Shown here one piece after another: positions 1-64,000 of a stretch of 64,000 nucleotides of DNA. Origin of the DNA: Neocallimastix sp. 'constans' (lineage: Eukaryota); NCBI GenBank assembly GCA_050613775.1, contig JBODTK010000011.1:1240001-1304000 (forward strand), read 5' to 3'. The notes beneath the pieces are model-generated. The model searched no databases. It was not told where the DNA came from and was given only the letters and a program-made list of their open reading frames with translations. The position numbers and the translations under genes were made by a program. Numbering within the stretch: position 1 is the first letter of the stretch; the number at the start of each line of letters is the position of its first letter.

Positions 1-398
1 TTAGCTATATTAGATTTTTATATTTTATTTATATTAAATATTTATATTATTATCTTATTTTATATTATCAATATCAAACTTATATTAATACTATTACATA
101 TTCATATTAATAATTAATATTTTAATAATTAATTATTTTATATAAATACATGTTTAAATCTTTTGATTAATCCTTTGTAGGATTATTGTAATTTAAATTA
201 TAGTAATAATTATATAAAATAATGTAATAAAATATTATTAAGATTAAATAAAATTTATATTTTAAATAAAAACTTAATTATAAGATTTACTAATAACAAT
301 ATGTTTTAAATAAGAGTAAAATTAAATTATTAATTAATTACTATAATTTGGCATCTTGACCTAATCGTTAAGACCAAATTATCCTAAAAACTTTAACA
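1..398 (-). repeat. LTR-like repeat fragment, truncated by the window start; inverted copy of 30669-31068
   Basis: Reverse complement closely matches 30669-31068 (e.g. TTTGGTCTTAACGATTAGGTCAAGATGCCAAATT). Homology starts at TGTTAAAG, an LTR-like terminus. Confidence 0.65.
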
Positions 399-1540
399 AA
401 TAATAAAATAAAATTTAATTAAAGTTAAAATAAAAATTATATAGTTTAAAATAATAATAAACAATAAAAAAAAAAATTAAAAATAAATAAATTAAAATAA
501 GAATTATTAAAAAAAAAATGATAATAATAGTTTAGAGATAGAGAAAATAAATATAATTAAAAGGTCTTAGAGAGAGGCCTTAATTGAGATTTTTAGTTAG
601 TAATAATTAGTAAAATAAAATAATAAAAGTAATGTTAAAAATGTAATTAATGTAAAATTTAAATAATTATAAATAAAGTATTAAATATATAATAATAAAA
701 TATTTAAGTTTTATTTAATATAATTATTGTGTTAAAATTATTAATTGTTTTATTAGAATATATTAATTTTCCTCAAATAAAATATTGCAAGTCCCATAAA
801 AGTATACGCTTATAAAAATATCGTATCATTTGTGATATGAAATAGGAATTTATCTTGTTTCCCATTTCATAACTATTATGATTTTTATACTTGTCCATAA
901 CAAGTCTTTATATATTTAAATAATAACACTTAAATAAAAATATTTAATTCATTTTTAAATAAAATATTGTTTTATTAATATTCTAATATTTATAGGTAAT
1001 TAGTAAACCTTTAATACAATTCTTTTATAACATAATTCTAATAATCAAAATATAAAATTAATCAATAATAATTCTAATTTTATTAAAATATTATATACTA
1101 ATTTTACTGGATAATTAGGAACATTTATTAAAGTATTATTTCTAATAACTATTTATACTAATTCTTCATTTTAAAGTTATGTTTATAAACAATTATTTAT
1201 AAAATTATTTAACTATTTAATATTTATAATATATTTATTTCTTATTTTTCTTATTAACTTTATTTATATTAATTATTAATTAAATATTTCGTTTCTTATC
1301 ATTTGATAAATTTTAGAAATTATCTTAATTTTAATGTAGAATTAAAAAGTGATAATTTCTATTTATTTTAATAATAACTGTATAAGTTATTTATGAATTA
1401 AAAATGTTTTATTAAAAATAACACTAAAAATTGATTTATTAGAACACTTGTTTTCTAATATTTAATTTTATAAATCTTTTATTAAAATTTATTAAACATT
1501 ATAAAATTTAAAGTGATTATTAAAATTATAAAATTAATTA

Positions 1541-1571
<31 letters not shown>

Positions 1572-4500
1572 TTTACATGAAATATTTACAAGTATTTATA
1601 TTTTTCTTTAAAATTAAACTATTTATAATTTATAAATAAAAAGAATAATTAAATAAAATAAAAGTAATAAAATTAATAATAAAATAAATATTTAATAATA
1701 AAATAAATAAATTTGTTTATTATAAAAATAATTAAAAATATTTTGTTATTTAAATTAATTAATTTGTTATTATAAAAATATTATTTAATTATAAAATTAA
1801 TTATAAAAATTATTATAAAACTAATTATAAAAATTAATTATTTTATTTTAAATTTAATCTTAATATTTTTATTTTGAAAAATATATAATATTTCCTTCAT
1901 ATCTGAGTATTAATGTAATTTTTAAGTGTAATTTATTTGTTTTAATTAATTAATTAATTTTTTTTTTTATTTTATTAAATTATTATTAAACTTTGCTAAG
2001 GTTAGTTTTGATTTTATGTATAATAAATTTTCAAGATTTATTAATTTTGTTATTTATCAATTTGGTTGATACGAGATATTGTAAAATATTTAATAATTTG
2101 AATACGAATTTAAATGTAATGTAATGTAAATTATTGTGGATAAAAATGTTTTCCAAATTTTTAATATAAATTTAAATGTATTCCAAATTATTAATTTAAA
2201 TAATTTTCTCAAAAATGTATGACTAAATTATTTGGACAATTTACATCATTATTACTCACTTTGAATCATGAAACTTTGTAAATTAAAAATAATTAGTCAT
2301 AAATTAGTTAAATTAAAATAATCAAAGAAAAATTGCCTTTTCCGTTTGTTTACAAAAACTTGCCGTTTTGTTTATTTATTTTTAGAAATGTTAGATAGTT
2401 TTAAATAGTTTTTATATTAAAATAATTCATAAAATTTCATGTAATTTATTATTAAATGTAATTACAAATATATAATAATATTTTAGTTAGTTTATTACAA
2501 TTTATTCAATTTAAATTTTAATTTTCAAAAAGTATAAAAAGAGTTAATTTTTCAACTATTGAACGATAGTTGGAAAATAGTATAGTTTAGTATAGTTTAG
2601 TATAGTATAGTTTAGTATAGTATAGAAAAGTATAGTTTAGTATAGCATAGTAGAGTATAGATAATATAGATAGTATAAATTTTATATTCTATTAATTAGT
2701 ATTATAACTATTATTAGAATAGTTATTTTTTTTATAAAACAAATTTTATTTTAAATTTTATTTTGAAAATCTTAACTGCTAGTAGGCTTTCCGGTAAAGG
2801 ACCCTACGGTACCCAGTTAAGTGATTGTTGATTTTTAGAATAGTTAAATTCGATAAATAAGAAATATTAATAAAAGGATTTTTTATAAAACAAAAAATTA
2901 AATTAGTTTTTAGTTTTAGTGTTTTAGTTAATAATTAAGTATAGTGTTAATATAAAATAAATTGTGTAAAATAAAATAGTCTGTCCACACCGACCTAAGT
3001 TATTAGTTTATTTTACAGATATTTAATAAGAATGTAAAGTGATATAATTATTATTTTAAATATTATTGTAAATAATTTTATTATTAATATTTTCTAAATA
3101 AGTTAAAATTAATATTTAATAAGATATAATATTATAAAATTATAAAATTATTTTATTATTAATATAAGTTTATTATAAAAATATATATAATATAATTAAT
3201 TATGTAAAAAGTACAAATTTTAAATAATAATAATATTGAGAATAATAAGATAAAAATTAGTTAGTAAGTTATAATAAAAAAAAAAATGTTGTGTTTTTAT
3301 TTTTATTGAAAGGTATTAATTGAGAATGAATAATAGTGAATAATTATTTTAATAAATAAATATAATAAAGTGAATAATTTTAATAAATAAACATAATAAA
3401 ATGAACATTATATTCTAAAATAATAATTTGAGTGTATTATATAAATATATAATAATTATTATATTATTTCATAAATACGATATTTCTTGATTAATTCCCT
3501 CTTGCTTTTCCCATATTTTATAATACTTTTTAAATTAATTGTATCATGGTTAATACAGAATGAACAAATAATACTAATTGTGCTAGAATAATATAAATTA
3601 TTCTAACCTTATAGATTATTCTATTCTATATAATTGGAACTTTCCAATATTCTTCAAATATTACTAAATAGAAATCTTAAGTTAATAAATCACTAATTAA
3701 CTTATAATTCCTTTTTGAATTGTCGATCCGATTCCAATATAATGTATTAAAAATCTTTAGCCAAGAATATTGTCCTTGCCCACTTAATATATTAATATTA
3801 TATTTCTTTTGTATTATGTTATATTGAAAATAATCAAATCTATTTAATTAGTTATTAAAATTTTCGTTATCAATATAAATTTATTTTTAATTACTAAATT
3901 TAACTAAACCACAATAAAATATTCTGTATAATCTCTTTATTTTTATTTTATATATATTAGTATTAAACTATTATTAAATAATTAATAATTCAATAATATA
4001 TAACTACTATTTATAACAATAATATTATTAACTAAAATAATAATTCAATTTCAATTTAAATGTTTTATTTATAAAAATAATTAGTAATTAGTTTATTAAA
4101 AAAATAGTTAGGCTTTACAAATTTTAATTTGATAAAAAAATATAAATACATGTAATTTTTAGTGAAATAAAATATAATCAATAACTTACTTTTATTAAAT
4201 AAATAATTATATTATTATTTTTCTTTTATAAATTTAAATAAATAAACATTGATTTTAAAACAAAATTATTTTTATTGTAATTATATTATTTGTGTTAATT
4301 ATTATTATATTCCTAAAACTATATGAACCATACCATGGTAGACTCGGGGTTGATTCTTATGGATTTAAAATCAAGCAGGGGGGACGGGTATTACCCTGCT
4401 TTGATTTTAACAAAAAAAAAATCTTTTTATTAAAAAGTATTTATTATTTATTAATATAAAATTTTATTTTTGAAGTACACATATTTAATTTTTAAGAAAT

Positions 4501-5225
4501 AGTTACAATATTTATATTTTTTTATGAATTTAAAGTATAATTATTTGTTTATAATTTAAGTAATTTTATAGAATTATTGAATTAAATTTATATCAATAAT
4601 TCATTTTTGTTTTAATTTTTATAAATATAATAATATAATATTCAAATATAATTTAATTAAAAATAATTATAAAATAAATATATAGAAAATAGTTTTTACT
4701 ATTTTCTTTGATATTTTTAAGTTAAATAAATTGTTTTTAAAGATTAATATAATAAATTTAATAATCTTTAATTATTTTAAATAATACTTGTAATTATTTT
4801 CAAAAATAAAATAAAATTTTTATAATATTTAATTAATAAATTTGATAATATTTAAATAATAATTTTTATAATAAGTAATAATTTTTAATAATAATTTTTA
4901 ATAATAAATTTAATTAATAATAATAATATTTAATAGTTATAATAAATAAACTTTTATAATAATATTTAATTAATAGTTTTAATTTAGTATCTTAAAAGTA
5001 TAATTTTAATATTTACAATTGTATTTTAATATATAAATATATTTAATAATATAACAATAAAGTAATTAATTAAAATTTATTTACATTATTTACAAGTTAA
5101 AATTAATTTATATCAAAATAAATTAAATTTTATTATTAAGTTTAGGTTATCAAGAATATAGGAAAGTACAATTTAGTAAAGAATTATTAATAATAAAATA
5201 AAGGTTATTAATTCATTCTTTACCA
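399..5225. repeat. Degenerate AT-rich mosaic of probable LTR remnants
   Basis: No ORFs. A recurring LTR-end-like motif ..TCGTATCA occurs at ~828, on the minus strand at ~2068, and at 29834. (TATAG/TTTAG)n lies at 2578-2660. Boundaries not resolved. Confidence 0.4.
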
Positions 5226-5230
5226 TATTT

Positions 5231-6060
5231 TGTTACGATACAAATAATAAATAAAAAATAAATAAAAAATTAAATAAACTATTAAGATTAATTAATAAAT
5301 AAATAAGAATAAAATATTAAAGTATTAAAATATATAATAAGGAAATTAAATATGTATAAATAACTAAATTATTTAAAATAATGTATTAATTGTATTTATT
5401 TAATATTGTAATAGTAAACAATTAGATATTTTATTATAAATAATTAAAATTATATTTATTATTATTTTATATTTTTATTATAAAATCTTTATTATACTTT
5501 ATTATATTTTTATTATTATCTTATATTAAATATTATATTAAAATTATATTTTATTATATTTTATTATTATAAAATTATTATATTTTTGTTATTATATTTT
5601 TATTATATTTTATATTTTTATTTTTACTCCAATCAAATAAATATTTTAAAGATATAAAAAGAACAAAATAAAACAATACTTTAGTTCTTCCTCTTCTTTC
5701 AACTTTATTTTTTATATTTTTCTTTTAATTTTTCGAGAATGAAATAGTAAATATTTAGAATTAGTATAAATAAATAATTAAATAAATAATTAAATAAAAT
5801 TAAATTGTTCTCTAGTTAAATCGATTAGTTTTGTTTTTGTGTTTTATTATAGTTAAGGATAAAAATAATTTTGGTTAGTTTAAATATTTAAATTTGTTAG
5901 GTAATTTAGTTTTAATTTAGAGATAAATTTTATTAAAATATTTATTTAAGTTATTTATATTAGAATAGTTAAAATAATATTTATTTTGTTAGTGAAAAAT
6001 TAAATTTTTAATTATTAGAATATATTATTTTTTTTTTTAATAATCTTCAATTCTGTACCA
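5231..6060 (+). repeat. 5' LTR of Gypsy-A
   Basis: TG...CA ends. Differs from the 3' LTR by one visible substitution and a T-run length. Confidence 0.95.
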
Positions 6061-6067
6061 TAAATCT

Positions 6068-6085
6068 TGGCGAGCTATGCAGGAC
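6068..6085 (+). promoter_or_regulatory. Primer-binding site, probably tRNA-Arg(ACG) 3' end
   Basis: TGGCGAGCTATGCAGGAC is the complement of ..GTCCTGCATAGCTCG-CCA, which resembles eukaryotic tRNA-Arg(ACG) 3' ends. Confidence 0.7.
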
Positions 6086-7094
6086 ATGAAGATAAAAAAA
6101 TAATATGAAAATAATAATTAAAAATATTAGATAAATAATAAAGTTGTAGAAAAAAAAAAAAATTTGAAATTTAGCCAATAGAATAATTAGAAAATTGAAA
6201 AAAAAAAAAATTAAAATTTAGCCAATAGAATAGTTAGAAAATTGACAAAAAAAAAAAAAAATTTGGATTATAATTAAAGTTGGAAATTTTATTATAAAAT
6301 TATTGGTAATAATAATAAAAAATATATATATATAAAAAATAAAATTTTAGATTATAAATTTAATTTGGAAATTTTATTAATAAAATTATTAGTAATAAAA
6401 AAAAAAAAAAAAAAAAATAAATTAGTAATAAATTATTGAAAATAGTTAGTAGGTAAATAGGGAATTAAATAATTAAATTAAAGTAAAATTTTTGTTAATT
6501 TTGATATTGGAAAGTTTAAATTTTATAATTAAATTTAAAATAAATAGTATATAGTATAAAAAATAAGATTATTAAATACTGATAAAAAAGTATATTTATT
6601 ATTTTCATTCAAAAGAAAAATTAAAACCAAAAATTATAAAGATTTATATACAGTGTGTAAACCGGTTGAAAATTAATTAGTAAAGAATTAGGGTGATTCC
6701 AATTTTTACTAATTAAGGTTTTTAATCGATCTCGTGAGTGCGTGAATACGTCCCAAAGTAATAATTATACTCCCCACGGCACTTTCCGTAGTTTATCAAC
6801 TATCCGAGTGTTGTCAGGGTTTTTGGACAAGATCGAGCACTGGAACAATAATGAACTTATATCACCGAAGGTATAAGGTCCATTTTACAAACCTTTATAA
6901 GAATATAAAAATAAAGTTTTATTATCAATACAGCGAAATAATTAATTCAATAAATAAATAAAATTTTTTTATTCACACAATTTTAATTAATTCAATTTCT
7001 ATTTATTCAATTTCACTTCATTATCAGTTTAATTTAAAAATAATCATCATTCTATATTTAAATTCATAATCAGGAAATTTTCACTTTATATTAT

Positions 7095-7144
<50 letters not shown>

Positions 7145-7311
7145 ATCAATACTTCTAATTAGTCATTCATTAAAAAGTTAATTCAATAAGTTCAGGCAAA
7201 AAATAATAAAAAAAAATATTTATAGGAAATAAAAAATAATCTATAATTAACAAAACAACAAAAACTTATCCACTTATCAATCCATCCATCAATATATTCA
7301 ATCTTATTAAA

Positions 7312-8274
7312 ATGAAAATATTAGAATTAGAAAGTTTACTTCCCCGTCTTAATGAATACGATAGAGATATTGTTTCTTGGTGTGACGAATTCACAAGAAT
7401 CATGTCTTTAGCAAATATCACCAATCCAATGAGTATACACTCCTGGGCAATGGAGTGTGTTGAAGGAAAATTAAGAGGAATAATACAAGACTTATATACA
7501 ATTGAAGATGGTGTTCAAAATTATCCAACAATTCAAGAAATTAAGGACGCAATTGAGAAGGCTTTGGACATAACACCACAAGAAAAATGCAAACGACTTC
7601 AAAAGTTAAGAATTCAGAAAGGAGAAAGCATAAGAAATTTCAATTGGAGATATAAAAAAATGTATAATAATCTCCCAAAGTTTTACCAAACGTTTATTAT
7701 AGTAGAAGATTATGAAGAATCAATTATTTATAGACCCTACGCAAGATCACAAGTAATTACACAAAGATGTTTGGATTTAGAAGATGCATTTGAAGAAGCT
7801 GAACTTGCCGAAAGAGCTGAAGAAAGAAGAAATAACAATAATGAAGTTATAATGACAACATTATATAATAATCATCCATTTTATTACAACAATAATAATT
7901 ACACAGTTAATCCTTACAGACAAGCCAAAACAATAAATTATAATTCCACTTTTAACGGAAGACAAAGTTACATCAAGAAAAATAATTTTAATCAAAGATA
8001 TTACAAAGGAAATGCTGACTTTCAAAATAATTATAATAGAATTCATTTTAATAATGATAAAGTCAATAATTATACAAACAATAATCCAATTACAAGAAAT
8101 GAATCAAACTTTTCTAATAATAATAATATTAATGAAACGAAATCAACTTATAATAATCAAAAAACATGCTATAGATGCGGTCAAAAGGGTCATTATTACA
8201 ATCATTGTCCTTACTCTTTCAAACAACTTGCAGAAATGGAAGAAAAGAATAATAATGAATCTTTAAAATTTTAA
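7312..8274 (+). CDS. gag: Gypsy Gag with CCHC zinc knuckle
   Basis: 320-aa ORF with CYRCGQKGHYYNHC, located after the PBS. Confidence 0.92.
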   Translation: MKILELESLLPRLNEYDRDIVSWCDEFTRIMSLANITNPMSIHSWAMECVEGKLRGIIQDLYTIEDGVQNYPTIQEIKDAIEKALDITPQEKCKRLQKLRIQKGESIRNFNWRYKKMYNNLPKFYQTFIIVEDYEESIIYRPYARSQVITQRCLDLEDAFEEAELAERAEERRNNNNEVIMTTLYNNHPFYYNNNNYTVNPYRQAKTINYNSTFNGRQSYIKKNNFNQRYYKGNADFQNNYNRIHFNNDKVNNYTNNNPITRNESNFSNNNNINETKSTYNNQKTCYRCGQKGHYYNHCPYSFKQLAEMEEKNNNESLKF

Positions 8275-8295
8275 ATGGAAGAAGGAAAACTTCCA
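8262..8295 (+). promoter_or_regulatory. -1 programmed ribosomal frameshift signal (gag-pol)
   Basis: Slippery T TTA AAA in the gag frame, 7-nt spacer, hairpin TGGAAG/CTTCCA. The -1 frame is open into the pol ORF. Confidence 0.8.
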
Positions 8296-11200
8296 ACAAT
8301 CAAACCAAAAATGAAGTTGTTGCTGTTGCCGTAAGAAATAATAAGAAAACAAATAAAGAAAAGCCTTATAGTAAGACTAAAACAAAAACAAATAAAACTA
8401 TAAATACAAAGAATAATCATAATAATGAAGTTGAAAAAATGGAATTAGAAAATGATGAATTACAAACAATTGAAAACAATAATACGAATGCTATTTTTGA
8501 TATCGATAAAAGCAATAGCAATAAAATTCAAACTGAGAATGATATTTCAATATTACCTATTACAACACATTCAACTGAAACTGAAAGACTTAATGAAATT
8601 GACGTTTCAGTTTTAGCACAACAATCTATCAACAAAGCGAAACAAAATGCTAAAAATCAAAAAGAAAAAGAAATCATTGAAGAATCAGAAAATATTATTC
8701 AAGAAACTAATATTAATAAACAAAATAAATTACCAAGTACACAATTAGAAGAAAGAAAAACAAAAAATAATAATACTGATAAAATAGAAAAACACATTAT
8801 GATAATGGATGGACAACCAAAATATGATATAACAAATGATCTCAATAATAAATTTGCAAATATTACATTTCCACAATTATTAGATATTAGTCCAAAATTA
8901 CGAGCGGAATTTATAAAAGCATTGAGGCTGAAAAGCCCTGCAATAAATAAGAAAACTCCTGAAGAAATCATCTTATCAGTAATGGCTAGAGATGATGTAG
9001 CAACAACAGAATGTCGAATTAATAAAGTAAAAGGAATCGCTTTTTTAGATACAGGTGCTAACATAAATTTAGTTACCAAACAATTCTTAAACAAGCTAGG
9101 AAAAATTAAACCAGTGGGATATGTAAAAAATAATATTGTCCAAGTCTTATCAAAAGAAAATGTGTATACAGAGATATATTTATTAAATGTTAATATTGGA
9201 AAGTTAAATTTACACGATATTTTTAGAGTTATTGATAGTAAACATAATTTATTTGATATTTTAATTGGTTATGGAACACTTAAAGATAATAATTTATTTA
9301 TAAACCCAATAAATAATTCTCTATGTCTTATGAAAGAAAATAATTCATGGAAATGTTTAACAAAACTTGGAAAAGAAAATAATGAAGATGTTATTAACGA
9401 TGATGAAGAAGATGAATCAATAAATACAGATGATAAATCTAATTCTGATATTAATAACAATTCTTATTTATACTGCCTTATTAATGAAAATAAAGATGAA
9501 AATAATAATAAATTGTTAGAAAACCATAATGAAGAATTAAATACTATAAATAATAATAATGATAGCAAAGTTAATAATAAAATTGATGAAGATGAAAATA
9601 AAAAGGCGACTTTACTACAAAACATTATAATTGAAATTCCCAATAAAAATAAAAAGAAGGATAGAAAATTATTAAAAGAATTTTCCACTATTTTTGCAAC
9701 AAAAATCGAAGAACTTCAACCGACAAAATTATTACCACACAGAATTCATTTAGTAGATAATGCCAAACCAATAAAACAACGATGTTATAGGCTTTCTAGG
9801 GTTCAAGCTAAAGCACTTAAAGTTGAATTAGAAAAACTTATAAATAACAAGTTAATTGAACCTTCCAATTCTCCCTGGTCCTCTCCAGTTATATTAGTAC
9901 TAAAAAAGAATAAGAAATGGAGATTGTGTGTGGACTTTAGGAAATTAAACACCGTCACAATAAAAGATGCCTATGCATTACCTTTAATCGATGAAATATT
10001 ATTTTCAATTGGAACTGAGGTTAAAGTGTTCACTACAATCGATTTATTTTCTGGTTTTCATCAGATTCCAATGTATAAAGACGATATACCTAAAACAAGT
10101 TTCACCACTATGTATGGCAATTACCAGTTTCGAGTAATGCCTTTTGGATTATGTAATGCTCCCGGAACCTTCCAAAGGGAAATGAATAGGATATTTCTAT
10201 CACTTATTGGAATTTGTATGTTTGTCTACGTTGATGATTTAGTTGTATTTTCTCCTTCTATTGAACAACATATAGAGGATCTCAATAAAGTATTCAACAT
10301 CATTAAAGAAAATAACTTAAAAATTAATTTAGAAAAATGCAACTTCTTCAAAGAAAAAGTCAATTTATTAGGTTATACTTTATCAATTAATGGAATTTCC
10401 CCTATACAAGAAAAAATTCAGGTTATTTTAGAATGGATTCCACCAAGAAATATCACTCAATTACAATCCTTTATTGGTGCAGTCGGCTATTATCGAAAGT
10501 TTATATTCAACTTTGCTAATATTGCTAAACCATTGTTCAAATTATGTAAGAAAGGTGTTAAATTTATATGGGATAAAGAACAAGATGATAGTTTCAATGA
10601 ATTAAAAATTAAGTTAGCTTCTGCACCTATTTTAACTATGCCTAATTTTGATAAACAATTTATTATCCGTACTGACGCTTCTTATGATGGTATTGAAGGA
10701 GTTCTCCTTCAAAAAGATGAAAACAACATTGAAAAACCTATTCATTTTGTAAGTCGCTCTTTAAAGCAGGCGGAGAAGAATTATGCAATAACAGATCTTG
10801 AGGGTACAGCCGCGACTTACTGTGTTACAAAATTTAAGTCTTATATTGCTGGAAATAAGTATGAAACACTTCTTTACACAGACCACAAGCCATTAGTAGG
10901 ATTATTCAAAAACAAAGAAACCAATAATTCTAGGCAAACACGTTGGGTTTTACTTCTTTCGATGTTAAAAGTTAAAGTATTATATGAACCAGGAAAAAAG
11001 AATGTTATAGCAGATGCATTATCCAGACTACATACTGAGCATAATAAAATTATAAGTACCATAACAAGTGAAATAGGTGAAAATAATTCAAATAATTTAC
11101 TTTCTTGTTATAAAGACAAATTCATAGTAATTAATAATGAAGAATATTTTAAAGATGATCGTAAACAAGACGAAAAAGTTGATTTAATATTAAAAGCACA

Positions 11201-12239
11201 TAAAATTGGTCACGAAGGTGTATTTAAAACCTATAATAGACTTAAACGTGACTATCATTAGACTAATATGATTCTTGATGTTAAGTATATTGTAAAAACC
11301 TGTGAAAGATGCCAATTATTTAGACCCCAGTCATTTAACTATCAAACAGAAGACATTGCTACTAAACCAGGATTACCGTTTTCAAGAGTTGGTTTAGATA
11401 TTATAGGCCCACTCCCAACAACAAAGAAAGGAAATAAATATATATTAGTCTTAGTTGATTATCTAACAAAATGGGTTGAAGCAAAACCAAAACAAAATAT
11501 TGAATCCGATGATGTAATTGAATTTTTATCTGATATTTTTGCTCGATTTGGAATACCTGAAGTAATCGTAACTGATAATGGTCCACAATTCTGCTCCGAT
11601 AAAACAAAAGCATTTCTTGATTTATATGGCGTTTTCGTTCAATTTGTTGCTACTTATCATCCTGAGTCAAATGGTGAAGTTGAAAATCGCAATAAAGAAA
11701 TTGGAAAATACTTAAGATTATTATGCAACAAAAACACTTCTATATGGGATGAAATATTACCAAGTGCGTTATGGGCCTTACGTACTTGTAAAAATGAAAC
11801 AACAAAATTTTCAAGTTTTGAATTGTTGTATGGTCGTCGTGACCTTCAACCATTTGAATTAATGTTGAACTTAGACAAAAAGGAAAATTATGAAAGCGAA
11901 GATGAATTTTTAATTAGAAGGTTTACTACTCATTATAAATGGATAAAAGAAGCCATAAGCAATATTTAAACTGCCAATAAAATATGGGAAGATAGAAGAA
12001 AACAAGTTAAAAGACTTAAAGCAGAATATAAACCTGGTGACTTAGTATTAGTTAAATATATAAACAGAAGAAAACTTGATCCTTATTTCTTAGGACCAAT
12101 GAAAATAGTTAAAAATCAATTTAACACAGTAACGCTTTGTGATCCAGTTACTAATGAAATAGCCGAAAGAAATGTGCATTTAAAGAATATCGTTCCGTAT
12201 AGATTATGTGAAATTGAGACTTCAAGGGACGAAGTCTGA
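8262..12239 (+). pseudogene. pol: Gypsy Pol (protease, RT, RNase H, integrase) with two in-frame stops
   Basis: FLDTGA, WRLCVDFR, MPFGLCNAP, YVDD, RTDAS, HHCC and DDE integrase motifs. TAG at 11259-11261 (expected W) and TAA at 11967-11969; the frame continues to TGA at 12239. Confidence 0.93.
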
Positions 12240-12256
12240 TCTTAGGGGTGGCATCA

Positions 12257-13084
12257 TGTTACGATACAAATAATAAATAAAAAATAAATAAAAAATTAAA
12301 TAAACTATTAAGATTAATTAATAAATAAATAAGAATAAAATATTAAAGTATTAAAATATATAATAAGGAAATTAAATATGTATAAATAACTAAATTATTT
12401 AAAATAATGTATTAATTGTATTTATTTAATATTGTAATAGTAAACAATTAGATATTTTATTATAAATAATTAAAATTATATTTATTATTATTTTATATTT
12501 TTATTATAAAATCTTTATTATACTTTATTATATTTTTATTATTATCTTATATTAAATATTATATTAAAATTATATTTTATTATATTTTATTATTATAAAA
12601 TTATTATATTTTTGTTATTATATTTTTATTATATTTTATATTTTTATTTTTACTCCAATCAAATAAATGTTTTAAAGATATAAAAAGAACAAAATAAAAC
12701 AATACTTTAGTTCTTCCTCTTCTTTCAACTTTATTTTTATATTTTTCTTTTAATTTTTCGAGAATGAAATAGTAAATATTTAGAATTAGTATAAATAAAT
12801 AATTAAATAAATAATTAAATAAAATTAAATTGTTCTCTAGTTAAATCGATTAGTTTTGTTTTTGTGTTTTATTATAGTTAAGGATAAAAATAATTTTGGT
12901 TAGTTTAAATATTTAAATTTGTTAGGTAATTTAGTTTTAATTTAGAGATAAATTTTATTAAAATATTTATTTAAGTTATTTATATTAGAATAGTTAAAAT
13001 AATATTTATTTTGTTAGTGAAAAATTAAATTTTTAATTATTAGAATATATTATTTTTTTTTTAATAATCTTCAATTCTGTACCA
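12257..13084 (+). repeat. 3' LTR of Gypsy-A
   Basis: Direct repeat of 5231-6060, preceded by the PPT. Confidence 0.95.
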
Positions 13085-13090
13085 ATTTTG

Positions 13091-14111
13091 TGTAAGAAAT
13101 CATAATTATTCAATAATGAATAATTAATATTTCTTATAATTAATGAAAAATAATTAATAATTTATAATTATTTATAAAATAATAATTATTTTTAAAAAAT
13201 ATTTATTTAAATAATAATTAATATATTCATTGATTTTAACTTATAAATTTATTTAATAGTTATATTTTCATATATTGATTTAAATTTATTTACATATTAT
13301 AATTTATACATTTATATAAATAATATAAAATTTATTTACTTATTATTATTATTCATTTAAATAGAATTTTTACAAAAAATTATGTAAATTTGTATTTAAT
13401 ATTTTACCATAAAAATATTAGTTATTTTAATTAAAATGAATTATGTATTTTATAATGTATTATAAACTATAAATGTATCTAATCTATCATATTATCTAAT
13501 CTTTATTTTTTAAATAAAAAAAAAAAAAAAAAAAAAAAAAATCTTTTTTTTTATTAATTCCTATCCTATCAATATTTAATATTTTATAATTAATTAGAAA
13601 ATCGGTAATTAATGTTTTTCCTAACAAATAGGTTTTCTTTAATTATACGATGATCAATATGATTAGAATATTGATCGAAAAACTATTTAGGTTTTTCTTC
13701 TAATCTTTTCCTAAATAGATTTTTTGTTAAGATTAGAAAATAAATTTATTTAACCGATTAATTTTTTAAAAAATATAAATAGGACTCTTGAATTCTCTTT
13801 GAGAAATCAAGAGTTATTATTTTAAGAAAATATAATAAATAATAACAAATAAAATAAATTTTTTATTTATATATCAAAAAAACTGTTATTAATCATAAAA
13901 GGTTTTTTTTTTTTAAAGAATATTTTCAACTACTATTCTGCCGTTGCTTGGTTATTGTTTGTTATATTTACTTATAATAAACTCTGTATAATTAAGTATA
14001 ATTTTTATTTTTTTAATTTTATTTTCTCAATTTTAATATTATATAAAAATAATATTAAAATTGTAGATAATAGTTATATTAATTAATTTTAGTTTTAGTA
14101 TAGCTATTACA
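13091..14111 (+). mobile_element. Solo LTR, Gypsy-B (TGTAAG) family
   Basis: TGTAAG...TTACA with 5-bp TSD TTTTG on both sides; core homologous to the LTR at 15969-16841. Confidence 0.88.
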
Positions 14112-14769
14112 TTTTGTGATAAATAATAATAATATATATTAAGAAATAGTAAAAGATTTTATAATATTTTAAATATTAAAATAATTAAATAGTAATAACT
14201 TAATAATAATCTTATTCATAATATTAAATAATTATAATAATTTTTATTATTATAATAATATTATTTAATAATAATACTTATATACATATGATTGGAAAAT
14301 ATAGTTACACCAACTATAATAATAATATAAATATAAAATTTTTTATATGGAATAATTAGTTCTATATAAATTAATTTATAAAATTTTTGGGAAATAATTA
14401 TGAAATTTATTAAGAGAATTTATTTAGAAAAATAATGAATTATAACAATTAAAAATATTTCTCAACGTTGTATAATCAACTATATAAATATTAAATAAAA
14501 ATTATTATTATAACAAATATATAAAGTTATAAACTATATTATTTATATTATAGTATTTAACTATTTTAATTATTTATAAAAAAATTATAATATTTAATAT
14601 ATAGATTAAATATTATATAAATTTTTAATAAAACATTTTTTTTTTTAAAATAATTAAGTAAATTTAAATATTAAATATCGGTAAAACTTGTTAAAACAAA
14701 ACAAGGTAAAACGATATAAAATAAGTTTAAGAAAATAAAATAAATAATACCTTAAACTTATTATTTGTG

Positions 14770-16841
14770 TGTAAGAATCTATAATTATTTGCTAACAAAT
14801 AATTATATTTTCTTAGTTAAGTTATTATAATTATAACTTTATGGCGTACTTCACTTTCAAAGGCGTATTATTATTCCTTCCAGTCTCAGGGCTAGACTTT
14901 TAAAGTCTTTCCATGATGCACCCACTAGTGGCCATCAAGGGGTAGATAGGACCTTTGAAAAACTCAGAAGGAACTACTGGTGGCCTAATATGAAAAAAGA
15001 TATTTCAAATTATGTGGCTTCTTGTGATGTTTGTTGTAGAAATAAAATCCGTCGTCATAAACCTTATGGTAAACTAATACCACTTCCTACTCCTACAAAA
15101 CCCTGGGAAGTTATTGGCGTCGATTTTATTGTTTCATTGCCTTCTTCACAAGATTGCACTTGTATCATGGTTGTTTCTGATCATTTAACCAAAATGATTC
15201 ATTTAGTACCCTGCTCCGATGTTCCCTCTGCCGATTTAACTGCTAAGCTCTTACTTTTCCAAGTCTTTAAGTATCATGGTTTTCCTAAAGTGATTGTGTC
15301 TGATCATGGTTCCCAATTCTCTTCTCAATTTTGGACTTCGTTGTGCGATGCTATTCGTGCTAAACCAAGACTTGCTACTGCTCACCACCAACAATCAAAT
15401 GGTCAGGTTGAACGGGCTAATGCTGTAATAGAACAATATCTTCGCTGCTATTGTTCTTCTGCTCAAAACGAATGGTGTTTCTACCTCCCTTTATGTGAAA
15501 TGTCCTACAACAACTCCATTCACAAATCAATAGCTCAAACTCCTTTTCATGCTAACTATGGATTTGACCCAAATTGTGTTATTGATTCACCACCGATTCT
15601 GCTAAAAGATAGTGCTTCTGTTCTTACTAGGGATTGGTCTTCACATTTCAATGCCCTTCGTCAACATTTAGTTAAAGCCAAAGAAGATTTTAAGAAATAT
15701 GCTGACAATAAAAAATCTGTAGGACCTGACTTTAAGGTAAATGATTTGGTAATGCTTAGAAGATACTACTTTACGAATGAACCCTCTAGAAAATTATCCA
15801 CTCAATATATTGGACCTTTTAAAATCATCGAGAAAAGGGAAAGAATGAATTACCGTTTGGAACTTCCAGAGAACTTACATCTCCATCCGGTATTTCATAT
15901 CTCACAATTGGAACCATATACTAAAAGAAATGAAGACTTAATGGAAACATCATAATTAAACAGAGCAATGTAAGAATCTATAATTATTTGCTAACAAATA
16001 ATTATATTTTCTTAGTTAAGTTATTATAATTATAACTTTATTTAATTACATATAATATTTATTAAATTTATTTAATTTAATTTTAAATATTCATTAATTT
16101 AACAAAATTTATTTAATTAATTTTAAATAATATATTTACAATATGTTAAATTCTCTACTGTAACTAATGTATTTTGTATTGTATTTTATTCTGTATTTTA
16201 TAATGCATTCTGTATTATATAATGTATTCTGTATTTTATTAACTATTTAATTTTATATTTTTAATATAAGGATAAATTATATGATCGAAATATCTTTTAT
16301 TATTTTATTCTTTTATTTTCGATCATTAGATTGGAAAATCGGTTAATTAAGATTTTTTCCAATTACTTTTTAGAAGTAATCGGTTTTACTTAATTAATGC
16401 GATGATCGATATGGATAGAATATCGATCAAAAACTTATCTAGGTTTTTCTATCTAATCTTTTCCTAGATAAGAGATTTGTTAAGATTAGAAAACCCTTTC
16501 TTATTTAACCTTATTTTCATAAAAAAATATAAATAAGGCTCTTGAGTTCTCTTTGAGAAATCAAGAGTTATTATTATAAAAAACATAGTTATAATAGTAA
16601 CAATTTTATATTTTTAACTTTAATAAATTAATAAAATATTTTATTCAAAAAACATATTTTAAAATCAAATTTATACAAACAATTCTTCTCTTACTTCTCG
16701 TGTTATTATTATAATTAATTTTATAATAAACTCTAAAGGTAAAAAAAATTTATCTTATTTTATTTTCTCAACTTAATGAATTAGTCGTTAAGTTGTAGTC
16801 AATAATTCTATTTTGAGTTAGTTATTAATAGAATTATTACA
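14770..16841 (+). mobile_element. Internally deleted Ty3/Gypsy element (Gypsy-B)
   Basis: First ~72 bp of the LTR (14770-14841) fused directly to integrase coding sequence; complete 3' LTR 15969-16841; flanks TTGTG/TTGTA. Confidence 0.9.
14840..15955 (+). pseudogene. Gypsy (Tf2/chromovirus-like) integrase fragment without chromodomain
   Basis: Frame open upstream of the called ATG: HDAPTSGHQG...YWWPNM...CDVC, then VDF...SDHGSQF...NGQVER, GPF motif, HPVFHISQLEPY, then stop. Confidence 0.9.
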
Positions 16842-16842
16842 T

Positions 16843-17525
16843 TGTATAATAATCTATTTATAATATACTAACTATAACTAGATTATTAATATTTTAAGAT
16901 ATAAAAATTTATACTTAACTTTATATAGAGTTTATTATAAACACTAAATATTGATATAAACAAAAAGACTTTATTTCTTTTAATTTATTATATAGCATTA
17001 TATAATAATAACTCTAATTTCTTTAATCAAAGAAATTTGAGTTCTTTTATACTTTTTTATTTATAATTATTTTAATAGATGAAATTATTAAATAGATGTA
17101 ATTATTAAATAAATAAAATAGATAAGATAAAGTTAACAAATCAAATAAAGGTATCTAATCTTAACAAATTGATATTCAGGAAAAGATTAGTAGAAAAACC
17201 TGAATAACTTCGATTAATATTCTAATATATTAATCATCGTATTAATTAATAAAAACCCAATCATAATAATATTGGGGAAAAAATTAATTAACCGATTACT
17301 AAAATCTTATAAATTATCAACTAATTGAAATAATAAAATATAAATAATATTTTTAAGTAATTAATATATTATAACAAATTTGTTTACATTATTTTTCAAT
17401 ATATATTAATTTGGATAAATTAATATATTTTTTACATGTTAATAAATATTGAAATATAAATGAAATATAAATTAATTAAATAAGAAGATAGATTATTTTA
17501 TAAGAAATAAATCTATATTCTTACA
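16843..17525 (-). mobile_element. Diverged solo LTR, Gypsy-B family
   Basis: Minus strand starts TGTAAGAATA and carries the same structured core (17150-17297). Left boundary approximate; no clear TSD. Confidence 0.75.
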
Positions 17526-17827
17526 TTTTGATACAAGATGAAAAGAAAAATAATGATATTTTAAAATTATTATTAAATTATATTTGTTAAATATTGTGGC
17601 AGTGTTTAGATACAAAATACTAAATATACATTTTAATACATTATCAATTACATTGTAAATATAAATTTATATAACTATAAAAAAAAAAAAATAATAATAA
17701 TAATAATAATCTTAGCAGTAAGAAATAAATAAATAAAAAAGTAAACAAATAAAAACATAAGTTCATCTGAAATTATATTAAGAATTTTTATTAATATGTA
17801 TTGTGTATTCCAAACCTAAACTTAATA

Positions 17828-17850
17828 GATTAAGAGTCTCAACGACTCTA
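17828..17850 (+). promoter_or_regulatory. Copia-A PBS complementary to the anticodon arm of tRNA-Lys(CUU)
   Basis: GATTAAGAGTCTCA abuts the LTR; its reverse complement TGAGACTCTTAATC is a tRNA-Lys CTT anticodon stem-loop. Confidence 0.85.
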
Positions 17851-18077
17851 TGTAAGGTATTATTGTATTATTTGGTTATATAATTTAGTTTTACAAAAGT
17901 GATTACTTTGAAATCACTATATTAATTTCAAAATTTAAATATTGAAATTTACATTATAAAATTAAAAATTAAAAATTTTGATTAAAATTTAAACAAAGGA
18001 TTTAAAATTTTAAAACAATTAAAATTAATAAATTATTAATCAAAATTTAAATTTTATAAATTAAATAAACATAAAAC

Positions 18078-21000
18078 ATGGATTCTAAAAATAATGAGTC
18101 CTCTAACTCATCAAACAATATAGCTAGTACCAGTAGTAATTCAAGAGAAAAAGAAACCTTGGATAATTCTGAACTGGTAAATAAAGGTTTACAAAAACTT
18201 TTAGAAGCTATAAACAACAATAATCATAATAATCTTGAACAAATAACAAACGCATTTATAAAAACCATTGAAAATATGAAAATAAGAAGTAATAATGAAG
18301 ACTATAATAGTATCAATGTAAATACTAAAGGTGATGAAGGAACAAATAATGTTCCTTTTCACATTAAAAACTTTCATTTAACTTCTATTAATTTTCAACA
18401 ATGGTTTAAATCTTTAGTACATCACCTTATTTCAACGGATTTAATAAATTTCATTGAAGTCCAAAAGGAAACTAAATCAATGAATCAACTGGAAATTAAA
18501 AAGGATAATAAAACCCAGTCAATAATTGAATATAGTCTTGATGAAGAGGGAAATGATGTACTAAAAGGATGTAAAACAGCGTTTAAAATGATGAGTAGAT
18601 TAAAAGAAAGATATTATCAAACAGGTCAATACTATATTGATAATATCGATAAACAAATTAAAGGCTTAAAAATTAAAGATAATGATTTTTTAAGCTATAT
18701 ACATAAAATGGACGAATTATATAACCTTAGAAAAACAGAATGTGATAAATTAGATAAAGAATCACTAAATGATATTTATAAAATAACTCACATTTTTAAA
18801 GAACTTATAAATACCAGAATACATCCTTTATTTGTCTATTTGGTTGATTGCAATTCTTATGACGAATTTAAAGAAAAAATGTACAAATTAAATTCACTGA
18901 TGGTAACAATAAAGAATTTAACTGATAATAATAATTTCGATAAATATAATAACAATATAAACAGAGTTCAAAAGGGTAAGTTACCATACAACTTCAACTT
19001 TGATAAAAATACAAATCAAAGAGAAAAGGTCCATATAGAAGACAACTATTGTTACATATGTGAAAAATATGGACATATAACTAAGAATTGCTATAAAATT
19101 AAAACCAACCAAAGCAATTCAAGTAATAATAAGATAAATAAAGGTAGAAAAAGAAAATTAAAGTTAAAAACTAAAAAATATAATAAAATATTTAAATCAT
19201 GTAATGTTGAAAATAAAATTAAAAAACACACTAATCAACATTCTGATTCTGATTCAGATGATATAAAATCATTAAATTTTAATTCTAATTATGTCTCTTG
19301 TTCTCTTGCAAAAAATGATTTCATAAAAGGCCACAACAACAAGAGAAAATTCGAAGTTATAAATACCTCCAAAAATCCGAATATATCCTCTACCTCTTGG
19401 ATTATTGATAGTGGAACTGCTATCAATTTAATAAAAGACTGTAATAAATTAACAAATGTTAAGAAAATTGAAGAAAGAACAATTACTTATGCTAATGGAA
19501 CTACTGAAATTATAAAATATGTTGGAATGTACAAAGGGGAATATAAAAATAAGATTTTTTCCATACCAAATGTTTATTTCGCATCGAATATAAAAAATAA
19601 TTTAATTTTGACAAACCATATATTAAATATGGGTTTTGAACTAAACATTAGAAAAATTAGAAATAAGAAGGTACTAACTATCACAAAGAATAATAAATAT
19701 ATTATTAATCTCAACTCAAACAATGAAGGTTTATTTGTAATGAAATCAAAAGATTTACAAACTAACAATGATGTAAATTATGTTGACGGGTATAGATTTC
19801 TAGTAAATCATATTGAACATAACCTTTGGCATGCCAGACTTGGCCATTTTGTAAATAAGGAATTAGAAAGTTATGTTAAGGATCATACCCAAAATAAGCA
19901 CATTTGTAAACAATGCAAAATTAGTAAAATGAAAAGGGCAAAGTTCAACACGTCAACAAATAAAACAACAAATCCTTTGGAATTGGTCCACACAGATGTC
20001 GTAGGCAAGCTCAAAATGTCGAACAGTAGATTCAAATTTTATGTTACCTTTTTAGACGATTATTCGAGAAAATGTTTGGTATATCCCATTAAAGCTAAAA
20101 ATGAAGTCTTAGGAAAATTTGTGGATTTTTACAAATTAATGAAAAATGTCTATGGATATCATATTAAGATACTGAAGTCTGATAGAGGTCTCGAATATAT
20201 AAACAACAATTTTTCTAATTTTGTTCATGAAAATGGTATAAAATTTATCCATTCTGAAGCTGGCGCACAAGAACAAAATGGTAAAGCGGAACGCTTAAAC
20301 CAAACATTAAATAATTGCGCCAAAACGTTATTAAATTGGGCAAAACTTCCTCTTTGTTTCTGGGATGAGGCTATCGTTGTAGCTGCAAAATTATACAACT
20401 TAAATCCTCATCAAGGAAATAATAATTTAGTTCCGGACGATGTCTTCTTCAATAAATTGTCAGATATTTCAAACCTAAAAGTTTTCGGATGCAAAGTAGC
20501 GTTCTTCAATAATTATAAAAAGGATAAATACGAAAATAACGCAAAGCAAGGTATTTTTTTGGGTTATTCTAATGATTCAACTGGGTACAAGATTTTAGAT
20601 TTAAACACTAACTCTATCATCACTGCTAGGGATGTCTATTTTTTTGAAAATCTGCCAGGCACTATTAATACTCCTTTTTTTACTAATAAAATTATTAGTT
20701 CACTACTGGAAACATCCACTTCATCAATTGAGGGGGAAAGGTCGTCAAGCATAATTAATACTGATAAAACAGGACAATTGCATAAAGTGGATCACAACGA
20801 AGATACCAAAAATGATTTACATATTCCAGTTGAAAAGTCGGATGATGGAAAATTATCAATAAATAATAAAGAGAATAATATATTATGTGTTAAAACAAAT
20901 GTTCCTCAAACATATAAACAAGCGTTAGAATCAGCTGATCGTGAAAAATGGAAAATAGCGATAGCAAAAGAATTTAAAAATATTTATGATAATCATGTCA

Positions 21001-22412
21001 CAACAGTTGTTGACAGTAGTGAAATACCTAAAGATGCAAATATACTTGATGGTACATGGGTATTCACGATTAAAGATGACGGAACAAGAAAAGCCAGGTT
21101 TGTAATCAGAGGCTTCAAACAAATTAAAGGGAAGGATTTCATTGACACATATGCTCCGACTTTACAATCTGATAGTTTAAGAATTACTATCGCCATAGCA
21201 TCTATAATGAATTGGAATATAATGCAAATCGATATAAAAGCAGCATACCTTAATGCTGAATTGAAAGAAAAAATATTTGTAAAAATTCCAGAAGGAGACA
21301 AGAATTTTAATAAAGAGAAATACTGGTTATTAAATAAAGCTTTGTACGGCTTTAAACAAAGCAGAAGAGCTGGGAATAAGGAAATTACAAAATTTCTAAA
21401 AAGTATAGGATTACATCAATTAGATACTGACGAATGTATATTTTGTAAGTATAATAAGAATCATAAATTATATGCAATTTTAAATTTATACGTTGATGAC
21501 ATATTATTAACCGGTAATGAAGATGAAATTAAAGAAATTATCAACAAAATTAAAAGAAAATACAAAATATCTAAAGAATCAATTGCTAATAAAATCATTG
21601 GTATTAATATTATGAAAGCTAAAAAGGGCTATAAAATTAATCAAAAGGATTATATTGATAAAATCGTCAAAAAATACATGATGCATAAAACTAAAAGAAT
21701 CTATACTCCATGCCATAGGATAACTATGGAACAAAGGGAAAATTCCAGGTTTGTAGATGTAACCAGTTACAAATCACTTTTAGGAGCATTACTTTATATC
21801 GCTGTTAAAACGAGACCGGATATAGCATTCTCTGTAAATCAACTTGCCAGAAACTGTGAAAAGCCAACGAAAGCTGATTACGATTCTGCTATGATGACCT
21901 TGCAATACTTAAAGTCAATAAAAGAAAAGTCAATTTACTATAATGGTAATGAAACTTTAGTTGGATATTCTGACTCAGACTGGGGAGGTGATGAATCAAC
22001 AAGAAGATCAACAAGTGGTTTTATATTCCTCTTGGGAAATGCTCCAATAGCTTGGAAATCACAAACACAAAAATGTGTTACATTATCTTCTGCCGAAGCA
22101 GAATGTGTTAGTCTCATTGAATGCACTAAACATGCATTAAAATTAAGAAAAATCATAAAAGAAATTACTAACAAAGAATTAAATATAAAGATCTTTGTAG
22201 ATAATAATGCATGCAAAGCTATGGTTGAAAGTGAAAATGCCAGAGGCAGAATAAAACATATGGACATAAAGTACAAATTCATTTACGAAAATATAACAAA
22301 AAACAAAATAAATTTGGAAAAGATCGAGTCCAATAAAATGGCAGCAGATCCACTTACTAAATGTATTTCCGGACCAAAAATGTCCATCTATTCTAAATAC
22401 ATATTCGATTAA
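18078..22412 (+). CDS. Copia Gag-Pol polyprotein (Gag CCHC, PR, IN, RT, RNase H), 1444 aa
   Basis: CYICEKYGHITKNC, WIIDSGT, LWHARLGH, HTD..D..E, KARFV, YVDD, YSDSDW, ADPLTK. The frame is open but several conserved residues are substituted. Confidence 0.95.
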   Translation: MDSKNNESSNSSNNIASTSSNSREKETLDNSELVNKGLQKLLEAINNNNHNNLEQITNAFIKTIENMKIRSNNEDYNSINVNTKGDEGTNNVPFHIKNFHLTSINFQQWFKSLVHHLISTDLINFIEVQKETKSMNQLEIKKDNKTQSIIEYSLDEEGNDVLKGCKTAFKMMSRLKERYYQTGQYYIDNIDKQIKGLKIKDNDFLSYIHKMDELYNLRKTECDKLDKESLNDIYKITHIFKELINTRIHPLFVYLVDCNSYDEFKEKMYKLNSLMVTIKNLTDNNNFDKYNNNINRVQKGKLPYNFNFDKNTNQREKVHIEDNYCYICEKYGHITKNCYKIKTNQSNSSNNKINKGRKRKLKLKTKKYNKIFKSCNVENKIKKHTNQHSDSDSDDIKSLNFNSNYVSCSLAKNDFIKGHNNKRKFEVINTSKNPNISSTSWIIDSGTAINLIKDCNKLTNVKKIEERTITYANGTTEIIKYVGMYKGEYKNKIFSIPNVYFASNIKNNLILTNHILNMGFELNIRKIRNKKVLTITKNNKYIINLNSNNEGLFVMKSKDLQTNNDVNYVDGYRFLVNHIEHNLWHARLGHFVNKELESYVKDHTQNKHICKQCKISKMKRAKFNTSTNKTTNPLELVHTDVVGKLKMSNSRFKFYVTFLDDYSRKCLVYPIKAKNEVLGKFVDFYKLMKNVYGYHIKILKSDRGLEYINNNFSNFVHENGIKFIHSEAGAQEQNGKAERLNQTLNNCAKTLLNWAKLPLCFWDEAIVVAAKLYNLNPHQGNNNLVPDDVFFNKLSDISNLKVFGCKVAFFNNYKKDKYENNAKQGIFLGYSNDSTGYKILDLNTNSIITARDVYFFENLPGTINTPFFTNKIISSLLETSTSSIEGERSSSIINTDKTGQLHKVDHNEDTKNDLHIPVEKSDDGKLSINNKENNILCVKTNVPQTYKQALESADREKWKIAIAKEFKNIYDNHVTTVVDSSEIPKDANILDGTWVFTIKDDGTRKARFVIRGFKQIKGKDFIDTYAPTLQSDSLRITIAIASIMNWNIMQIDIKAAYLNAELKEKIFVKIPEGDKNFNKEKYWLLNKALYGFKQSRRAGNKEITKFLKSIGLHQLDTDECIFCKYNKNHKLYAILNLYVDDILLTGNEDEIKEIINKIKRKYKISKESIANKIIGINIMKAKKGYKINQKDYIDKIVKKYMMHKTKRIYTPCHRITMEQRENSRFVDVTSYKSLLGALLYIAVKTRPDIAFSVNQLARNCEKPTKADYDSAMMTLQYLKSIKEKSIYYNGNETLVGYSDSDWGGDESTRRSTSGFIFLLGNAPIAWKSQTQKCVTLSSAEAECVSLIECTKHALKLRKIIKEITNKELNIKIFVDNNACKAMVESENARGRIKHMDIKYKFIYENITKNKINLEKIESNKMAADPLTKCISGPKMSIYSKYIFD

Positions 22413-22525
22413 AAGAAAAATATATATTTGTATTCATATATTCTTAAAACTCTATTCTTATCTATATTAATATTACTAATTTTTATATTATATCATATTA
22501 TATTTTCTTGATGACATTTATTAAT

Positions 22526-22574
<49 letters not shown>

Positions 22575-22926
22575 ATGTAATTTTTAATGTCGGGGGAATG
22601 TTAAATATTGTGGCAGTGTTTAGATACAAAATACTAAATATACATTTTAATACATTATTATCAAAAATATTATGTTAAGAAACACTCAAATAAGTTATAA
22701 TAAACACAATAATAAATATATATGGATTAGTAGTTTTTAGAAAAATATTTTTTTATAACAGTATAAATTATTTTTATTTTCTTTTTGTATAAGATATTAT
22801 TTTTTTTATAAAATAATAATTCCATGATTTTTATACTTTTTATTTTGAATATTAATATAAGTAATTGGTCATTATTTATATTAAAGATAGATTAATTAAA
22901 TTAATCATTATTTTGACATTCCCCCA

Positions 22927-22987
22927 AAAATCTAGCTTCAAAAAAAAAAACTTTTTAAAAGATAAAAAAAAAATGAAGATAGATTTT
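22927..22987 (-). ncRNA. ENE-like U-rich internal loop cis-element in the Copia-B 3' UTR
   Basis: AAAAUCUAuCUUCA-U10-au-CUUU uaa AAAG-U10-UGAAGcUAGAUUUU immediately before the PPT. Confidence 0.65.
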
Positions 22988-22994
22988 AATATAA

Positions 22995-25900
22995 TTAATT
23001 AATTATTTTCGTTAATAAGGTATTTCTAAATTTGTCCATTAAAGAGTTATTTAAGTATTTTGTAAAACCATCAGCAAGGTTGTCCTTTGATTTTATGTAT
23101 TTTAATTTTATAATTTTCTTATTTACTAAATCCCTAATATGATGATACCTAATGTCAATGTGTTTTGATTTCGGATTTATTGATTGATTTTCACTATTAT
23201 ATATTGTTGCTTTATTGTCTACGAAAATTGTTATTTCTTTGATATTTATGTTTAATTCGTTTAATAAATTTTTGTACCATAATGAATGTTTTGCGCATTC
23301 ACTTAAGCTATAATATTCAGCTTCTGTAGTTGAGGTGGAGACACAGTGCTGTAATTTGGAATACCAACTTGTTGGAGTGTCCCCCATTAACATGAGAAAT
23401 CCAGAAGTTGATTTTCTTGTATTTGGATCGCCAGCAAAATCGGCATCTACAAATATTTTTAATTTCATTCCCTTTTCTATTTTGATTCCATAATTTTTTG
23501 TATATTTGAGATATCTAAAAATTTTTAAAACATTCATCCAATCTTCTAAGTTGGGATCTGTTGATTTTCTTGAAGCTCTGCTAACAGCAAAAAGAATATC
23601 AGGACGGGTACAGATAGCTAAATATAGTAAACTTCCTATTGCACTTCGGTATTTTGTTTCATTGAATTTTTTGGTTCTTAGATTTGGATTTACTAATGGC
23701 GTAAGATTTTTTACTGGTGTTAAGTTGTTAATATCGAATTTATTTAAAATGTCATTTATGTATCTACCTTGATGTAAAATGTAACCATTTAAAGTTTTGG
23801 TAAATTTTATTCCAATTACAAATTCAACATCCCCAATATCCTTTATATTGAACTTCCTTTGAATAGATTGTTTTACTTTATTTATTTCTTGATTTGTTCC
23901 TGCAATGAGAATGTCATCAACGTATACTGAGAGAATACAAACTATTTCCTTCCCATTGTTTAATTTAATATAAACACATGGCTCACTTTTTATTCTCTTG
24001 AAACCTATTTTTATCAATTCTTCATTGAGTTTATCATTCCATTCTTTACCAGCTTGTTTTAAGCCGTAAAGAGCTTTGTGAAGTTCCCAAAAAGATTTTC
24101 CGTAAGATGGATGACCCTCTGGTGCTTTCATGTATATATGCTCATTTAATGGTGCATTTAAATAAGCTGAATTGATGTCTATTTGAACAATATTGAAATT
24201 TTTCTGAACCGCGATAACTGTAATGATTCGAACTGTATCCTGTTTTAGTGTTGGTGCAAATGTTTCTTTGTAGTCGATACCGTACTGTTGAGTGTATCCT
24301 TTTGCAACTAATCTTGCCTTTCTTTTAATAACATTTCCGTTTGCATCTCTTTTATACTTAAATACCCATCGTGATGATATTACGTTGGATCCTGATGGTA
24401 CTGTTTTAACAATTTTATAAACATCAAGATTTTTCATGATTTCTAATTCTTTCTTGATTGCGTTTAGCCATTCTATTTTATCTTTAAATTTGAATATATC
24501 CTTGAAGTTATATGGTTCAATTAATGTATTTTCATTAATTTTCATGTCTGATTCATCTGTGTTGTTTATTTTTTTTCTTTTATTTGAATTAATTATAAAA
24601 TTGTTTAAATTCCTTTTTGAATTTTTAGGATGTTGATAGTTTTGATTTTTCTCTTTATTTGTGTTATATTTATTATTAATGTTGTTAATTTCTTGTTGGT
24701 TTTCTGTTGATATTTTGTTGTTATCATTTTCAGTCGCATTTTTAATTTCATTATTAATATTGATTGAATTATTATTGAAATTGTGATCATTTGAATTTAA
24801 CAATTCCTGATTGAAAGTATTGTTACTATTATTGATTGTATTATTGTCAATAGTATTGTTGTTATTTTCATTATTATTATTTTGATTACTGTTATTAATG
24901 ATAATTTTTTCATTATTATTTTGATAATTGGGATAATATTTACGACTAATTCTATTTGTTTTAGAAGATTTATTTTTGGATTGATTTTTAATATTTTTAT
25001 TCTGGTTAATATTTCTATTCTGGTTAAAATTTATTGTAGCATTTCTTTCATTGATAATATCTGTTATTTTATTATTATAATCATCAATTTCATTACGGTA
25101 TCTAAGTCGGTTTAGACAGTTGCTCTCCCTGAATTTGTTATTGGAATGAATACGATTTAAAAAGGAATTTCCTGGTTCATTTTCCATAAATTCTACAGTG
25201 CGAGATTGGATGATTTTATTATTGATAACATCAAGAATTTTGTAAGTGGAAGGATGATCGCAATATCCAAGAAAAATACCAGGATGTGAATTATTGTCAA
25301 ATTTTGATCTTAGTTCCTTTGGCACAAAGAAATAGACTCTACATCCGAATACTTTAAATGTATTGTAATCTACAGGCTTATTATAAAATACTTCAAATGG
25401 AATTTTGTTTTGAATGCCTTGATGGGGAAGTCGATTATGAATATAGTTTGCAGTATCAACAGCAAACTCCCAAAAATCATGACTGAGTTTAGCGTCGTTA
25501 AGAAGTGATTTTGAAGAAGCAATGAGTATACCATTAAATCTTTCAGCCCTTCCATTTTGAGAAGGGTTATAAGGAACTGAAAACTGATGATGAATTCCAT
25601 TTTCTTCACAGAAAATTTGAAATTTACTATTTTGAAATTCCTTCCCATTATCAGACCGAATTGCTTTGATATTTATATTTAATGAATTATAAATTTTATT
25701 ATACCAAATGATAAATTTGTTAAATACATCATTTTTATTTTCAGTAAAGATGACCCATCCATATCTAGAGTAGTCATCTAAAATTGTAAGGAAATACTTA
25801 TTGTTATTTATTGAAGGATTAACAGGTCCTACAAGATCTAGATGTATTAATTCTAAAATTTGTTTAGTCTTATTGGTAGATGGTTTAAATGACTTATTTT

Positions 25901-27593
25901 TTAATTTGGAATTAATACATACTGGGCATTTTAATTTTAGATTGATATTACTTAATTTATTTTTTATTTTAGAAATATCATAATGACCTAGGCGTCTATG
26001 CCAAAGGTCTATTACTTGTTGGTTATTTGATTCTGTATAATTGATTTCGTTATGTTTTGTTGAATTTAAATTTGTTTGGTGTTTGGAAGTGAAAATTTGA
26101 TATGTATTTTTATCATTAGATAAAGATTTATAAATTCTATTTCCATTATTATCATAAATTAATGCTTGTGGGGAGTTGTCATAATTATTGAATATTACTT
26201 TATAATTTTGAGAAATTAATTGATTGATTGAAATTAAGTTTCTCTTAATATATCTTGAATAATAAACATTTCTTAAAATGAATTTGTTGTTGTTAATGAA
26301 TCCTACAAAATCGCCACAAAATTCAGATAATACTTCTTTACCATTCGCTAGTAAAATTTTTGTTTTACATTTTTTAACGTTAGTAAGAAATTTTATGTCA
26401 TTAATAGTAATGATTGATGCACCTGAATCTAAAATCCAAACTATGAAGTTATTATTATGTATATTACTATTTTCGTGATTTTTATTATTTATTCTTTCTA
26501 AACAATTAATTTCGATTGCATTGTCAGAGTTATAATCTTTAGAAAAATCTTCTAAGTAATCGTCTTTATAGTTGTTGTAATTGCTTATTGAATATAAATG
26601 CTTGTTATTAATTTTACTTTTATTATATTTTTTTGTTTAATTTTCTTCGAATTTTCATTGATTTATTTTCATTGTTTTGATTCAAGAGCTTATTTCTTTT
26701 ATATTTATAACATTCCTTTTTGTAGTGGCCGTATTTTCCACATAAGAAACATTTTCCATTTTTTCTTCCTCTTATTTTTAAATACTTATTATTTTGTTTA
26801 TTTTTGTTTTCAGTTTGTAAATTAAAAATATTTTTTGCGTTTTCTTCTTGAAGTTTTCTTTCCTTGATGTTCGAGAAAAGAATATCTGGTATTATTCTTT
26901 TTACATAATTGCAACATTTTATCCATTCATTATTGTACTGGAAAACATTTATCCACCTTAGATTTTCAGGTAAGACTCTATTCAGAATCCCTACCTTTAC
27001 ACTATCACTCATGTCTGTATCGATGATTTCCAATTCATCGATCATATTTTGAAGTGTTGCAAGGAAGATATGTATGTCATCATCTGTGGTAAATTTCAAT
27101 CTGTTTAATTTATTTCGTAATAGCATTTTTTGATGCTCTTCTCCTAAAGTAAAGGAATCTTGAAGGAAGTTCCACATTTCGAAGGCGGTCTTACTATGGC
27201 TTTTTATTATTTCTTTCGTTTTCTTTCCCACGCTATTATTAATTATCCATTTGACCATGATGTCATTCTTGATATCTGTTTGGGTTGTCCCAATATCGTA
27301 AACAAGAGAATTATTAAATTTATCTTTAATGTACTTATCTAAATCTTCTTTAATATCCTTCTTTCTCAATTTTTTTACTTTTGGTAAACTAACTATTCAT
27401 CTAGATTATTGATGATTAAGAGGTCCAATACGTTAGTTTTCCAATCTTGGAAGTTTTCAACCGTTAATTCGGTAACATGATTGAAATTCTCGGAGTAATT
27501 GAAAGAGATTCCTTTAGCGAAGAAATTACTTTCTGATTCGGGAATTTCGATGATTTGGTTTCTAGAATTACTTCTTGAATTGTTTCTGCTCAT
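22995..27593 (-). pseudogene. Copia-B Gag-Pol with two 1-nt frameshifts
   Basis: Gag pieces 27593-27393 and 27369-26623 (CFLCGKYGHYKKEC). The pol frame is open from 26636 to 22995 (WILDSGAS, LWHRRLGH, HLD, YVDD, ADGFTK); the ORF track shows only its 3' part because no start codon occurs before 25325. Confidence 0.93.
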
Positions 27594-28219
27594 TTTCTAT
27601 TTTTTTATTTTTACCTTCTTGTTTTAATTAAAAGTATTTATGTTTTATTATTTTCTTAATTTATTTTTTATTGCTTTTCTTTAATTTGTCTTTTATATGT
27701 TTTTTATTTCTTTAGTTAGATTTTATTTTATTAAATTAAATAATGTAAATTGTAATTAATTTTGATTGGTTCTATTTTTAGTGACAATTTATTATTAATC
27801 TATTTATATAGATTTTTTAATGATTTATATTTAAAAAATTTAATTTAAAGATATTAATATACATTTTATTTTTTAATATTGAGGGAGGAATTAGTATAAT
27901 TTTATTATTACTGAGACCTATCATTTTGATTCTTTTATTAAATAATGTGAGTGTGATTATGTTACTATTCCTTTTTTAATTAAGAATAAATTATTTTTAT
28001 TAATGTTTATTACAAAGTATTGTATATATTTATATTACGAACAATAGTATAAAGAGATTAATTTATTTATATTAAGTGTATTTAAAAATTTTTGCTATTG
28101 TTGTGAAAATGATTATATCATTAATTGTTCATATTTAATATATTATTGTAATTTCATTTTAATTAAAATCTTTATTTTAATTATTTATTATATAATTGAA
28201 TTTTTTATTATATTTTTCC

Positions 28220-28530
28220 CAGCTTATATAGCATAGCTGACATGTCATGTTCTTTTATTCTCAGCTTATATAGCATAGCTGACATGTTATGTTCTTTTAT
28301 CCTCAGCTTATATAGCATAGCTGACATGTTATGTTCTTTTATCCTCAGCTTATATAGCATAGCTGACATGTCATGTTCTTTTATTCTCAGCTTATATAGC
28401 ATAGATGACATGTTATGTTCTTTTATCCTCAGCTTATATAGCATAGCTGACATGTTATGTTCTTTTATTCTCAGCTTATATTCAATAGCTGATCTTTTAT
28501 TTCATCCTCAGCTTATGTCTAATAGCTGAC
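28220..28530. repeat. 42-bp tandem hairpin repeat in the Copia-B leader (~6 full plus 2 degenerate units)
   Basis: Unit CAGCTTATATAGCATAGCTGACATGTYATGTTCTTTTATYCT. Confidence 0.95.
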
Positions 28531-28753
28531 CTTTCGTTTATTTTCAAATTCAATTATATTGATATTGGACTTCTTTGTACAATTATTTTAAATATTAAAG
28601 ATTCCACTTTTATTTTAGTTTTATAATTTATAAATATTTATATATATATATAAATAATTAAAAATTAATATTTAATAATAAATATATAAATTTCAAATTT
28701 ATTTAATGTTAAATTTTTATTTTAAAAAAAAATACTTAGCTTTTATATGGATT

Positions 28754-28780
28754 AATCGGTTGAGATTGAGACTCTTAATC
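28754..28780 (-). promoter_or_regulatory. Copia-B PBS complementary to the 5' half of tRNA-Lys(CUU)
   Basis: Plus strand reads AATCGGTTGAGATTGAGACTCTTAATC (D-loop through anticodon arm-like) directly against the LTR. Confidence 0.85.
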
Positions 28781-29840
28781 TATCAAAAATATTATGTTAA
28801 GAAACACAATAATAAATATATATGGATTAGTAGTTTTTAGAAAAATATTTTTTTATAACAGTATAAATTATTTTTATTCTCTTTTTGTATAAGATATTAT
28901 TTTTTTTATAAAATAATAATTCCATGATTTTTATACTTTTTATTTTGAATATTAATACAAGTAATTGGTCATTATTTATATTAAAGATAGATTAAATAAA
29001 TTAATCATTATTTTGACAATTATCAATTACATTATAAATATAAATTTATATAACTATAAAAAAAAAAAAAAAAAAAAAATAATAATAATCTTAGCAGTAA
29101 GAAATAAATAAATAAAAAAGTAAACAAATAAAAACATAAGTTCATCTGAAATTATATTAAGAATTTTTATTAATATTTATTGTGTATTCCAAACCTAAAC
29201 TTAATAATATTAATTATATAAAGTTTGTAATATATATATTATTATAAAATTAATTATATAAAAATAGTGAATTATATTAATTATAAATCATATAAAATAA
29301 TATTATAGTATAAAATTTAATTATTATAATATAAACTTTTATATTAATGTTTATATAAAATATAATAATTATGATTTAATATAGAGATAATAATTATAAA
29401 AAAAATATATAAAAATATTATTATAAAAAAAAAAAAATTTGTTAAAAAAATTATTGATATATGTTAATTAGTAATAGTTGATTTAATATAAGAAAAATGT
29501 TTTAATTAGTTAAGATAGTAGTTTAGTTATTAGTTTTAATAAAATTAGTTGTTTAAGTAATTAATTATAGAATATTATATTTAAATTATAATTATTAATA
29601 GTTAATATGATAAAAATAAAATAAAATAAAATAAAATAAAATAAAATAAAATAAAACAAAATAAAATAAAATAAAAATAAAAATATTACAAAACAAATAT
29701 CATAAAATAAAAATTTTAAATAACCAAATAAAATAATTAATATTATTATTAGAATATATAATTTAATACAATTTCCCAGTGTAGCGCCCAAAACTATTGT
29801 AAATACTACGAATATTTTAAAATATATCGTATCAATTTTT

Positions 29841-30613
29841 TGTTACGGAACAAATAAAATAATTAAAACTATATTTAATTATTAAAGATTAAAAATTATT
29901 AAATTAGTGGAAATAAATAACAAACATTAAAATATTAAAATAATTATAAATTTAGTTATAATAAATTAGAAAATGTATTAATTATTATTTTTATTTAATA
30001 TTGTAATACTTTATAATATTTTAATAGTTTATTATATTTTATTATTAAATTTTTATTATTAAATTTTTATTATTAAATTTTTATTCTAATTCAATCAAAT
30101 AACTATTCTAAATGTATAAAAAGAACAAAGTAGTACAATACTTTAGTTCTCTCTCTTTTTCTTACAACTTTATTATTATATTATTCTTTTGATATTTTCG
30201 AGTTTAAATGATAAATTTAGATAATTAAATTAAAATAAAATTAGTTTAAATAATTAAATTTAAATAGTTTAAATAATAAATCAGTATAGTTTAAATAATA
30301 AAATTAGAATAGATTAAACAATAAAAATAAAATAGTTTATTTTAAATAAAGTTAGAATTAAAAATAATTTAAGTTTTGTATTAAGTGTTTAAAGGTTTTT
30401 AGTGTTTGGTTAATAGTTTTAATAATTATAGCTGGTAGATAAATTATTTATATTAGGTTATATTAATTTTGAATAATTTATTTTAGTTTAAATTGTTTAG
30501 TATTTAGATTTTTAAATTAGAATAATAGATTAGAATAATAGAATAGAATTTAAAATTTTCTTTAATTATTAGAATATATTATTTTATGATAAAAATTCTT
30601 CAATACTGTACCA
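29841..30613 (+). mobile_element. Solo LTR related to Gypsy-A
   Basis: TGTTACG...CTGTACCA; shares TATAAAAAGAACAAA..CAATACTTTAGTTCT with the Gypsy-A LTR; flanked by T-runs (TSD). Confidence 0.88.
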
Positions 30614-30668
30614 TTTTTGGTACGGGACGTCCTGATAACTATGAAATAAGCAATAAATTTGAGAATAA

Positions 30669-31068
30669 TGTTAAAGTTTTTAGACAATTTGGTCTTAACG
30701 ATTAGGTCAAGATGCCAAATTATAGTAATTAATTAATAATTTAATTTTACTCTTATTTAAAACATATTGTTATTAGTAAATTTTATAATTAAGTTTTTAT
30801 TTTAAATATAAATTTTATTTAATCTTAATAATATTTTATTACTTTATTATTTTATATAATTATTACTATAATTTAAATTACAATAATCCTACAAAGGATT
30901 AATCAAAAGATTTAAACATGTATTTATATAAAATAATTAATCATTAAAATATTAATTATTAATATGAATATATAATAGTATTAATATAAGTTTGATATTG
31001 ATAATATAAAGTAAGATAATAATATAAATATTTAATATAAATAAAATATAAGAATATAATATTAGCTA
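30669..31068 (+). repeat. LTR-like repeat (copy of 1-398, inverted); right end not resolved
   Basis: High similarity to the reverse complement of 1-398; starts TGTTAAAG. Confidence 0.65.
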
Positions 31069-31161
31069 AATATTATATTTTATTATTAAAAATATAATAT
31101 GTAGAAATTAATTTAATGACAATCACGTGTTTACATTATTTAATATATATTAATTTCAATA

Positions 31162-31756
31162 TGTTAATAATATTTAGTCCATTAGTTGGCCTAGACTAAT
31201 TCCTAAATATTTTAATAAGGTTAATTTAATAATTATTATATATTATTATTTATTAATATTGAAATTTAAATAACTGAATTGTTGAAATTGAAATTGAAAT
31301 TGAATTAAATGGAAATTCAGTTATTATCTTAACAAATAAAGTTATAAGATTAAATATTTAAATTTTTAAGAAATAAGCAATTATAACCTTAAATTAGATA
31401 AAAGAGAATATAAAAAGATGTAAATAAGAAAATAATTATAAAGAGAGAGAGAGAGATCAGAAAGAAAAGAAAGAAAAAAAATATAAATAGGACAAAAATA
31501 TAAAAAATGTAGTGTAGAATGGAGATATAATAAGAAATAAAAATATATAGTTAGTTAGATTATAATAAAAATGTAGTAATTAAAATAATGTATAATTAAG
31601 TAATATAATAAATAAAAAAAATATTAATAAAATAATAATAAAAAAAATATTTTAATAATAAATAAATAAAAGTTATTATTTTTTGTGCTTATTCAATTTA
31701 GAATAATTTATCTTAACTAGAGTAGTGTCAAGCCCAAGGTACAATAACACGTACCA
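31162..31756 (+). repeat. Probable solo LTR of another family
   Basis: TGTTAATA...CGTACCA with TATAAATA at ~31482; no second copy or TSD seen. Confidence 0.4.
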
Positions 31757-31982
31757 TTCTGGTGTAATAATTTAATCATAAAATTAATTATAATTAAATT
31801 ATTAACTACAATGTTGAAATTATAACTGAATTGAAATCTCAATTTCAGTTATTCACATTTCAATATACATTTAATTAATAATTAATATAGATTCTTATTT
31901 AATATTTAAAGAATTATCTTAGGCCTAATAATTCTGAGAATATTAATAAATAAGATTTATATTAATAATTTCAATTATTTAC

Positions 31983-34391
31983 GAATGTAAAGCATTTCGA
32001 CATAATTTATGTATAATCATCATAAATATTTGTACAATGTGTATAATATATGTAATACGCCACTATTTTCAACGTATATTTTTATTTATTGTATTTTAGC
32101 ATTAAAAAAATAAAATAAAAACAAAAAAAAAGAATAAATAAAAGAATAAATAAATTTTCTGTTAAGAATTTTATTTTATTTTTATTTTTTTTTAATTTTA
32201 TTTTATTATTATATTTTATTATTAAATATTTTAATAATAAACCCTTTCCATTTTATTTTATTTAAATAAAATAAATAAAATTATATATTTTATTATTAAA
32301 TTAAATAATAGAATAAAATTTATTATAATATTAAATATTTATTATTATTGATATTAATAAAATATTTTGATATTGATATTAATAAATTTTTTTTATATTG
32401 ATATTAAAAATATATTGATATTGATATAAATATAATTTAAACTATATTTATTCTAGTTAATTATTATTTATAAATTTAGAGTGTATTTAATTCTATTAAA
32501 CATTTATACCATAAATCAATGATATCATTTTTATCACATTTTTTATCAATTAATCGGATTCCCTTTTTTTTGTATTTTTTAATGAAATCATTGATTTCAT
32601 CAGTTTTTGTTAATATTCTTTTTTTTTTTTCCAAACTCCTTCAATTTTTCTTTTGTAATTATTGTAAGATAAAGATTATTCTCTTTTTAAATGATAAATC
32701 AATTCATATAAAGAAGGTTTTTTGTAAAACAATTTTTTTAAGTAATTGTTAAAAAATTCTGAAGCATTATTTGTTATGTGGTTTATATCGTTGTAATAAT
32801 TCCAATATTGAATATCATATTTATATAAATAAGTCTTATTAAAATATTCCAAAAAATTTAAAAAATTGAAATAATTATATATTTGACATATAATTTTAAT
32901 ATAATTATAAATATCAAATATATATTCAGGATTTATAAAAGGAAAATTTGTAATAGCTTTATATAACAAATAAATCTTATGATTATTTTCAACTTCATAA
33001 TTTATTTTTTTAAACTTCTAACGATCTTTTATAATGCCATACACAATATTTAATAGTAATATTATGAAATATTTTAATGGAAGCATTGGATATACTTTTT
33101 TCAAAATCACAACGCAAAACTTTTGGTGTAACTATAATATGATTATTATATTTATTTGCATTCTTTTTTAATTCTTCAAATAACAATTCATAGGTTGCTT
33201 GTTCTTTATTATTTAATATAGATAGTGATGTAGTATAAAAACTATTTATTTCTGGAGCAAATACTCTTGTTATAAACACTTGATAACCAAATATTGGTGC
33301 AATATAAAATGTACCATCAGCAAACATATTTTCGTTGTATTTAATAAACAATTCTGTTTGGAATGGGGAATGATGATTGAAAAATTATAATATTAGAATT
33401 TATGTATATCATAAAATTTTCATCTCTTTCGTTTATATAATATTCAGATTTATCTGGAATTTCATTAAATTTTGATATATCAGGAGGTAGTTGTTTTTTT
33501 ATATATCTTGATATTTGGGATTTAATTGAGTTATATTCAGGGCATATCAATCCAATTTCTTCAGATATTTCATTATATATATGTTTTGGATTTATATCAA
33601 ATGGGATTGAGGTTTTTCTAATTTCATTTTTCATTTTATGTTTTACTATTGATACAGATGCATCATATTCTTTTCCTGGATGAGTATGTTTGTTTTCATA
33701 TTTTATTACTTTATTATTATCATTTAGAATAATGTAAGATTTACATTTTTTAACTGTTTTATATTTAGTACATTTGAATATTTTTGTATTATTCGTTATA
33801 TACCATAAATTAAATTTATATTTCCTATTTACAATGATTTGGTTTTTTTCTTTATTAGTTTCACTTATTTCTAATTGATCATCCATTTATTATAAATATT
33901 TTAAATTATAAGTTTTATTTTTTATTTTTTAATTTTTTTTGTTTTAATCTATTTTTTTTATCTTATATTTTATTTTATTCTTTTTTTTTTATACTTTGCT
34001 TTATTATTTATTTTTTTTTATTTTTTATTTTACTTTATTCTTTTTTTTATATTTTATATTTTACTTTATTATTTATTTTTTTATATATTTTATTTTACTT
34101 TATTATTTATTTTTTTTTTTTTATTTATTTTTTTTTTTTATTTTTTATTTTTTTTTTTTTTTTTATTTTTTATTTATTTTTTTTTTTTTTATTTTTATTT
34201 TATTACTTTAAAAAAAAAAAAATATATATATATATATATATTTTTTTTACTGTAAATGTTATTAAAATTAAATTTATAAAACATAAATAAAAATAAATTT
34301 AACCCTATTCCTATTCATTTATTTTTACAAGCCACATTGTAATACATGAATAAATGATCAAACATAAATTATGTCGAAATGCAATACTCCC
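31983..34391 (-). mobile_element. Mutator-like (MULE, FLYWCH/Phantom-type) DNA transposon, decayed
   Basis: 9-bp TSD ATTATTTAC (31974-31982 and 34392-34400); TIR core GCATTTCGACATAATTTATGT. Confidence 0.93.
32520..33886 (-). pseudogene. MULE transposase, frameshifted
   Basis: FLYWCH-like C-x7-C...HTH, FADGTFY, CDFE, YCVWHY and TNNASE motifs across ORFs 33341-33886, 33010-33351 and 32676-32969; 3' end approximate. Confidence 0.9.
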
Positions 34392-35884
34392 ATTATTTAC
34401 ATATGACGTCACATGTATTTATTTATATTATGTTTATATATATGTTTACATCATATATATTAACTACTATTTTTAATTATTCAAATTAATTATAAAAATT
34501 AAATTTATTTAATTATATTAAATATTTTAAACATATCGATATTGTTATTATTTTAATATTTTATTAATAATCATTTTACTATATTATTATTATCTTATAA
34601 TTAAATACTATTATTATGTAACTTACAAAGTATAAAAGAAAGATCTAAAAATCTATCTTTTATGTTCTTTGTAAGGTTATTGTGTTACAATTATATACTA
34701 ATAATTCAACTTTTATTAAATAAATAAATATTTTATAAATCTTCAAATAAATTATTGTTTAAATTATTCATTAAATATTAAGTGTTTAAATAAATTAATT
34801 ATTTAACTTATTTTATTTTAATTATTATTTTATTATTAATTAATTATTTTTGTATTATTAATATATAATTCAACATATTAACCTAGTAACGTTAGTAATT
34901 ATAAAGCTATTTTATATCTTAATTTTAACATACAACTTAATAATAACTAAATAATAATTATTATTAAATTGAGAAAGCAAAAAAGATAAATATACTTATA
35001 TTCTATAAGAAAGAGTTTATTATAACTAATTATAATAAACTAATAACACAGAATTGTCAAAGAGAAAAGATTATTTTATTTTATTTTTAAATTTGTTTTA
35101 TTAAAACTTACTTTATTAAAATAGAAATATAAAATATTTATTAATGTTATTACTATATTATAATTGTTATAATAATAACTCCTGATTTCTCAAAGAGAAT
35201 TCAAGAGCCTTATTTATACTTTTTTGAAAAATAAGGGGTTAAATTAAAAAATGTTTTCTAATCTTAACAAATCTCTTATCTAGGAAAAGATTAGAGAGAA
35301 AAACCTAGATAAGACTTTTTGATCGATATTCTATCCATATCGATCATCGTATCAATTAGGTAAAACCAATTACTTTTGAGAAGTAATTGGAAAAAACTCT
35401 AATTAACCGATTCGTTAATGTAATTAATCGAAAATAAAAGAATAAAATAATAAAAGATATTTCGATCATAAAATTATATATTTACAAATAAGGAAAATAA
35501 CATAATAATGATATTAATAAACAAAATACAGAATACATTATTAAAATACATATTAGAATACATAATATATTTGTTTACAATTTAATTAAATAAATAAACT
35601 AAAACTAATAAATTTAATAATTAAATGTATAATTAAATAAACTATAATTATTTATAAATGTATAAATAATAATTAATTAAATAAATTTTGTTGTATTATA
35701 TTAATGAATATCTAATATGGAGTTAAATAAATTATTAATAATATTTAAATGAATAAATATTATATAATTAAATAAAGTTATAATTATAACTTTAACTAAG
35801 AAAATATAATTATTTTATTTAAAAATAATTATAGATTCTTACATCTGGGAGAAAATTAAATAAATGCATATATTAATAAATAAC

Positions 35885-35921
<37 letters not shown>

Positions 35922-35935
<14 letters not shown>

Positions 35936-36597
35936 GGCAGCAAACTTGTTTCATCTTTATTAATTAAATATTTGATAAAATACATGTAATAAAATAATAA
36001 AAAAAAAGATAAAAAAATAAACAAAAAATAAAACACTAAATAAAATAAAATAATGGTATAATATATTCTAGTTTCATTTAATTAATATTTGTAAGACTTC
36101 ACAAGGGCATTATTATACTGAAGTATAATAATTAATTTTGACTTCGCAATGTTAATCCTAATTTCAAGATACAAAATTATGATCTTCATTGGTTGCGCTA
36201 GCCCTGCTGGCCTGTCTTACTGTATCTTCAGCATTGACGCTCTTGGTAGTAGTAGTATGATTTGATTTGAACCTATTGAACAAAGACCATTGCTGACCAA
36301 TAGCAATAGGTATAATCGATTGGAGAAGTGCCGCAGTAACCACTAAGAACGGAGTATCAGAATAAGCACCTGATTTCATCTGGCACTTAAATAGATCCTC
36401 CCATTCCCTTGTACTGTTACTAATACTTCGACCTCCAAGAAGGAAATTAAACACTTTTTCACACACACTAGAATCAACATACACATTATTTTCAATACTA
36501 TTACTAACATTACTAATAATACTATTACTAATATTACTAAAACTAATATTACTATTACTATTATTACTATTTCTATTATTACTATTACTATTATAAC

Positions 36598-36666
<69 letters not shown>

Positions 36667-39600
36667 TGTTGCTGTAATCATAATTACTATTAACAATATC
36701 ATTAGTTAGGTTGCCACGGTAGAAAGCATTATATAAAAATAAAATTTTATCATTAACTTTACTACGAATATGATTGAAAAAAAGACAATCAATTAACCAA
36801 TGATTTATCCATTGTTTATTACTTTTACAACAGGGACAAAAATTAGGACACATTTGATCTATTTATTTTATAATCGTTATTACCTCTTTTCTCTAGTTTA
36901 CGTTTAAGAGTTCTACTTTCTTTTGTCCATGTATATTTTCTAGATTTTGGAATATTATTAACTAAATAGGAAATAATACAATTTGAATCTTTCCACTTAT
37001 CAAAACATTTTACTTGAGACAAAGCACACTTAGCTGACAATGGAGGAATATTTAAATCTTTTGAAATAGAATATACATTAATAAATGATTTGGCTTTTTG
37101 TATACCTGCAATCCATCTTAATCCTTTATTAATTAGTTTTCTGAGTATTATTTGTTCTAGCTTTATTTGAACCAAGTAAAGGTGCAAAGTAAGAGACTTT
37201 ACTAAGTACATAAGAGTTAATTATAATCTTCTTAAATGGAATAGGAATTTTGGAATTTGAAAGAAATTTACTAACAGAAAAGAGAACTTTAGTAACTTTA
37301 GAGTTAAGTAATTTAATAATAGGGTTCAACGATAAGCTTTTATCAAATGGTATACCTAAATAGGTATAACATTTAGTTATTGGGATTGGTTGACCAGCAA
37401 GATAAAAAGTAGGATCTCTTTTATTTTGAAAAAGAGGTGTGTCTGGTCGAATCACCATCGTTGCACACTTGTTAATTCCAAAATTCATCATATTAAATTT
37501 AGCTCATTCATTTACCTTCTTAAGCATTTTTTTTAACTTAGTTCTTGATGGTGCGCATAGAACAATATCATCTGCAAAGAATCCACCACAACATCTAGAT
37601 TCTCCTAAAGGAATTCCAAGTTCTGAAACATCATTAAAAATGTCATTAATAAAAAGATTGAAAAGAATTGGTGATAGTGGACAACCTTGTCTAACTCCTT
37701 TCATAATATTAAAAGATTCCGAATATTGATCATCAATTTTAACACTGGCTTTGGAAGTCAAATATAGATTTTTAATAAATTGATAACATTTACCTCTAAT
37801 GCCTAAAGCATCTAATTTATATAAAATATTACCTATTGGAACAGAATCATATGCCTTTTTTAAATCTAGAAAAGCTAGGTAAGTTTCTTTATTATCATTT
37901 TTTCGCCTTTGACAAATTTTTCGAATTGAAATAAATAAACTAACACATTCTTCTTTAATACGAAATCCAAATTGCTCTGGCCTAATAAAATTATTTTTAA
38001 GTCCATATTCCGAAATTCTTTTGGAGACTATTTTCGAAATGTGTTTTATACCATTATTAATCAGAGAGATACCTCAATAATTGTCACAATCAGATAGATC
38101 ATCTCCTTTTTTAGGAATAGATATAATACTTGCTTCATTCCAAGAGCTAGGAAATTCTCCATTCCAAATTCTTGAGTATATCTTCTGTAAACAATTTAAA
38201 CCAGAAGAAGAATTATTTACTGAATTTTCGTCATTAGGAGGAATTAAAGCTTTATAAAATTCAATAGGAATTCCATCTGGGCCTGAAGCTTTATAATTTG
38301 AAGTAGCTAAAATTGCTTCTCTAATTTCTTCTATACTGATATCTTGATTTATATCCCATTCATTGTGTCTCGTATACCTAATTGTACCATTGGAAAATAT
38401 TTATTAAACCATTCGATTAATGCACTATTGATATCAGAATGGCTTGAAGCAAGTTTTTTATAGTGATTGTGCCATACTTCTAACTGTTCTTTAGTAGAAG
38501 TAGCTAGTTTACCATTTTTGTCCTTTACTGGAGAATTTGACATATTTTTACATTTATCTACTTTTGCTGTTGTTTTAAGCCATTTCCAAGCTTTTTTAGG
38601 GTTATGAGATTTCATATATTCACATCCTGTATTGATCCAATGTTGGTATTCAGTTTTCCTATAAATATTACACATATGATGAATAATTTTGCACATTCTA
38701 TTATATTTTTCAATTAATTCTTCAAATTCATCTAAATTATGATAAGAACCTCTTCTTTTAATGGTTTTATATAATTTCATTTTGAGTTTTTGCAAATTAA
38801 ATATATTCTGCGACATATGAAAAAAAGATTTTCGAACTTCTGAAATTGACGTGATATTAAGTTCCTTAGCAATATTGAATGAAGTTGAAATAAATTTCTT
38901 AGAAATATCATCAATACTAATATTAGGATCTGGAATCACTTCCTCTAATACACTAAAATAGTTGTTGTCAAAAATTGATTCTTTTTCATTTATACATTTT
39001 AATTTATCCCATTTAACTGTCTTTTTAGGCAGAGAGAAAGAATTATCTGAATTAACTGATGAAAAACATTTACCTTTTATTAATAAAGGTTTATGATCCG
39101 AAATGGGGGGAAAGTCAATAAAAGTACCATATGAAAGTAAATCTAACATATGATCATTGACAATCGCATGATCTATATCAGATTCTCTATTACCTCTACT
39201 CCATGAAATTGGGGAGCCCCATAAGGGAAGAATTTTCCAATTACTAAATTTAGAGAGTAAATTACCTAATTTCTCAGTAGGTAAATTAAAATCACCAACC
39301 AACATTGAAGGATGAGAAGAGTGACTATTTAACCACGACAATATTTCAATTCTAGTAGCTCTAGCATGAAGGCTATGGCCACTATGAGGTACGTACACAT
39401 TACCAATAGAACATTTAGTGAAATTCCAAAAATTATAAGTATACAAGGAAATAATATACTCATAAGTGTTGTTTTCAAGAGAGGCTTGACAATAATTATG
39501 AAAACCTATATAAAGTCCTCTTTTACTGGGAATTTCATTATTAGCTTTTTTGAAGAAATGTTTATAATTTTTTAATGAAACTCGACAAGGATATTTACTG

Positions 39601-41164
39601 CTAGAACCTGAACCATTTCCTGTTTCTTGAAAGCAATAAGAAAAGTGGTTTGTACATTGAAATAAAGAATTCAACACTGTCTTTTTTATCAAAGTTCCAT
39701 CCATTAGTATTCCAACTGACACATAGAGAAAATTCTTTAACTGTATTATTATTAATATGAGTGTTATTAATATTATTAGAATTATTATAATTGAATGAAC
39801 TGGAATTTAAATTTGAATCTGAACTTGAAACAAAATTTAAACAAAAATTTGAAATTGAACTTGAACTTGAACTTGAACTTGTACTTGAATTTGAACTTAT
39901 ACTTGTACTTGAACTTATACTTGAACTTTAATTTGAACTTGAACTTGAACTTGAACTTGAACTTGAACCTGTACCTGAACTTGTACTTGAACTTGAACTT
40001 GAGCTTGTACTTGAACTTGTACTTGAACTTGAACATGAATCTGTATTTGAACTTAAATTTGAATTTTGACTTGAATTTGCATTTTAATTTGAAAGTAGTG
40101 AATAAGTTGATATTATATGATGAATTCACATTTTCTGATAAGGCAAAATGTTTCCTTTTGAGAGAAGAAAAACTGTATTTATGATTCCTTTTGCAACAAT
40201 TAATAACATTAATTGAAGCACGTTTGAAACTACTAACAATACAATCAGTAATAGATGTTATTTCTTCTTCATTACCTACTATTTTAATTTTAAAGAATGC
40301 ATCATTAAAATTAGCAATACGTTTAACTGATAAAACCTTATTATTTAATTCATTCAGAGTTTTCGTTAAATGTCTTCTTATTTTGATTTCTGGCCAAGAT
40401 CGAAGTCCGCGGATAAAGAGTAGTTTCGTATTCTCTATTGGTATACCGTGGCACCTTGAACCTCTTAGAATGAAATTCTTATTTCTTATATATTGGATTT
40501 CCATAATAGTAATAAAAAACTAAAAATTAATAAACTAAAAAAAATAAAAAAAAGTCAATTTTTATTATAAAGTCTTGAGTATAATGAGAATTGTAATAAT
40601 TTTATATCTTTTTGGAGTAAATAATTTCGATAATTAGTAGTTTGTTGAACGATTGAAAAATAATTTGATCTAGCACTTTTTTCAGTATATTATTTAATTT
40701 GAATATCATAAAGTATTTAATGACTAAGATTGAATTGATGAAATAAAATGGCACAAAATTAGTAAAGAGTTAAATAAATTACTACAAGATTTAGAGTGAA
40801 TCAATCTCTTACAACGTGATACATGAAATATATAGTTGAAATACAATTGAATACAATAGATTCTTACATGAGAATAGTAATACTACATGAAAATAGAAAT
40901 ACAATGAAAATGTATTACTTATTCTTGGGTGTAACTTATTTAACAATGTTCCAAAAATGCACCATTATATTCCGCAGTGAATGTTCACCAGAAAATTTTA
41001 CTTACCAATAACATTACCATTGCGCATAATGTTATTAATTAACACAAAATATAACTTTACTACTATTATGCACCAGTACTGTGGATCTACTTTATAAGAA
41101 TAAAGTTAATTCCCCTTGCAGGAGATTTAAATACATAAATCGAGTACACCCCTGCTCGGGGACA

Positions 41165-41165
<1 letters not shown>
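35922..41165 (-). mobile_element. Near full-length non-LTR retrotransposon (APE-RT LINE), decayed (copy 1)
   Basis: Poly(A) tail at 35922-35932; APE motifs (SWNTNG, CFQET, GDFN, IDH, SDH); RT motifs (GVRQGCPLSP, FADD); C-terminal CPCC..H..C; frameshifts and a ~200-bp deletion near 36855; 5' end approximate. Confidence 0.92.
39855..40035. repeat. (TTGAAC)n-type hexamer repeat, Ser-rich linker in the LINE ORF
   Basis: Reads AGT TCA (Ser-Ser) repeats on the minus strand. Confidence 0.8.
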
Positions 41166-41220
<55 letters not shown>

Positions 41221-41221
41221 A

Positions 41222-41259
<38 letters not shown>

Positions 41260-41310
41260 TATTATACTTTCTTTAAAAAAAAGAATTAAAAAACAAAATA
41301 TTACTATCTT

Positions 41311-41392
41311 CGTCACCTGCAGGACTCGAACCTGCGCTCCCAAAGGGAAATGGCTTAGCAGGCCACCGCGTTAACCACTCCGCCAAAGTGAC
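41311..41392 (-). tRNA. tRNA-Ser(GCT)
   Basis: GTCACTT-TGGCGGAGTGGTTAACGC-GGTGGC CT GCT AA GCCAT-long variable arm-GCAGGTTCGAGTCCTGC-AGGTGACG; 82 nt, no intron, downstream T-runs. Confidence 0.97.
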
Positions 41393-42787
41393 TACTATTT
41401 TGGTTTCTTGATAAATAACAAAATTATTAAATTAAAATAAATAATAAAAAAACAAATTCTTGATAAAGTTTTCTAACTTAACCCAAAAATTAATCCATTC
41501 TAAAAAAAAATTAAATCCATATTTAAGAAAAATTAATTAAATAAAGATAATTAAAATAAAATAATAATAAATTAATTAATCATTAATAATTTTAATTAAA
41601 AACTAAAATAAATTAATAAATAATATTTTTCTAAAACAACAAATAAACAAAATAATAAACATATTTAATAAATTATAAACAACAAATAAACAAACTTATA
41701 AACAACGCAAAATTAAAATTAAATAGTTAAATAATTTTTTAAGTTACTTTTATTTAAAATAATGATTATTTTATTTATTTTATAACTCAACTTTTATAAA
41801 CAAATTGTAATTAAAATAACATTTTAAAACTCATCTTTATCAACATTTTAATTGTAAATATTGTTTAATTTAATAATAAATTATTCTTTATTTCTCTTTT
41901 ATTAATTTTATTATTTTTAATGTAAATAGTTTAAAATCAAAGAAAAATATAAAAACATGTAAATATTTCTTACAAATTATTCTTTATTATTAATTAGTTA
42001 ATAAATTATTATAAATATTTTATTAGTTTTAATAATCAAAAAGTATGATTATTAATTATTTAATAAATTATTATAGATATTTTATTAGTTTTTAATAATC
42101 AATTTTTTATGATTATTAATTATTTTGATAAATTATTATATATTTTATTAGTTATTAATAATCAATTTTATTATTAAAATTTAAAATAAATTAGTATAAA
42201 TAATAAATATTTCATTTTATTATTTTATTAGTTTTAACAATTATTTTATTAATTTAAACAAAATTAATTATTAAATAAATAAAGATTAATATTAAAATAA
42301 AAATAAATTTTTTTTTAATAAAACATTTTTGTGTTTAATAATAAAACATATTTATTTTTTTTAAATTCCTTAAATCAATTTTTATTCAGTATTTATCCTT
42401 TTATTCACTTCTGCAAAATTTAATTTTTGTAGATTAAGAATATTAGGTATAAATCATTCTAAGAGAAAATTAAATAAATGCATATATTAATAAATAACTA
42501 TTTTATATAAATGCATAAATATTTTTTTTTTTTATTTTTTTTTTTTTTTAACGGCAGCAAACTTGTTTCATCTTTATTAATTAAATATTTGATAAAATAC
42601 ATGTAATAAAATAATAAAAAAAAAAAAAAAGATAAAAAAATAAACAAAAAATAAAACACAAAATAAAAATAAAATAATGGTATAATATATTCTAGTTTCA
42701 TTTAATTAATATTTGTAAGACTTCACAAGGGCATTATTATACTGAAGTATAATAATTAACTTTGACTTCGCAATGTTAATCATAATT

Positions 42788-45499
42788 TTAAGATACAAAA
42801 TTATGATCTTCATTGGTTGCGCTAGCCCTGCTGGCCTGTCTTACTGTTTCTTCAGCATTGACGCTCTTGGTAGTAGTAGTACGATTCGATTTGAACCTAT
42901 TGAACAAAGACCATTGCTGGCCAATAGCAATAGGTATAATCGATTGGAGAAGTGCCGCAGTAACCACTAAGAACGGAGTATCAGAATAAGCACCTGATTT
43001 CATCTGGCACTTAAATAGATCCTCCCATTCCATTGTACTGTTATTAATACTTCGACCTCCAAGAAGGAAATTAAACACTTTTTCACACACACTAGAATCA
43101 ATATACACATTATTTTCAATACTATTACTAACATTACTAAAAACACTATTACTAATATTATTATTACTATTATAACTATTACTATTATTACTATTACTAT
43201 TATCATTATTACTATTAACAATATCATTTGTTAGGTTGCCACGGTAAAAAGCATTATATAAAAATAAAATTTTATCATTAACTTTACTACGAGTATGATT
43301 GAAAAAGGAACAATCAATTAACCAATGACTTATCCATTGTTTATTACTTTTACAACAGGGACAAAAATTAGGACACATTTGGTCCACTATTTTTGCAGCT
43401 TTAGCAATTCTAGCATCTAATCTATATCCGCTTCGTGCTCTCAATAGCCAATAGAAACCATATGAAAGATCAGGATAGTCATAACAAAGTTTTATAAATT
43501 TTGATGTTTCTTCGAATTTGTTTTTGTCATAAAACTCAGCTTTAATAGAATTGATTTTCATATCTCTTTTCCAATAAAAATCCTTGATTTTATTATCGTT
43601 ATTACCTCTTTTCTCTAGTTTACGTTTAAGAGTTCTACTTTCTTTTGTCCATGTATATTTTCTAGATTTTGGAATATTATTAACTAAATAGGAAATAATA
43701 CAATTTGAATTTTTCCATTTATCAAAACATTTTACTTGAGACAAAGCACACTTAGCTGACAATGGAGGAATATGTAAATCTTTTGAAATAGAATATACAT
43801 TAATAAATGATTTGGCTTTTTGTATACCTGCAATCCATCTTAATCCTTTATTAATTAATTTCTGAGTATTATTTGTTCTCGTTTTATTCGAACCAAGTAA
43901 AGGTGCAAAGTAAGAGACTTTACTAAGTACATAAGAGTTAATTATAATCTTCTTAAATGGAATAGGAATTTTGGAATTTGAAAGAAATTTACTAACAGAA
44001 AAGAGAGCTTTAGTTACTTTAGAGTTAAGTAATTTAATAATAGGTTTCAACGATAAGCTTTTATCAAATGGTATACCTAAATAGGTATAACATTTAGTTA
44101 TTGGGATTGGTTGACCAGCAAGATAAAAAGTAGGATCTCTTTTATTTTGAAAAAGAGGTGTGTCTGGTCGAATCACCATCGTTGCACACTTATTAATTCC
44201 AAAATTCATCATATTAAATTTAGCCCATTCATTTACCTTCTTAAGCATTTTTTTCAACTTAGTTCTTGACGGTGCGCATAGAACAATATCATCTGCAAAG
44301 AGTCCACCACAACATCTAGATTCGCCTAAAGGAATTCCAAGTTCTGAAACATCATTAAAAATGTCATTAATAAAAAGATTGAAAAGAATTGGTGATAGTG
44401 GACAACCTTGTCTAACTCCTTTCATAATATTAAAAGATTCCGAATATTGATCATCAATTTTAACACTGGCTTTGGATGTCAAATATAGATTTTTTATAAA
44501 TTGATAACATTTACCTCTAATACCTAAAGCATCTAATTTATTTAAAATATTACCTATTGGAACAGAATCATATGCCTTTTTTAAATCTAGAAAAGCTAGG
44601 TAAGTTTCTTTATTATCATTTTTACGCCTTTGACAAATTTCTCGAATTGAAATAAATAAACTAACACATTCTTCTTTAGTACGAAATCCAAATTGCTCTG
44701 GCCTAATAAAATTATTTTTAAGTCCATATTCTGAAATTCTTTTGGAGACTATTTTCGAAATGAGTTTAATACCATTGTTAATCAGAGAGATACCTCGATA
44801 ATTGTCACAATCAGATAGATCATCTCCTTTTTTAGGAATAGATATAATACTTGCTTCATTCCATGAGCTAGGAAATTCTCCATTCCAAATTCTTGAGTAT
44901 ATCTTCTGTAAACAATTTAAACCAGAAGAAGAATTATTTACTGAATTTTCGTCATCCGGAGGAATTAAAGCTTTATAAAATTCAATAGGAATTCCATCCG
45001 GGCCTGAAGCTTTAAAATTTGGAGTAGCCAAAATTGCTTCTCTAATTTCTTCTATACTGATGTCTTGATTTATATCCCATTCATTGTGTCTCGTATACCT
45101 AAATGTTCCATTGGAAAATTTATTATACCATTCGATTAATGCACTATTGATATCAGAATGGCTTGAAGCAAGTTTTTTATAGTGATTGTGCCATACTTCT
45201 AACTGTTCTTTAGTAGAAGTAGCTAGTTTACCATTTTTGTCCTTTACTGGAGAATTTGACATATTTTTAAATTTATCTACTTTTGCTGTTGTTTTAAGCC
45301 ATTTCCAAGCTTTTTTAGGGTTATGAGATTTCATATATTCACATCCTGTATTAATCCAATGTTGGTATTCAGTTTTCCTATAAATATTACACATATGATG
45401 AATAATTTTGCACATTCTATTATATTTATCAATTAATTCTTCAAATTCATCTAAATTATGATAAGAACCTCTTCTTTTAATGGATTTATATAATTTCAT
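42788..45499 (-). CDS. LINE RT plus C-terminal zinc finger (903 aa, N-terminally truncated, no endonuclease)
   Basis: KASGPDG, NYRGISL, QFGFR, FLDLKKAYD, GVRQG, FADD, YLG. Confidence 0.85.
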   Translation of the reverse strand: MKLYKSIKRRGSYHNLDEFEELIDKYNRMCKIIHHMCNIYRKTEYQHWINTGCEYMKSHNPKKAWKWLKTTAKVDKFKNMSNSPVKDKNGKLATSTKEQLEVWHNHYKKLASSHSDINSALIEWYNKFSNGTFRYTRHNEWDINQDISIEEIREAILATPNFKASGPDGIPIEFYKALIPPDDENSVNNSSSGLNCLQKIYSRIWNGEFPSSWNEASIISIPKKGDDLSDCDNYRGISLINNGIKLISKIVSKRISEYGLKNNFIRPEQFGFRTKEECVSLFISIREICQRRKNDNKETYLAFLDLKKAYDSVPIGNILNKLDALGIRGKCYQFIKNLYLTSKASVKIDDQYSESFNIMKGVRQGCPLSPILFNLFINDIFNDVSELGIPLGESRCCGGLFADDIVLCAPSRTKLKKMLKKVNEWAKFNMMNFGINKCATMVIRPDTPLFQNKRDPTFYLAGQPIPITKCYTYLGIPFDKSLSLKPIIKLLNSKVTKALFSVSKFLSNSKIPIPFKKIIINSYVLSKVSYFAPLLGSNKTRTNNTQKLINKGLRWIAGIQKAKSFINVYSISKDLHIPPLSAKCALSQVKCFDKWKNSNCIISYLVNNIPKSRKYTWTKESRTLKRKLEKRGNNDNKIKDFYWKRDMKINSIKAEFYDKNKFEETSKFIKLCYDYPDLSYGFYWLLRARSGYRLDARIAKAAKIVDQMCPNFCPCCKSNKQWISHWLIDCSFFNHTRSKVNDKILFLYNAFYRGNLTNDIVNSNNDNSNSNNSNSYNSNNNISNSVFSNVSNSIENNVYIDSSVCEKVFNFLLGGRSINNSTMEWEDLFKCQMKSGAYSDTPFLVVTAALLQSIIPIAIGQQWSLFNRFKSNRTTTTKSVNAEETVRQASRASATNEDHNFVS

Positions 45500-45502
45500 T
45501 TT

Positions 45503-45504
<2 letters not shown>

Positions 45505-45534
<30 letters not shown>

Positions 45535-48097
45535 GGCAGCAAACTTGTTTCATCTTTATTAATTAAATATTTGATAAAATACATGTAATAAAATAATAAA
45601 AAAAAAAAGATAAAAAAATAAACAAAAAATAAAACACAAAATAAAAATAAAATAATGGTATAATATATTCTAGTTTCATTTAATTAATATTTATAAGACT
45701 TCACAAGGGCATTATTATACTGAAGTATAATAATTAACTTTGACTTCGCAATGTTAATCATAATTTTAAGATACAAAATTATGATCTTCATTGGTTGCGC
45801 TAGCCCTGCTGGCCTGTCTTACTGTTTCTTCAGCATTGACGCTCTTGGTAGTAGTAGTACGATTCGATTTGAACCTATTGAACAAAGACCATTGCTGGCC
45901 AATAGCAATAGGTATAATCGATTGGAGAAGTGCCGCAGTAACCACTAAGAACGGAGTATCAGAATAAGCACCTGATTTCATCTGGCACTTAAATAGATCC
46001 TTCCATTCCCTTGTACTGTTATTAATACTTCGACCTCCAAGAAGGAAATTAAACACTTTTTCACACACACTAGAATCAATATACACATTATTTTCAATAC
46101 TATTACTAACATTACTAAAAATACTATTACTAATATTATTATTACTATTATAACTATTACTATTATTACTATTACTATTATCATTATTACTATTAACAAT
46201 ATCATTTGTTAGGTTGCCACGGTAAAAAGCATTATATAAAAATAAAATTTTATCATTAACTTTACTACGAGTATGATTGAAAAAGGGACAATCAATTAAC
46301 CAATGACTTATCCATTGTTTATTACTTTTACAACAGGGACAAAAATTAGGACACATTTGGTCCACTATTTTTGCAGCTTTAGCAATTCTAGCATCTAATC
46401 TATATCCGCTTCGTGCTCTCAATAGCCAATAGAAACCATATGAAAGATCAGGATAGTCATAACAAAGTTTTATAAATTTTGATGTTTCTTCGAATTTGTT
46501 TTTGTCATAAAACTCAGCTTTAATAGAATTGATTTTCATATCTCTTTTCCAATAAAAATCCTTGATTTTATTATCGTTATTACCTCTTTTCTCTAGTTTA
46601 CGTTTAAGAGTTCTACTTTCTTTTGTCCATGTATATTTTCTAGATTTTGGAATATTATTAACTAAAAAGGAAATAATACAATTTGAATTTTTCCATTTAT
46701 CAAAACATTTGACCTGAGACAAAGCACACTTAGCTGACAATGGAGGAATATGTAAATCTTTTGAAATAGAATATACATTAATAAATGATTTGGCTTTTTG
46801 TATACCTGCAATCCATCTTAATCCTTTATTAATTAATTTCTGAGTATTATTTGTTCTCGTTTTATTTGAACCAAGTAAAGGTGCAAAGTAAGAGACTTTA
46901 CTAAGTACATAAGAGTTAATTATAATCTTCTTAAATGGAATAGGAATTTTGGAATTTGAAAGAAATTTACTAACAGAAAAGAGAGCTTTAGTTACTTTAG
47001 AGTTAAGTAATTTAATAATAGGTTTCAACGATAAGCTTTTATCAAATGGTATACCTAAATAGGTATAACATTTAGTTATTGGGATTGGTTGACCAGCAAG
47101 ATAAAAAGTAGGATCTCTTTTATTTTGAAAAAGAGGTGTGTCTGGTCGAATCACCATCGTTGCACACTTATTAATTCCAAAATTCATCATATTAAATTTA
47201 GCCCATTCATTTACCTTCTTAAGCATTTTTTTCAACTTAGTTCTTGACGGTGCGCATAGAACAATATCATCTGCAAAGAGTCCACCACAACATCTAGATT
47301 CGCCTAAAGGAATTCCAAGTTCTGAAACATCATTAAAAATGTCATTAATAAAAAGATTGAAAAGAATTGGTGATAGTGGACAACCTTGTCTAACTCCTTT
47401 CATAATATTAAAAGATTCCGAATATTGATCATCAATTTTAACACTAGCTTTGGATGTCAAATATAGATTTTTTATAAATTGATAACATTTACCTCTAATA
47501 CCTAAAGCATCTAATTTATATAAAATATTACCTATTGGAACAGAATCATATGCCTTTTTTAAATCTAGAAAAGCTAGGTAAGTTTCTTTATTATCATTTT
47601 TACGCCTTTGACAAATTTCTCGAATTGAAATAAATAAACTAACACATTCTTCTTTAGTACGAAATCCAAATTGCTCTGGCCTAATAAAATTATTTTTAAG
47701 TCCATATTCTGAAATTCTTTGGAGACTATTTTCGAAATGAGTTTAATACCATTGTTAATCAGAGAGATACCTCGATAATTGTCACAATCAGATAGATCAT
47801 CTCCTTTTTTAGGAATAGATATAATACTTGCTTCATTCCATGAGCTAGGAAATTCTCCATTCCAAATTCTTGAGTATATCTTCTGTAAACAATTTAAACC
47901 AGAAGAAGAATTATTTACTGAATTTTCGTCATCCGGAGGAATTAAAGCTTTATAAAATTCAATAGGAATTCCATCCGGGCCTGAAGCTTTAAAATTTGGA
48001 GTAGCCAAAATTGCTTCTCTAATTTCTTCTATACTGATGTCTTGATTTATATCCCATTCATTGTGTCTCGTATACCTAATTGTTCCATTGGAAAATT
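45505..48097 (-). mobile_element. 5'-truncated LINE (copy 3) inserted into copy 2
   Basis: 14-bp TSD TAATTTCATTTTGA (45491-45504 and 48098-48111); long poly(A); ORF pieces 47574-48008 and 45766-47460 separated by a 1-nt frameshift. Confidence 0.95.
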
Positions 48098-49244
48098 TAA
48101 TTTCATTTTGAGTTTTTGCAAATTAAATATTTTCTGCGACATATTATATAAATAATACTTTTTAGATTTTTTTTTTTTTAGATTTACAGAAAACTTTATT
48201 TAATTTATAACAATAATAAAATTAAATGATCTTAACAAAAATAAAATAAATAAAAAAAAAAACATAAAATAAAATAAAATAAATGAAATAAATTATTATA
48301 TATTATAAAATTATAAAAACACATTAGAAGCAATAGCCTCTAACTTTTCTCATTCCTCGTTGATAACACTTTTTAGGTTAAAAACACAAATTTAACATTA
48401 TCATTTAAATTTTTGTTTATATTTTTTTTTTAAAAAAATAATATTTTAAATAAAAATTTATTTAACTTATTAAATATAAATTGATTATAATTATTTTTAC
48501 TTTAAAAATAATATATTTTAAATATATAAAAATTCTATGACTAATTATTTAATCATAAAACGATTATTATCTTTAATTGTATATATTTTTATTTTTTAAA
48601 GAAAAAAAAAATATAGCTATATAAATTTTATTATCTTTATATGTTATATTTTTATTTATAAATATATGTATTACTTATATTTTTATATAATGAAAAACGC
48701 GTTAATTATTATATATTATATATAATTAATAGATATTTTATGACTATATAAATTATAATGTATATTAATAATTAATTATAATAAATAAACAAAAGAAAAA
48801 TATATTAATATAGAAAGGTTTTTTTTTTTTTGGTTTGTTTAACTAAACAATTACATTATTTCATAAACAATGAAATTGCATATATATAAAAAATATATAT
48901 ATATACATTTTTTATTAAAATAATAAAAACCTTTTAGGCTTATTTTTATTATTAAATATTATTACTTAATAAATCTCTTTTTTTTCTTGAATATTAATTA
49001 CTTCTTATTAAAATAAAAAAAAAAAAAAAAGAGTAAAAAGATATTTGTTCTTATATTGTAATGAACAGTTATAATTATTTAATTAATAAACTTCCTTTCT
49101 TTTTTTTCATTTATTTTTCTTCCTATAACAATTTAAACTATATAATAATATTATTATTATATATTAATGTTTTTTTTTTTTTTTTTTTTTGGTTTTGTTT
49201 TTTCAATTACTTATATTGAATTATTTATTAGTCGTCCACTAAAC

Positions 49245-62346: not shown

Positions 62347-64000
62347 GGGGAGTGTGCATTTCGAAAATTTTTATTACAAAAATTTGTATTTTGTTGTATG
62401 GCTTAAATATTTTTAATTTTAAGCCACTTAATTTTATTAAAAATTTAATGAATAATTATTAATTAATTAAATAAATAAAATTACAATTTTCAAAAATTTT
62501 CAAACACGTAATCTTACGTGGGGCGTATATCTAATTGTATCATAATTTTGTGGCTTTTTTCTACAATTTTTAAAAAGCCATATATTCACAATATGGCGTG
62601 AATAATAAATGTGGTGATATTTTATGACGAAAATTTATAAGCCACCAAGAATTTGGCGAAATTTAACTGGACGAAATTCAACTTTTGGCGAAATACAACA
62701 CTTCAATAAATAATAATTAGGTTAGGTATTTCTATTTAACATTGAAAAATAAAATAAAAATAAATAAACATTTTATTTTTTAAGCATCAAAAAATAAAAA
62801 AAAAAAAAAATAAGAAATAAGAAAACTTCTTTTTTAAACATTAAAAAATAAAATAAAAATAAATAAAAATTTATTTTTTAAGCATTAAAAAATAAAAAAA
62901 ATAAAATAAAACAAAAAAATAAAAAATAAAAATAAAAATAAATAAATAAAATAGTAAATAAAGAAATAATAAATAATTAATAATTAAATAATTATTTAAA
63001 TAATTATATAATTAATTAAAAAAAGGTTTATTATTTTAAATATTAAAAAAAAAAAAAAGTTTCAAAGCATTTATTAAAATATTTTATTGAAAAATTTTAA
63101 TTATTAATGGAAGACAATATAGAAATTGAAATAAGTGAAACAAATCGAGGAAATGAACAAATTATTATTAATAAAAAACACAAATTTAATTTTTCATTTC
63201 AAAGGAAAGATAAATCAAAAATTTATAGATGCACTGAATATAAGACTTTAAATAAATGTAAATCTTTAATTATTTTAAATGATAAAAAGGAGGTTTTAAA
63301 ATATGAAAGTTTACATAACCATCTCGAAAAAGAAATTGATGTGTCTATATCAGTAGCAAAGCATAAAATTAAGGAAGAAATTAAGAAAAATTCAATTCCT
63401 ATGGATATAAAACCTAAACATATATTTAATGCCGTTTCTCAAGAAATGGGACTTATATGTCCCGAATATAGTACAATTAGATCCCAAATAATAAGAAATA
63501 TAAATAAACAATTTCCTCCAAACATAAAAGGTTTTGATGATATTCCCATTGAATCAGAATATTATAAAACTAAAAGAAATGAAAATTTTATGATATTTAA
63601 AAATACTGATCTAATAATCTTTCAATCACCATTCCAAGCATATTTATTTTCGAATTATCATAAAAATATATTTGCAGACGGTACATTTTATGCAGCACCG
63701 AAATTTAGTTATCAGTTATTTATAACAAGAACTTATGTTGGGGAATTTAATATGCTTTACAGTACTTCCATTTCTATATTAAAAAATAAAAAACAATCTA
63801 CATATGAAACATTATTTAAAGAAATAAAAAAAAATGCAAATAAATTTAGGAGTAATACATTAATTACTACAATTAATTTTCATTGTGATTTTGAACAAGG
63901 TATATCTAATGCCGCAAAAAAAGTTTTTCCCAATATAAATATTAAATATTGTGTTTGGCATTACAAAAGATCATTAGAAAAACAAAAAAATATATTATGT
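62347..64000 (+). mobile_element. MULE DNA transposon running off the window end
   Basis: TIR-like GGGGAGTGTGCATTTCG followed by a transposase ORF; left boundary uncertain. Confidence 0.75.
63107..64000 (+). CDS. MULE transposase (FLYWCH-like plus DDE), partial, not in the ORF track
   Basis: Open frame MEDNIEIEISETNRG...YRCTEYKTLNKC...HNH...FADGTFY...CDFE...YCVWHYKRSLE to the window end; homologous to 32520-33886. Confidence 0.92.
   Translation, partial: MEDNIEIEISETNRGNEQIIINKKHKFNFSFQRKDKSKIYRCTEYKTLNKCKSLIILNDKKEVLKYESLHNHLEKEIDVSISVAKHKIKEEIKKNSIPMDIKPKHIFNAVSQEMGLICPEYSTIRSQIIRNINKQFPPNIKGFDDIPIESEYYKTKRNENFMIFKNTDLIIFQSPFQAYLFSNYHKNIFADGTFYAAPKFSYQLFITRTYVGEFNMLYSTSISILKNKKQSTYETLFKEIKKNANKFRSNTLITTINFHCDFEQGISNAAKKVFPNINIKYCVWHYKRSLEKQKNILC

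Follow-up and report, generated by a model that had tools for sequence, protein, structure and literature searches.

A hairpin with a long pyrimidine loop, SL-C, lies in what is probably U3 of a Ty3/Gypsy LTR in the window (the whole 64-kb stretch of DNA that was analysed). It is a genuine covarying hairpin, the third of three adjacent stem-loops, and its loop, its closing G-C pairs and a purine block downstream show the highest conservation within the LTR core. Our favored, still tentative, reading is that SL-C folds in sense-strand RNA of the 3' UTR, where its loop is predicted to pair with the purine block.

The LTR family and its host element

The LTR copy that holds the element lies beside an integrase ORF, and three further copies of the element occur in the window:

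14837..15955, + strand: integrase ORF fragment with Integrase_H2C2, rve and SH3_Tf2-1 domains, stopping 14 nt before LTR c16k
15969..16841, + strand: LTR copy c16k, with TGT...ACA ends, directly 3' of the Ty3/Gypsy integrase ORF, delimited with a four-copy alignment
13683..13740, + strand: element copy in LTR c13k
17153..17208, - strand: element copy in LTR c17k
35254..35313, - strand: element copy in LTR c35k

The integrase ORF assigns the element to Ty3/Gypsy and marks c16k as its 3' LTR, and the description in the earlier note of four diverged Gypsy LTR copies was right on both counts. The integrase shares only 28% identity with that of the neighboring Gypsy element at 7240-11969. The LTRs are ~870 bp long; c17k abuts c16k tail to tail at 16843, and DNA contigs contain LTR-to-LTR joints of c16k that lead from 16841/16845 to 15967/15971. 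A fifth copy, L130, comes from a metagenome contig and was recovered by a pattern that fixes the loop sequence. The comparison between copies covers these five, which are related by descent.

Three further features place the element within the LTR:

16528..16535, + strand: TATAAATA, presumed LTR promoter TATA box, from sequence
16539..16567, + strand: SL-D, hairpin CUCUUGA...UCAAGAG right after the TATA box, from RNAalifold and pair counts (helix 6)
16725..16730, + strand: AATAAA within the invariant TTATAATAAACTCT, presumed poly(A) signal from sequence and alignment, 232 nt past the element

The TATA box is retained in four of the five copies; c17k has TATAAAAG further downstream instead. SL-D falls in the bin of highest word depth of the LTR in four DNA runs. 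Since the conserved block precedes the TATA box by 38-94 nt and AATAAA by 232 nt, it probably belongs to U3 and would therefore be transcribed from the 3' LTR only, as 3' UTR. If transcription began upstream of the hairpins, they would be present in the 5' UTR as well.

Metatranscriptome contigs from two studies span 16303-16486 (records 4 and 7 of X15 and record 11 of X16), although these are strandless and may carry DNA, and the raw RNA-seq run X24 contributed only two reads on the region. Poly(A) loose ends were not seen in the RNA contigs over the LTR, which show cover only. One contig extends from U3 across R and U5 and a further 29 bases, and it may represent an assembly merge through R.

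A recurrent and strongly conserved motif

The pattern GGTTTTTCT-N(0-4)-CTAATCTTTTCC has exactly four matches in the window (13690-13711 and 16442-16464 on the + strand, 17179-17200 and 35283-35305 on the - strand) and none in 100 shuffles, and a covariance model of the element likewise matches these four copies only. The earlier note had described this motif with a spacer of one or two nucleotides, enclosed by a covarying stem and followed by an invariant AAGATTAGA, and each of these observations holds in all four copies. The arms of the closing stem are CUUAUCUAGG/CCUAGAUAAG in c16k and c35k, CUAUUUAGG/CCUAAAUAG in c13k and UAUUCAGG/CCUGAAUA in c17k, and TTGTTAAGATTAGA occurs downstream of the loop motif in all four with zero mismatches. 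L130 adds a fourth stem variant, CUCUUUAGG/CCUAAAGAG; it retains the loop, which its search pattern fixed, and also AAGAUUAGAAAA, which was free to vary, while GAUUUU replaces UUUGUU. Within the 250-nt LTR core, the three longest stretches that never vary (13, 11 and 10 nt) all fall inside the element, the second-longest being TTAAGATTAGA in the purine block (invariant in five of five copies), and the TATA box is less conserved than the SL-C loop and its downstream partner.

In metagenomes the loop pattern hit 12 loci: L130 alone is a true LTR copy, and the other 11 are unrelated coding-like DNA. The one viral match to the loop pattern (L119) is unrelated. An anchor pattern placed outside the element returned more than 118 unrelated viral contigs from public collections, none with the loop motif, and a stricter anchor pattern found nothing among metagenome contigs. 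The sole prokaryotic match to a pattern running from the TATA box to SL-D, bacterial locus L132, is also unrelated and belongs to a genome that lacks the LTR core. Rfam gave no match at E <= 10 for 16250-16850 and sub-threshold, chance-level matches only for L130; across the whole window, only a tRNA (41311-41392) reaches the gathering score. Neither ARAGORN nor Rfam confirmed a tRNA-like sequence next to the L130 LTR.

Three adjacent covarying stem-loops

The three hairpins lie side by side in c16k:

16338..16403, + strand: SL-A, ENE-like stem-loop, from RNAalifold, pair counts and single folds
16404..16428, + strand: SL-B, 9-bp hairpin GAUCGAUAU-GGAUAGA-AUAUCGAUC, from RNAalifold and pair counts
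16434..16472, + strand: SL-C, closing stem S1 (16434-16443 with 16463-16472) and a 19-nt pyrimidine loop (16444-16462), from covariation

Taken over all stems, 17 of the 63 tested pairs are altered on both sides, and 93% of cells are paired, compared with 29-45% when the partners are slid; none of 500 shuffles attains the observed values. The closing stem of SL-C, which the earlier note had proposed to covary, indeed does so, with double-sided changes in five of ten pairs and 94% of cells paired. SL-B is paired in 100% of cells, with double changes in three of nine pairs and a single G.U, in L130. SL-A consists of a lower stem (16338-16351/16389-16403), a U6 tract (16353-16358) opposite a U4 tract (16384-16387) and an upper stem that starts with C16359-C16360 paired to G16382-G16383; double changes affect three pairs in helix 1 and two in helix 2.

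Folding of single sequences recovers SL-A and SL-B in all five copies and S1 in three; in c13k and L130, nested alternative folds outscore those based on S1, and MFE z-scores of the 60-nt element are just -1.2 to -1.6. A kissing pair between the SL-B and SL-C loops was rejected, as it fits c13k, c16k and partly c17k but fails in c35k and L130.

Helices 1-4 contain nine sense-strand G.U cells against two A.C cells, the form in which an antisense-strand G.U would appear here, and these wobbles favor folding of the sense-strand RNA. Among the variants listed, which are per-position calls from DNA contigs that carry no linkage between positions, three preserve sense-strand pairing: 16398 T>C turns a G.U into G-C, 16396 A>G turns a U-A into U.G, and 16456 A>G would turn an A-U into G.U. 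A further common variant, 16390 T>C, would disrupt a sense-strand pair in SL-A.

Proposed pairing of the loop with the purine block

The proposed pseudoknot stem S2 has these two strands:

16453..16460, + strand: S2a, loop segment CUAAUCUU, proposed 5' strand, invariant in five of five copies (fixed by the search pattern in L130)
16482..16493, + strand: purine block AAGAUUAGAAAA, of which 16482-16489 (S2b) is the proposed 3' strand

The segment AAGAUUAG is complementary to the loop CUAAUCUU, and the complementarity between the loop and downstream sequence, already pointed out in the earlier note, exceeds chance: within the 40 nt that follow the loop, the longest perfect Watson-Crick match to it reaches 8-10 bp, with shuffle P values of about 0.005-0.024 per copy for copies that are not independent. 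A crude energy estimate places the pseudoknot about 5 kcal/mol below S1 alone. An S2 pseudoknot is possible. All eight S2 pairs are invariant in the five copies, and covariation thus neither supports nor refutes this stem. The only common polymorphism in S2 among the variants listed, 16456 A>G, makes up 7-17% of word depth in four DNA runs and would give a G.U pair.

S2 is significantly less variable than the stems that only pair (Fisher P 0.029 and 0.010). Pairing alone is therefore insufficient to account for its constraint, which points to recognition of the sequence itself; a DNA-binding or RNA-binding protein would explain the conservation of S2 equally well. In the mechanism that we propose, the invariant pyrimidine loop would pair with the invariant purine block that lies 8-10 nt downstream, the two forming an H-type pseudoknot or else an alternative hairpin, and the hairpin domain would act on the fate of the RNA 3' end through stability or poly(A) protection. 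SL-A might serve as a classical ENE-type U-rich clamp on poly(A), with SL-C and the purine block as a sequence-specific tertiary or protein-recognition module next to it.

Comparison with known triple-helical elements

Triple-helix ENEs, some of them embedded in LTRs, occur in plant and fungal transposon RNAs, as set out in section 3.4 of PMC7583470 and in parts of PMC13541005 and PMC12501189. The suggestion in the earlier note that the fold may not be a described LTR element is weakened by these published transposon ENEs. The present elements share with those described in these sources a structured, U-tract-rich domain, here probably in the 3' region of a retrotransposon RNA.

SL-A, 30 nt upstream of the conserved block, fits the ENE architecture much better than SL-C does, and we consider it a candidate ENE that would clamp poly(A); the earlier note had overlooked it. 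It has the layout of stem, U-rich internal loop and stem-loop, with U5-6 opposite U4-5 and two C-G pairs beside the U tract on the upper side in all five copies. The lower side differs in having a single G-C pair, often past a spacer of 1-2 nt, in four of five copies, the rest of the lower stem being A-U. G-C pairs right beside the U-rich loop are essential in Evade, according to PMC12501189; a biphasic melt is also reported for Evade. Its location upstream of the TATA box and AATAAA would put it in U3 and hence in the 3' UTR. A scan of the window with an ENE-like descriptor hit this LTR family only (two matches compared with 0.35 in shuffles).

In SL-C, too, G-C pairs lie directly next to U tracts, here U5 and U4. 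However, SL-C lacks the upper stem of an ENE: U5CU and UCU4 lie beside the closing G-C within one 18-19-nt loop, and the intervening 5-6 nt are too short. Its pyrimidine tracts are broken by C, and its proposed purine partner is encoded and internal rather than being the poly(A) tail.

Two C-interrupted pyrimidine tracts facing an encoded, G-containing purine tract would resemble the blunt-ended ENE+A triple helix of MALAT1 and MEN-beta as presented in section 3.4 of PMC7583470. The RNA order (tract 1, tract 2, stem arm, linker, purine tract) is the same, whereas the upper stem-loop between the tracts is absent here, the purine tract does not sit at the 3' end of the RNA, and a tRNA-like processing signal is missing. 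At most 4-6 triples would be possible, in contrast to the 10 of the MALAT1 triple helix. Telomerase pseudoknots likewise share the strand order, and their U-rich loop 1 has a counterpart that could run parallel to the purine strand of stem 2, with U.A-U triples near the stem junction. Here, however, stem 2 lacks covariation, loop 3 is not A-rich, three U residues are spare and a 2-nt L2 lies at the junction; the setting is a retrotransposon 3' UTR and not the telomerase ribonucleoprotein, and there is no homology.

Alternative explanations

The earlier note had proposed a full triplex in which S1 and S2 form an H-type pseudoknot and U16447-U16448-C16449-U16450 lie in the S2 major groove, parallel to A16482-A16483-G16484-A16485, in the triples U.A-U, U.A-U, C+.G-C and U.A-U. 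We regard this model, which is drawn from base order, as improbable. The strand order (S1a, U-rich L1, S2a, L2, S1b, L3, S2b) is that of an H-type pseudoknot with L1 parallel to the purine strand, and L1 of 8-9 nt and L3 of 8-10 nt, for an S2 of 8 bp and an S1 of 8-11 bp, are sterically plausible by general pseudoknot geometry. The rough energy estimate favors the pseudoknot, and GGUUUUUCU, UCUU and AAGA are invariant in all five copies, as would be expected because triples need three coordinated changes. Against this, we estimate that chance could plausibly place a UUCU in a U-rich loop of 9 nt; the register leaves three 5' U residues unused and requires a protonated C; and the triplex leaves unexplained why the four S2 pairs beyond it (CUAA/UUAG) are just as invariant. 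In c13k and L130, moreover, the complementarity reaches 10 bp and would consume U7 of the proposed Hoogsteen strand. L3 is U/G-rich, unlike the A-rich minor-groove strand in loop 3 of telomerase pseudoknots, and the purine block, being internal and 232 nt before AATAAA, cannot cap the 3' end as in MALAT1. The MFE folds of c13k and L130, which choose a hairpin between the loop and the purine block over S1, would suit a different reading, with the two as alternative or intermolecular partners, in a switch between S1 and a long loop-purine hairpin (12 bp with a 3-5 nt bulge) or in a contact between two genomic RNAs for dimerization or packaging. The reverse complement of AAGAUUAGAAAA also equals the loop save for an insertion of 3-4 nt. 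We nonetheless consider such a role quite improbable: S1 covaries and so has to form at some point, the AAAA extension is missing from c17k, and known dimer and packaging signals of retroelements sit in the 5' leader.

The block could also act as DNA, which we judge unlikely while giving it serious weight. TTCTAATCTT and AAGATTAGAA, separated by 30 bp and accompanied by T-tracts, make up an inverted repeat 38-94 bp upstream of the TATA box and could be host factor sites or promoter-architecture elements in an LTR enhancer/promoter. This would suit the U3 location just upstream of a conserved TATA box and a sequence invariance stricter than in the pairing-only stems. It would also suit the extra direct copies of TATCTAATCT at 13477-13486 and 13494-13503 in c13k, where GATTAGAA recurs in the SL-B loop, a pattern typical of factor sites that come in repeats. 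The antisense strand also gets a weak score from the same covariance model, because the element is quasi-palindromic. But DNA sites leave unexplained both the compensatory changes in S1, SL-A and SL-B, where sequence differs and pairing is kept, and the excess of G.U over A.C on the sense strand, and AGATTAG is not enriched across the window (15 observed, 10.6 expected). H-DNA was rejected, the tracts not being homopyrimidine mirror repeats, and an upstream poly(A) enhancer was considered unlikely at this distance from AATAAA. We find it very improbable that the block has no function, with inverted repeats left behind by template switching in reverse transcription or replication and invariance due to recent common descent of the copies. 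In favor of this reading, only five related copies were compared, and in this highly repeated family most copies that are at least 80% alike have the 16k-type stem, with no S1 variant of at least 5% among the variants listed. Yet flanks and stems differ widely (mean column identity 72%) around three invariant blocks of 10-13 nt, and pairing is maintained across four different S1 stems. Copy-based repair, furthermore, predicts perfect pairs, in contrast to the G.U conserved in four of five copies at 16342/16398.

Implications

Should the conserved sequences prove to be promoter sites, they would represent ordinary LTR enhancer biology and would show that AT-rich inverted repeats can mimic RNA motifs. 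A true pseudoknot triplex, on the other hand, would extend the range of architectures in which RNA triple helices are known. In the boldest reading, SL-C would join the purine block in a compact triple-helical pseudoknot in cis within the 3' UTR, a MALAT1/telomerase-like core that has no upper stem and an encoded internal purine strand, and would work with SL-A as a two-part RNA-protection module of the retrotransposon; we think this rather far-fetched, but if true it would represent an architecture new to triple-helix stability elements. If the hairpins function at the RNA level, as in our favored reading, a very AT-rich, feces-associated eukaryote, perhaps an anaerobic gut fungus, would join the hosts of transposons with structured protection elements in the 3' UTR, and the textbook-like ENE candidate SL-A together with the unusual SL-C hairpin would form a natural pair for study.

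The LTR and its surroundings

The window is eukaryotic DNA, very AT-rich (GC 8-30% across it), and forms a nest of transposons. Its DNA is found in two labelled organisms and many animal-faeces metagenomes, and an anaerobic gut fungus is a possible source. The window holds four copies of one LTR family (c13k, c16k, c17k and c35k), and the element studied here, 16434-16493, lies in c16k. The main features are as follows.

~5231-13033 (by repeats): Gypsy element with identical LTRs, ORFs 7240-11969
14837-15955: Ty3/Gypsy integrase ORF (Integrase_H2C2, rve, SH3_Tf2-1), ending 14 nt before the LTR start
15969-16841, +: LTR c16k (TGT...ACA); DNA contigs with LTR-to-LTR joints confirm its ends
Also in the window: two Copia elements, non-LTR reverse transcriptases and one tRNA-Ser

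The integrase beside c16k shares only 28% identity with that of the neighbouring Gypsy, which is a very recent insertion since its LTR segments (5231-6008 and 12257-13033, 7026 nt apart) are 100% identical. The first 73 nt of the c16k LTR (15969-16041) are duplicated at 100% identity at 14770-14842, directly before the integrase ORF fragment, and this copy therefore looks internally deleted (LTR start, 3′ part of pol, 3′ LTR). At 16841-16843, c16k (+) and c17k (-) meet tail to tail, separated by one base (…ATTACA T TGTATAA…); it is unusual for two LTR ends to lie head-on like this. The family is present in very many copies: in four DNA runs its summed word depths are 10^4-10^5.

The element lies 38-94 nt upstream of TATAAATA (16528-35), the presumed TATA box, and AATAAA (16725-30, within the invariant TTATAATAAACTCT) follows 232 nt downstream. 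Because it precedes both, ordinary LTR anatomy would place it in U3, where it would be transcribed only at the 3′ end of the transcript, as 3′ UTR. Cover by metatranscriptome contigs extends over 16303-16486 in two studies and over parts of R-U5 in three, although such libraries can hold DNA and the contigs carry neither strand nor RNA ends. In one raw RNA-seq run, 2 of ~10 million reads match.

Conservation of the element

The earlier note had described a hairpin block shared by the four LTRs, and direct checking of the sequences confirmed this observation: all four sites read as described, and the hairpin is real. The pattern GGTTTTTCT-N(0-4)-CTAATCTTTTCC has exactly four matches in the 64-kb window, whereas none of 100 shuffles matches.

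13690-13711, +: site in c13k
16442-16464, +: site in c16k
17179-17200, -: site in c17k
35283-35305, -: site in c35k

TTGTTAAGATTAGA lies downstream of all four with zero mismatches, and a covariance model of the element (filters off, 64-kb window) recovered these sites only (80-92 bits; next best 20 bits). Scans of public collections added one true copy, L130, on a metagenome contig, the remaining matches all being unrelated. The LTR termini of L130 resemble those of c16k, and it carries a new stem variant, CUCUUUAGG/CCUAAAGAG; the search pattern dictated its loop, whereas AAGAUUAGAAAA was free to vary and yet was kept. Its linker reads GAUUUU instead of UUUGUU, so the UUUGUUAAGAUUAGA previously taken as invariant shrinks to UUAAGAUUAGA, the part retained in 5/5 copies. 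The longest three invariant runs of the LTR core all fall inside the element (CTAATCTTTTCCT, 13 nt; TTAAGATTAGA, 11 nt; AGGTTTTTCT, 10 nt). A candidate tRNA at L130 20-95 (-), ~10 nt from the LTR start, was confirmed by neither ARAGORN nor Rfam.

A series of covarying stems

RNAalifold, applied to a five-copy alignment of 250 nt of LTR core, predicted four stem-loops.

16338-16403, +: SL-A
16404-16428, +: SL-B, a 9-bp hairpin with a purine-rich loop, 100% of cells paired
16434-16472, +: SL-C, closed by stem S1 of the earlier note
From 16539, after the TATA box: SL-D

With the proposed pseudoknot stem (S2) included in the pair counts, 93% of cells across the whole structure are paired, versus 29-45% with partners slid, and 17 pairs have changed on both sides, a number reached by 0/500 shuffles (shuffle mean 6.3). 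Such double changes affect 5/10 pairs of S1, 3/9 of SL-B, and 3/14 and 2/4 in the SL-A stems. Counted in this alignment, they establish the covarying closing stem S1 as real, and S1 is one stem of a series that had gone unnoted. In helices 1-4 the sense strand has 9 G.U cells to 2 A.C cells, and a G.U at 16342/16398 is retained in 4/5 copies. Three variants common in the population (16398 T>C, 16396 A>G and 16456 A>G) preserve sense-strand pairing, whereas a fourth, 16390 T>C, does not. These strand signals, from few independent events, tilt the balance towards a sense-strand RNA fold.

Immediately before 16539, contigs part ways in 4/4 DNA runs and one RNA run, which suggests that the SL-D/R block is common to several LTR subfamilies with differing U3 sequences. 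In c13k, the SL-B loop contains GATTAGA, the same word as the downstream purine block, and the upstream U3 (13477-13503) has two extra direct copies of the loop word TATCTAATCT, 17 nt apart, followed by an A27 run at 13515-13541.

The proposed pseudoknot and triple helix

For the proposed S2, CUAAUCUU (16453-60) is complementary to AAGAUUAG (16482-89). The match is perfect over 8 bp in c17k; c16k and c35k extend it to 9 bp, and c13k and L130 to 10 bp, with a shuffle P of 0.005-0.024 per copy (the copies not being independent). Covariation is neutral on this pairing: all 8 pairs are invariant in 5/5 copies (the L130 loop by search pattern) and hence uninformative. S2 is significantly less variable than S1 (one-sided Fisher P 0.029) and shows significantly less variation of any kind than helices 1-4 (one-sided Fisher P 0.010); taken with the longest invariant runs, this means that sequence itself is constrained, beyond pairing. 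On a rough estimate, which sums the stacks and charges 9.6 kcal/mol for the knot, the pseudoknot comes out ~5 kcal/mol lower than S1 by itself; nested alternative folds win in c13k and L130, and the 60-nt folds are unremarkable against shuffles (z -1.2 to -1.6). A pseudoknot in the element is plausible.

The full model of the earlier note, an H-type pseudoknot with UUCU lying parallel to AAGA in a triple helix, appears improbable to us. The geometry is admissible because the strand order is H-type and loop 1 is oriented parallel to the purine strand, and the predicted loops (L1 8-9 nt, L2 2 nt, L3 8-10 nt) look sterically possible by the usual geometry of pseudoknots. In the chosen register three 5′ U residues go unused and a protonated C is required, and in two copies longer Watson-Crick pairing competes with that register. 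A triple helix, in which any change must be coordinated across three bases, would account for the invariant UUCU/UCUU/AAGA but not for the CUAA/UUAG half, which is equally invariant. The triple helix may be regarded as a drawing compatible with the sequence only.

An ENE-like neighbour

ENEs, triple-helix RNA stability elements, are outlined in PMC7583470 as stem-loops whose U-rich internal loop clamps poly(A). In Evade, G-C pairs flanking the U tracts are reported as essential (PMC12501189). SL-A fits the stem-loop layout, as published, better than the flagged block does.

16338-16403, +: SL-A in c16k
~13600-13655, +: SL-A in c13k
~17235-17295, -: SL-A in c17k
~35340-35410, -: SL-A in c35k
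348-412 of L130: SL-A in the metagenome copy

All five have a long lower stem, U5-6 opposite U4-5 in an internal loop, and an upper stem that abuts the U tracts with two C-G pairs; stem sequences differ among copies, and both stems covary. Window matches to a simple ENE-layout descriptor were limited to this LTR family (2 vs 0.35 in shuffles). In Rfam, no family matched the LTR at any point. The general idea of an LTR-borne triple-helix element is already known: ENEs have been described in transposon RNAs of plants and fungi, in some cases inside LTRs (PMC7583470; PMC13541005).

What the element may be

The invariant blocks could instead be factor sites in an LTR enhancer, acting as DNA. Such a role would account for how strictly the sequence is kept invariant, for its place immediately before the TATA box, and for the additional TATCTAATCT copies (13477-13503) and GATTAGAA in the c13k SL-B loop, but leaves unexplained the compensatory stems that lie in the block and on either side of it. 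The loop-to-purine-block complementarity would also suit a conformational switch or an intermolecular contact. Neutral origin is unlikely, because the invariant blocks sit inside flanks of 72% mean identity and a G.U is conserved. The hairpin probably belongs to the 3′ UTR as an RNA feature, and the better candidate for a triple-helix element in this LTR is SL-A, 30 nt upstream.

Follow-up and report, generated by a model that had tools for sequence, protein, structure and literature searches.

A conserved hairpin with a U-rich internal loop in an LTR of a Ty3/gypsy-type retrotransposon of Neocallimastix: a candidate poly(A) clamp

Introduction

Does a retrotransposon of Neocallimastix sp. 'constans' carry an RNA hairpin that clamps its own poly(A) tail? 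The question is raised by a stretch of 64,000 nucleotides of contig JBODTK010000011.1 (here called the window, and numbered from its first letter), in which a reading of the sequence alone had noticed a U-rich internal loop closed by CC and GG within a long terminal repeat (LTR), and had likened it to an ENE. An ENE is described as a stem-loop with a U-rich internal loop beside G-C pairs that allow A-minor contacts (PMC7583470). About 200 such motifs are reported as predicted, mostly in plants and fungi and strongly tied to LTR retrotransposons (PMC12501189). Among the literature matches listed, no paper joins the Neocallimastigomycota with a triple helix or an ENE. The hairpin, HP1, is analysed here together with its host element, its neighbouring structures and its copies.

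The host element

The window is extremely AT-rich, with a GC content of 8–30% per 2 kb, and the Pfam domains of its open reading frames (ORFs) mark it as consisting mostly of nested retroelements. These include an intact Ty3/gypsy-type element at 5231-13084, whose 830-bp LTRs (5231-6060 and 12257-13084) are 99.6% identical, copia-type ORFs at 18078-22412 and 22995-27369 (Pfam), and repeated non-LTR units with an endonuclease and a reverse transcriptase, which at 36-48 kb surround a tRNA-Ser gene.

The LTR that contains HP1, here called copy B, occupies 15969-16841 on the plus strand. It has the termini TGTAA...TTACA and begins 13 nt past the stop codon of an integrase ORF (14990-15955, plus strand), in which Pfam identifies an rve core (PF00665, 2.7e-8) and an SH3 domain of the Tf2-1 type (PF24626, 1.1e-18). 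Relatives of this integrase contain Ty3/gypsy RNase H and integrase zinc domains, the closest being JGI, ENA and Logan proteins; a query with the integrase protein found no relative among viral contigs. Further upstream, at 14770-14842 on the plus strand, the first 73 nt of a 5' LTR remain, 100% identical to the start of copy B and joined directly to the integrase zinc-finger region. The locus therefore has the features of a Ty3/gypsy-type LTR, namely a direct repeat around pol, TG...CA ends, and a start just past the integrase stop. On the basis of the adjacent integrase ORF, the termini and the identical 73-nt remnant, copy B is identified as the 3' LTR of a Ty3/gypsy-type element with an internal deletion, and the plus strand as its sense strand. 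Contigs of other runs part from the window sequence at 16841/16843, and in other runs the pol sequence runs on upstream of 14841. The flanking 5-mers agree at only four of five positions. The earlier description of HP1 as part of an LTR module was thus correct, copy B being an LTR that lies behind an integrase ORF and has TGTAA...TTACA termini. In the intact Ty3/gypsy element nearby, neither LTR (5231-6060 or 12257-13084) has the module, as judged by self-BLAST and by the covariance model discussed below.

The hairpin HP1

HP1 lies at 16338-16403 on the plus strand. It comprises the hairpin originally noted at 16343-16397, whose letters and fold were as first described, together with a basal AUCG/CGAU. 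The lower stem, UUAAUUAAG/CUUAAUUAA, is 14 bp long once AUCG/CGAU is included. Above it is an internal loop, of which the 5' strand (16352-16358) is an A followed by a U tract (16353-16358), and the 3' strand (16384-16388) is four U's (16384-16387) followed by an A. The loop is closed by the upper stem-loop (16359-16383), which opens with CC (16359-16360) paired to GG (16382-16383). RNAfold returns the identical fold with the addition of AUCG/CGAU, its energy lying between -16.6 and -17.7 kcal/mol and its z score between -4.0 and -4.6, an energy matched by none of 200 shuffles.

The same architecture is found in five sequences, comprising four copies in the window (A to D) and one relative from outside it (L002). 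Each of the five folds singly into a lower stem, an internal loop rich in U's and an upper stem closed by G-C pairs, with z scores of -2.85 to -7.24. The loop has five or six U's facing four or five in all five copies, and the tracts are unpaired in both RNAfold and RNAalifold. The 5' tract of copy B is U6, and that of A, C and L002 is U5; on the 3' strand copy C alone has five U's, the other four copies having four. The upper closure is of two to three G-C pairs, its CC and GG unchanged in all five.

The upper stem behind this closure is much more variable. It is CCAAUUACUU/AAGUAAUCGG in copy B, where nine of ten positions are paired and one is an A.C mismatch, CCAAUUACUU/AAGUAAUUGG in copy D, CCUA/UAGG in copy A, CCCAAU/AUUGGG in copy C and CCCGAU/AUCGGG in L002. 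Over four lineages, therefore, both its sequence and its length (4 to 10 bp) vary while pairing is kept, and the single folds of the five copies bear out the original remark that the stem differs between copies but stays paired. The lower stem is A-U rich near the U loop, where it has at most one G-C pair: this adjoins the loop in copy A, is one mismatch or bulge away from it in B, D and L002, and is missing from C.

Neighbouring structures and the position of HP1 in the LTR

HP1 does not stand alone. A second hairpin, HP2 (16404-16428, plus strand), abuts its base with no linker and has a stem of 9 bp. It is followed by a linker of five A's (16429-16433, plus strand), reduced to two in copy C, and then by HP3 (16434-16490, plus strand). 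The first stem of HP3, S1, pairs 16434-16443 with 16463-16472. The HP3 loop at 16452-16460 is complementary to 16482-16490, giving a predicted H-type pseudoknot (helix S2), with loops that are again U-rich (U5CUA and UU). HP3 also has invariant U5 and U4 runs of its own, adjoining GG and CC.

Two further signals are kept in copies A, B, D and L002. One is a conserved TATAAATA at 16528-16535 (plus strand), presumed to be the TATA box of the LTR promoter, which lies 125 nt downstream of HP1 and has no variant among those listed from other runs; it is followed by a conserved hairpin at 16539-16567. The other is an AATAAA at 16725-16730 (plus strand), within TTATAATAAACTCT, presumed to be the poly(A) signal. 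It comes about 340 nt after the U loop and about 190 nt beyond TATAAATA, is followed by a U-rich stretch, and is kept within a region that is otherwise only 55-56% identical. If TATAAATA is the promoter and AATAAA the poly(A) signal, then HP1 would be part of U3, with about 350 nt between it and the tail. The sequence-only reading had placed HP1 upstream of the LTR TATA box and in U3: its position stands, given the conserved TATAAATA downstream, while the assignment to U3 is one that we infer. It is worth adding that the module lies 40-190 nt upstream of the TATA box, in a zone where promoter elements also lie, an observation that speaks against a role as a clamp.

Copies of the repeat

Self-BLAST of the window identified four diverged copies of one repeat of approximately 0.9-1.1 kb, 68-76% identical. 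Besides copy B these are copy A (13182-14274, plus strand), copy C, a fragment (17352-17143, minus strand), and copy D (35844-34713, minus strand). All three were found where the first reading had put further copies of the hairpin, two of them on the minus strand. In copy A the module is at 13601-13737, with HP1 at 13601-13651 (plus strand; 133 bits with the covariance model); in the LTR fragment C it is at 17154-17296, with HP1 at 17236-17296 (minus strand; 132.7 bits); and in copy D it is at 35257-35411, with HP1 at 35346-35411 (minus strand; 171.6 bits). Beyond these, the model, built from five copies, detected no other copy in the window; its sixth match is at the level of chance (9.1 bits, E 8.2).

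The fifth sequence, L002, is the one LTR relative found outside, in a metagenome scan whose query motif came from the pseudoknot beside HP1 rather than from HP1 itself. It has AUUGGUUA/UAAUCAAU in place of the palindromic UUAAUUAA arms, and the stem is still paired. Since the stem persists in L002 without the palindrome, it is not merely a repeated palindrome. A match to the same pseudoknot pattern among viral contigs (L001) proved to be a chance match inside a phage ORF, and a looser version of the pattern matched nothing in genome contigs or viral contigs. A sequence beside the L002 LTR that looks like a tRNA by eye was recognised by neither ARAGORN nor Rfam.

Chance and conservation

In DNA of this composition, U-rich loops might be expected by chance. 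The pattern TTTTTCC N4-34 GGTTTT has four matches in the window against 0.44 expected, and none of 100 shuffles reaches four; these four are homologous copies of one repeat and so count as a single independent occurrence. A stricter descriptor, which specifies the U tracts and both stems, has one or more matches in 16 out of 100 block shuffles that preserve composition, and recovers just two of the four real copies. A lone instance of the layout is thus within chance in AT-rich DNA. What exceeds chance is its conservation with compensatory change.

The five sequences (A, B, C, D and L002) were aligned with MAFFT, and a covariance model was then built and the sequences realigned to it. When the HP1 lower stem, HP2, HP3-S1 and the pseudoknot helix are taken together, 96.7% of cells are paired, and 14 of the 42 pairs have changed on both sides, compared to 5.1 ± 1.6 in shuffles (none of 500 reaching the observed number) and one to three in slid controls. 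Given an alignment that had been fitted to the model, and no more than about four lineages that are independent, these counts are supportive rather than a formal test. The upper stem of HP1 is omitted from the 42 pairs, as both MAFFT and the model alignment misplace it in copies A and L002. The HP1 lower stem contributes 14 pairs, six of them with changes on both sides and 95.7% of cells paired; HP2 has nine pairs, three with changes on both sides and 100% of cells paired; and HP3-S1 has ten pairs, five with changes on both sides. Of the nine S2 pairs, eight never vary and one is unpaired in copy C, with no compensatory change, so that the pseudoknot helix is supported by its conservation only. 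Independently, RNAalifold arrives at the same helices, with the U-tract columns open, and gives 36 pairs of which 16 are compensatory.

The module is a conserved island within the LTR. Its identity is 88% between B and D and 70-71% when compared to A, whereas the upstream U3 has 54-67% and R/U5 55-56%. The changes also point to one strand: there are seven G.U cells on the sense strand and one A.C cell, in copy B, that would favour the antisense, and in four of the five copies the sense strand folds more stably (for L002, -21.9 versus -11.5 kcal/mol antisense). On these observations it is highly probable that the module is a real structured RNA element of the sense strand.

Variants in related contigs

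The sequence is present in, among others, metatranscriptomes of animal faeces, and three faecal metatranscriptome runs carry the module. Contigs from four further runs were placed on 16250-16600 at a likeness of at least 80%, their numbers being 14, 6, 5122 and 3268; only copies resembling B and D can be placed at this threshold. The RNA-library material consists of short unitig-like contigs, from which ends, strand and transcription are not readable, and no poly(A)-tailed loose end was present among the contig matches listed.

In the two large runs, many positions of HP1 vary. The A before the U tract (16352) is variant in about 50% of cases, and the apical loop (16369, 16372 and 16373) in 55-92%; the bulge at 16399 is variant in 26%. 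At the edges of the 5' tract, one U fewer is present at 16353 in 12-15%, and the last U (16358) is replaced by C in 20-28%. At the top of the upper stem, 16368 T>C is found in 6-10%. Changes in the lower stem preserve its pairing: 16398 T>C (16-23%) replaces a G.U pair by G-C, and 16344 T>C together with 16396 A>G replaces U-A by C-G, these last two changes apparently being in one X2 contig, as suggested by their equal depth figure.

Among the variants listed for the 5122 and 3268 contigs, none falls in 16354-16357, the CC, the GG, the 3' U4 or HP2, although absence from such a listing is not proof of identity. The U's of HP1 thus behave as paired positions do, unlike the other unpaired positions. 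The sequence-only reading had named a lack of U-tract conservation across the family as a refutation; the five aligned copies and these contigs, again among the variants listed, do not show such a lack.

Possible functions of the module

A search of Rfam 15 found no family at its gathering score anywhere in the module; Rfam may hold no ENE model. On 16200-16620, with E up to 10, it gave four matches to bacterial sRNAs or other ncRNAs (E 2.4-7.1), all far below gathering, and none that was tRNA-like.

We hypothesise that HP1 is a single-domain ENE-type clamp for the poly(A) tail of the element. By analogy with known ENEs this is the best single explanation, and we put it forward tentatively, as a reading that falls a little short of an even chance. 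From its place in U3, HP1 would be carried by the transcript from the 3' LTR only, where it would enter the 3' UTR about 350 nt before the poly(A) site. The tail would then fold back, its A's pairing with the 3' U4 strand and forming Hoogsteen pairs with the 5' strand of five or six U's; about four U.A-U triples would result, their upper end locked by the CC/GG pairs. Such a clamp may make deadenylation slower and genomic RNA more abundant, as has been shown for the ENE of Arabidopsis Copia93/Evade. The ENE reading was the central claim of the sequence-only reading, and is borne out in part. The layout, the sense strand, the LTR retrotransposon host and the fixed U tracts and CC/GG agree with it, while the four 3' U's, a lower stem with no or one G-C pair and the lack of any Rfam match do not.

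The next explanation after the clamp, possible but rather doubtful, is that HP1, HP2 and the HP3 pseudoknot form one 3'-UTR module with another job. It would bind Gag/nucleocapsid or a host protein, and serve in export, packaging or reverse transcription, with the U.U-rich loop as a docking site for protein or RNA. In yeast Ty3, the primer-binding site is bipartite and has its 3' half in U3 sequences. That the three structures are contiguous and conserved as one block, with the base of HP1 directly abutting HP2, fits this explanation, as do the invariant U5/U4 of HP3 beside GG/CC, which suggest a shared ligand other than the tail. The U4 strand and the A-U-rich lower stem of HP1 also deviate from the description of ENEs in PMC7583470; the same description nevertheless makes U tracts on both strands with a G-C closure the combination that defines an ENE. 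No candidate partner was found, and the module matched no known RNA family in Rfam. The sequence-only reading had claimed that HP1 works with the pseudoknot, the evidence for this being their adjacency. One form of such cooperation would make the block of about 150 nt a composite device for handling poly(A), novel in architecture: a minimal clamp with a 5x4 U loop, stacked on HP2, beside a pseudoknot whose invariant GG-U5/U4-CC runs form a second A-binding or triple-helix surface. Clamp and pseudoknot would jointly do the job of the two domains of a plant double-domain ENE (dENE), with the pseudoknot helix replacing the second stem. We regard this as decidedly improbable.

Two explanations depend on where transcription starts or on whether the RNA matters at all. 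If the start were upstream of the module, the module would be in R and so at both RNA ends, as a leader or terminal-repeat structure like the TAR and poly(A) hairpins of retroviruses. TATA-like strings are indeed everywhere here, for example around 16262-16271, but the sole TATA-like box kept across all full copies is that at 16528-16535, downstream of the module, and the conserved AATAAA is a further 190 nt downstream, so we consider a place in R unlikely. It would be compatible with poly(A) binding at the 3' copy. Alternatively, the block could act as DNA, as a U3 promoter or enhancer with palindromic protein sites such as TTAATTAA and ATCGAT, the hairpins being incidental. Its distance of 40-190 nt upstream of the conserved TATA box, the tandem TGTATTTTAT-like repeats upstream of it and the palindromic lower-stem arms of the window copies would suit such an element; against this, compensatory changes alter the sequence and keep the pairing, the stem survives the loss of the palindrome in L002, the asymmetry between G.U and A.C points to one transcribed strand, and the length of the upper stem ranges from 4 to 10 bp. 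A role purely as DNA is accordingly very improbable.

If HP1 does clamp poly(A), the range of transposon ENEs would come to include a very AT-rich eukaryote, apparently associated with the gut, and a family of Ty3/gypsy type whose abundance in some public runs is very high. It would follow that a clamp can be short, with one strand offering four U's and a lower stem rich in A-U, a point of relevance to searches for ENEs. Should HP1 not bind poly(A), the block remains a well-supported and unexplained structured RNA module of a retrotransposon 3' UTR.

Comparison with known systems

The loop of the KSHV PAN ENE is flanked by CC...GG. Its structure is described as having five U.A-U triples, along with three A-minor triples that involve G-C pairs in the lower stem (PMC7583470). 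HP1 resembles it, as so described, in having a loop that is U-rich on both strands, a C-G/G-C closure above the loop, and a presumed poly(A) site downstream. It differs in its 3' strand of four U's and in its A-U-rich lower stem. With four 3' U's in four of the five copies, at most four contiguous U.A-U triples could form there. The hosts differ too: PAN is a viral lncRNA, whereas HP1 belongs to a retrotransposon and is about 350 nt from the presumed poly(A) site.

The triple helix of MALAT1 and MEN-beta is described as needing an A-rich tract that the genome encodes, together with a tRNA-like signal for processing (PMC7583470). HP1 shares with these RNAs a stem-loop with a U-rich internal loop near the presumed RNA 3' end; unlike the tract so described, the nearest A run to HP1 is the A5 at 16429-16433, at its base and far from the loop. 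This run was considered as a third strand in cis and rejected: copy C does not retain it, and 14 bp separate its start from the loop.

HP1 also has a likeness to the ENEs of plant and fungal transposons, here compared through descriptions in citing papers. The predicted examples are put at above 200, many of them in plant, fungal and slime-mould transposons, and most of those in plants are said to be double-domain (PMC7583470); no paper on an ENE in a Dictyostelium retrotransposon was present among the literature matches listed. Some ENEs are reported to be embedded in LTRs (PMC13541005). HP1 is like these descriptions in its LTR retrotransposon host and its position in the LTR. It is unlike most of the plant examples described in having one U-rich loop: all five copies have a single internal loop, and the second pair of U runs sits in a separate hairpin, HP3, so that HP1 is not a dENE.

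The ENE of Arabidopsis Copia93/Evade is described as lying upstream of the entire 3' LTR and still being functional; its flanking G-C pairs are essential, its U-rich tracts are kept as fold-back internal loops, and it protects against deadenylation by CCR4a and raises the level of genomic RNA (PMC12501189). HP1 agrees with that description in belonging to an LTR retrotransposon, in presenting its U tracts as an internal loop with adjoining G-C pairs, and in its presumed position far upstream of the tail. It differs in that its two tracts lie inside a putative Ty3/gypsy-type U3 and are followed by a hairpin and a pseudoknot. If HP1 is an ENE, then it is of a kind already known, to which it adds a further member.

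Structures accompanying the U-loop hairpin

An H-type pseudoknot is predicted 3′ of the ENE-like U-loop hairpin (HP1) and the short hairpin HP2 that follows it. In copy B of the LTR family it occupies positions 16434-16490, and equivalent structures are predicted at 13686-13737, at 17154-17208 and 35257-35313 (both on the minus strand), and at 1194-1246 of L002, a contig from outside the window with a related LTR. The stem of the copy B pseudoknot has 10 bp, with five compensatory pairs across the copies, and the segment AAGAUUAGA, located 21 nt downstream, is complementary to the loop segment UCUAAUCUU. The pseudoknot loops carry runs of U5 and U4 beside GG/CC, and these are unchanged in every copy. 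By analogy with telomerase-type pseudoknots, the U-rich loop 1 of the predicted fold may occupy the major groove of helix 2.

A conserved hairpin, CUCUUGA...UCAAGAG, is found on the other side of the TATA box, at 16539-16567 and at about 1285-1315 of L002, its first base lying 4 nt past the box. Copies A, B and D and L002 all preserve the stem. Among the variants listed for contigs of public sequencing runs, those within the hairpin are mainly located in the loop (16546, and a rare one at 16555). The hairpin may represent a leader structure, similar to TAR; alternatively, it may be a palindrome of the DNA itself, located at the start site.

Immediately 5′ of HP1 there is a further hairpin, GAUCGAAA...UUUCGAUC, which has a U-rich loop of 26 nt and is present only in copies B and D (16282-16328, and 35421-35467 on the minus strand). 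Its arm may resemble the T-arm region of initiator tRNA.

The LTR family reaches extreme abundance in two large public runs, X20 and X22, in which 5122 and 3268 contigs respectively were matched to 16250-16600. The summed word depth over this interval reaches about 1e5, and is highest over HP2 and over the hairpin behind the TATA box.

Genomic setting

Copy B belongs to an internally deleted element (14770-16841), in which the 5′ LTR is reduced to its first 73 nt, with the integrase zinc-finger region following directly. The 5′ LTR remnant is 100% identical to the 3′ LTR, and the flanking 5-mers are TTGTG and TTGTA. This looks like the product of template switching in the course of reverse transcription, or of a deletion following a recent insertion. 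Separately, one contig of run X1 stops at 15967, 2 bases ahead of the LTR start, and continues into sequencing-adapter letters. It may derive from molecules terminating at the border between polypurine tract and U3, a tentative reading of a single contig.

A full-length Ty3/gypsy-type element of a different family is found at 5231-13084, with genes for gag (7312-8274), PR-RT-RNase H (8439-11261) and integrase (11268-11969). Its 830-bp LTRs, from both of which the U-loop module is absent, are 99.6% identical, and the element is apparently young. Beside copy D there is an ORF (33341-33886, minus strand) that encodes a FLYWCH zinc-finger domain (5e-7). Finally, the region 36000-48000 contains tandemly repeated non-LTR retrotransposon units with endonuclease and RT ORFs, the repeats being 96-100% identical and spaced about 6.7 and 2.98 kb. 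These units lie on both sides of a tRNA-Ser(GCU) gene (41311-41392), an arrangement reminiscent of tRNA-targeted elements.

What the first reader, a model, noticed from the sequence alone, without database searches (positions are those of the whole stretch)
16335..16570. Whole multi-domain RNA architecture conserved by compensatory change while the rest of the LTR diverges
Seen: between the two U-rich domains lies a conserved ACGAU/GCGAU linker and a hairpin with compensatory pairs (GAUCAAUAU/AUAUUGAUC, GAUCGAUAU/AUAUCGAUC, GAUUAAUAU/AUAUUAAUC). AAUCGGU(UAA) can pair with UUAACC(GAUU) to close the module. After the TATA box there is a further hairpin CUCUUGA..UUCUC-uuu-GAGAA..UCAAGAG. Flanking LTR sequence aligns poorly between copies. 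Inference: a ~180-nt selected cis-acting RNA (stability, export, packaging, or possibly catalytic).
Basis: partly seen in the sequence, partly recalled or inferred. Interest (0 to 1): 0.7.

Follow-up and report, generated by a model that had tools for sequence, protein, structure and literature searches.

The report
Two-domain poly(A) clamp in fungal LTRs
Four diverged copies of a fungal retrotransposon's end repeat share the same predicted RNA fold, a classic U-rich loop that likely grips the poly(A) tail plus an unusual knotted second loop, so it is likely a new variant of a known RNA-stabilising element; its function is untested.

Summary
The feature is real. Four Ty3/gypsy LTRs in the window, probably from an anaerobic gut fungus, share a ~155-nt U3 module at 81-93% pairwise identity, while most flanks are near shuffled level. 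Six pairs change on both sides.

Domain 1 has the shape of a single-domain ENE, a U-rich internal loop known to bind poly(A) tails.

Domain 2 is unusual: U-runs on a G-C stem, capped by an 8-9 bp pseudoknot whose purine strand also fits a parallel triplex. It beats shuffles but is invariant, so covariation cannot confirm it. The post-TATA hairpin is predicted to free the poly(A) signal preferentially in 3'-LTR transcripts. I found no ribozyme evidence.

Best reading (0.6): a two-site poly(A)-tail stabiliser, a new variant of a known kind; function untested. The scan noted simple ENE-like hairpins in other fungal LTRs before. The main survey of transposon ENEs could not be read.

The parts
14770..14842 (+). 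73-bp stub of the 5' LTR of the internally deleted element that carries copy A
   Evidence: 100% identical to 15969-16041; flanks TTGTG / TTGTA as a 4-of-5 target-site duplication
14837..15955 (+). Integrase part of pol (zinc-binding, rve, Tf2-1-like SH3; no chromodomain hit), Ty3/gypsy type; fixes the + strand as sense
   Evidence: Pfam; relatives at 71-99% in metagenomes, and a protein labelled Orpsp1 at 46%
15969..16841 (+). LTR copy A (TG...CA), the 3' LTR
16338..16403 (+). Domain 1, ENE-like: basal helix AUCG 16338-41 / CGAU 16400-03, bulged purine 16399, lower stem, U5/U4 internal loop (16354-58 / 16384-87), upper stem closed by CC 16359-60 / GG 16382-83
   Evidence: MFE; same fold in 4 of 4 copies with the upper stem sequence replaced; 16398 T>C variant would turn G-U into G-C
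16404..16428 (+). Middle hairpin, 9 bp, loop ending in invariant UAGA; abuts domain 1 directly
   Evidence: 2 of 9 pairs changed on both sides; role of the loop unexplained
16434..16472 (+). Domain 2 stem (10 bp ending in GG/CC) with a 19-nt loop: U5, CU, 1-2 variable nt, CUAAUC, U4
   Evidence: 4 of 10 pairs changed on both sides; loop otherwise invariant in 4 of 4 copies
16482..16490 (+). Predicted pseudoknot 3' strand AAGAUUAGA, complementary to 16452-16460; its AAGA also matches loop UUCU (16447-50) in parallel, as a triplex would need
   Evidence: 8-9 Watson-Crick pairs in 4 of 4 copies; 4, 1, 36 and 1 of 2000 shuffles as good; all 8 counted pairs never vary; 16456 A>G variant keeps G-U
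16505..16510 (+). Conserved UUAAC(C); partner unresolved (GUUAA 16479-83 or GGUUAA 16341-46)
   Evidence: 0 of 11 sites variable in 16503-16513 against 15 of 26 in the rest of the spacer; spacing tied to the module (12-17 nt), not to TATA
16528..16535 (+). TATA box (inferred)
   Evidence: a TATA word lies 37 nt before GAGTT in 4 of 4 copies; C has a second one at 51 nt
16537..16569 (+). Post-TATA hairpin; the transcription start is inferred to fall in its loop or 3' arm
   Evidence: -10 to -15 kcal/mol in 4 of 4 copies; listed variants only in the 5' arm
16564..16579 (+). R-start strand predicted to pair with the poly(A)-signal motif
   Evidence: duplex -6.6 to -9.0 kcal/mol; 1, 43, 4 and 3 of 2000 shuffles as good
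16721..16734 (+). Invariant 14-nt motif holding AAUAAA (16725-16730), the putative poly(A) signal
   Evidence: identical in 4 of 4 copies
13091..14110 (+). Solo LTR copy B, module at about 13600-13760
   Evidence: target-site duplication TTTTG/TTTTG; model match
16843..17525 (-). LTR copy C, most diverged, module at about 17128-17299
34880..35843 (-). LTR copy D, module at about 35231-35414; its 3' end was not fixed

Best explanation
The U3 region of this Ty3/gypsy LTR carries a conserved, covarying RNA module that likely clamps the transcript's poly(A) tail in triple helices and so would protect the retrotransposon RNA from deadenylation. Shown in the sequence: three abutting helical domains and two pairs of facing U-runs, 217-238 nt upstream of an invariant AAUAAA. 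Inferred: the module is transcribed only from the 3' LTR, because it lies upstream of the TATA box. Inferred from ENE biology: domain 1 binds about four or five A's as U.A-U triples. Predicted: in domain 2 the pseudoknot helix CUAAUC/GAUUAG replaces the upper stem of an ENE, and the loop's invariant CU extends the triplex onto the G and A of the pseudoknot strand. The element's own AA fills half the U-loop until tail A's take its place, at which point the tail's last A would stack against that G; this last step is speculative. Predicted separately: the U3 arm of the post-TATA hairpin captures the R-start strand and loosens the helix that hides AAUAAA, favouring polyadenylation in the 3' LTR.
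For: Domain 1 keeps both U-runs, the CC/GG closure and the lower stem in 4 of 4 copies while the upper stem is replaced outright. Both U-runs stay unpaired in full U3-R folds (0.83-1.0). [quoted passage not shown] The domain-2 stem covaries and ends in invariant GG/CC below U5/U4 runs. The pseudoknot duplex beats shuffles in all four copies. In DNA contigs of four studies, 16 of 154 module sites against 15 of 37 spacer sites show a listed variant. Folding shortens the path from the inferred 3' end to the loops from 280-372 nt to 11-65 steps. The cost of opening AAUAAA drops by 2.2-4.9 kcal/mol with the U3 arm; 2, 0, 1 and 0 of 40 shuffled arms do as well.
Against: No binding, stability, start-site or poly(A)-site data exist here. 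All runs were assembled contigs, which cannot show ends or strand, and cover in RNA libraries may be DNA. Covariation rests on four related sequences. The pseudoknot never varies, so it has no compensatory support. Domain 2 has no canonical upper stem. Domain 1 has A-U or mixed pairs, not a G-C run, under its loop, unlike the G-C flanks needed in Evade. Of 13 listed variants at paired or facing sites 9 keep or improve a pair and 4 break one unless the partner also changed, which is little better than chance for transitions. The invariant UAGA loop, the UUUG before the pseudoknot strand and UUAAC are not explained. In the pseudoknot-free fold of copy B the domain-2 stem is displaced. Most of AAUAAA stays paired even in the 3'-type fold.
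Confidence: 0.6

Rival explanations
1. Domain 2 is a self-contained pseudoknot triplex using only the element's own AAGA (U.A-U, U.A-U, C.G-C, U.A-U). It would act as a nuclease roadblock or as one state of a switch with the UAGA loop and UUAAC, and would not bind the tail.
For: Loop UUCU matches AAGA in parallel in 4 of 4 copies. The middle loop can pair with the domain-2 loop in A and B (-6.8, -6.6 kcal/mol), and GUUAA/UUAAC is complementary in 4 of 4 copies.
Against: It leaves three plus two invariant U's and the GG/CC closure unexplained. The loop-loop pairing is weak in C and D (-1.8, -2.6). The longer hairpin that would sequester the pseudoknot strand is no better than shuffled spacers (339, 1000, 248 and 125 of 1000).
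Confidence: 0.14
2. The module is a protein-binding signal for packaging, dimerisation, export or strand transfer, bound by Gag, reverse transcriptase or a host factor.
For: The long invariant single-stranded-looking tracts and the invariant UAGA loop exceed what base pairing needs. A loop-loop pairing could form between two molecules.
Against: It does not predict two pairs of facing U-runs or a CC/GG closure. Packaging signals of LTR elements usually lie near the 5' end (recalled, no call).
Confidence: 0.15
3. The conserved block is a DNA enhancer in U3, and the stems are palindromic factor sites.
For: It lies just upstream of the TATA box, and both strands fold well.
Against: Stem sequences change while pairing is kept. 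G-U-type variants on the sense strand are tolerated. GATA-type words (motif recalled) number 3, 0, 0 and 2 in the four copies. In C the module-to-TATA distance grows by about 50-60 nt while spacing inside the module holds.
Confidence: 0.07
4. The module is a self-cleaving ribozyme of a new class.
For: It is compact, multi-helical and pseudoknotted with many invariant unpaired bases.
Against: No Rfam family reaches threshold. The only match at E up to 10 over 15950-17550 is an 8.8-bit tmRNA fragment. Recalled hammerhead and hairpin core words are absent. The conserved loops are U-runs. Cleavage in U3 would cut off R and the tail (inference).
Confidence: 0.04

Closest known systems
Single-domain ENE (KSHV PAN RNA type) and transposable-element ENEs of plants and fungi
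   Same: U-rich internal loop between short helices, upper stem closed by C-G pairs, upstream of the poly(A) site. Reviews say such ENEs occur in fungal elements and inside LTRs (PMC7583470 section 3.4, PMC13541005 section 'Enhancing RNA stability' and Fig. 3 legend).
   Different: Here it sits in a four-part module. Domain 1's lower stem is A-U-rich. The original survey (Tycowski 2016) was not held, so I cannot say whether this family is in it.
Double-domain ENE (rice TWIFB1, Arabidopsis Evade)
   Same: Two U-rich domains in the 3' part of a transposon RNA; Evade's raises RNA stability and mobility (PMC12501189, passages and one section read).
   Different: In dENEs both loops lie in one hairpin separated by a short duplex. 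Here they are in separate hairpins with a third between them, and domain 2 is capped by a predicted pseudoknot.
MALAT1 / MEN-beta blunt-ended triplex
   Same: U-rich strands interrupted by C, with a genome-encoded purine tract downstream giving a possible C.G-C triple.
   Different: The cis tract here is only AAGA and continues into a pseudoknot. It is not a known 3' end, and no tRNA-like element was found next to it by Rfam.
HIV-1 poly(A) hairpin (5'-LTR signal occlusion)
   Same: AAUAAA in R held in a helix, proposed to suppress premature polyadenylation (PMC12789967, passages).
   Different: Here the helix is long-range and is predicted to be loosened by a U3-encoded arm present only in 3'-LTR transcripts.

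Membership tests
Single-domain ENE (domain 1) | U-rich internal loop with facing U-runs | tested here: met
   U5-6 facing U4-5 in 4 of 4 copies; predicted unpaired
Single-domain ENE (domain 1) | Short flanking helices kept by structure | tested here: met
   upper stem replaced with CC/GG kept; lower stem AA/UU to AG/CU in D
Single-domain ENE (domain 1) | G-C pairs next to the loop | tested here: inconclusive
   met above the loop in 4 of 4; below it a G-C lies within 1-3 positions in A, B, D and is absent in C
Single-domain ENE (domain 1) | In the sense transcript near the poly(A) tail | tested here: inconclusive
   sense to the integrase and upstream of AAUAAA; transcript ends not shown by contigs
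Single-domain ENE (domain 1) | Forms U.A-U triples with poly(A) and stabilises RNA | not testable with these tools
   needs melting, probing and reporter assays
Double-domain ENE | Two U-rich loops in one hairpin separated by a short duplex | tested here: not met
   the loops lie in separate hairpins
Double-domain ENE | Adenosine triad and 3'-end pocket motif | not tested
   the structure papers were not held; only a review's description was read
MALAT1-type blunt triplex (domain 2) | C-interrupted U-strands matching a genome-encoded purine tract | tested here: met
   UUCU / UCUU / AAGA in register in 4 of 4 copies, but only four triples
MALAT1-type blunt triplex (domain 2) | Purine tract is the processed 3' end, made by RNase P at a tRNA-like element | tested here: not met
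   no Rfam tRNA-like match in 15950-17550; the LTR continues to an AAUAAA
H-type pseudoknot (domain 2) | Loop complementary to a downstream strand beyond chance | tested here: met
   4, 1, 36 and 1 of 2000 shuffles as good
H-type pseudoknot (domain 2) | Compensatory change in the second stem | tested here: inconclusive
   8 of 8 pairs never vary; one G-U-compatible variant
Known self-cleaving ribozymes | Match to a curated covariance model | tested here: not met
Tf1/sushi self-priming | Primer-binding site complementary to the transcript's 5' end | tested here: inconclusive
   no intact 5' LTR junction of this family was obtained. A candidate site in relative L001 pairs 8 bp with the hairpin's 3' arm in 4 of 4 copies, but such runs occur 1-5 times per LTR and L001's LTR end is unverified

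The most novel reading that the evidence does not exclude
Domain 2 is a new class of poly(A) clamp, a pseudoknot-capped ENE. The tail displaces the element's own AA, forms four U.A-U triples and ends at a nick stacked on a C.G-C triple of the pseudoknot, burying its 3' end. It works in tandem with a canonical ENE, and a U3-encoded arm switches the poly(A) signal on only in the 3' LTR.
Probability: 0.25. Interest if true: 0.75.

Novelty: new variant of a known kind. Interest (0 to 1): 0.52.

Why it matters
ENEs are known in fungal and plant transposons, and one has been shown to raise retrotransposition. The three sources read describe single-domain, stacked double-domain and blunt-ended types only. 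A side-by-side arrangement with a pseudoknot-capped domain would add a fourth architecture for protecting a poly(A) tail, small enough (about 60 nt for domain 2) for direct structural work and possibly useful as an RNA-stabilising part. The predicted U3-arm switch offers a simple structural answer to how an LTR tells its 5' poly(A) signal from its 3' one.

Tried and rejected
No whole genome was held, so full alignments rest on 4 copies. Exact-pattern scans for domain 2 found 0 stretches in metagenome, viral and prokaryotic genome contigs. A looser 19-base pattern gave 30 viral loci; none matched the whole model above 19.5 bits, against 142-181 for the training copies, so I read them as chance. 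Integrase searches gave 0 viral loci, 2 metagenome loci and 1 genome locus; all three end before the module would begin or hold none. The covariance model found no fifth copy in the window (best other E 0.41). A long hairpin sequestering the pseudoknot strand is no better than chance. Loop-loop kissing is strong in 2 of 4 copies only. Self-priming is kept as a lead only. Targeting of LTR ends holds for 2 of 4 insertions; C lies about 60 nt from the copia LTR. RNA contigs cover the module in 3 of 4 libraries by listed pieces but show no start, end or poly(A) junction. Papers not held: Tycowski 2016, Torabi 2021 (two papers), Tycowski 2012, Lin and Levin 1998; their tables and supplements may list this family or this fold. 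Literature searches listed no paper on an ENE or pseudoknot in gut-fungal LTRs; I saw listings and abstract starts only, except where sections are named.

Full report
Context. The window is very AT-rich and is mostly retroelements. The finding lies in the 3' LTR (15969-16841) of an internally deleted Ty3/gypsy element whose remaining ORF is an integrase. Three more LTRs of the same group lie at 13091-14110 (+), 17525-16843 (-) and 35843 downward (-). I call the four A, B, C and D. The host is likely an anaerobic gut fungus. This is inferred from base composition, from an integrase relative labelled Orpsp1 at 46% identity (reading the label as Orpinomyces is recalled), and from the feces metagenomes that hold the sequence. 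No genome was held.

Is it conserved beyond the flanks? Yes. The module from AAUCGGU to the end of AAGAUUAGA is 0.81-0.93 identical in 6 of 6 pairs, against 0.58-0.61 for shuffles. Of 18 flank comparisons only two, both A-D, exceed z 3.2. In DNA contigs from four studies, 40 of 47 variant rows were shown. They fall on 16 of 154 module sites, 15 of 37 spacer sites and 3 of 52 sites of the TATA-hairpin block (Fisher p 5e-5 for module against spacer). Caveats: seven rows were hidden, higher depth in conserved blocks raises the 2% bar there, and run X1 may be the window's own source.

Domain 1. Folded alone, it gives one structure in 4 of 4 copies: basal AUCG/CGAU, one bulged purine, a G-U pair, an A-U-rich lower stem, facing U-runs, and an upper stem closed by CC/GG whose sequence and length change completely. 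The basal pair has probability 0.55-0.97 in full U3-R folds, but only 0.1-0.2 in B and D when the module is folded alone.

Middle hairpin and domain 2. The middle stem has 2 of 9 and the domain-2 stem 4 of 10 pairs changed on both sides. One of 500 column shuffles reached six such pairs, and sliding partners by 1-3 columns cut pairing from 98% to 30-44%. The tool warns that relatedness inflates the first control. The domain-2 loop reads U5, CU, one or two variable bases, CUAAUC, U4. It pairs over 8-9 Watson-Crick pairs with AAGAUUAG(A) about ten bases after the stem; 4, 1, 36 and 1 of 2000 shuffles of the downstream 45 nt did as well. These pairs never vary among the four copies. The one listed substitution inside them, 16456 A>G, keeps a G-U pair, and a one-base deletion at 16459 is listed in two of four runs. 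The loop's UUCU lines up in parallel with AAGA, the pattern of U.A-U, U.A-U, C.G-C, U.A-U triples (geometry inferred from H-type pseudoknot triplexes).

How it likely works. ENEs are U-rich internal loops that bind the poly(A) tail as U.A-U triples and block deadenylation. About 200 were predicted in transposons of plants and fungi, some inside LTRs, and the Evade one raises RNA stability and transposition. Domain 1 fits that description. It lies upstream of the TATA box, so it would be present only at the 3' end of the RNA, and folding of the intervening sequence brings the inferred 3' end within 11-65 steps of the loops. Domain 2 has the lower half of an ENE, with the upper stem replaced by the pseudoknot helix. 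The cis triplex explains CU and AAGA but not the other five invariant U's; binding of tail A's would explain them. I therefore favour a second tail-binding site in which tail A's can replace the cis AA. That step is speculative, and the purely cis triplex is the first rival.

The post-TATA hairpin. A TATA word lies 37 nt before GAGUU in 4 of 4 copies, even in C where the hairpin sequence differs. With a start about 25-35 nt after TATA (recalled spacing; not shown for this fungus), 5'-LTR transcripts would lack the hairpin's 5' arm. Their first bases pair with the invariant motif holding AAUAAA (1, 43, 4 and 3 of 2000 shuffles as good; in B and D another R segment pairs as well or better). Adding the U3 arm lowers the energy needed to open AAUAAA from 8.2, 5.9, 7.9 and 7.7 to 3.7, 2.3, 3.0 and 5.5 kcal/mol; 2, 0, 1 and 0 of 40 shuffled arms did as well. 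Most of the hexamer stays paired in the ensemble even then, so this is a predicted bias, not an on-off switch. Occlusion of a 5' poly(A) signal by structure is proposed for HIV-1. Self-priming, known for the Tf1/sushi group, could also constrain this arm, but the test was inconclusive.

Against and unresolved. Nothing functional was measured. All runs were contigs, so strand and ends are not shown. Both strands fold well. Of 13 listed variants at paired or facing sites, 9 keep or improve a pair and 4 break one unless the partner changed, one of these being compensated in D; this is weak support. The invariant UAGA loop, the UUUG and UUAAC have candidate partners but no decisive one. No further full copy was found in any collection. 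Rfam has no match.

What I read. PMC12501189: passages and one results section. PMC7583470: passages and section 3.4. PMC13541005: passages and the stability section. PMC4600332, PMC2864245, PMC6317226 and PMC12789967: passages. Tycowski 2012 and 2016, Torabi 2021 and Lin and Levin 1998 were not held and are known to me through these reviews or recall; their supplements may bear on novelty. Two earlier notes of this scan report simple ENE-like hairpins in LTRs of other genomes. I had stated the ENE reading before seeing them and did not check them.

Verdict. Domain 1 is most likely a new member of the transposon ENEs. The side-by-side layout with a pseudoknot-capped second domain is not described in the sources I could read. 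New variant of a known kind; interest 0.52.

Noticed in passing
window 14765-14769 / 16842-16846 and 13086-13090 / 14111-14115: Copy A's element sits on the terminal bases of LTR C, and copy B sits directly after the 3' LTR of another gypsy element. Target sites of A, B and C read TTGTG, TTTTG and TTTTG on the + strand, hinting at a site preference.
   Followed up: partly
window 16553-16560 and 16764-16771: A second conserved U5 word, UUUCUCAA in A, B and D, is complementary to the hairpin loop and 3' arm; it could hide a downstream poly(A) element in 5'-LTR transcripts.
   Followed up: partly
window 16570-16730: The R region folds into one long helix in A, B and C with different sequences, and less clearly in D.
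   Followed up: partly
L001:115-420: GC-rich, strongly folding stretch (-85 kcal/mol over 310 nt) upstream of gag in a relative with 79% integrase identity; no Rfam match at E up to 1.
   Followed up: partly
L002:75-105, L003:1-43, window 13517-13541: Long genome-encoded A runs lie in the leaders of two relatives and just upstream of copy B's module; they could be alternative A strands for the U-loops, but A runs are common in this genome.
   Followed up: no
L003: A relative of this retrotransposon (72% integrase identity) is filed in a bacterial MAG, likely a mis-binned fungal contig.
   Followed up: no
window 16443 and 16463: Variants G>T and C>T at the pair closing the domain-2 stem would, if on one molecule, lengthen both U-runs by one; phasing could not be seen.
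   Followed up: no
window 41311-41392 (-): A tRNA gene, the only Rfam match at gathering threshold in the window.
   Followed up: no
window 52628-52738 and 54296-54806: Long inverted repeats in very AT-rich DNA.
   Followed up: no

What the first reader, a model, noticed from the sequence alone, without database searches (positions are those of the whole stretch)
17828..17850. Half-tRNA priming by tRNA-Lys(CUU) in two distinct Copia families
Seen: both elements have GATTAAGAGTCTCAA flush against the 5' LTR (17828 on +; 28780 downward on -), with no TGG. Imperfect complementarity extends towards the D-arm (TAGAG in Copia-A; AATCGGT in Copia-B). Established: Drosophila copia and Ty5 prime from an initiator tRNA-Met half, and Candida Tca2 from a tRNA-Arg half. 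Inference: these elements use a tRNA-Lys 5' half cut in the 3' strand of the anticodon stem, a primer identity I do not recall being described.
Basis: partly seen in the sequence, partly recalled or inferred. Interest (0 to 1): 0.7.

Follow-up and report, generated by a model that had tools for sequence, protein, structure and literature searches.

The report
Copia primer site matching lysine-tRNA half
Two distantly related copia-type jumping genes, likely of an anaerobic gut fungus, carry the same 14-base site right after their first terminal repeat, matching the middle of lysine tRNA, so they likely start copying themselves from a cut tRNA half; this site is already in print for another fungal copia group.

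Summary
Observation confirmed. Copia-A (+) and Copia-B (-, nested in A's 3' LTR; 36-39% protein identity) both start their internal region with GATTAAGAGTCTCA, flush to the LTR and without TGG. These 14 bases are the exact complement of tRNA-Lys(CUU) positions 40-27, the register published for half-tRNA priming (nucleotide 40). The shared 15th base is unpaired and varies. Two more families, found by protein alone, carry the same core (L190, L267). Pairing extends into the D-arm in B, L190 and L267 and only weakly in A. A, B and L190 fall in one Copia clade with Orpinomyces proteins. The host's own tRNA gene was not read, but 114 of 118 metagenome hits are tRNA-Lys genes with this arm (the search pattern selected for it). 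The primer identity is not new: Donnart et al. 2017 give PBS ATTAAGAGTCT, internal tRNA-Lys, for FunCo1, and this scan noted Lys-half sites on other DNA before. What is new is the host lineage, outside FunCo1's reported Pezizomycotina range, and the D-arm extension. Priming itself is inferred, not shown.

The parts
17585..17827 (+). Copia-A 5' LTR (243 bp, TG...TA ends)
   Evidence: Matches the split 3' LTR 60/60 and 183/188; ATATT duplication at 17580-17584 and 29207-29211
17828..17841 (+). Copia-A primer-binding core, complement of tRNA-Lys(CUU) positions 40-27
   Evidence: 14/14 match, next tRNA isotype 6
17842..17850 (+). Copia-A possible extension to tRNA positions 26-20, with two 1-nt bulges (weak)
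   Evidence: Duplex -30.3 vs core -20.0 kcal/mol, but 296 of 2000 shuffles reach it
18075..22412 (+). Copia-A uninterrupted gag-pol frame (1445 codons stop to stop): protease, integrase, RT, RNase H order
22592..22598 (+). Copia-A polypurine tract GGGGGAA
   Evidence: Directly before the 3' LTR
22599..22658 (+). Copia-A 3' LTR, left part, interrupted by Copia-B
   Evidence: 60/60 identical to 17585-17644
22659..22918 (-). Copia-B 3' LTR (260 bp)
   Evidence: 235 matches, 3 mismatches, 22 gap columns against the 5' LTR
22919..22925 (-). Copia-B polypurine tract GGGGGAA
22995..27557 (-). Copia-B gag-pol; this copy changes frame twice in gag relative to a 99% identical single-frame relative (P0251, 1532 aa)
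28754..28766 (-). Copia-B extension pairing tRNA positions 24-22 and 20-14 without gaps; mismatches opposite 26, 25, 21
28767..28780 (-). Copia-B primer-binding core, complement of tRNA-Lys(CUU) positions 40-27
28781..29018 (-). Copia-B 5' LTR (238 bp); this copy ends TA, most copies end CA
   Evidence: at 28782 the other letter dominates in three DNA runs
29019..29206 (+). Duplicated ATTAT (29019-29023) plus right part of the Copia-A 3' LTR
   Evidence: 183/188 identical to 17640-17827

Best explanation
The site is the primer-binding site of two Copia (Ty1/copia) LTR retrotransposons, likely of an anaerobic gut fungus, and minus-strand DNA synthesis is predicted to start from the 3'-OH of nucleotide 40 of a cut host tRNA-Lys(CUU). 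Shown: position flush to the LTR, 14/14 complementarity to positions 40-27 of tRNA-Lys(CUU) genes from other organisms, and the same core in four families of one lineage. Inferred from copia/Ty5: the tRNA is cut in the 3' strand of the anticodon stem, the 40-nt 5' half anneals, RT extends from C40, and primer removal sets the LTR end directly at the site. Inferred: a second, looser block pairs with the D-arm (positions 24-10, differing by family) and stabilises the duplex. Recalled, not tested: dimethyl-G26 would stop plus-strand copying of the primer after 14 bases, which would explain why exactly 14 bases stay invariant while the D-arm block drifts.
For:: two exact sites, both flush to LTRs fixed by target duplications. 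A and B share only 36% (RT-RH) and 39% (PR-INT) identity, yet share the core; among 79 distinct tRNA genes from the session's loci and window, Lys(CTT) matches 14 nt, the next isotype 6; best 3'-end match 3 nt; best match within the own LTR 6 nt; half-tRNA priming starts at nucleotide 40, the position paired by the first PBS base; of 79 Copia contigs found by protein alone, 2 carry the core (L190 after ...TTAACA; L267 at the contig start), both close to B (74% RT; 48-58%). D-arm extension as stable in 3 (L190), 7 (B), 16 (L267), 110 (A) of 1000 shuffles; 114 of 118 metagenome hits are tRNA-Lys-type, 88 identical over positions 8-40; positions 19-14, which B pairs, were not in the search pattern; the same PBS is in print for FunCo1.
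Against: No whole genome is held, so the host's own tRNA-Lys gene was not read. The five AT-rich tRNA contigs (L084, L091, L095, L106, L145) may be from a ciliate rather than the host: L084 has long intron-free frames and a cGMP-kinase-like gene with only unnamed relatives. The 79-tRNA panel lacks many isotypes and holds no other small RNAs. The extension in A is not significant against shuffles. The one RNA run laid does not cover B's PBS. No primer, tRNA half or strong-stop DNA was observed.
Confidence: 0.87

Rival explanations
1. Same primer tRNA, but it anneals intact and is cut after annealing, for example by the element's RNase H or a host nuclease acting on the hybrid, rather than being recruited as a ready-made half.
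For: The D-arm extension could help open a folded tRNA (folded tRNA -27.9 kcal/mol; duplexes -30 to -39). For Ty5 a review ascribes the cut to host RNase P, which does not fix the order of events.
Against: Nothing here separates the two orders; the PBS is the same either way. This is a variant of the best explanation, not an alternative to tRNA-Lys priming.
Confidence: 0.3
2. Another host RNA with a natural 3' end complementary to the site is the primer, and the tRNA-Lys match is incidental.
For: Host small RNAs were not available; the tRNA panel is incomplete.
Against: A 14/14 match in the published nucleotide-40 register, with family-specific D-arm pairing in three of four families, is hard to get by accident. 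Best tRNA 3'-end match is 3 nt.
Confidence: 0.05
3. Self-priming as in Tf1, or a conserved hairpin or protein-binding motif in place of a PBS as in fungal GalEa.
For: Both occur among LTR elements.
Against: Longest complement of the site within either own LTR is 6 nt in 80% AT sequence; the site does not resemble the GalEa palindromes given.
Confidence: 0.03

Closest known systems
FunCo1 clade of fungal Copia elements (Donnart et al. 2017, PMC5445492; Results section, passages and text supplements seen)
   Same: [quoted passage not shown]
   Different: FunCo1 is reported almost only from Pezizomycotina, with 2 copies in Lipomyces and none in 245 Basidiomycota genomes. These elements group with Orpinomyces proteins. 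The text read does not call the primer a half tRNA, give the cut position or mention D-arm pairing. Clade relationship untested.
Hemivirus-type priming: Drosophila copia, Ty5, Osser, 1731 (PMC1181622 passages; PMC8515867 whole text)
   Same: Short internal tRNA segment as primer; synthesis from nucleotide 40 in the anticodon stem-loop; PBS flush to the LTR without TGG.
   Different: Those use initiator tRNA-Met; here tRNA-Lys(CUU).
Candida albicans gamma (Tca2) and whio sites (PMC4139406 passages); plant Bianca 1/2 tRNA-Ile (PMC6317226 passages)
   Same: Non-Met internal tRNA primers; gamma has an extensive internal match and whio a short one, like B/L190 against A here.
   Different: tRNA-Arg(UCU) or tRNA-Ile; other hosts. 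That gamma is the Tca2 LTR is recalled.

Membership tests
Ty1/copia (Pseudoviridae) | Two LTRs, PBS after the 5' LTR, PPT before the 3' LTR, target duplication | tested here: met
   features as listed
Ty1/copia (Pseudoviridae) | Pol order protease, integrase, RT, RNase H; RVT_2-type RT | tested here: met
   Pol_BBD, rve, RVT_2 in this order in both; ADxxTK motif at both C-termini
Hemivirus-type half-tRNA priming | PBS complementary to an internal tRNA segment ending at nucleotide 40 | tested here: met
   against tRNA genes of other organisms; register
Hemivirus-type half-tRNA priming | Primer is initiator tRNA-Met (recalled for the four named members; says 'typically') | tested here: not met
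   Only Lys(CTT) matches; 17 of 79 other Copia contigs show the Met-half motif instead (motif recalled)
Hemivirus-type half-tRNA priming | Cut tRNA shown covalently joined to minus-strand DNA | not testable with these tools
   Needs particle or strong-stop sequencing
FunCo1 | PBS ATTAAGAGTCT | tested here: met
FunCo1 | RT falls in the FunCo1 clade | not tested
   No FunCo1 reference sequence was obtained; the paper's tree file (pptx) could not be read. No Pezizomycotina-named protein among the 85 hits or the 120 shown of 6160, which is weak evidence against closeness
FunCo1 | Host range Pezizomycotina | tested here: not met
   Nearest named relatives are Orpinomyces gene models, 59-65% identity; window GC 19.5%
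Pseudovirus-type 3'-end priming | PBS begins TGG and pairs with a tRNA 3' end | tested here: not met
   Best 3'-end match 3 nt among 79 tRNAs
Tf1-type self-priming | PBS complementary to the transcript's start within the LTR | tested here: not met
   Longest match 6 nt

The most novel reading that the evidence does not exclude
A whole Copia clade of anaerobic gut fungi adopted the tRNA-Lys(CUU) half independently of Pezizomycotina FunCo1, and uses a two-part site: an invariant 14-nt core to position 27 plus a family-specific D-arm block beyond positions 26-25. Half-tRNA primer identity would then have switched to Lys more than once, and four natural variants would show which part of the duplex is copied from the primer and which is kept by selection.
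Probability: 0.4. Interest if true: 0.42.

Novelty: new member of a known kind. Interest (0 to 1): 0.27.

Why it matters
It extends a primer site described only in passing for one ascomycete clade to a likely early-diverging fungal lineage, pins it to the nucleotide-40 register, and adds a D-arm extension that varies among four families. In practice, PBS finders that use tRNA 3' ends would miss these elements, and TA-ended copies would be missed by TG..CA filters. It does not reveal a new mechanism or a new primer identity.

Tried and rejected
Whole host genome: none held, so the host's tRNA-Lys gene stays unread. Viral collection: the 15-mer gave 71 loci, mostly unrelated, 5 loci with ARAGORN Lys(CTT) calls; a predicted-tRNA pattern with an extra D-loop T gave 0, and that extra T proved wrong; protein scans found no Copia relative. 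Five genomes behind Copia contigs held no further exact site beyond L190 and L267, and no Lys gene. Idea that TG...TA LTR ends go with this priming mode: rejected for B, where depth with the CA-type letter at 28782 is 4371 of 4698, 1993 of 2033 and 8.9 of 8.9 in three DNA runs; L190 also ends CA; A untested; TGTA ends are known. No substitution is listed in 28754-28780, but only 6 substitution rows occur in about 370 covered bases, so this is no evidence of constraint; a minority 3-nt deletion at 28757 is listed (182 of 2871; 38 of 1521). RNA run X19 has no cover of the PBS; no conclusion. Taxon of the AT-rich tRNA contigs unresolved (the atlas did not answer). The IQ-TREE run did not finish; FastTree was used. 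Near-matches at 59146 and 59998 (2 mismatches) lie in an AT-rich repeat; no LTR context seen. Rfam found only the tRNA-Ser. Ke et al. 1999 is not held.

Full report
Observation. GATTAAGAGTCTCAA lies at 17828 (+) and from 28780 downward (-). The 14-mer has only these two exact sites in the window; 4 sites at up to 2 mismatches against 0.40 expected. Copia-A runs 17585-29206 with ATATT on both sides. Its 5' LTR is 17585-17827; its 3' LTR starts at 22599 after a GGGGGAA tract and is split by Copia-B. Copia-B runs 29018-22659 on the minus strand with ATTAT on both sides and LTRs 29018-28781 and 22918-22659. So both sites begin at the first base after the LTR, without TGG. Both elements have the Copia domain order and share 36% (RT-RH) and 39% (PR-INT) identity. 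A has one open frame of 1445 codons. B changes frame twice in gag relative to a 99% identical single-frame relative.

Host. No genome is held. The window is 19.5% GC. The nearest named relatives are Orpinomyces gene models at 59-61% (A) and 61-65% (B), and the stretch is held by feces metagenomes and three coded organisms. An anaerobic gut fungus is inferred.

Which RNA pairs. The first PBS base pairs with C40, the nucleotide from which half-tRNA priming starts in copia, Ty5, Osser and 1731 (PMC1181622, passages). The 15th base stands opposite G26 and does not pair. B then pairs positions 24-22 and 20-14 without a gap (24 of 27; -34.2 against -20.0 kcal/mol for the core; 3 of 2000 shuffles and 7 of 2000 window 16-mers as stable). 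Positions 19-14 were not in the search pattern. A needs two bulges and is not significant against shuffles (296 of 2000; 59 of 2000 window 16-mers). The D-loop variants A15 and G15 give nearly the same energies, so the site does not tell them apart.

The host's tRNA was not read. Five AT-rich contigs carry the common Lys gene; L145 holds only its first 57 bases. L145 also has a tRNA-Arg(ACG) whose 3' end pairs 18 of 18 with the PBS of the Gypsy element in this window, while the 2 other Arg(ACG) genes in hand (one sequence) do not. That points to the host's group. Against it, L084, which shares the Ile-Lys gene pair with L145, has long intron-free frames and a cGMP-kinase-like gene with only unnamed relatives, which looks more like a ciliate (my judgement). 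This is unresolved.

Independent families. A protein scan that did not use the PBS gave 170 relatives, of which 80 were kept (79 loci), mostly eukaryotic Copia contigs binned into prokaryote genomes. With primer motifs partly recalled, 24 of 79 showed one: Lys-half 2, iMet-half 17, Ile-half 3, iMet 3'-end 2; 55 showed none, many being fragments. The two Lys sites are L190 (74% to B's RT) and L267 (48-58% to B). Of the 4 loci close to A and B, the other two lack the 5' end: L191 has no 5' LTR copy and L192 starts inside the frame. L190 reads core, then G at the 15th place, then pairs to position 10 (3 of 1000 shuffles); L267 pairs to position 15 (16 of 1000); B 7 and A 110 of 1000 in the same run. 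In a FastTree of 112 RT-RH rows (76 loci with at least 300 residues, the two window elements, 34 chosen proteins; L267 too short), A, B and L190 lie in one 25-row clade (support 99) with all 4 Orpinomyces rows, A and B on opposite sides of its deepest split. Support is local SH-like only, the root is a midpoint, and many rows of this clade have skewed composition, which can pull them together.

Other copies of B. Contigs of three DNA runs laid on 28560-29030 show that most copies end their LTR in CA; the window's TA copy is a minority. No substitution is listed in the duplex region, but variants are too few overall for this to count, and a minority deletion at 28757 is listed.

Mechanism. Most likely tRNA-Lys(CUU) is cut after nucleotide 40, the 5' part anneals through 14 perfect pairs plus a looser D-arm block, and RT extends from C40. 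The position, the complementarity and the recurrence are shown. The cut, the nuclease, the order of cutting and annealing, and actual priming are inferred from copia and Ty5 (a review ascribes the Ty5 cut to RNase P: PMC5371799, passages). That modified G26 limits the copied part to 14 bases is recalled and untested.

What is known. Earlier notes of this scan pointed to Donnart et al. [quoted passage not shown] FunCo1 is reported almost only from Pezizomycotina; the main text does not name Neocallimastigomycota or chytrids and the 6 text supplements do not name Neocallimastigomycota, Piromyces or Orpinomyces; two pptx supplements, including the full tree, could not be read and may bear on this. 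Half primers of Met and Ile (PMC6317226, passages) and long and short internal Arg matches (PMC4139406, passages) are in print; ICTV defines Hemivirus by use of a short tRNA segment (PMC8515867, whole text). TGTA ends are known (bioRxiv 137141, passages). PMC13524379 (passages) concerns 3'-end sites and was not relevant. I found no paper on Copia primer sites in anaerobic fungi: one search gave 0 papers; none of the 25 listed of 218 holds the word Neocallimastigomycota; the motif search gave Donnart and two unrelated papers; (listings) added no other Lys-half report. The library lacks most subscription journals and Repbase.

Verdict. A real and well-supported half-tRNA-type primer site. The primer identity is already published for FunCo1 and was noted before by this scan on other DNA. 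It works like FunCo1 and Hemivirus priming; membership of FunCo1 is untested by tree and fails on reported host range. New member of a known kind; interest 0.27.

Noticed in passing
window 22599-29206: Copia-B is inserted in reverse into the 3' LTR of Copia-A, 60 bp from its start, with an ATTAT duplication.
   Followed up: yes
window 5231-13084: Gypsy-type element with 830-bp LTRs 99.6% identical; ordinary 3'-end PBS at 6068-6085, 7 nt after the LTR, pairing 18 of 18 with tRNA-Arg(ACG) of L145; possible 4-bp ATTT duplication.
   Followed up: partly
window 17826-17827, 29205-29206, 28781-28782, 22659-22660: All four Copia LTR copies in the window end in TA rather than CA. For B this is a minority variant of a CA family; for A untested.
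   Followed up: partly
window 28158-28535: Tandem array of about nine 42-nt units in the long 5' leader of Copia-B; role unknown.
   Followed up: no
window 35849-48122: Three near-identical, partly truncated copies of a non-LTR (LINE-like) RT element; label from sequence motifs, no family scan run.
   Followed up: no
window 33341-33886 and 62745-63999: FLYWCH-domain frame with a 73% identical inverted copy near the window end; possibly a DNA transposon remnant.
   Followed up: no
window 14837-15955: Integrase fragment of a second Gypsy-type element (Integrase_H2C2, rve, SH3_Tf2-1).
   Followed up: no
window 49245-50021; 41311-41392: A likely secreted, membrane-anchored protein without Pfam match, and a tRNA-Ser(GCT) gene.
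   Followed up: no
L190-L268: 79 loci in prokaryote species genomes encode eukaryote-type Copia proteins, apparently mis-binned contigs; 17 carry Met-half and 3 Ile-half primer motifs.
   Followed up: partly
L084, L091, L095, L145, L106: AT-rich eukaryotic contigs with closely spaced tRNA pairs (Ile-Lys, Thr-Gly, Ser-Val); organism undetermined, fungus or ciliate.
   Followed up: partly
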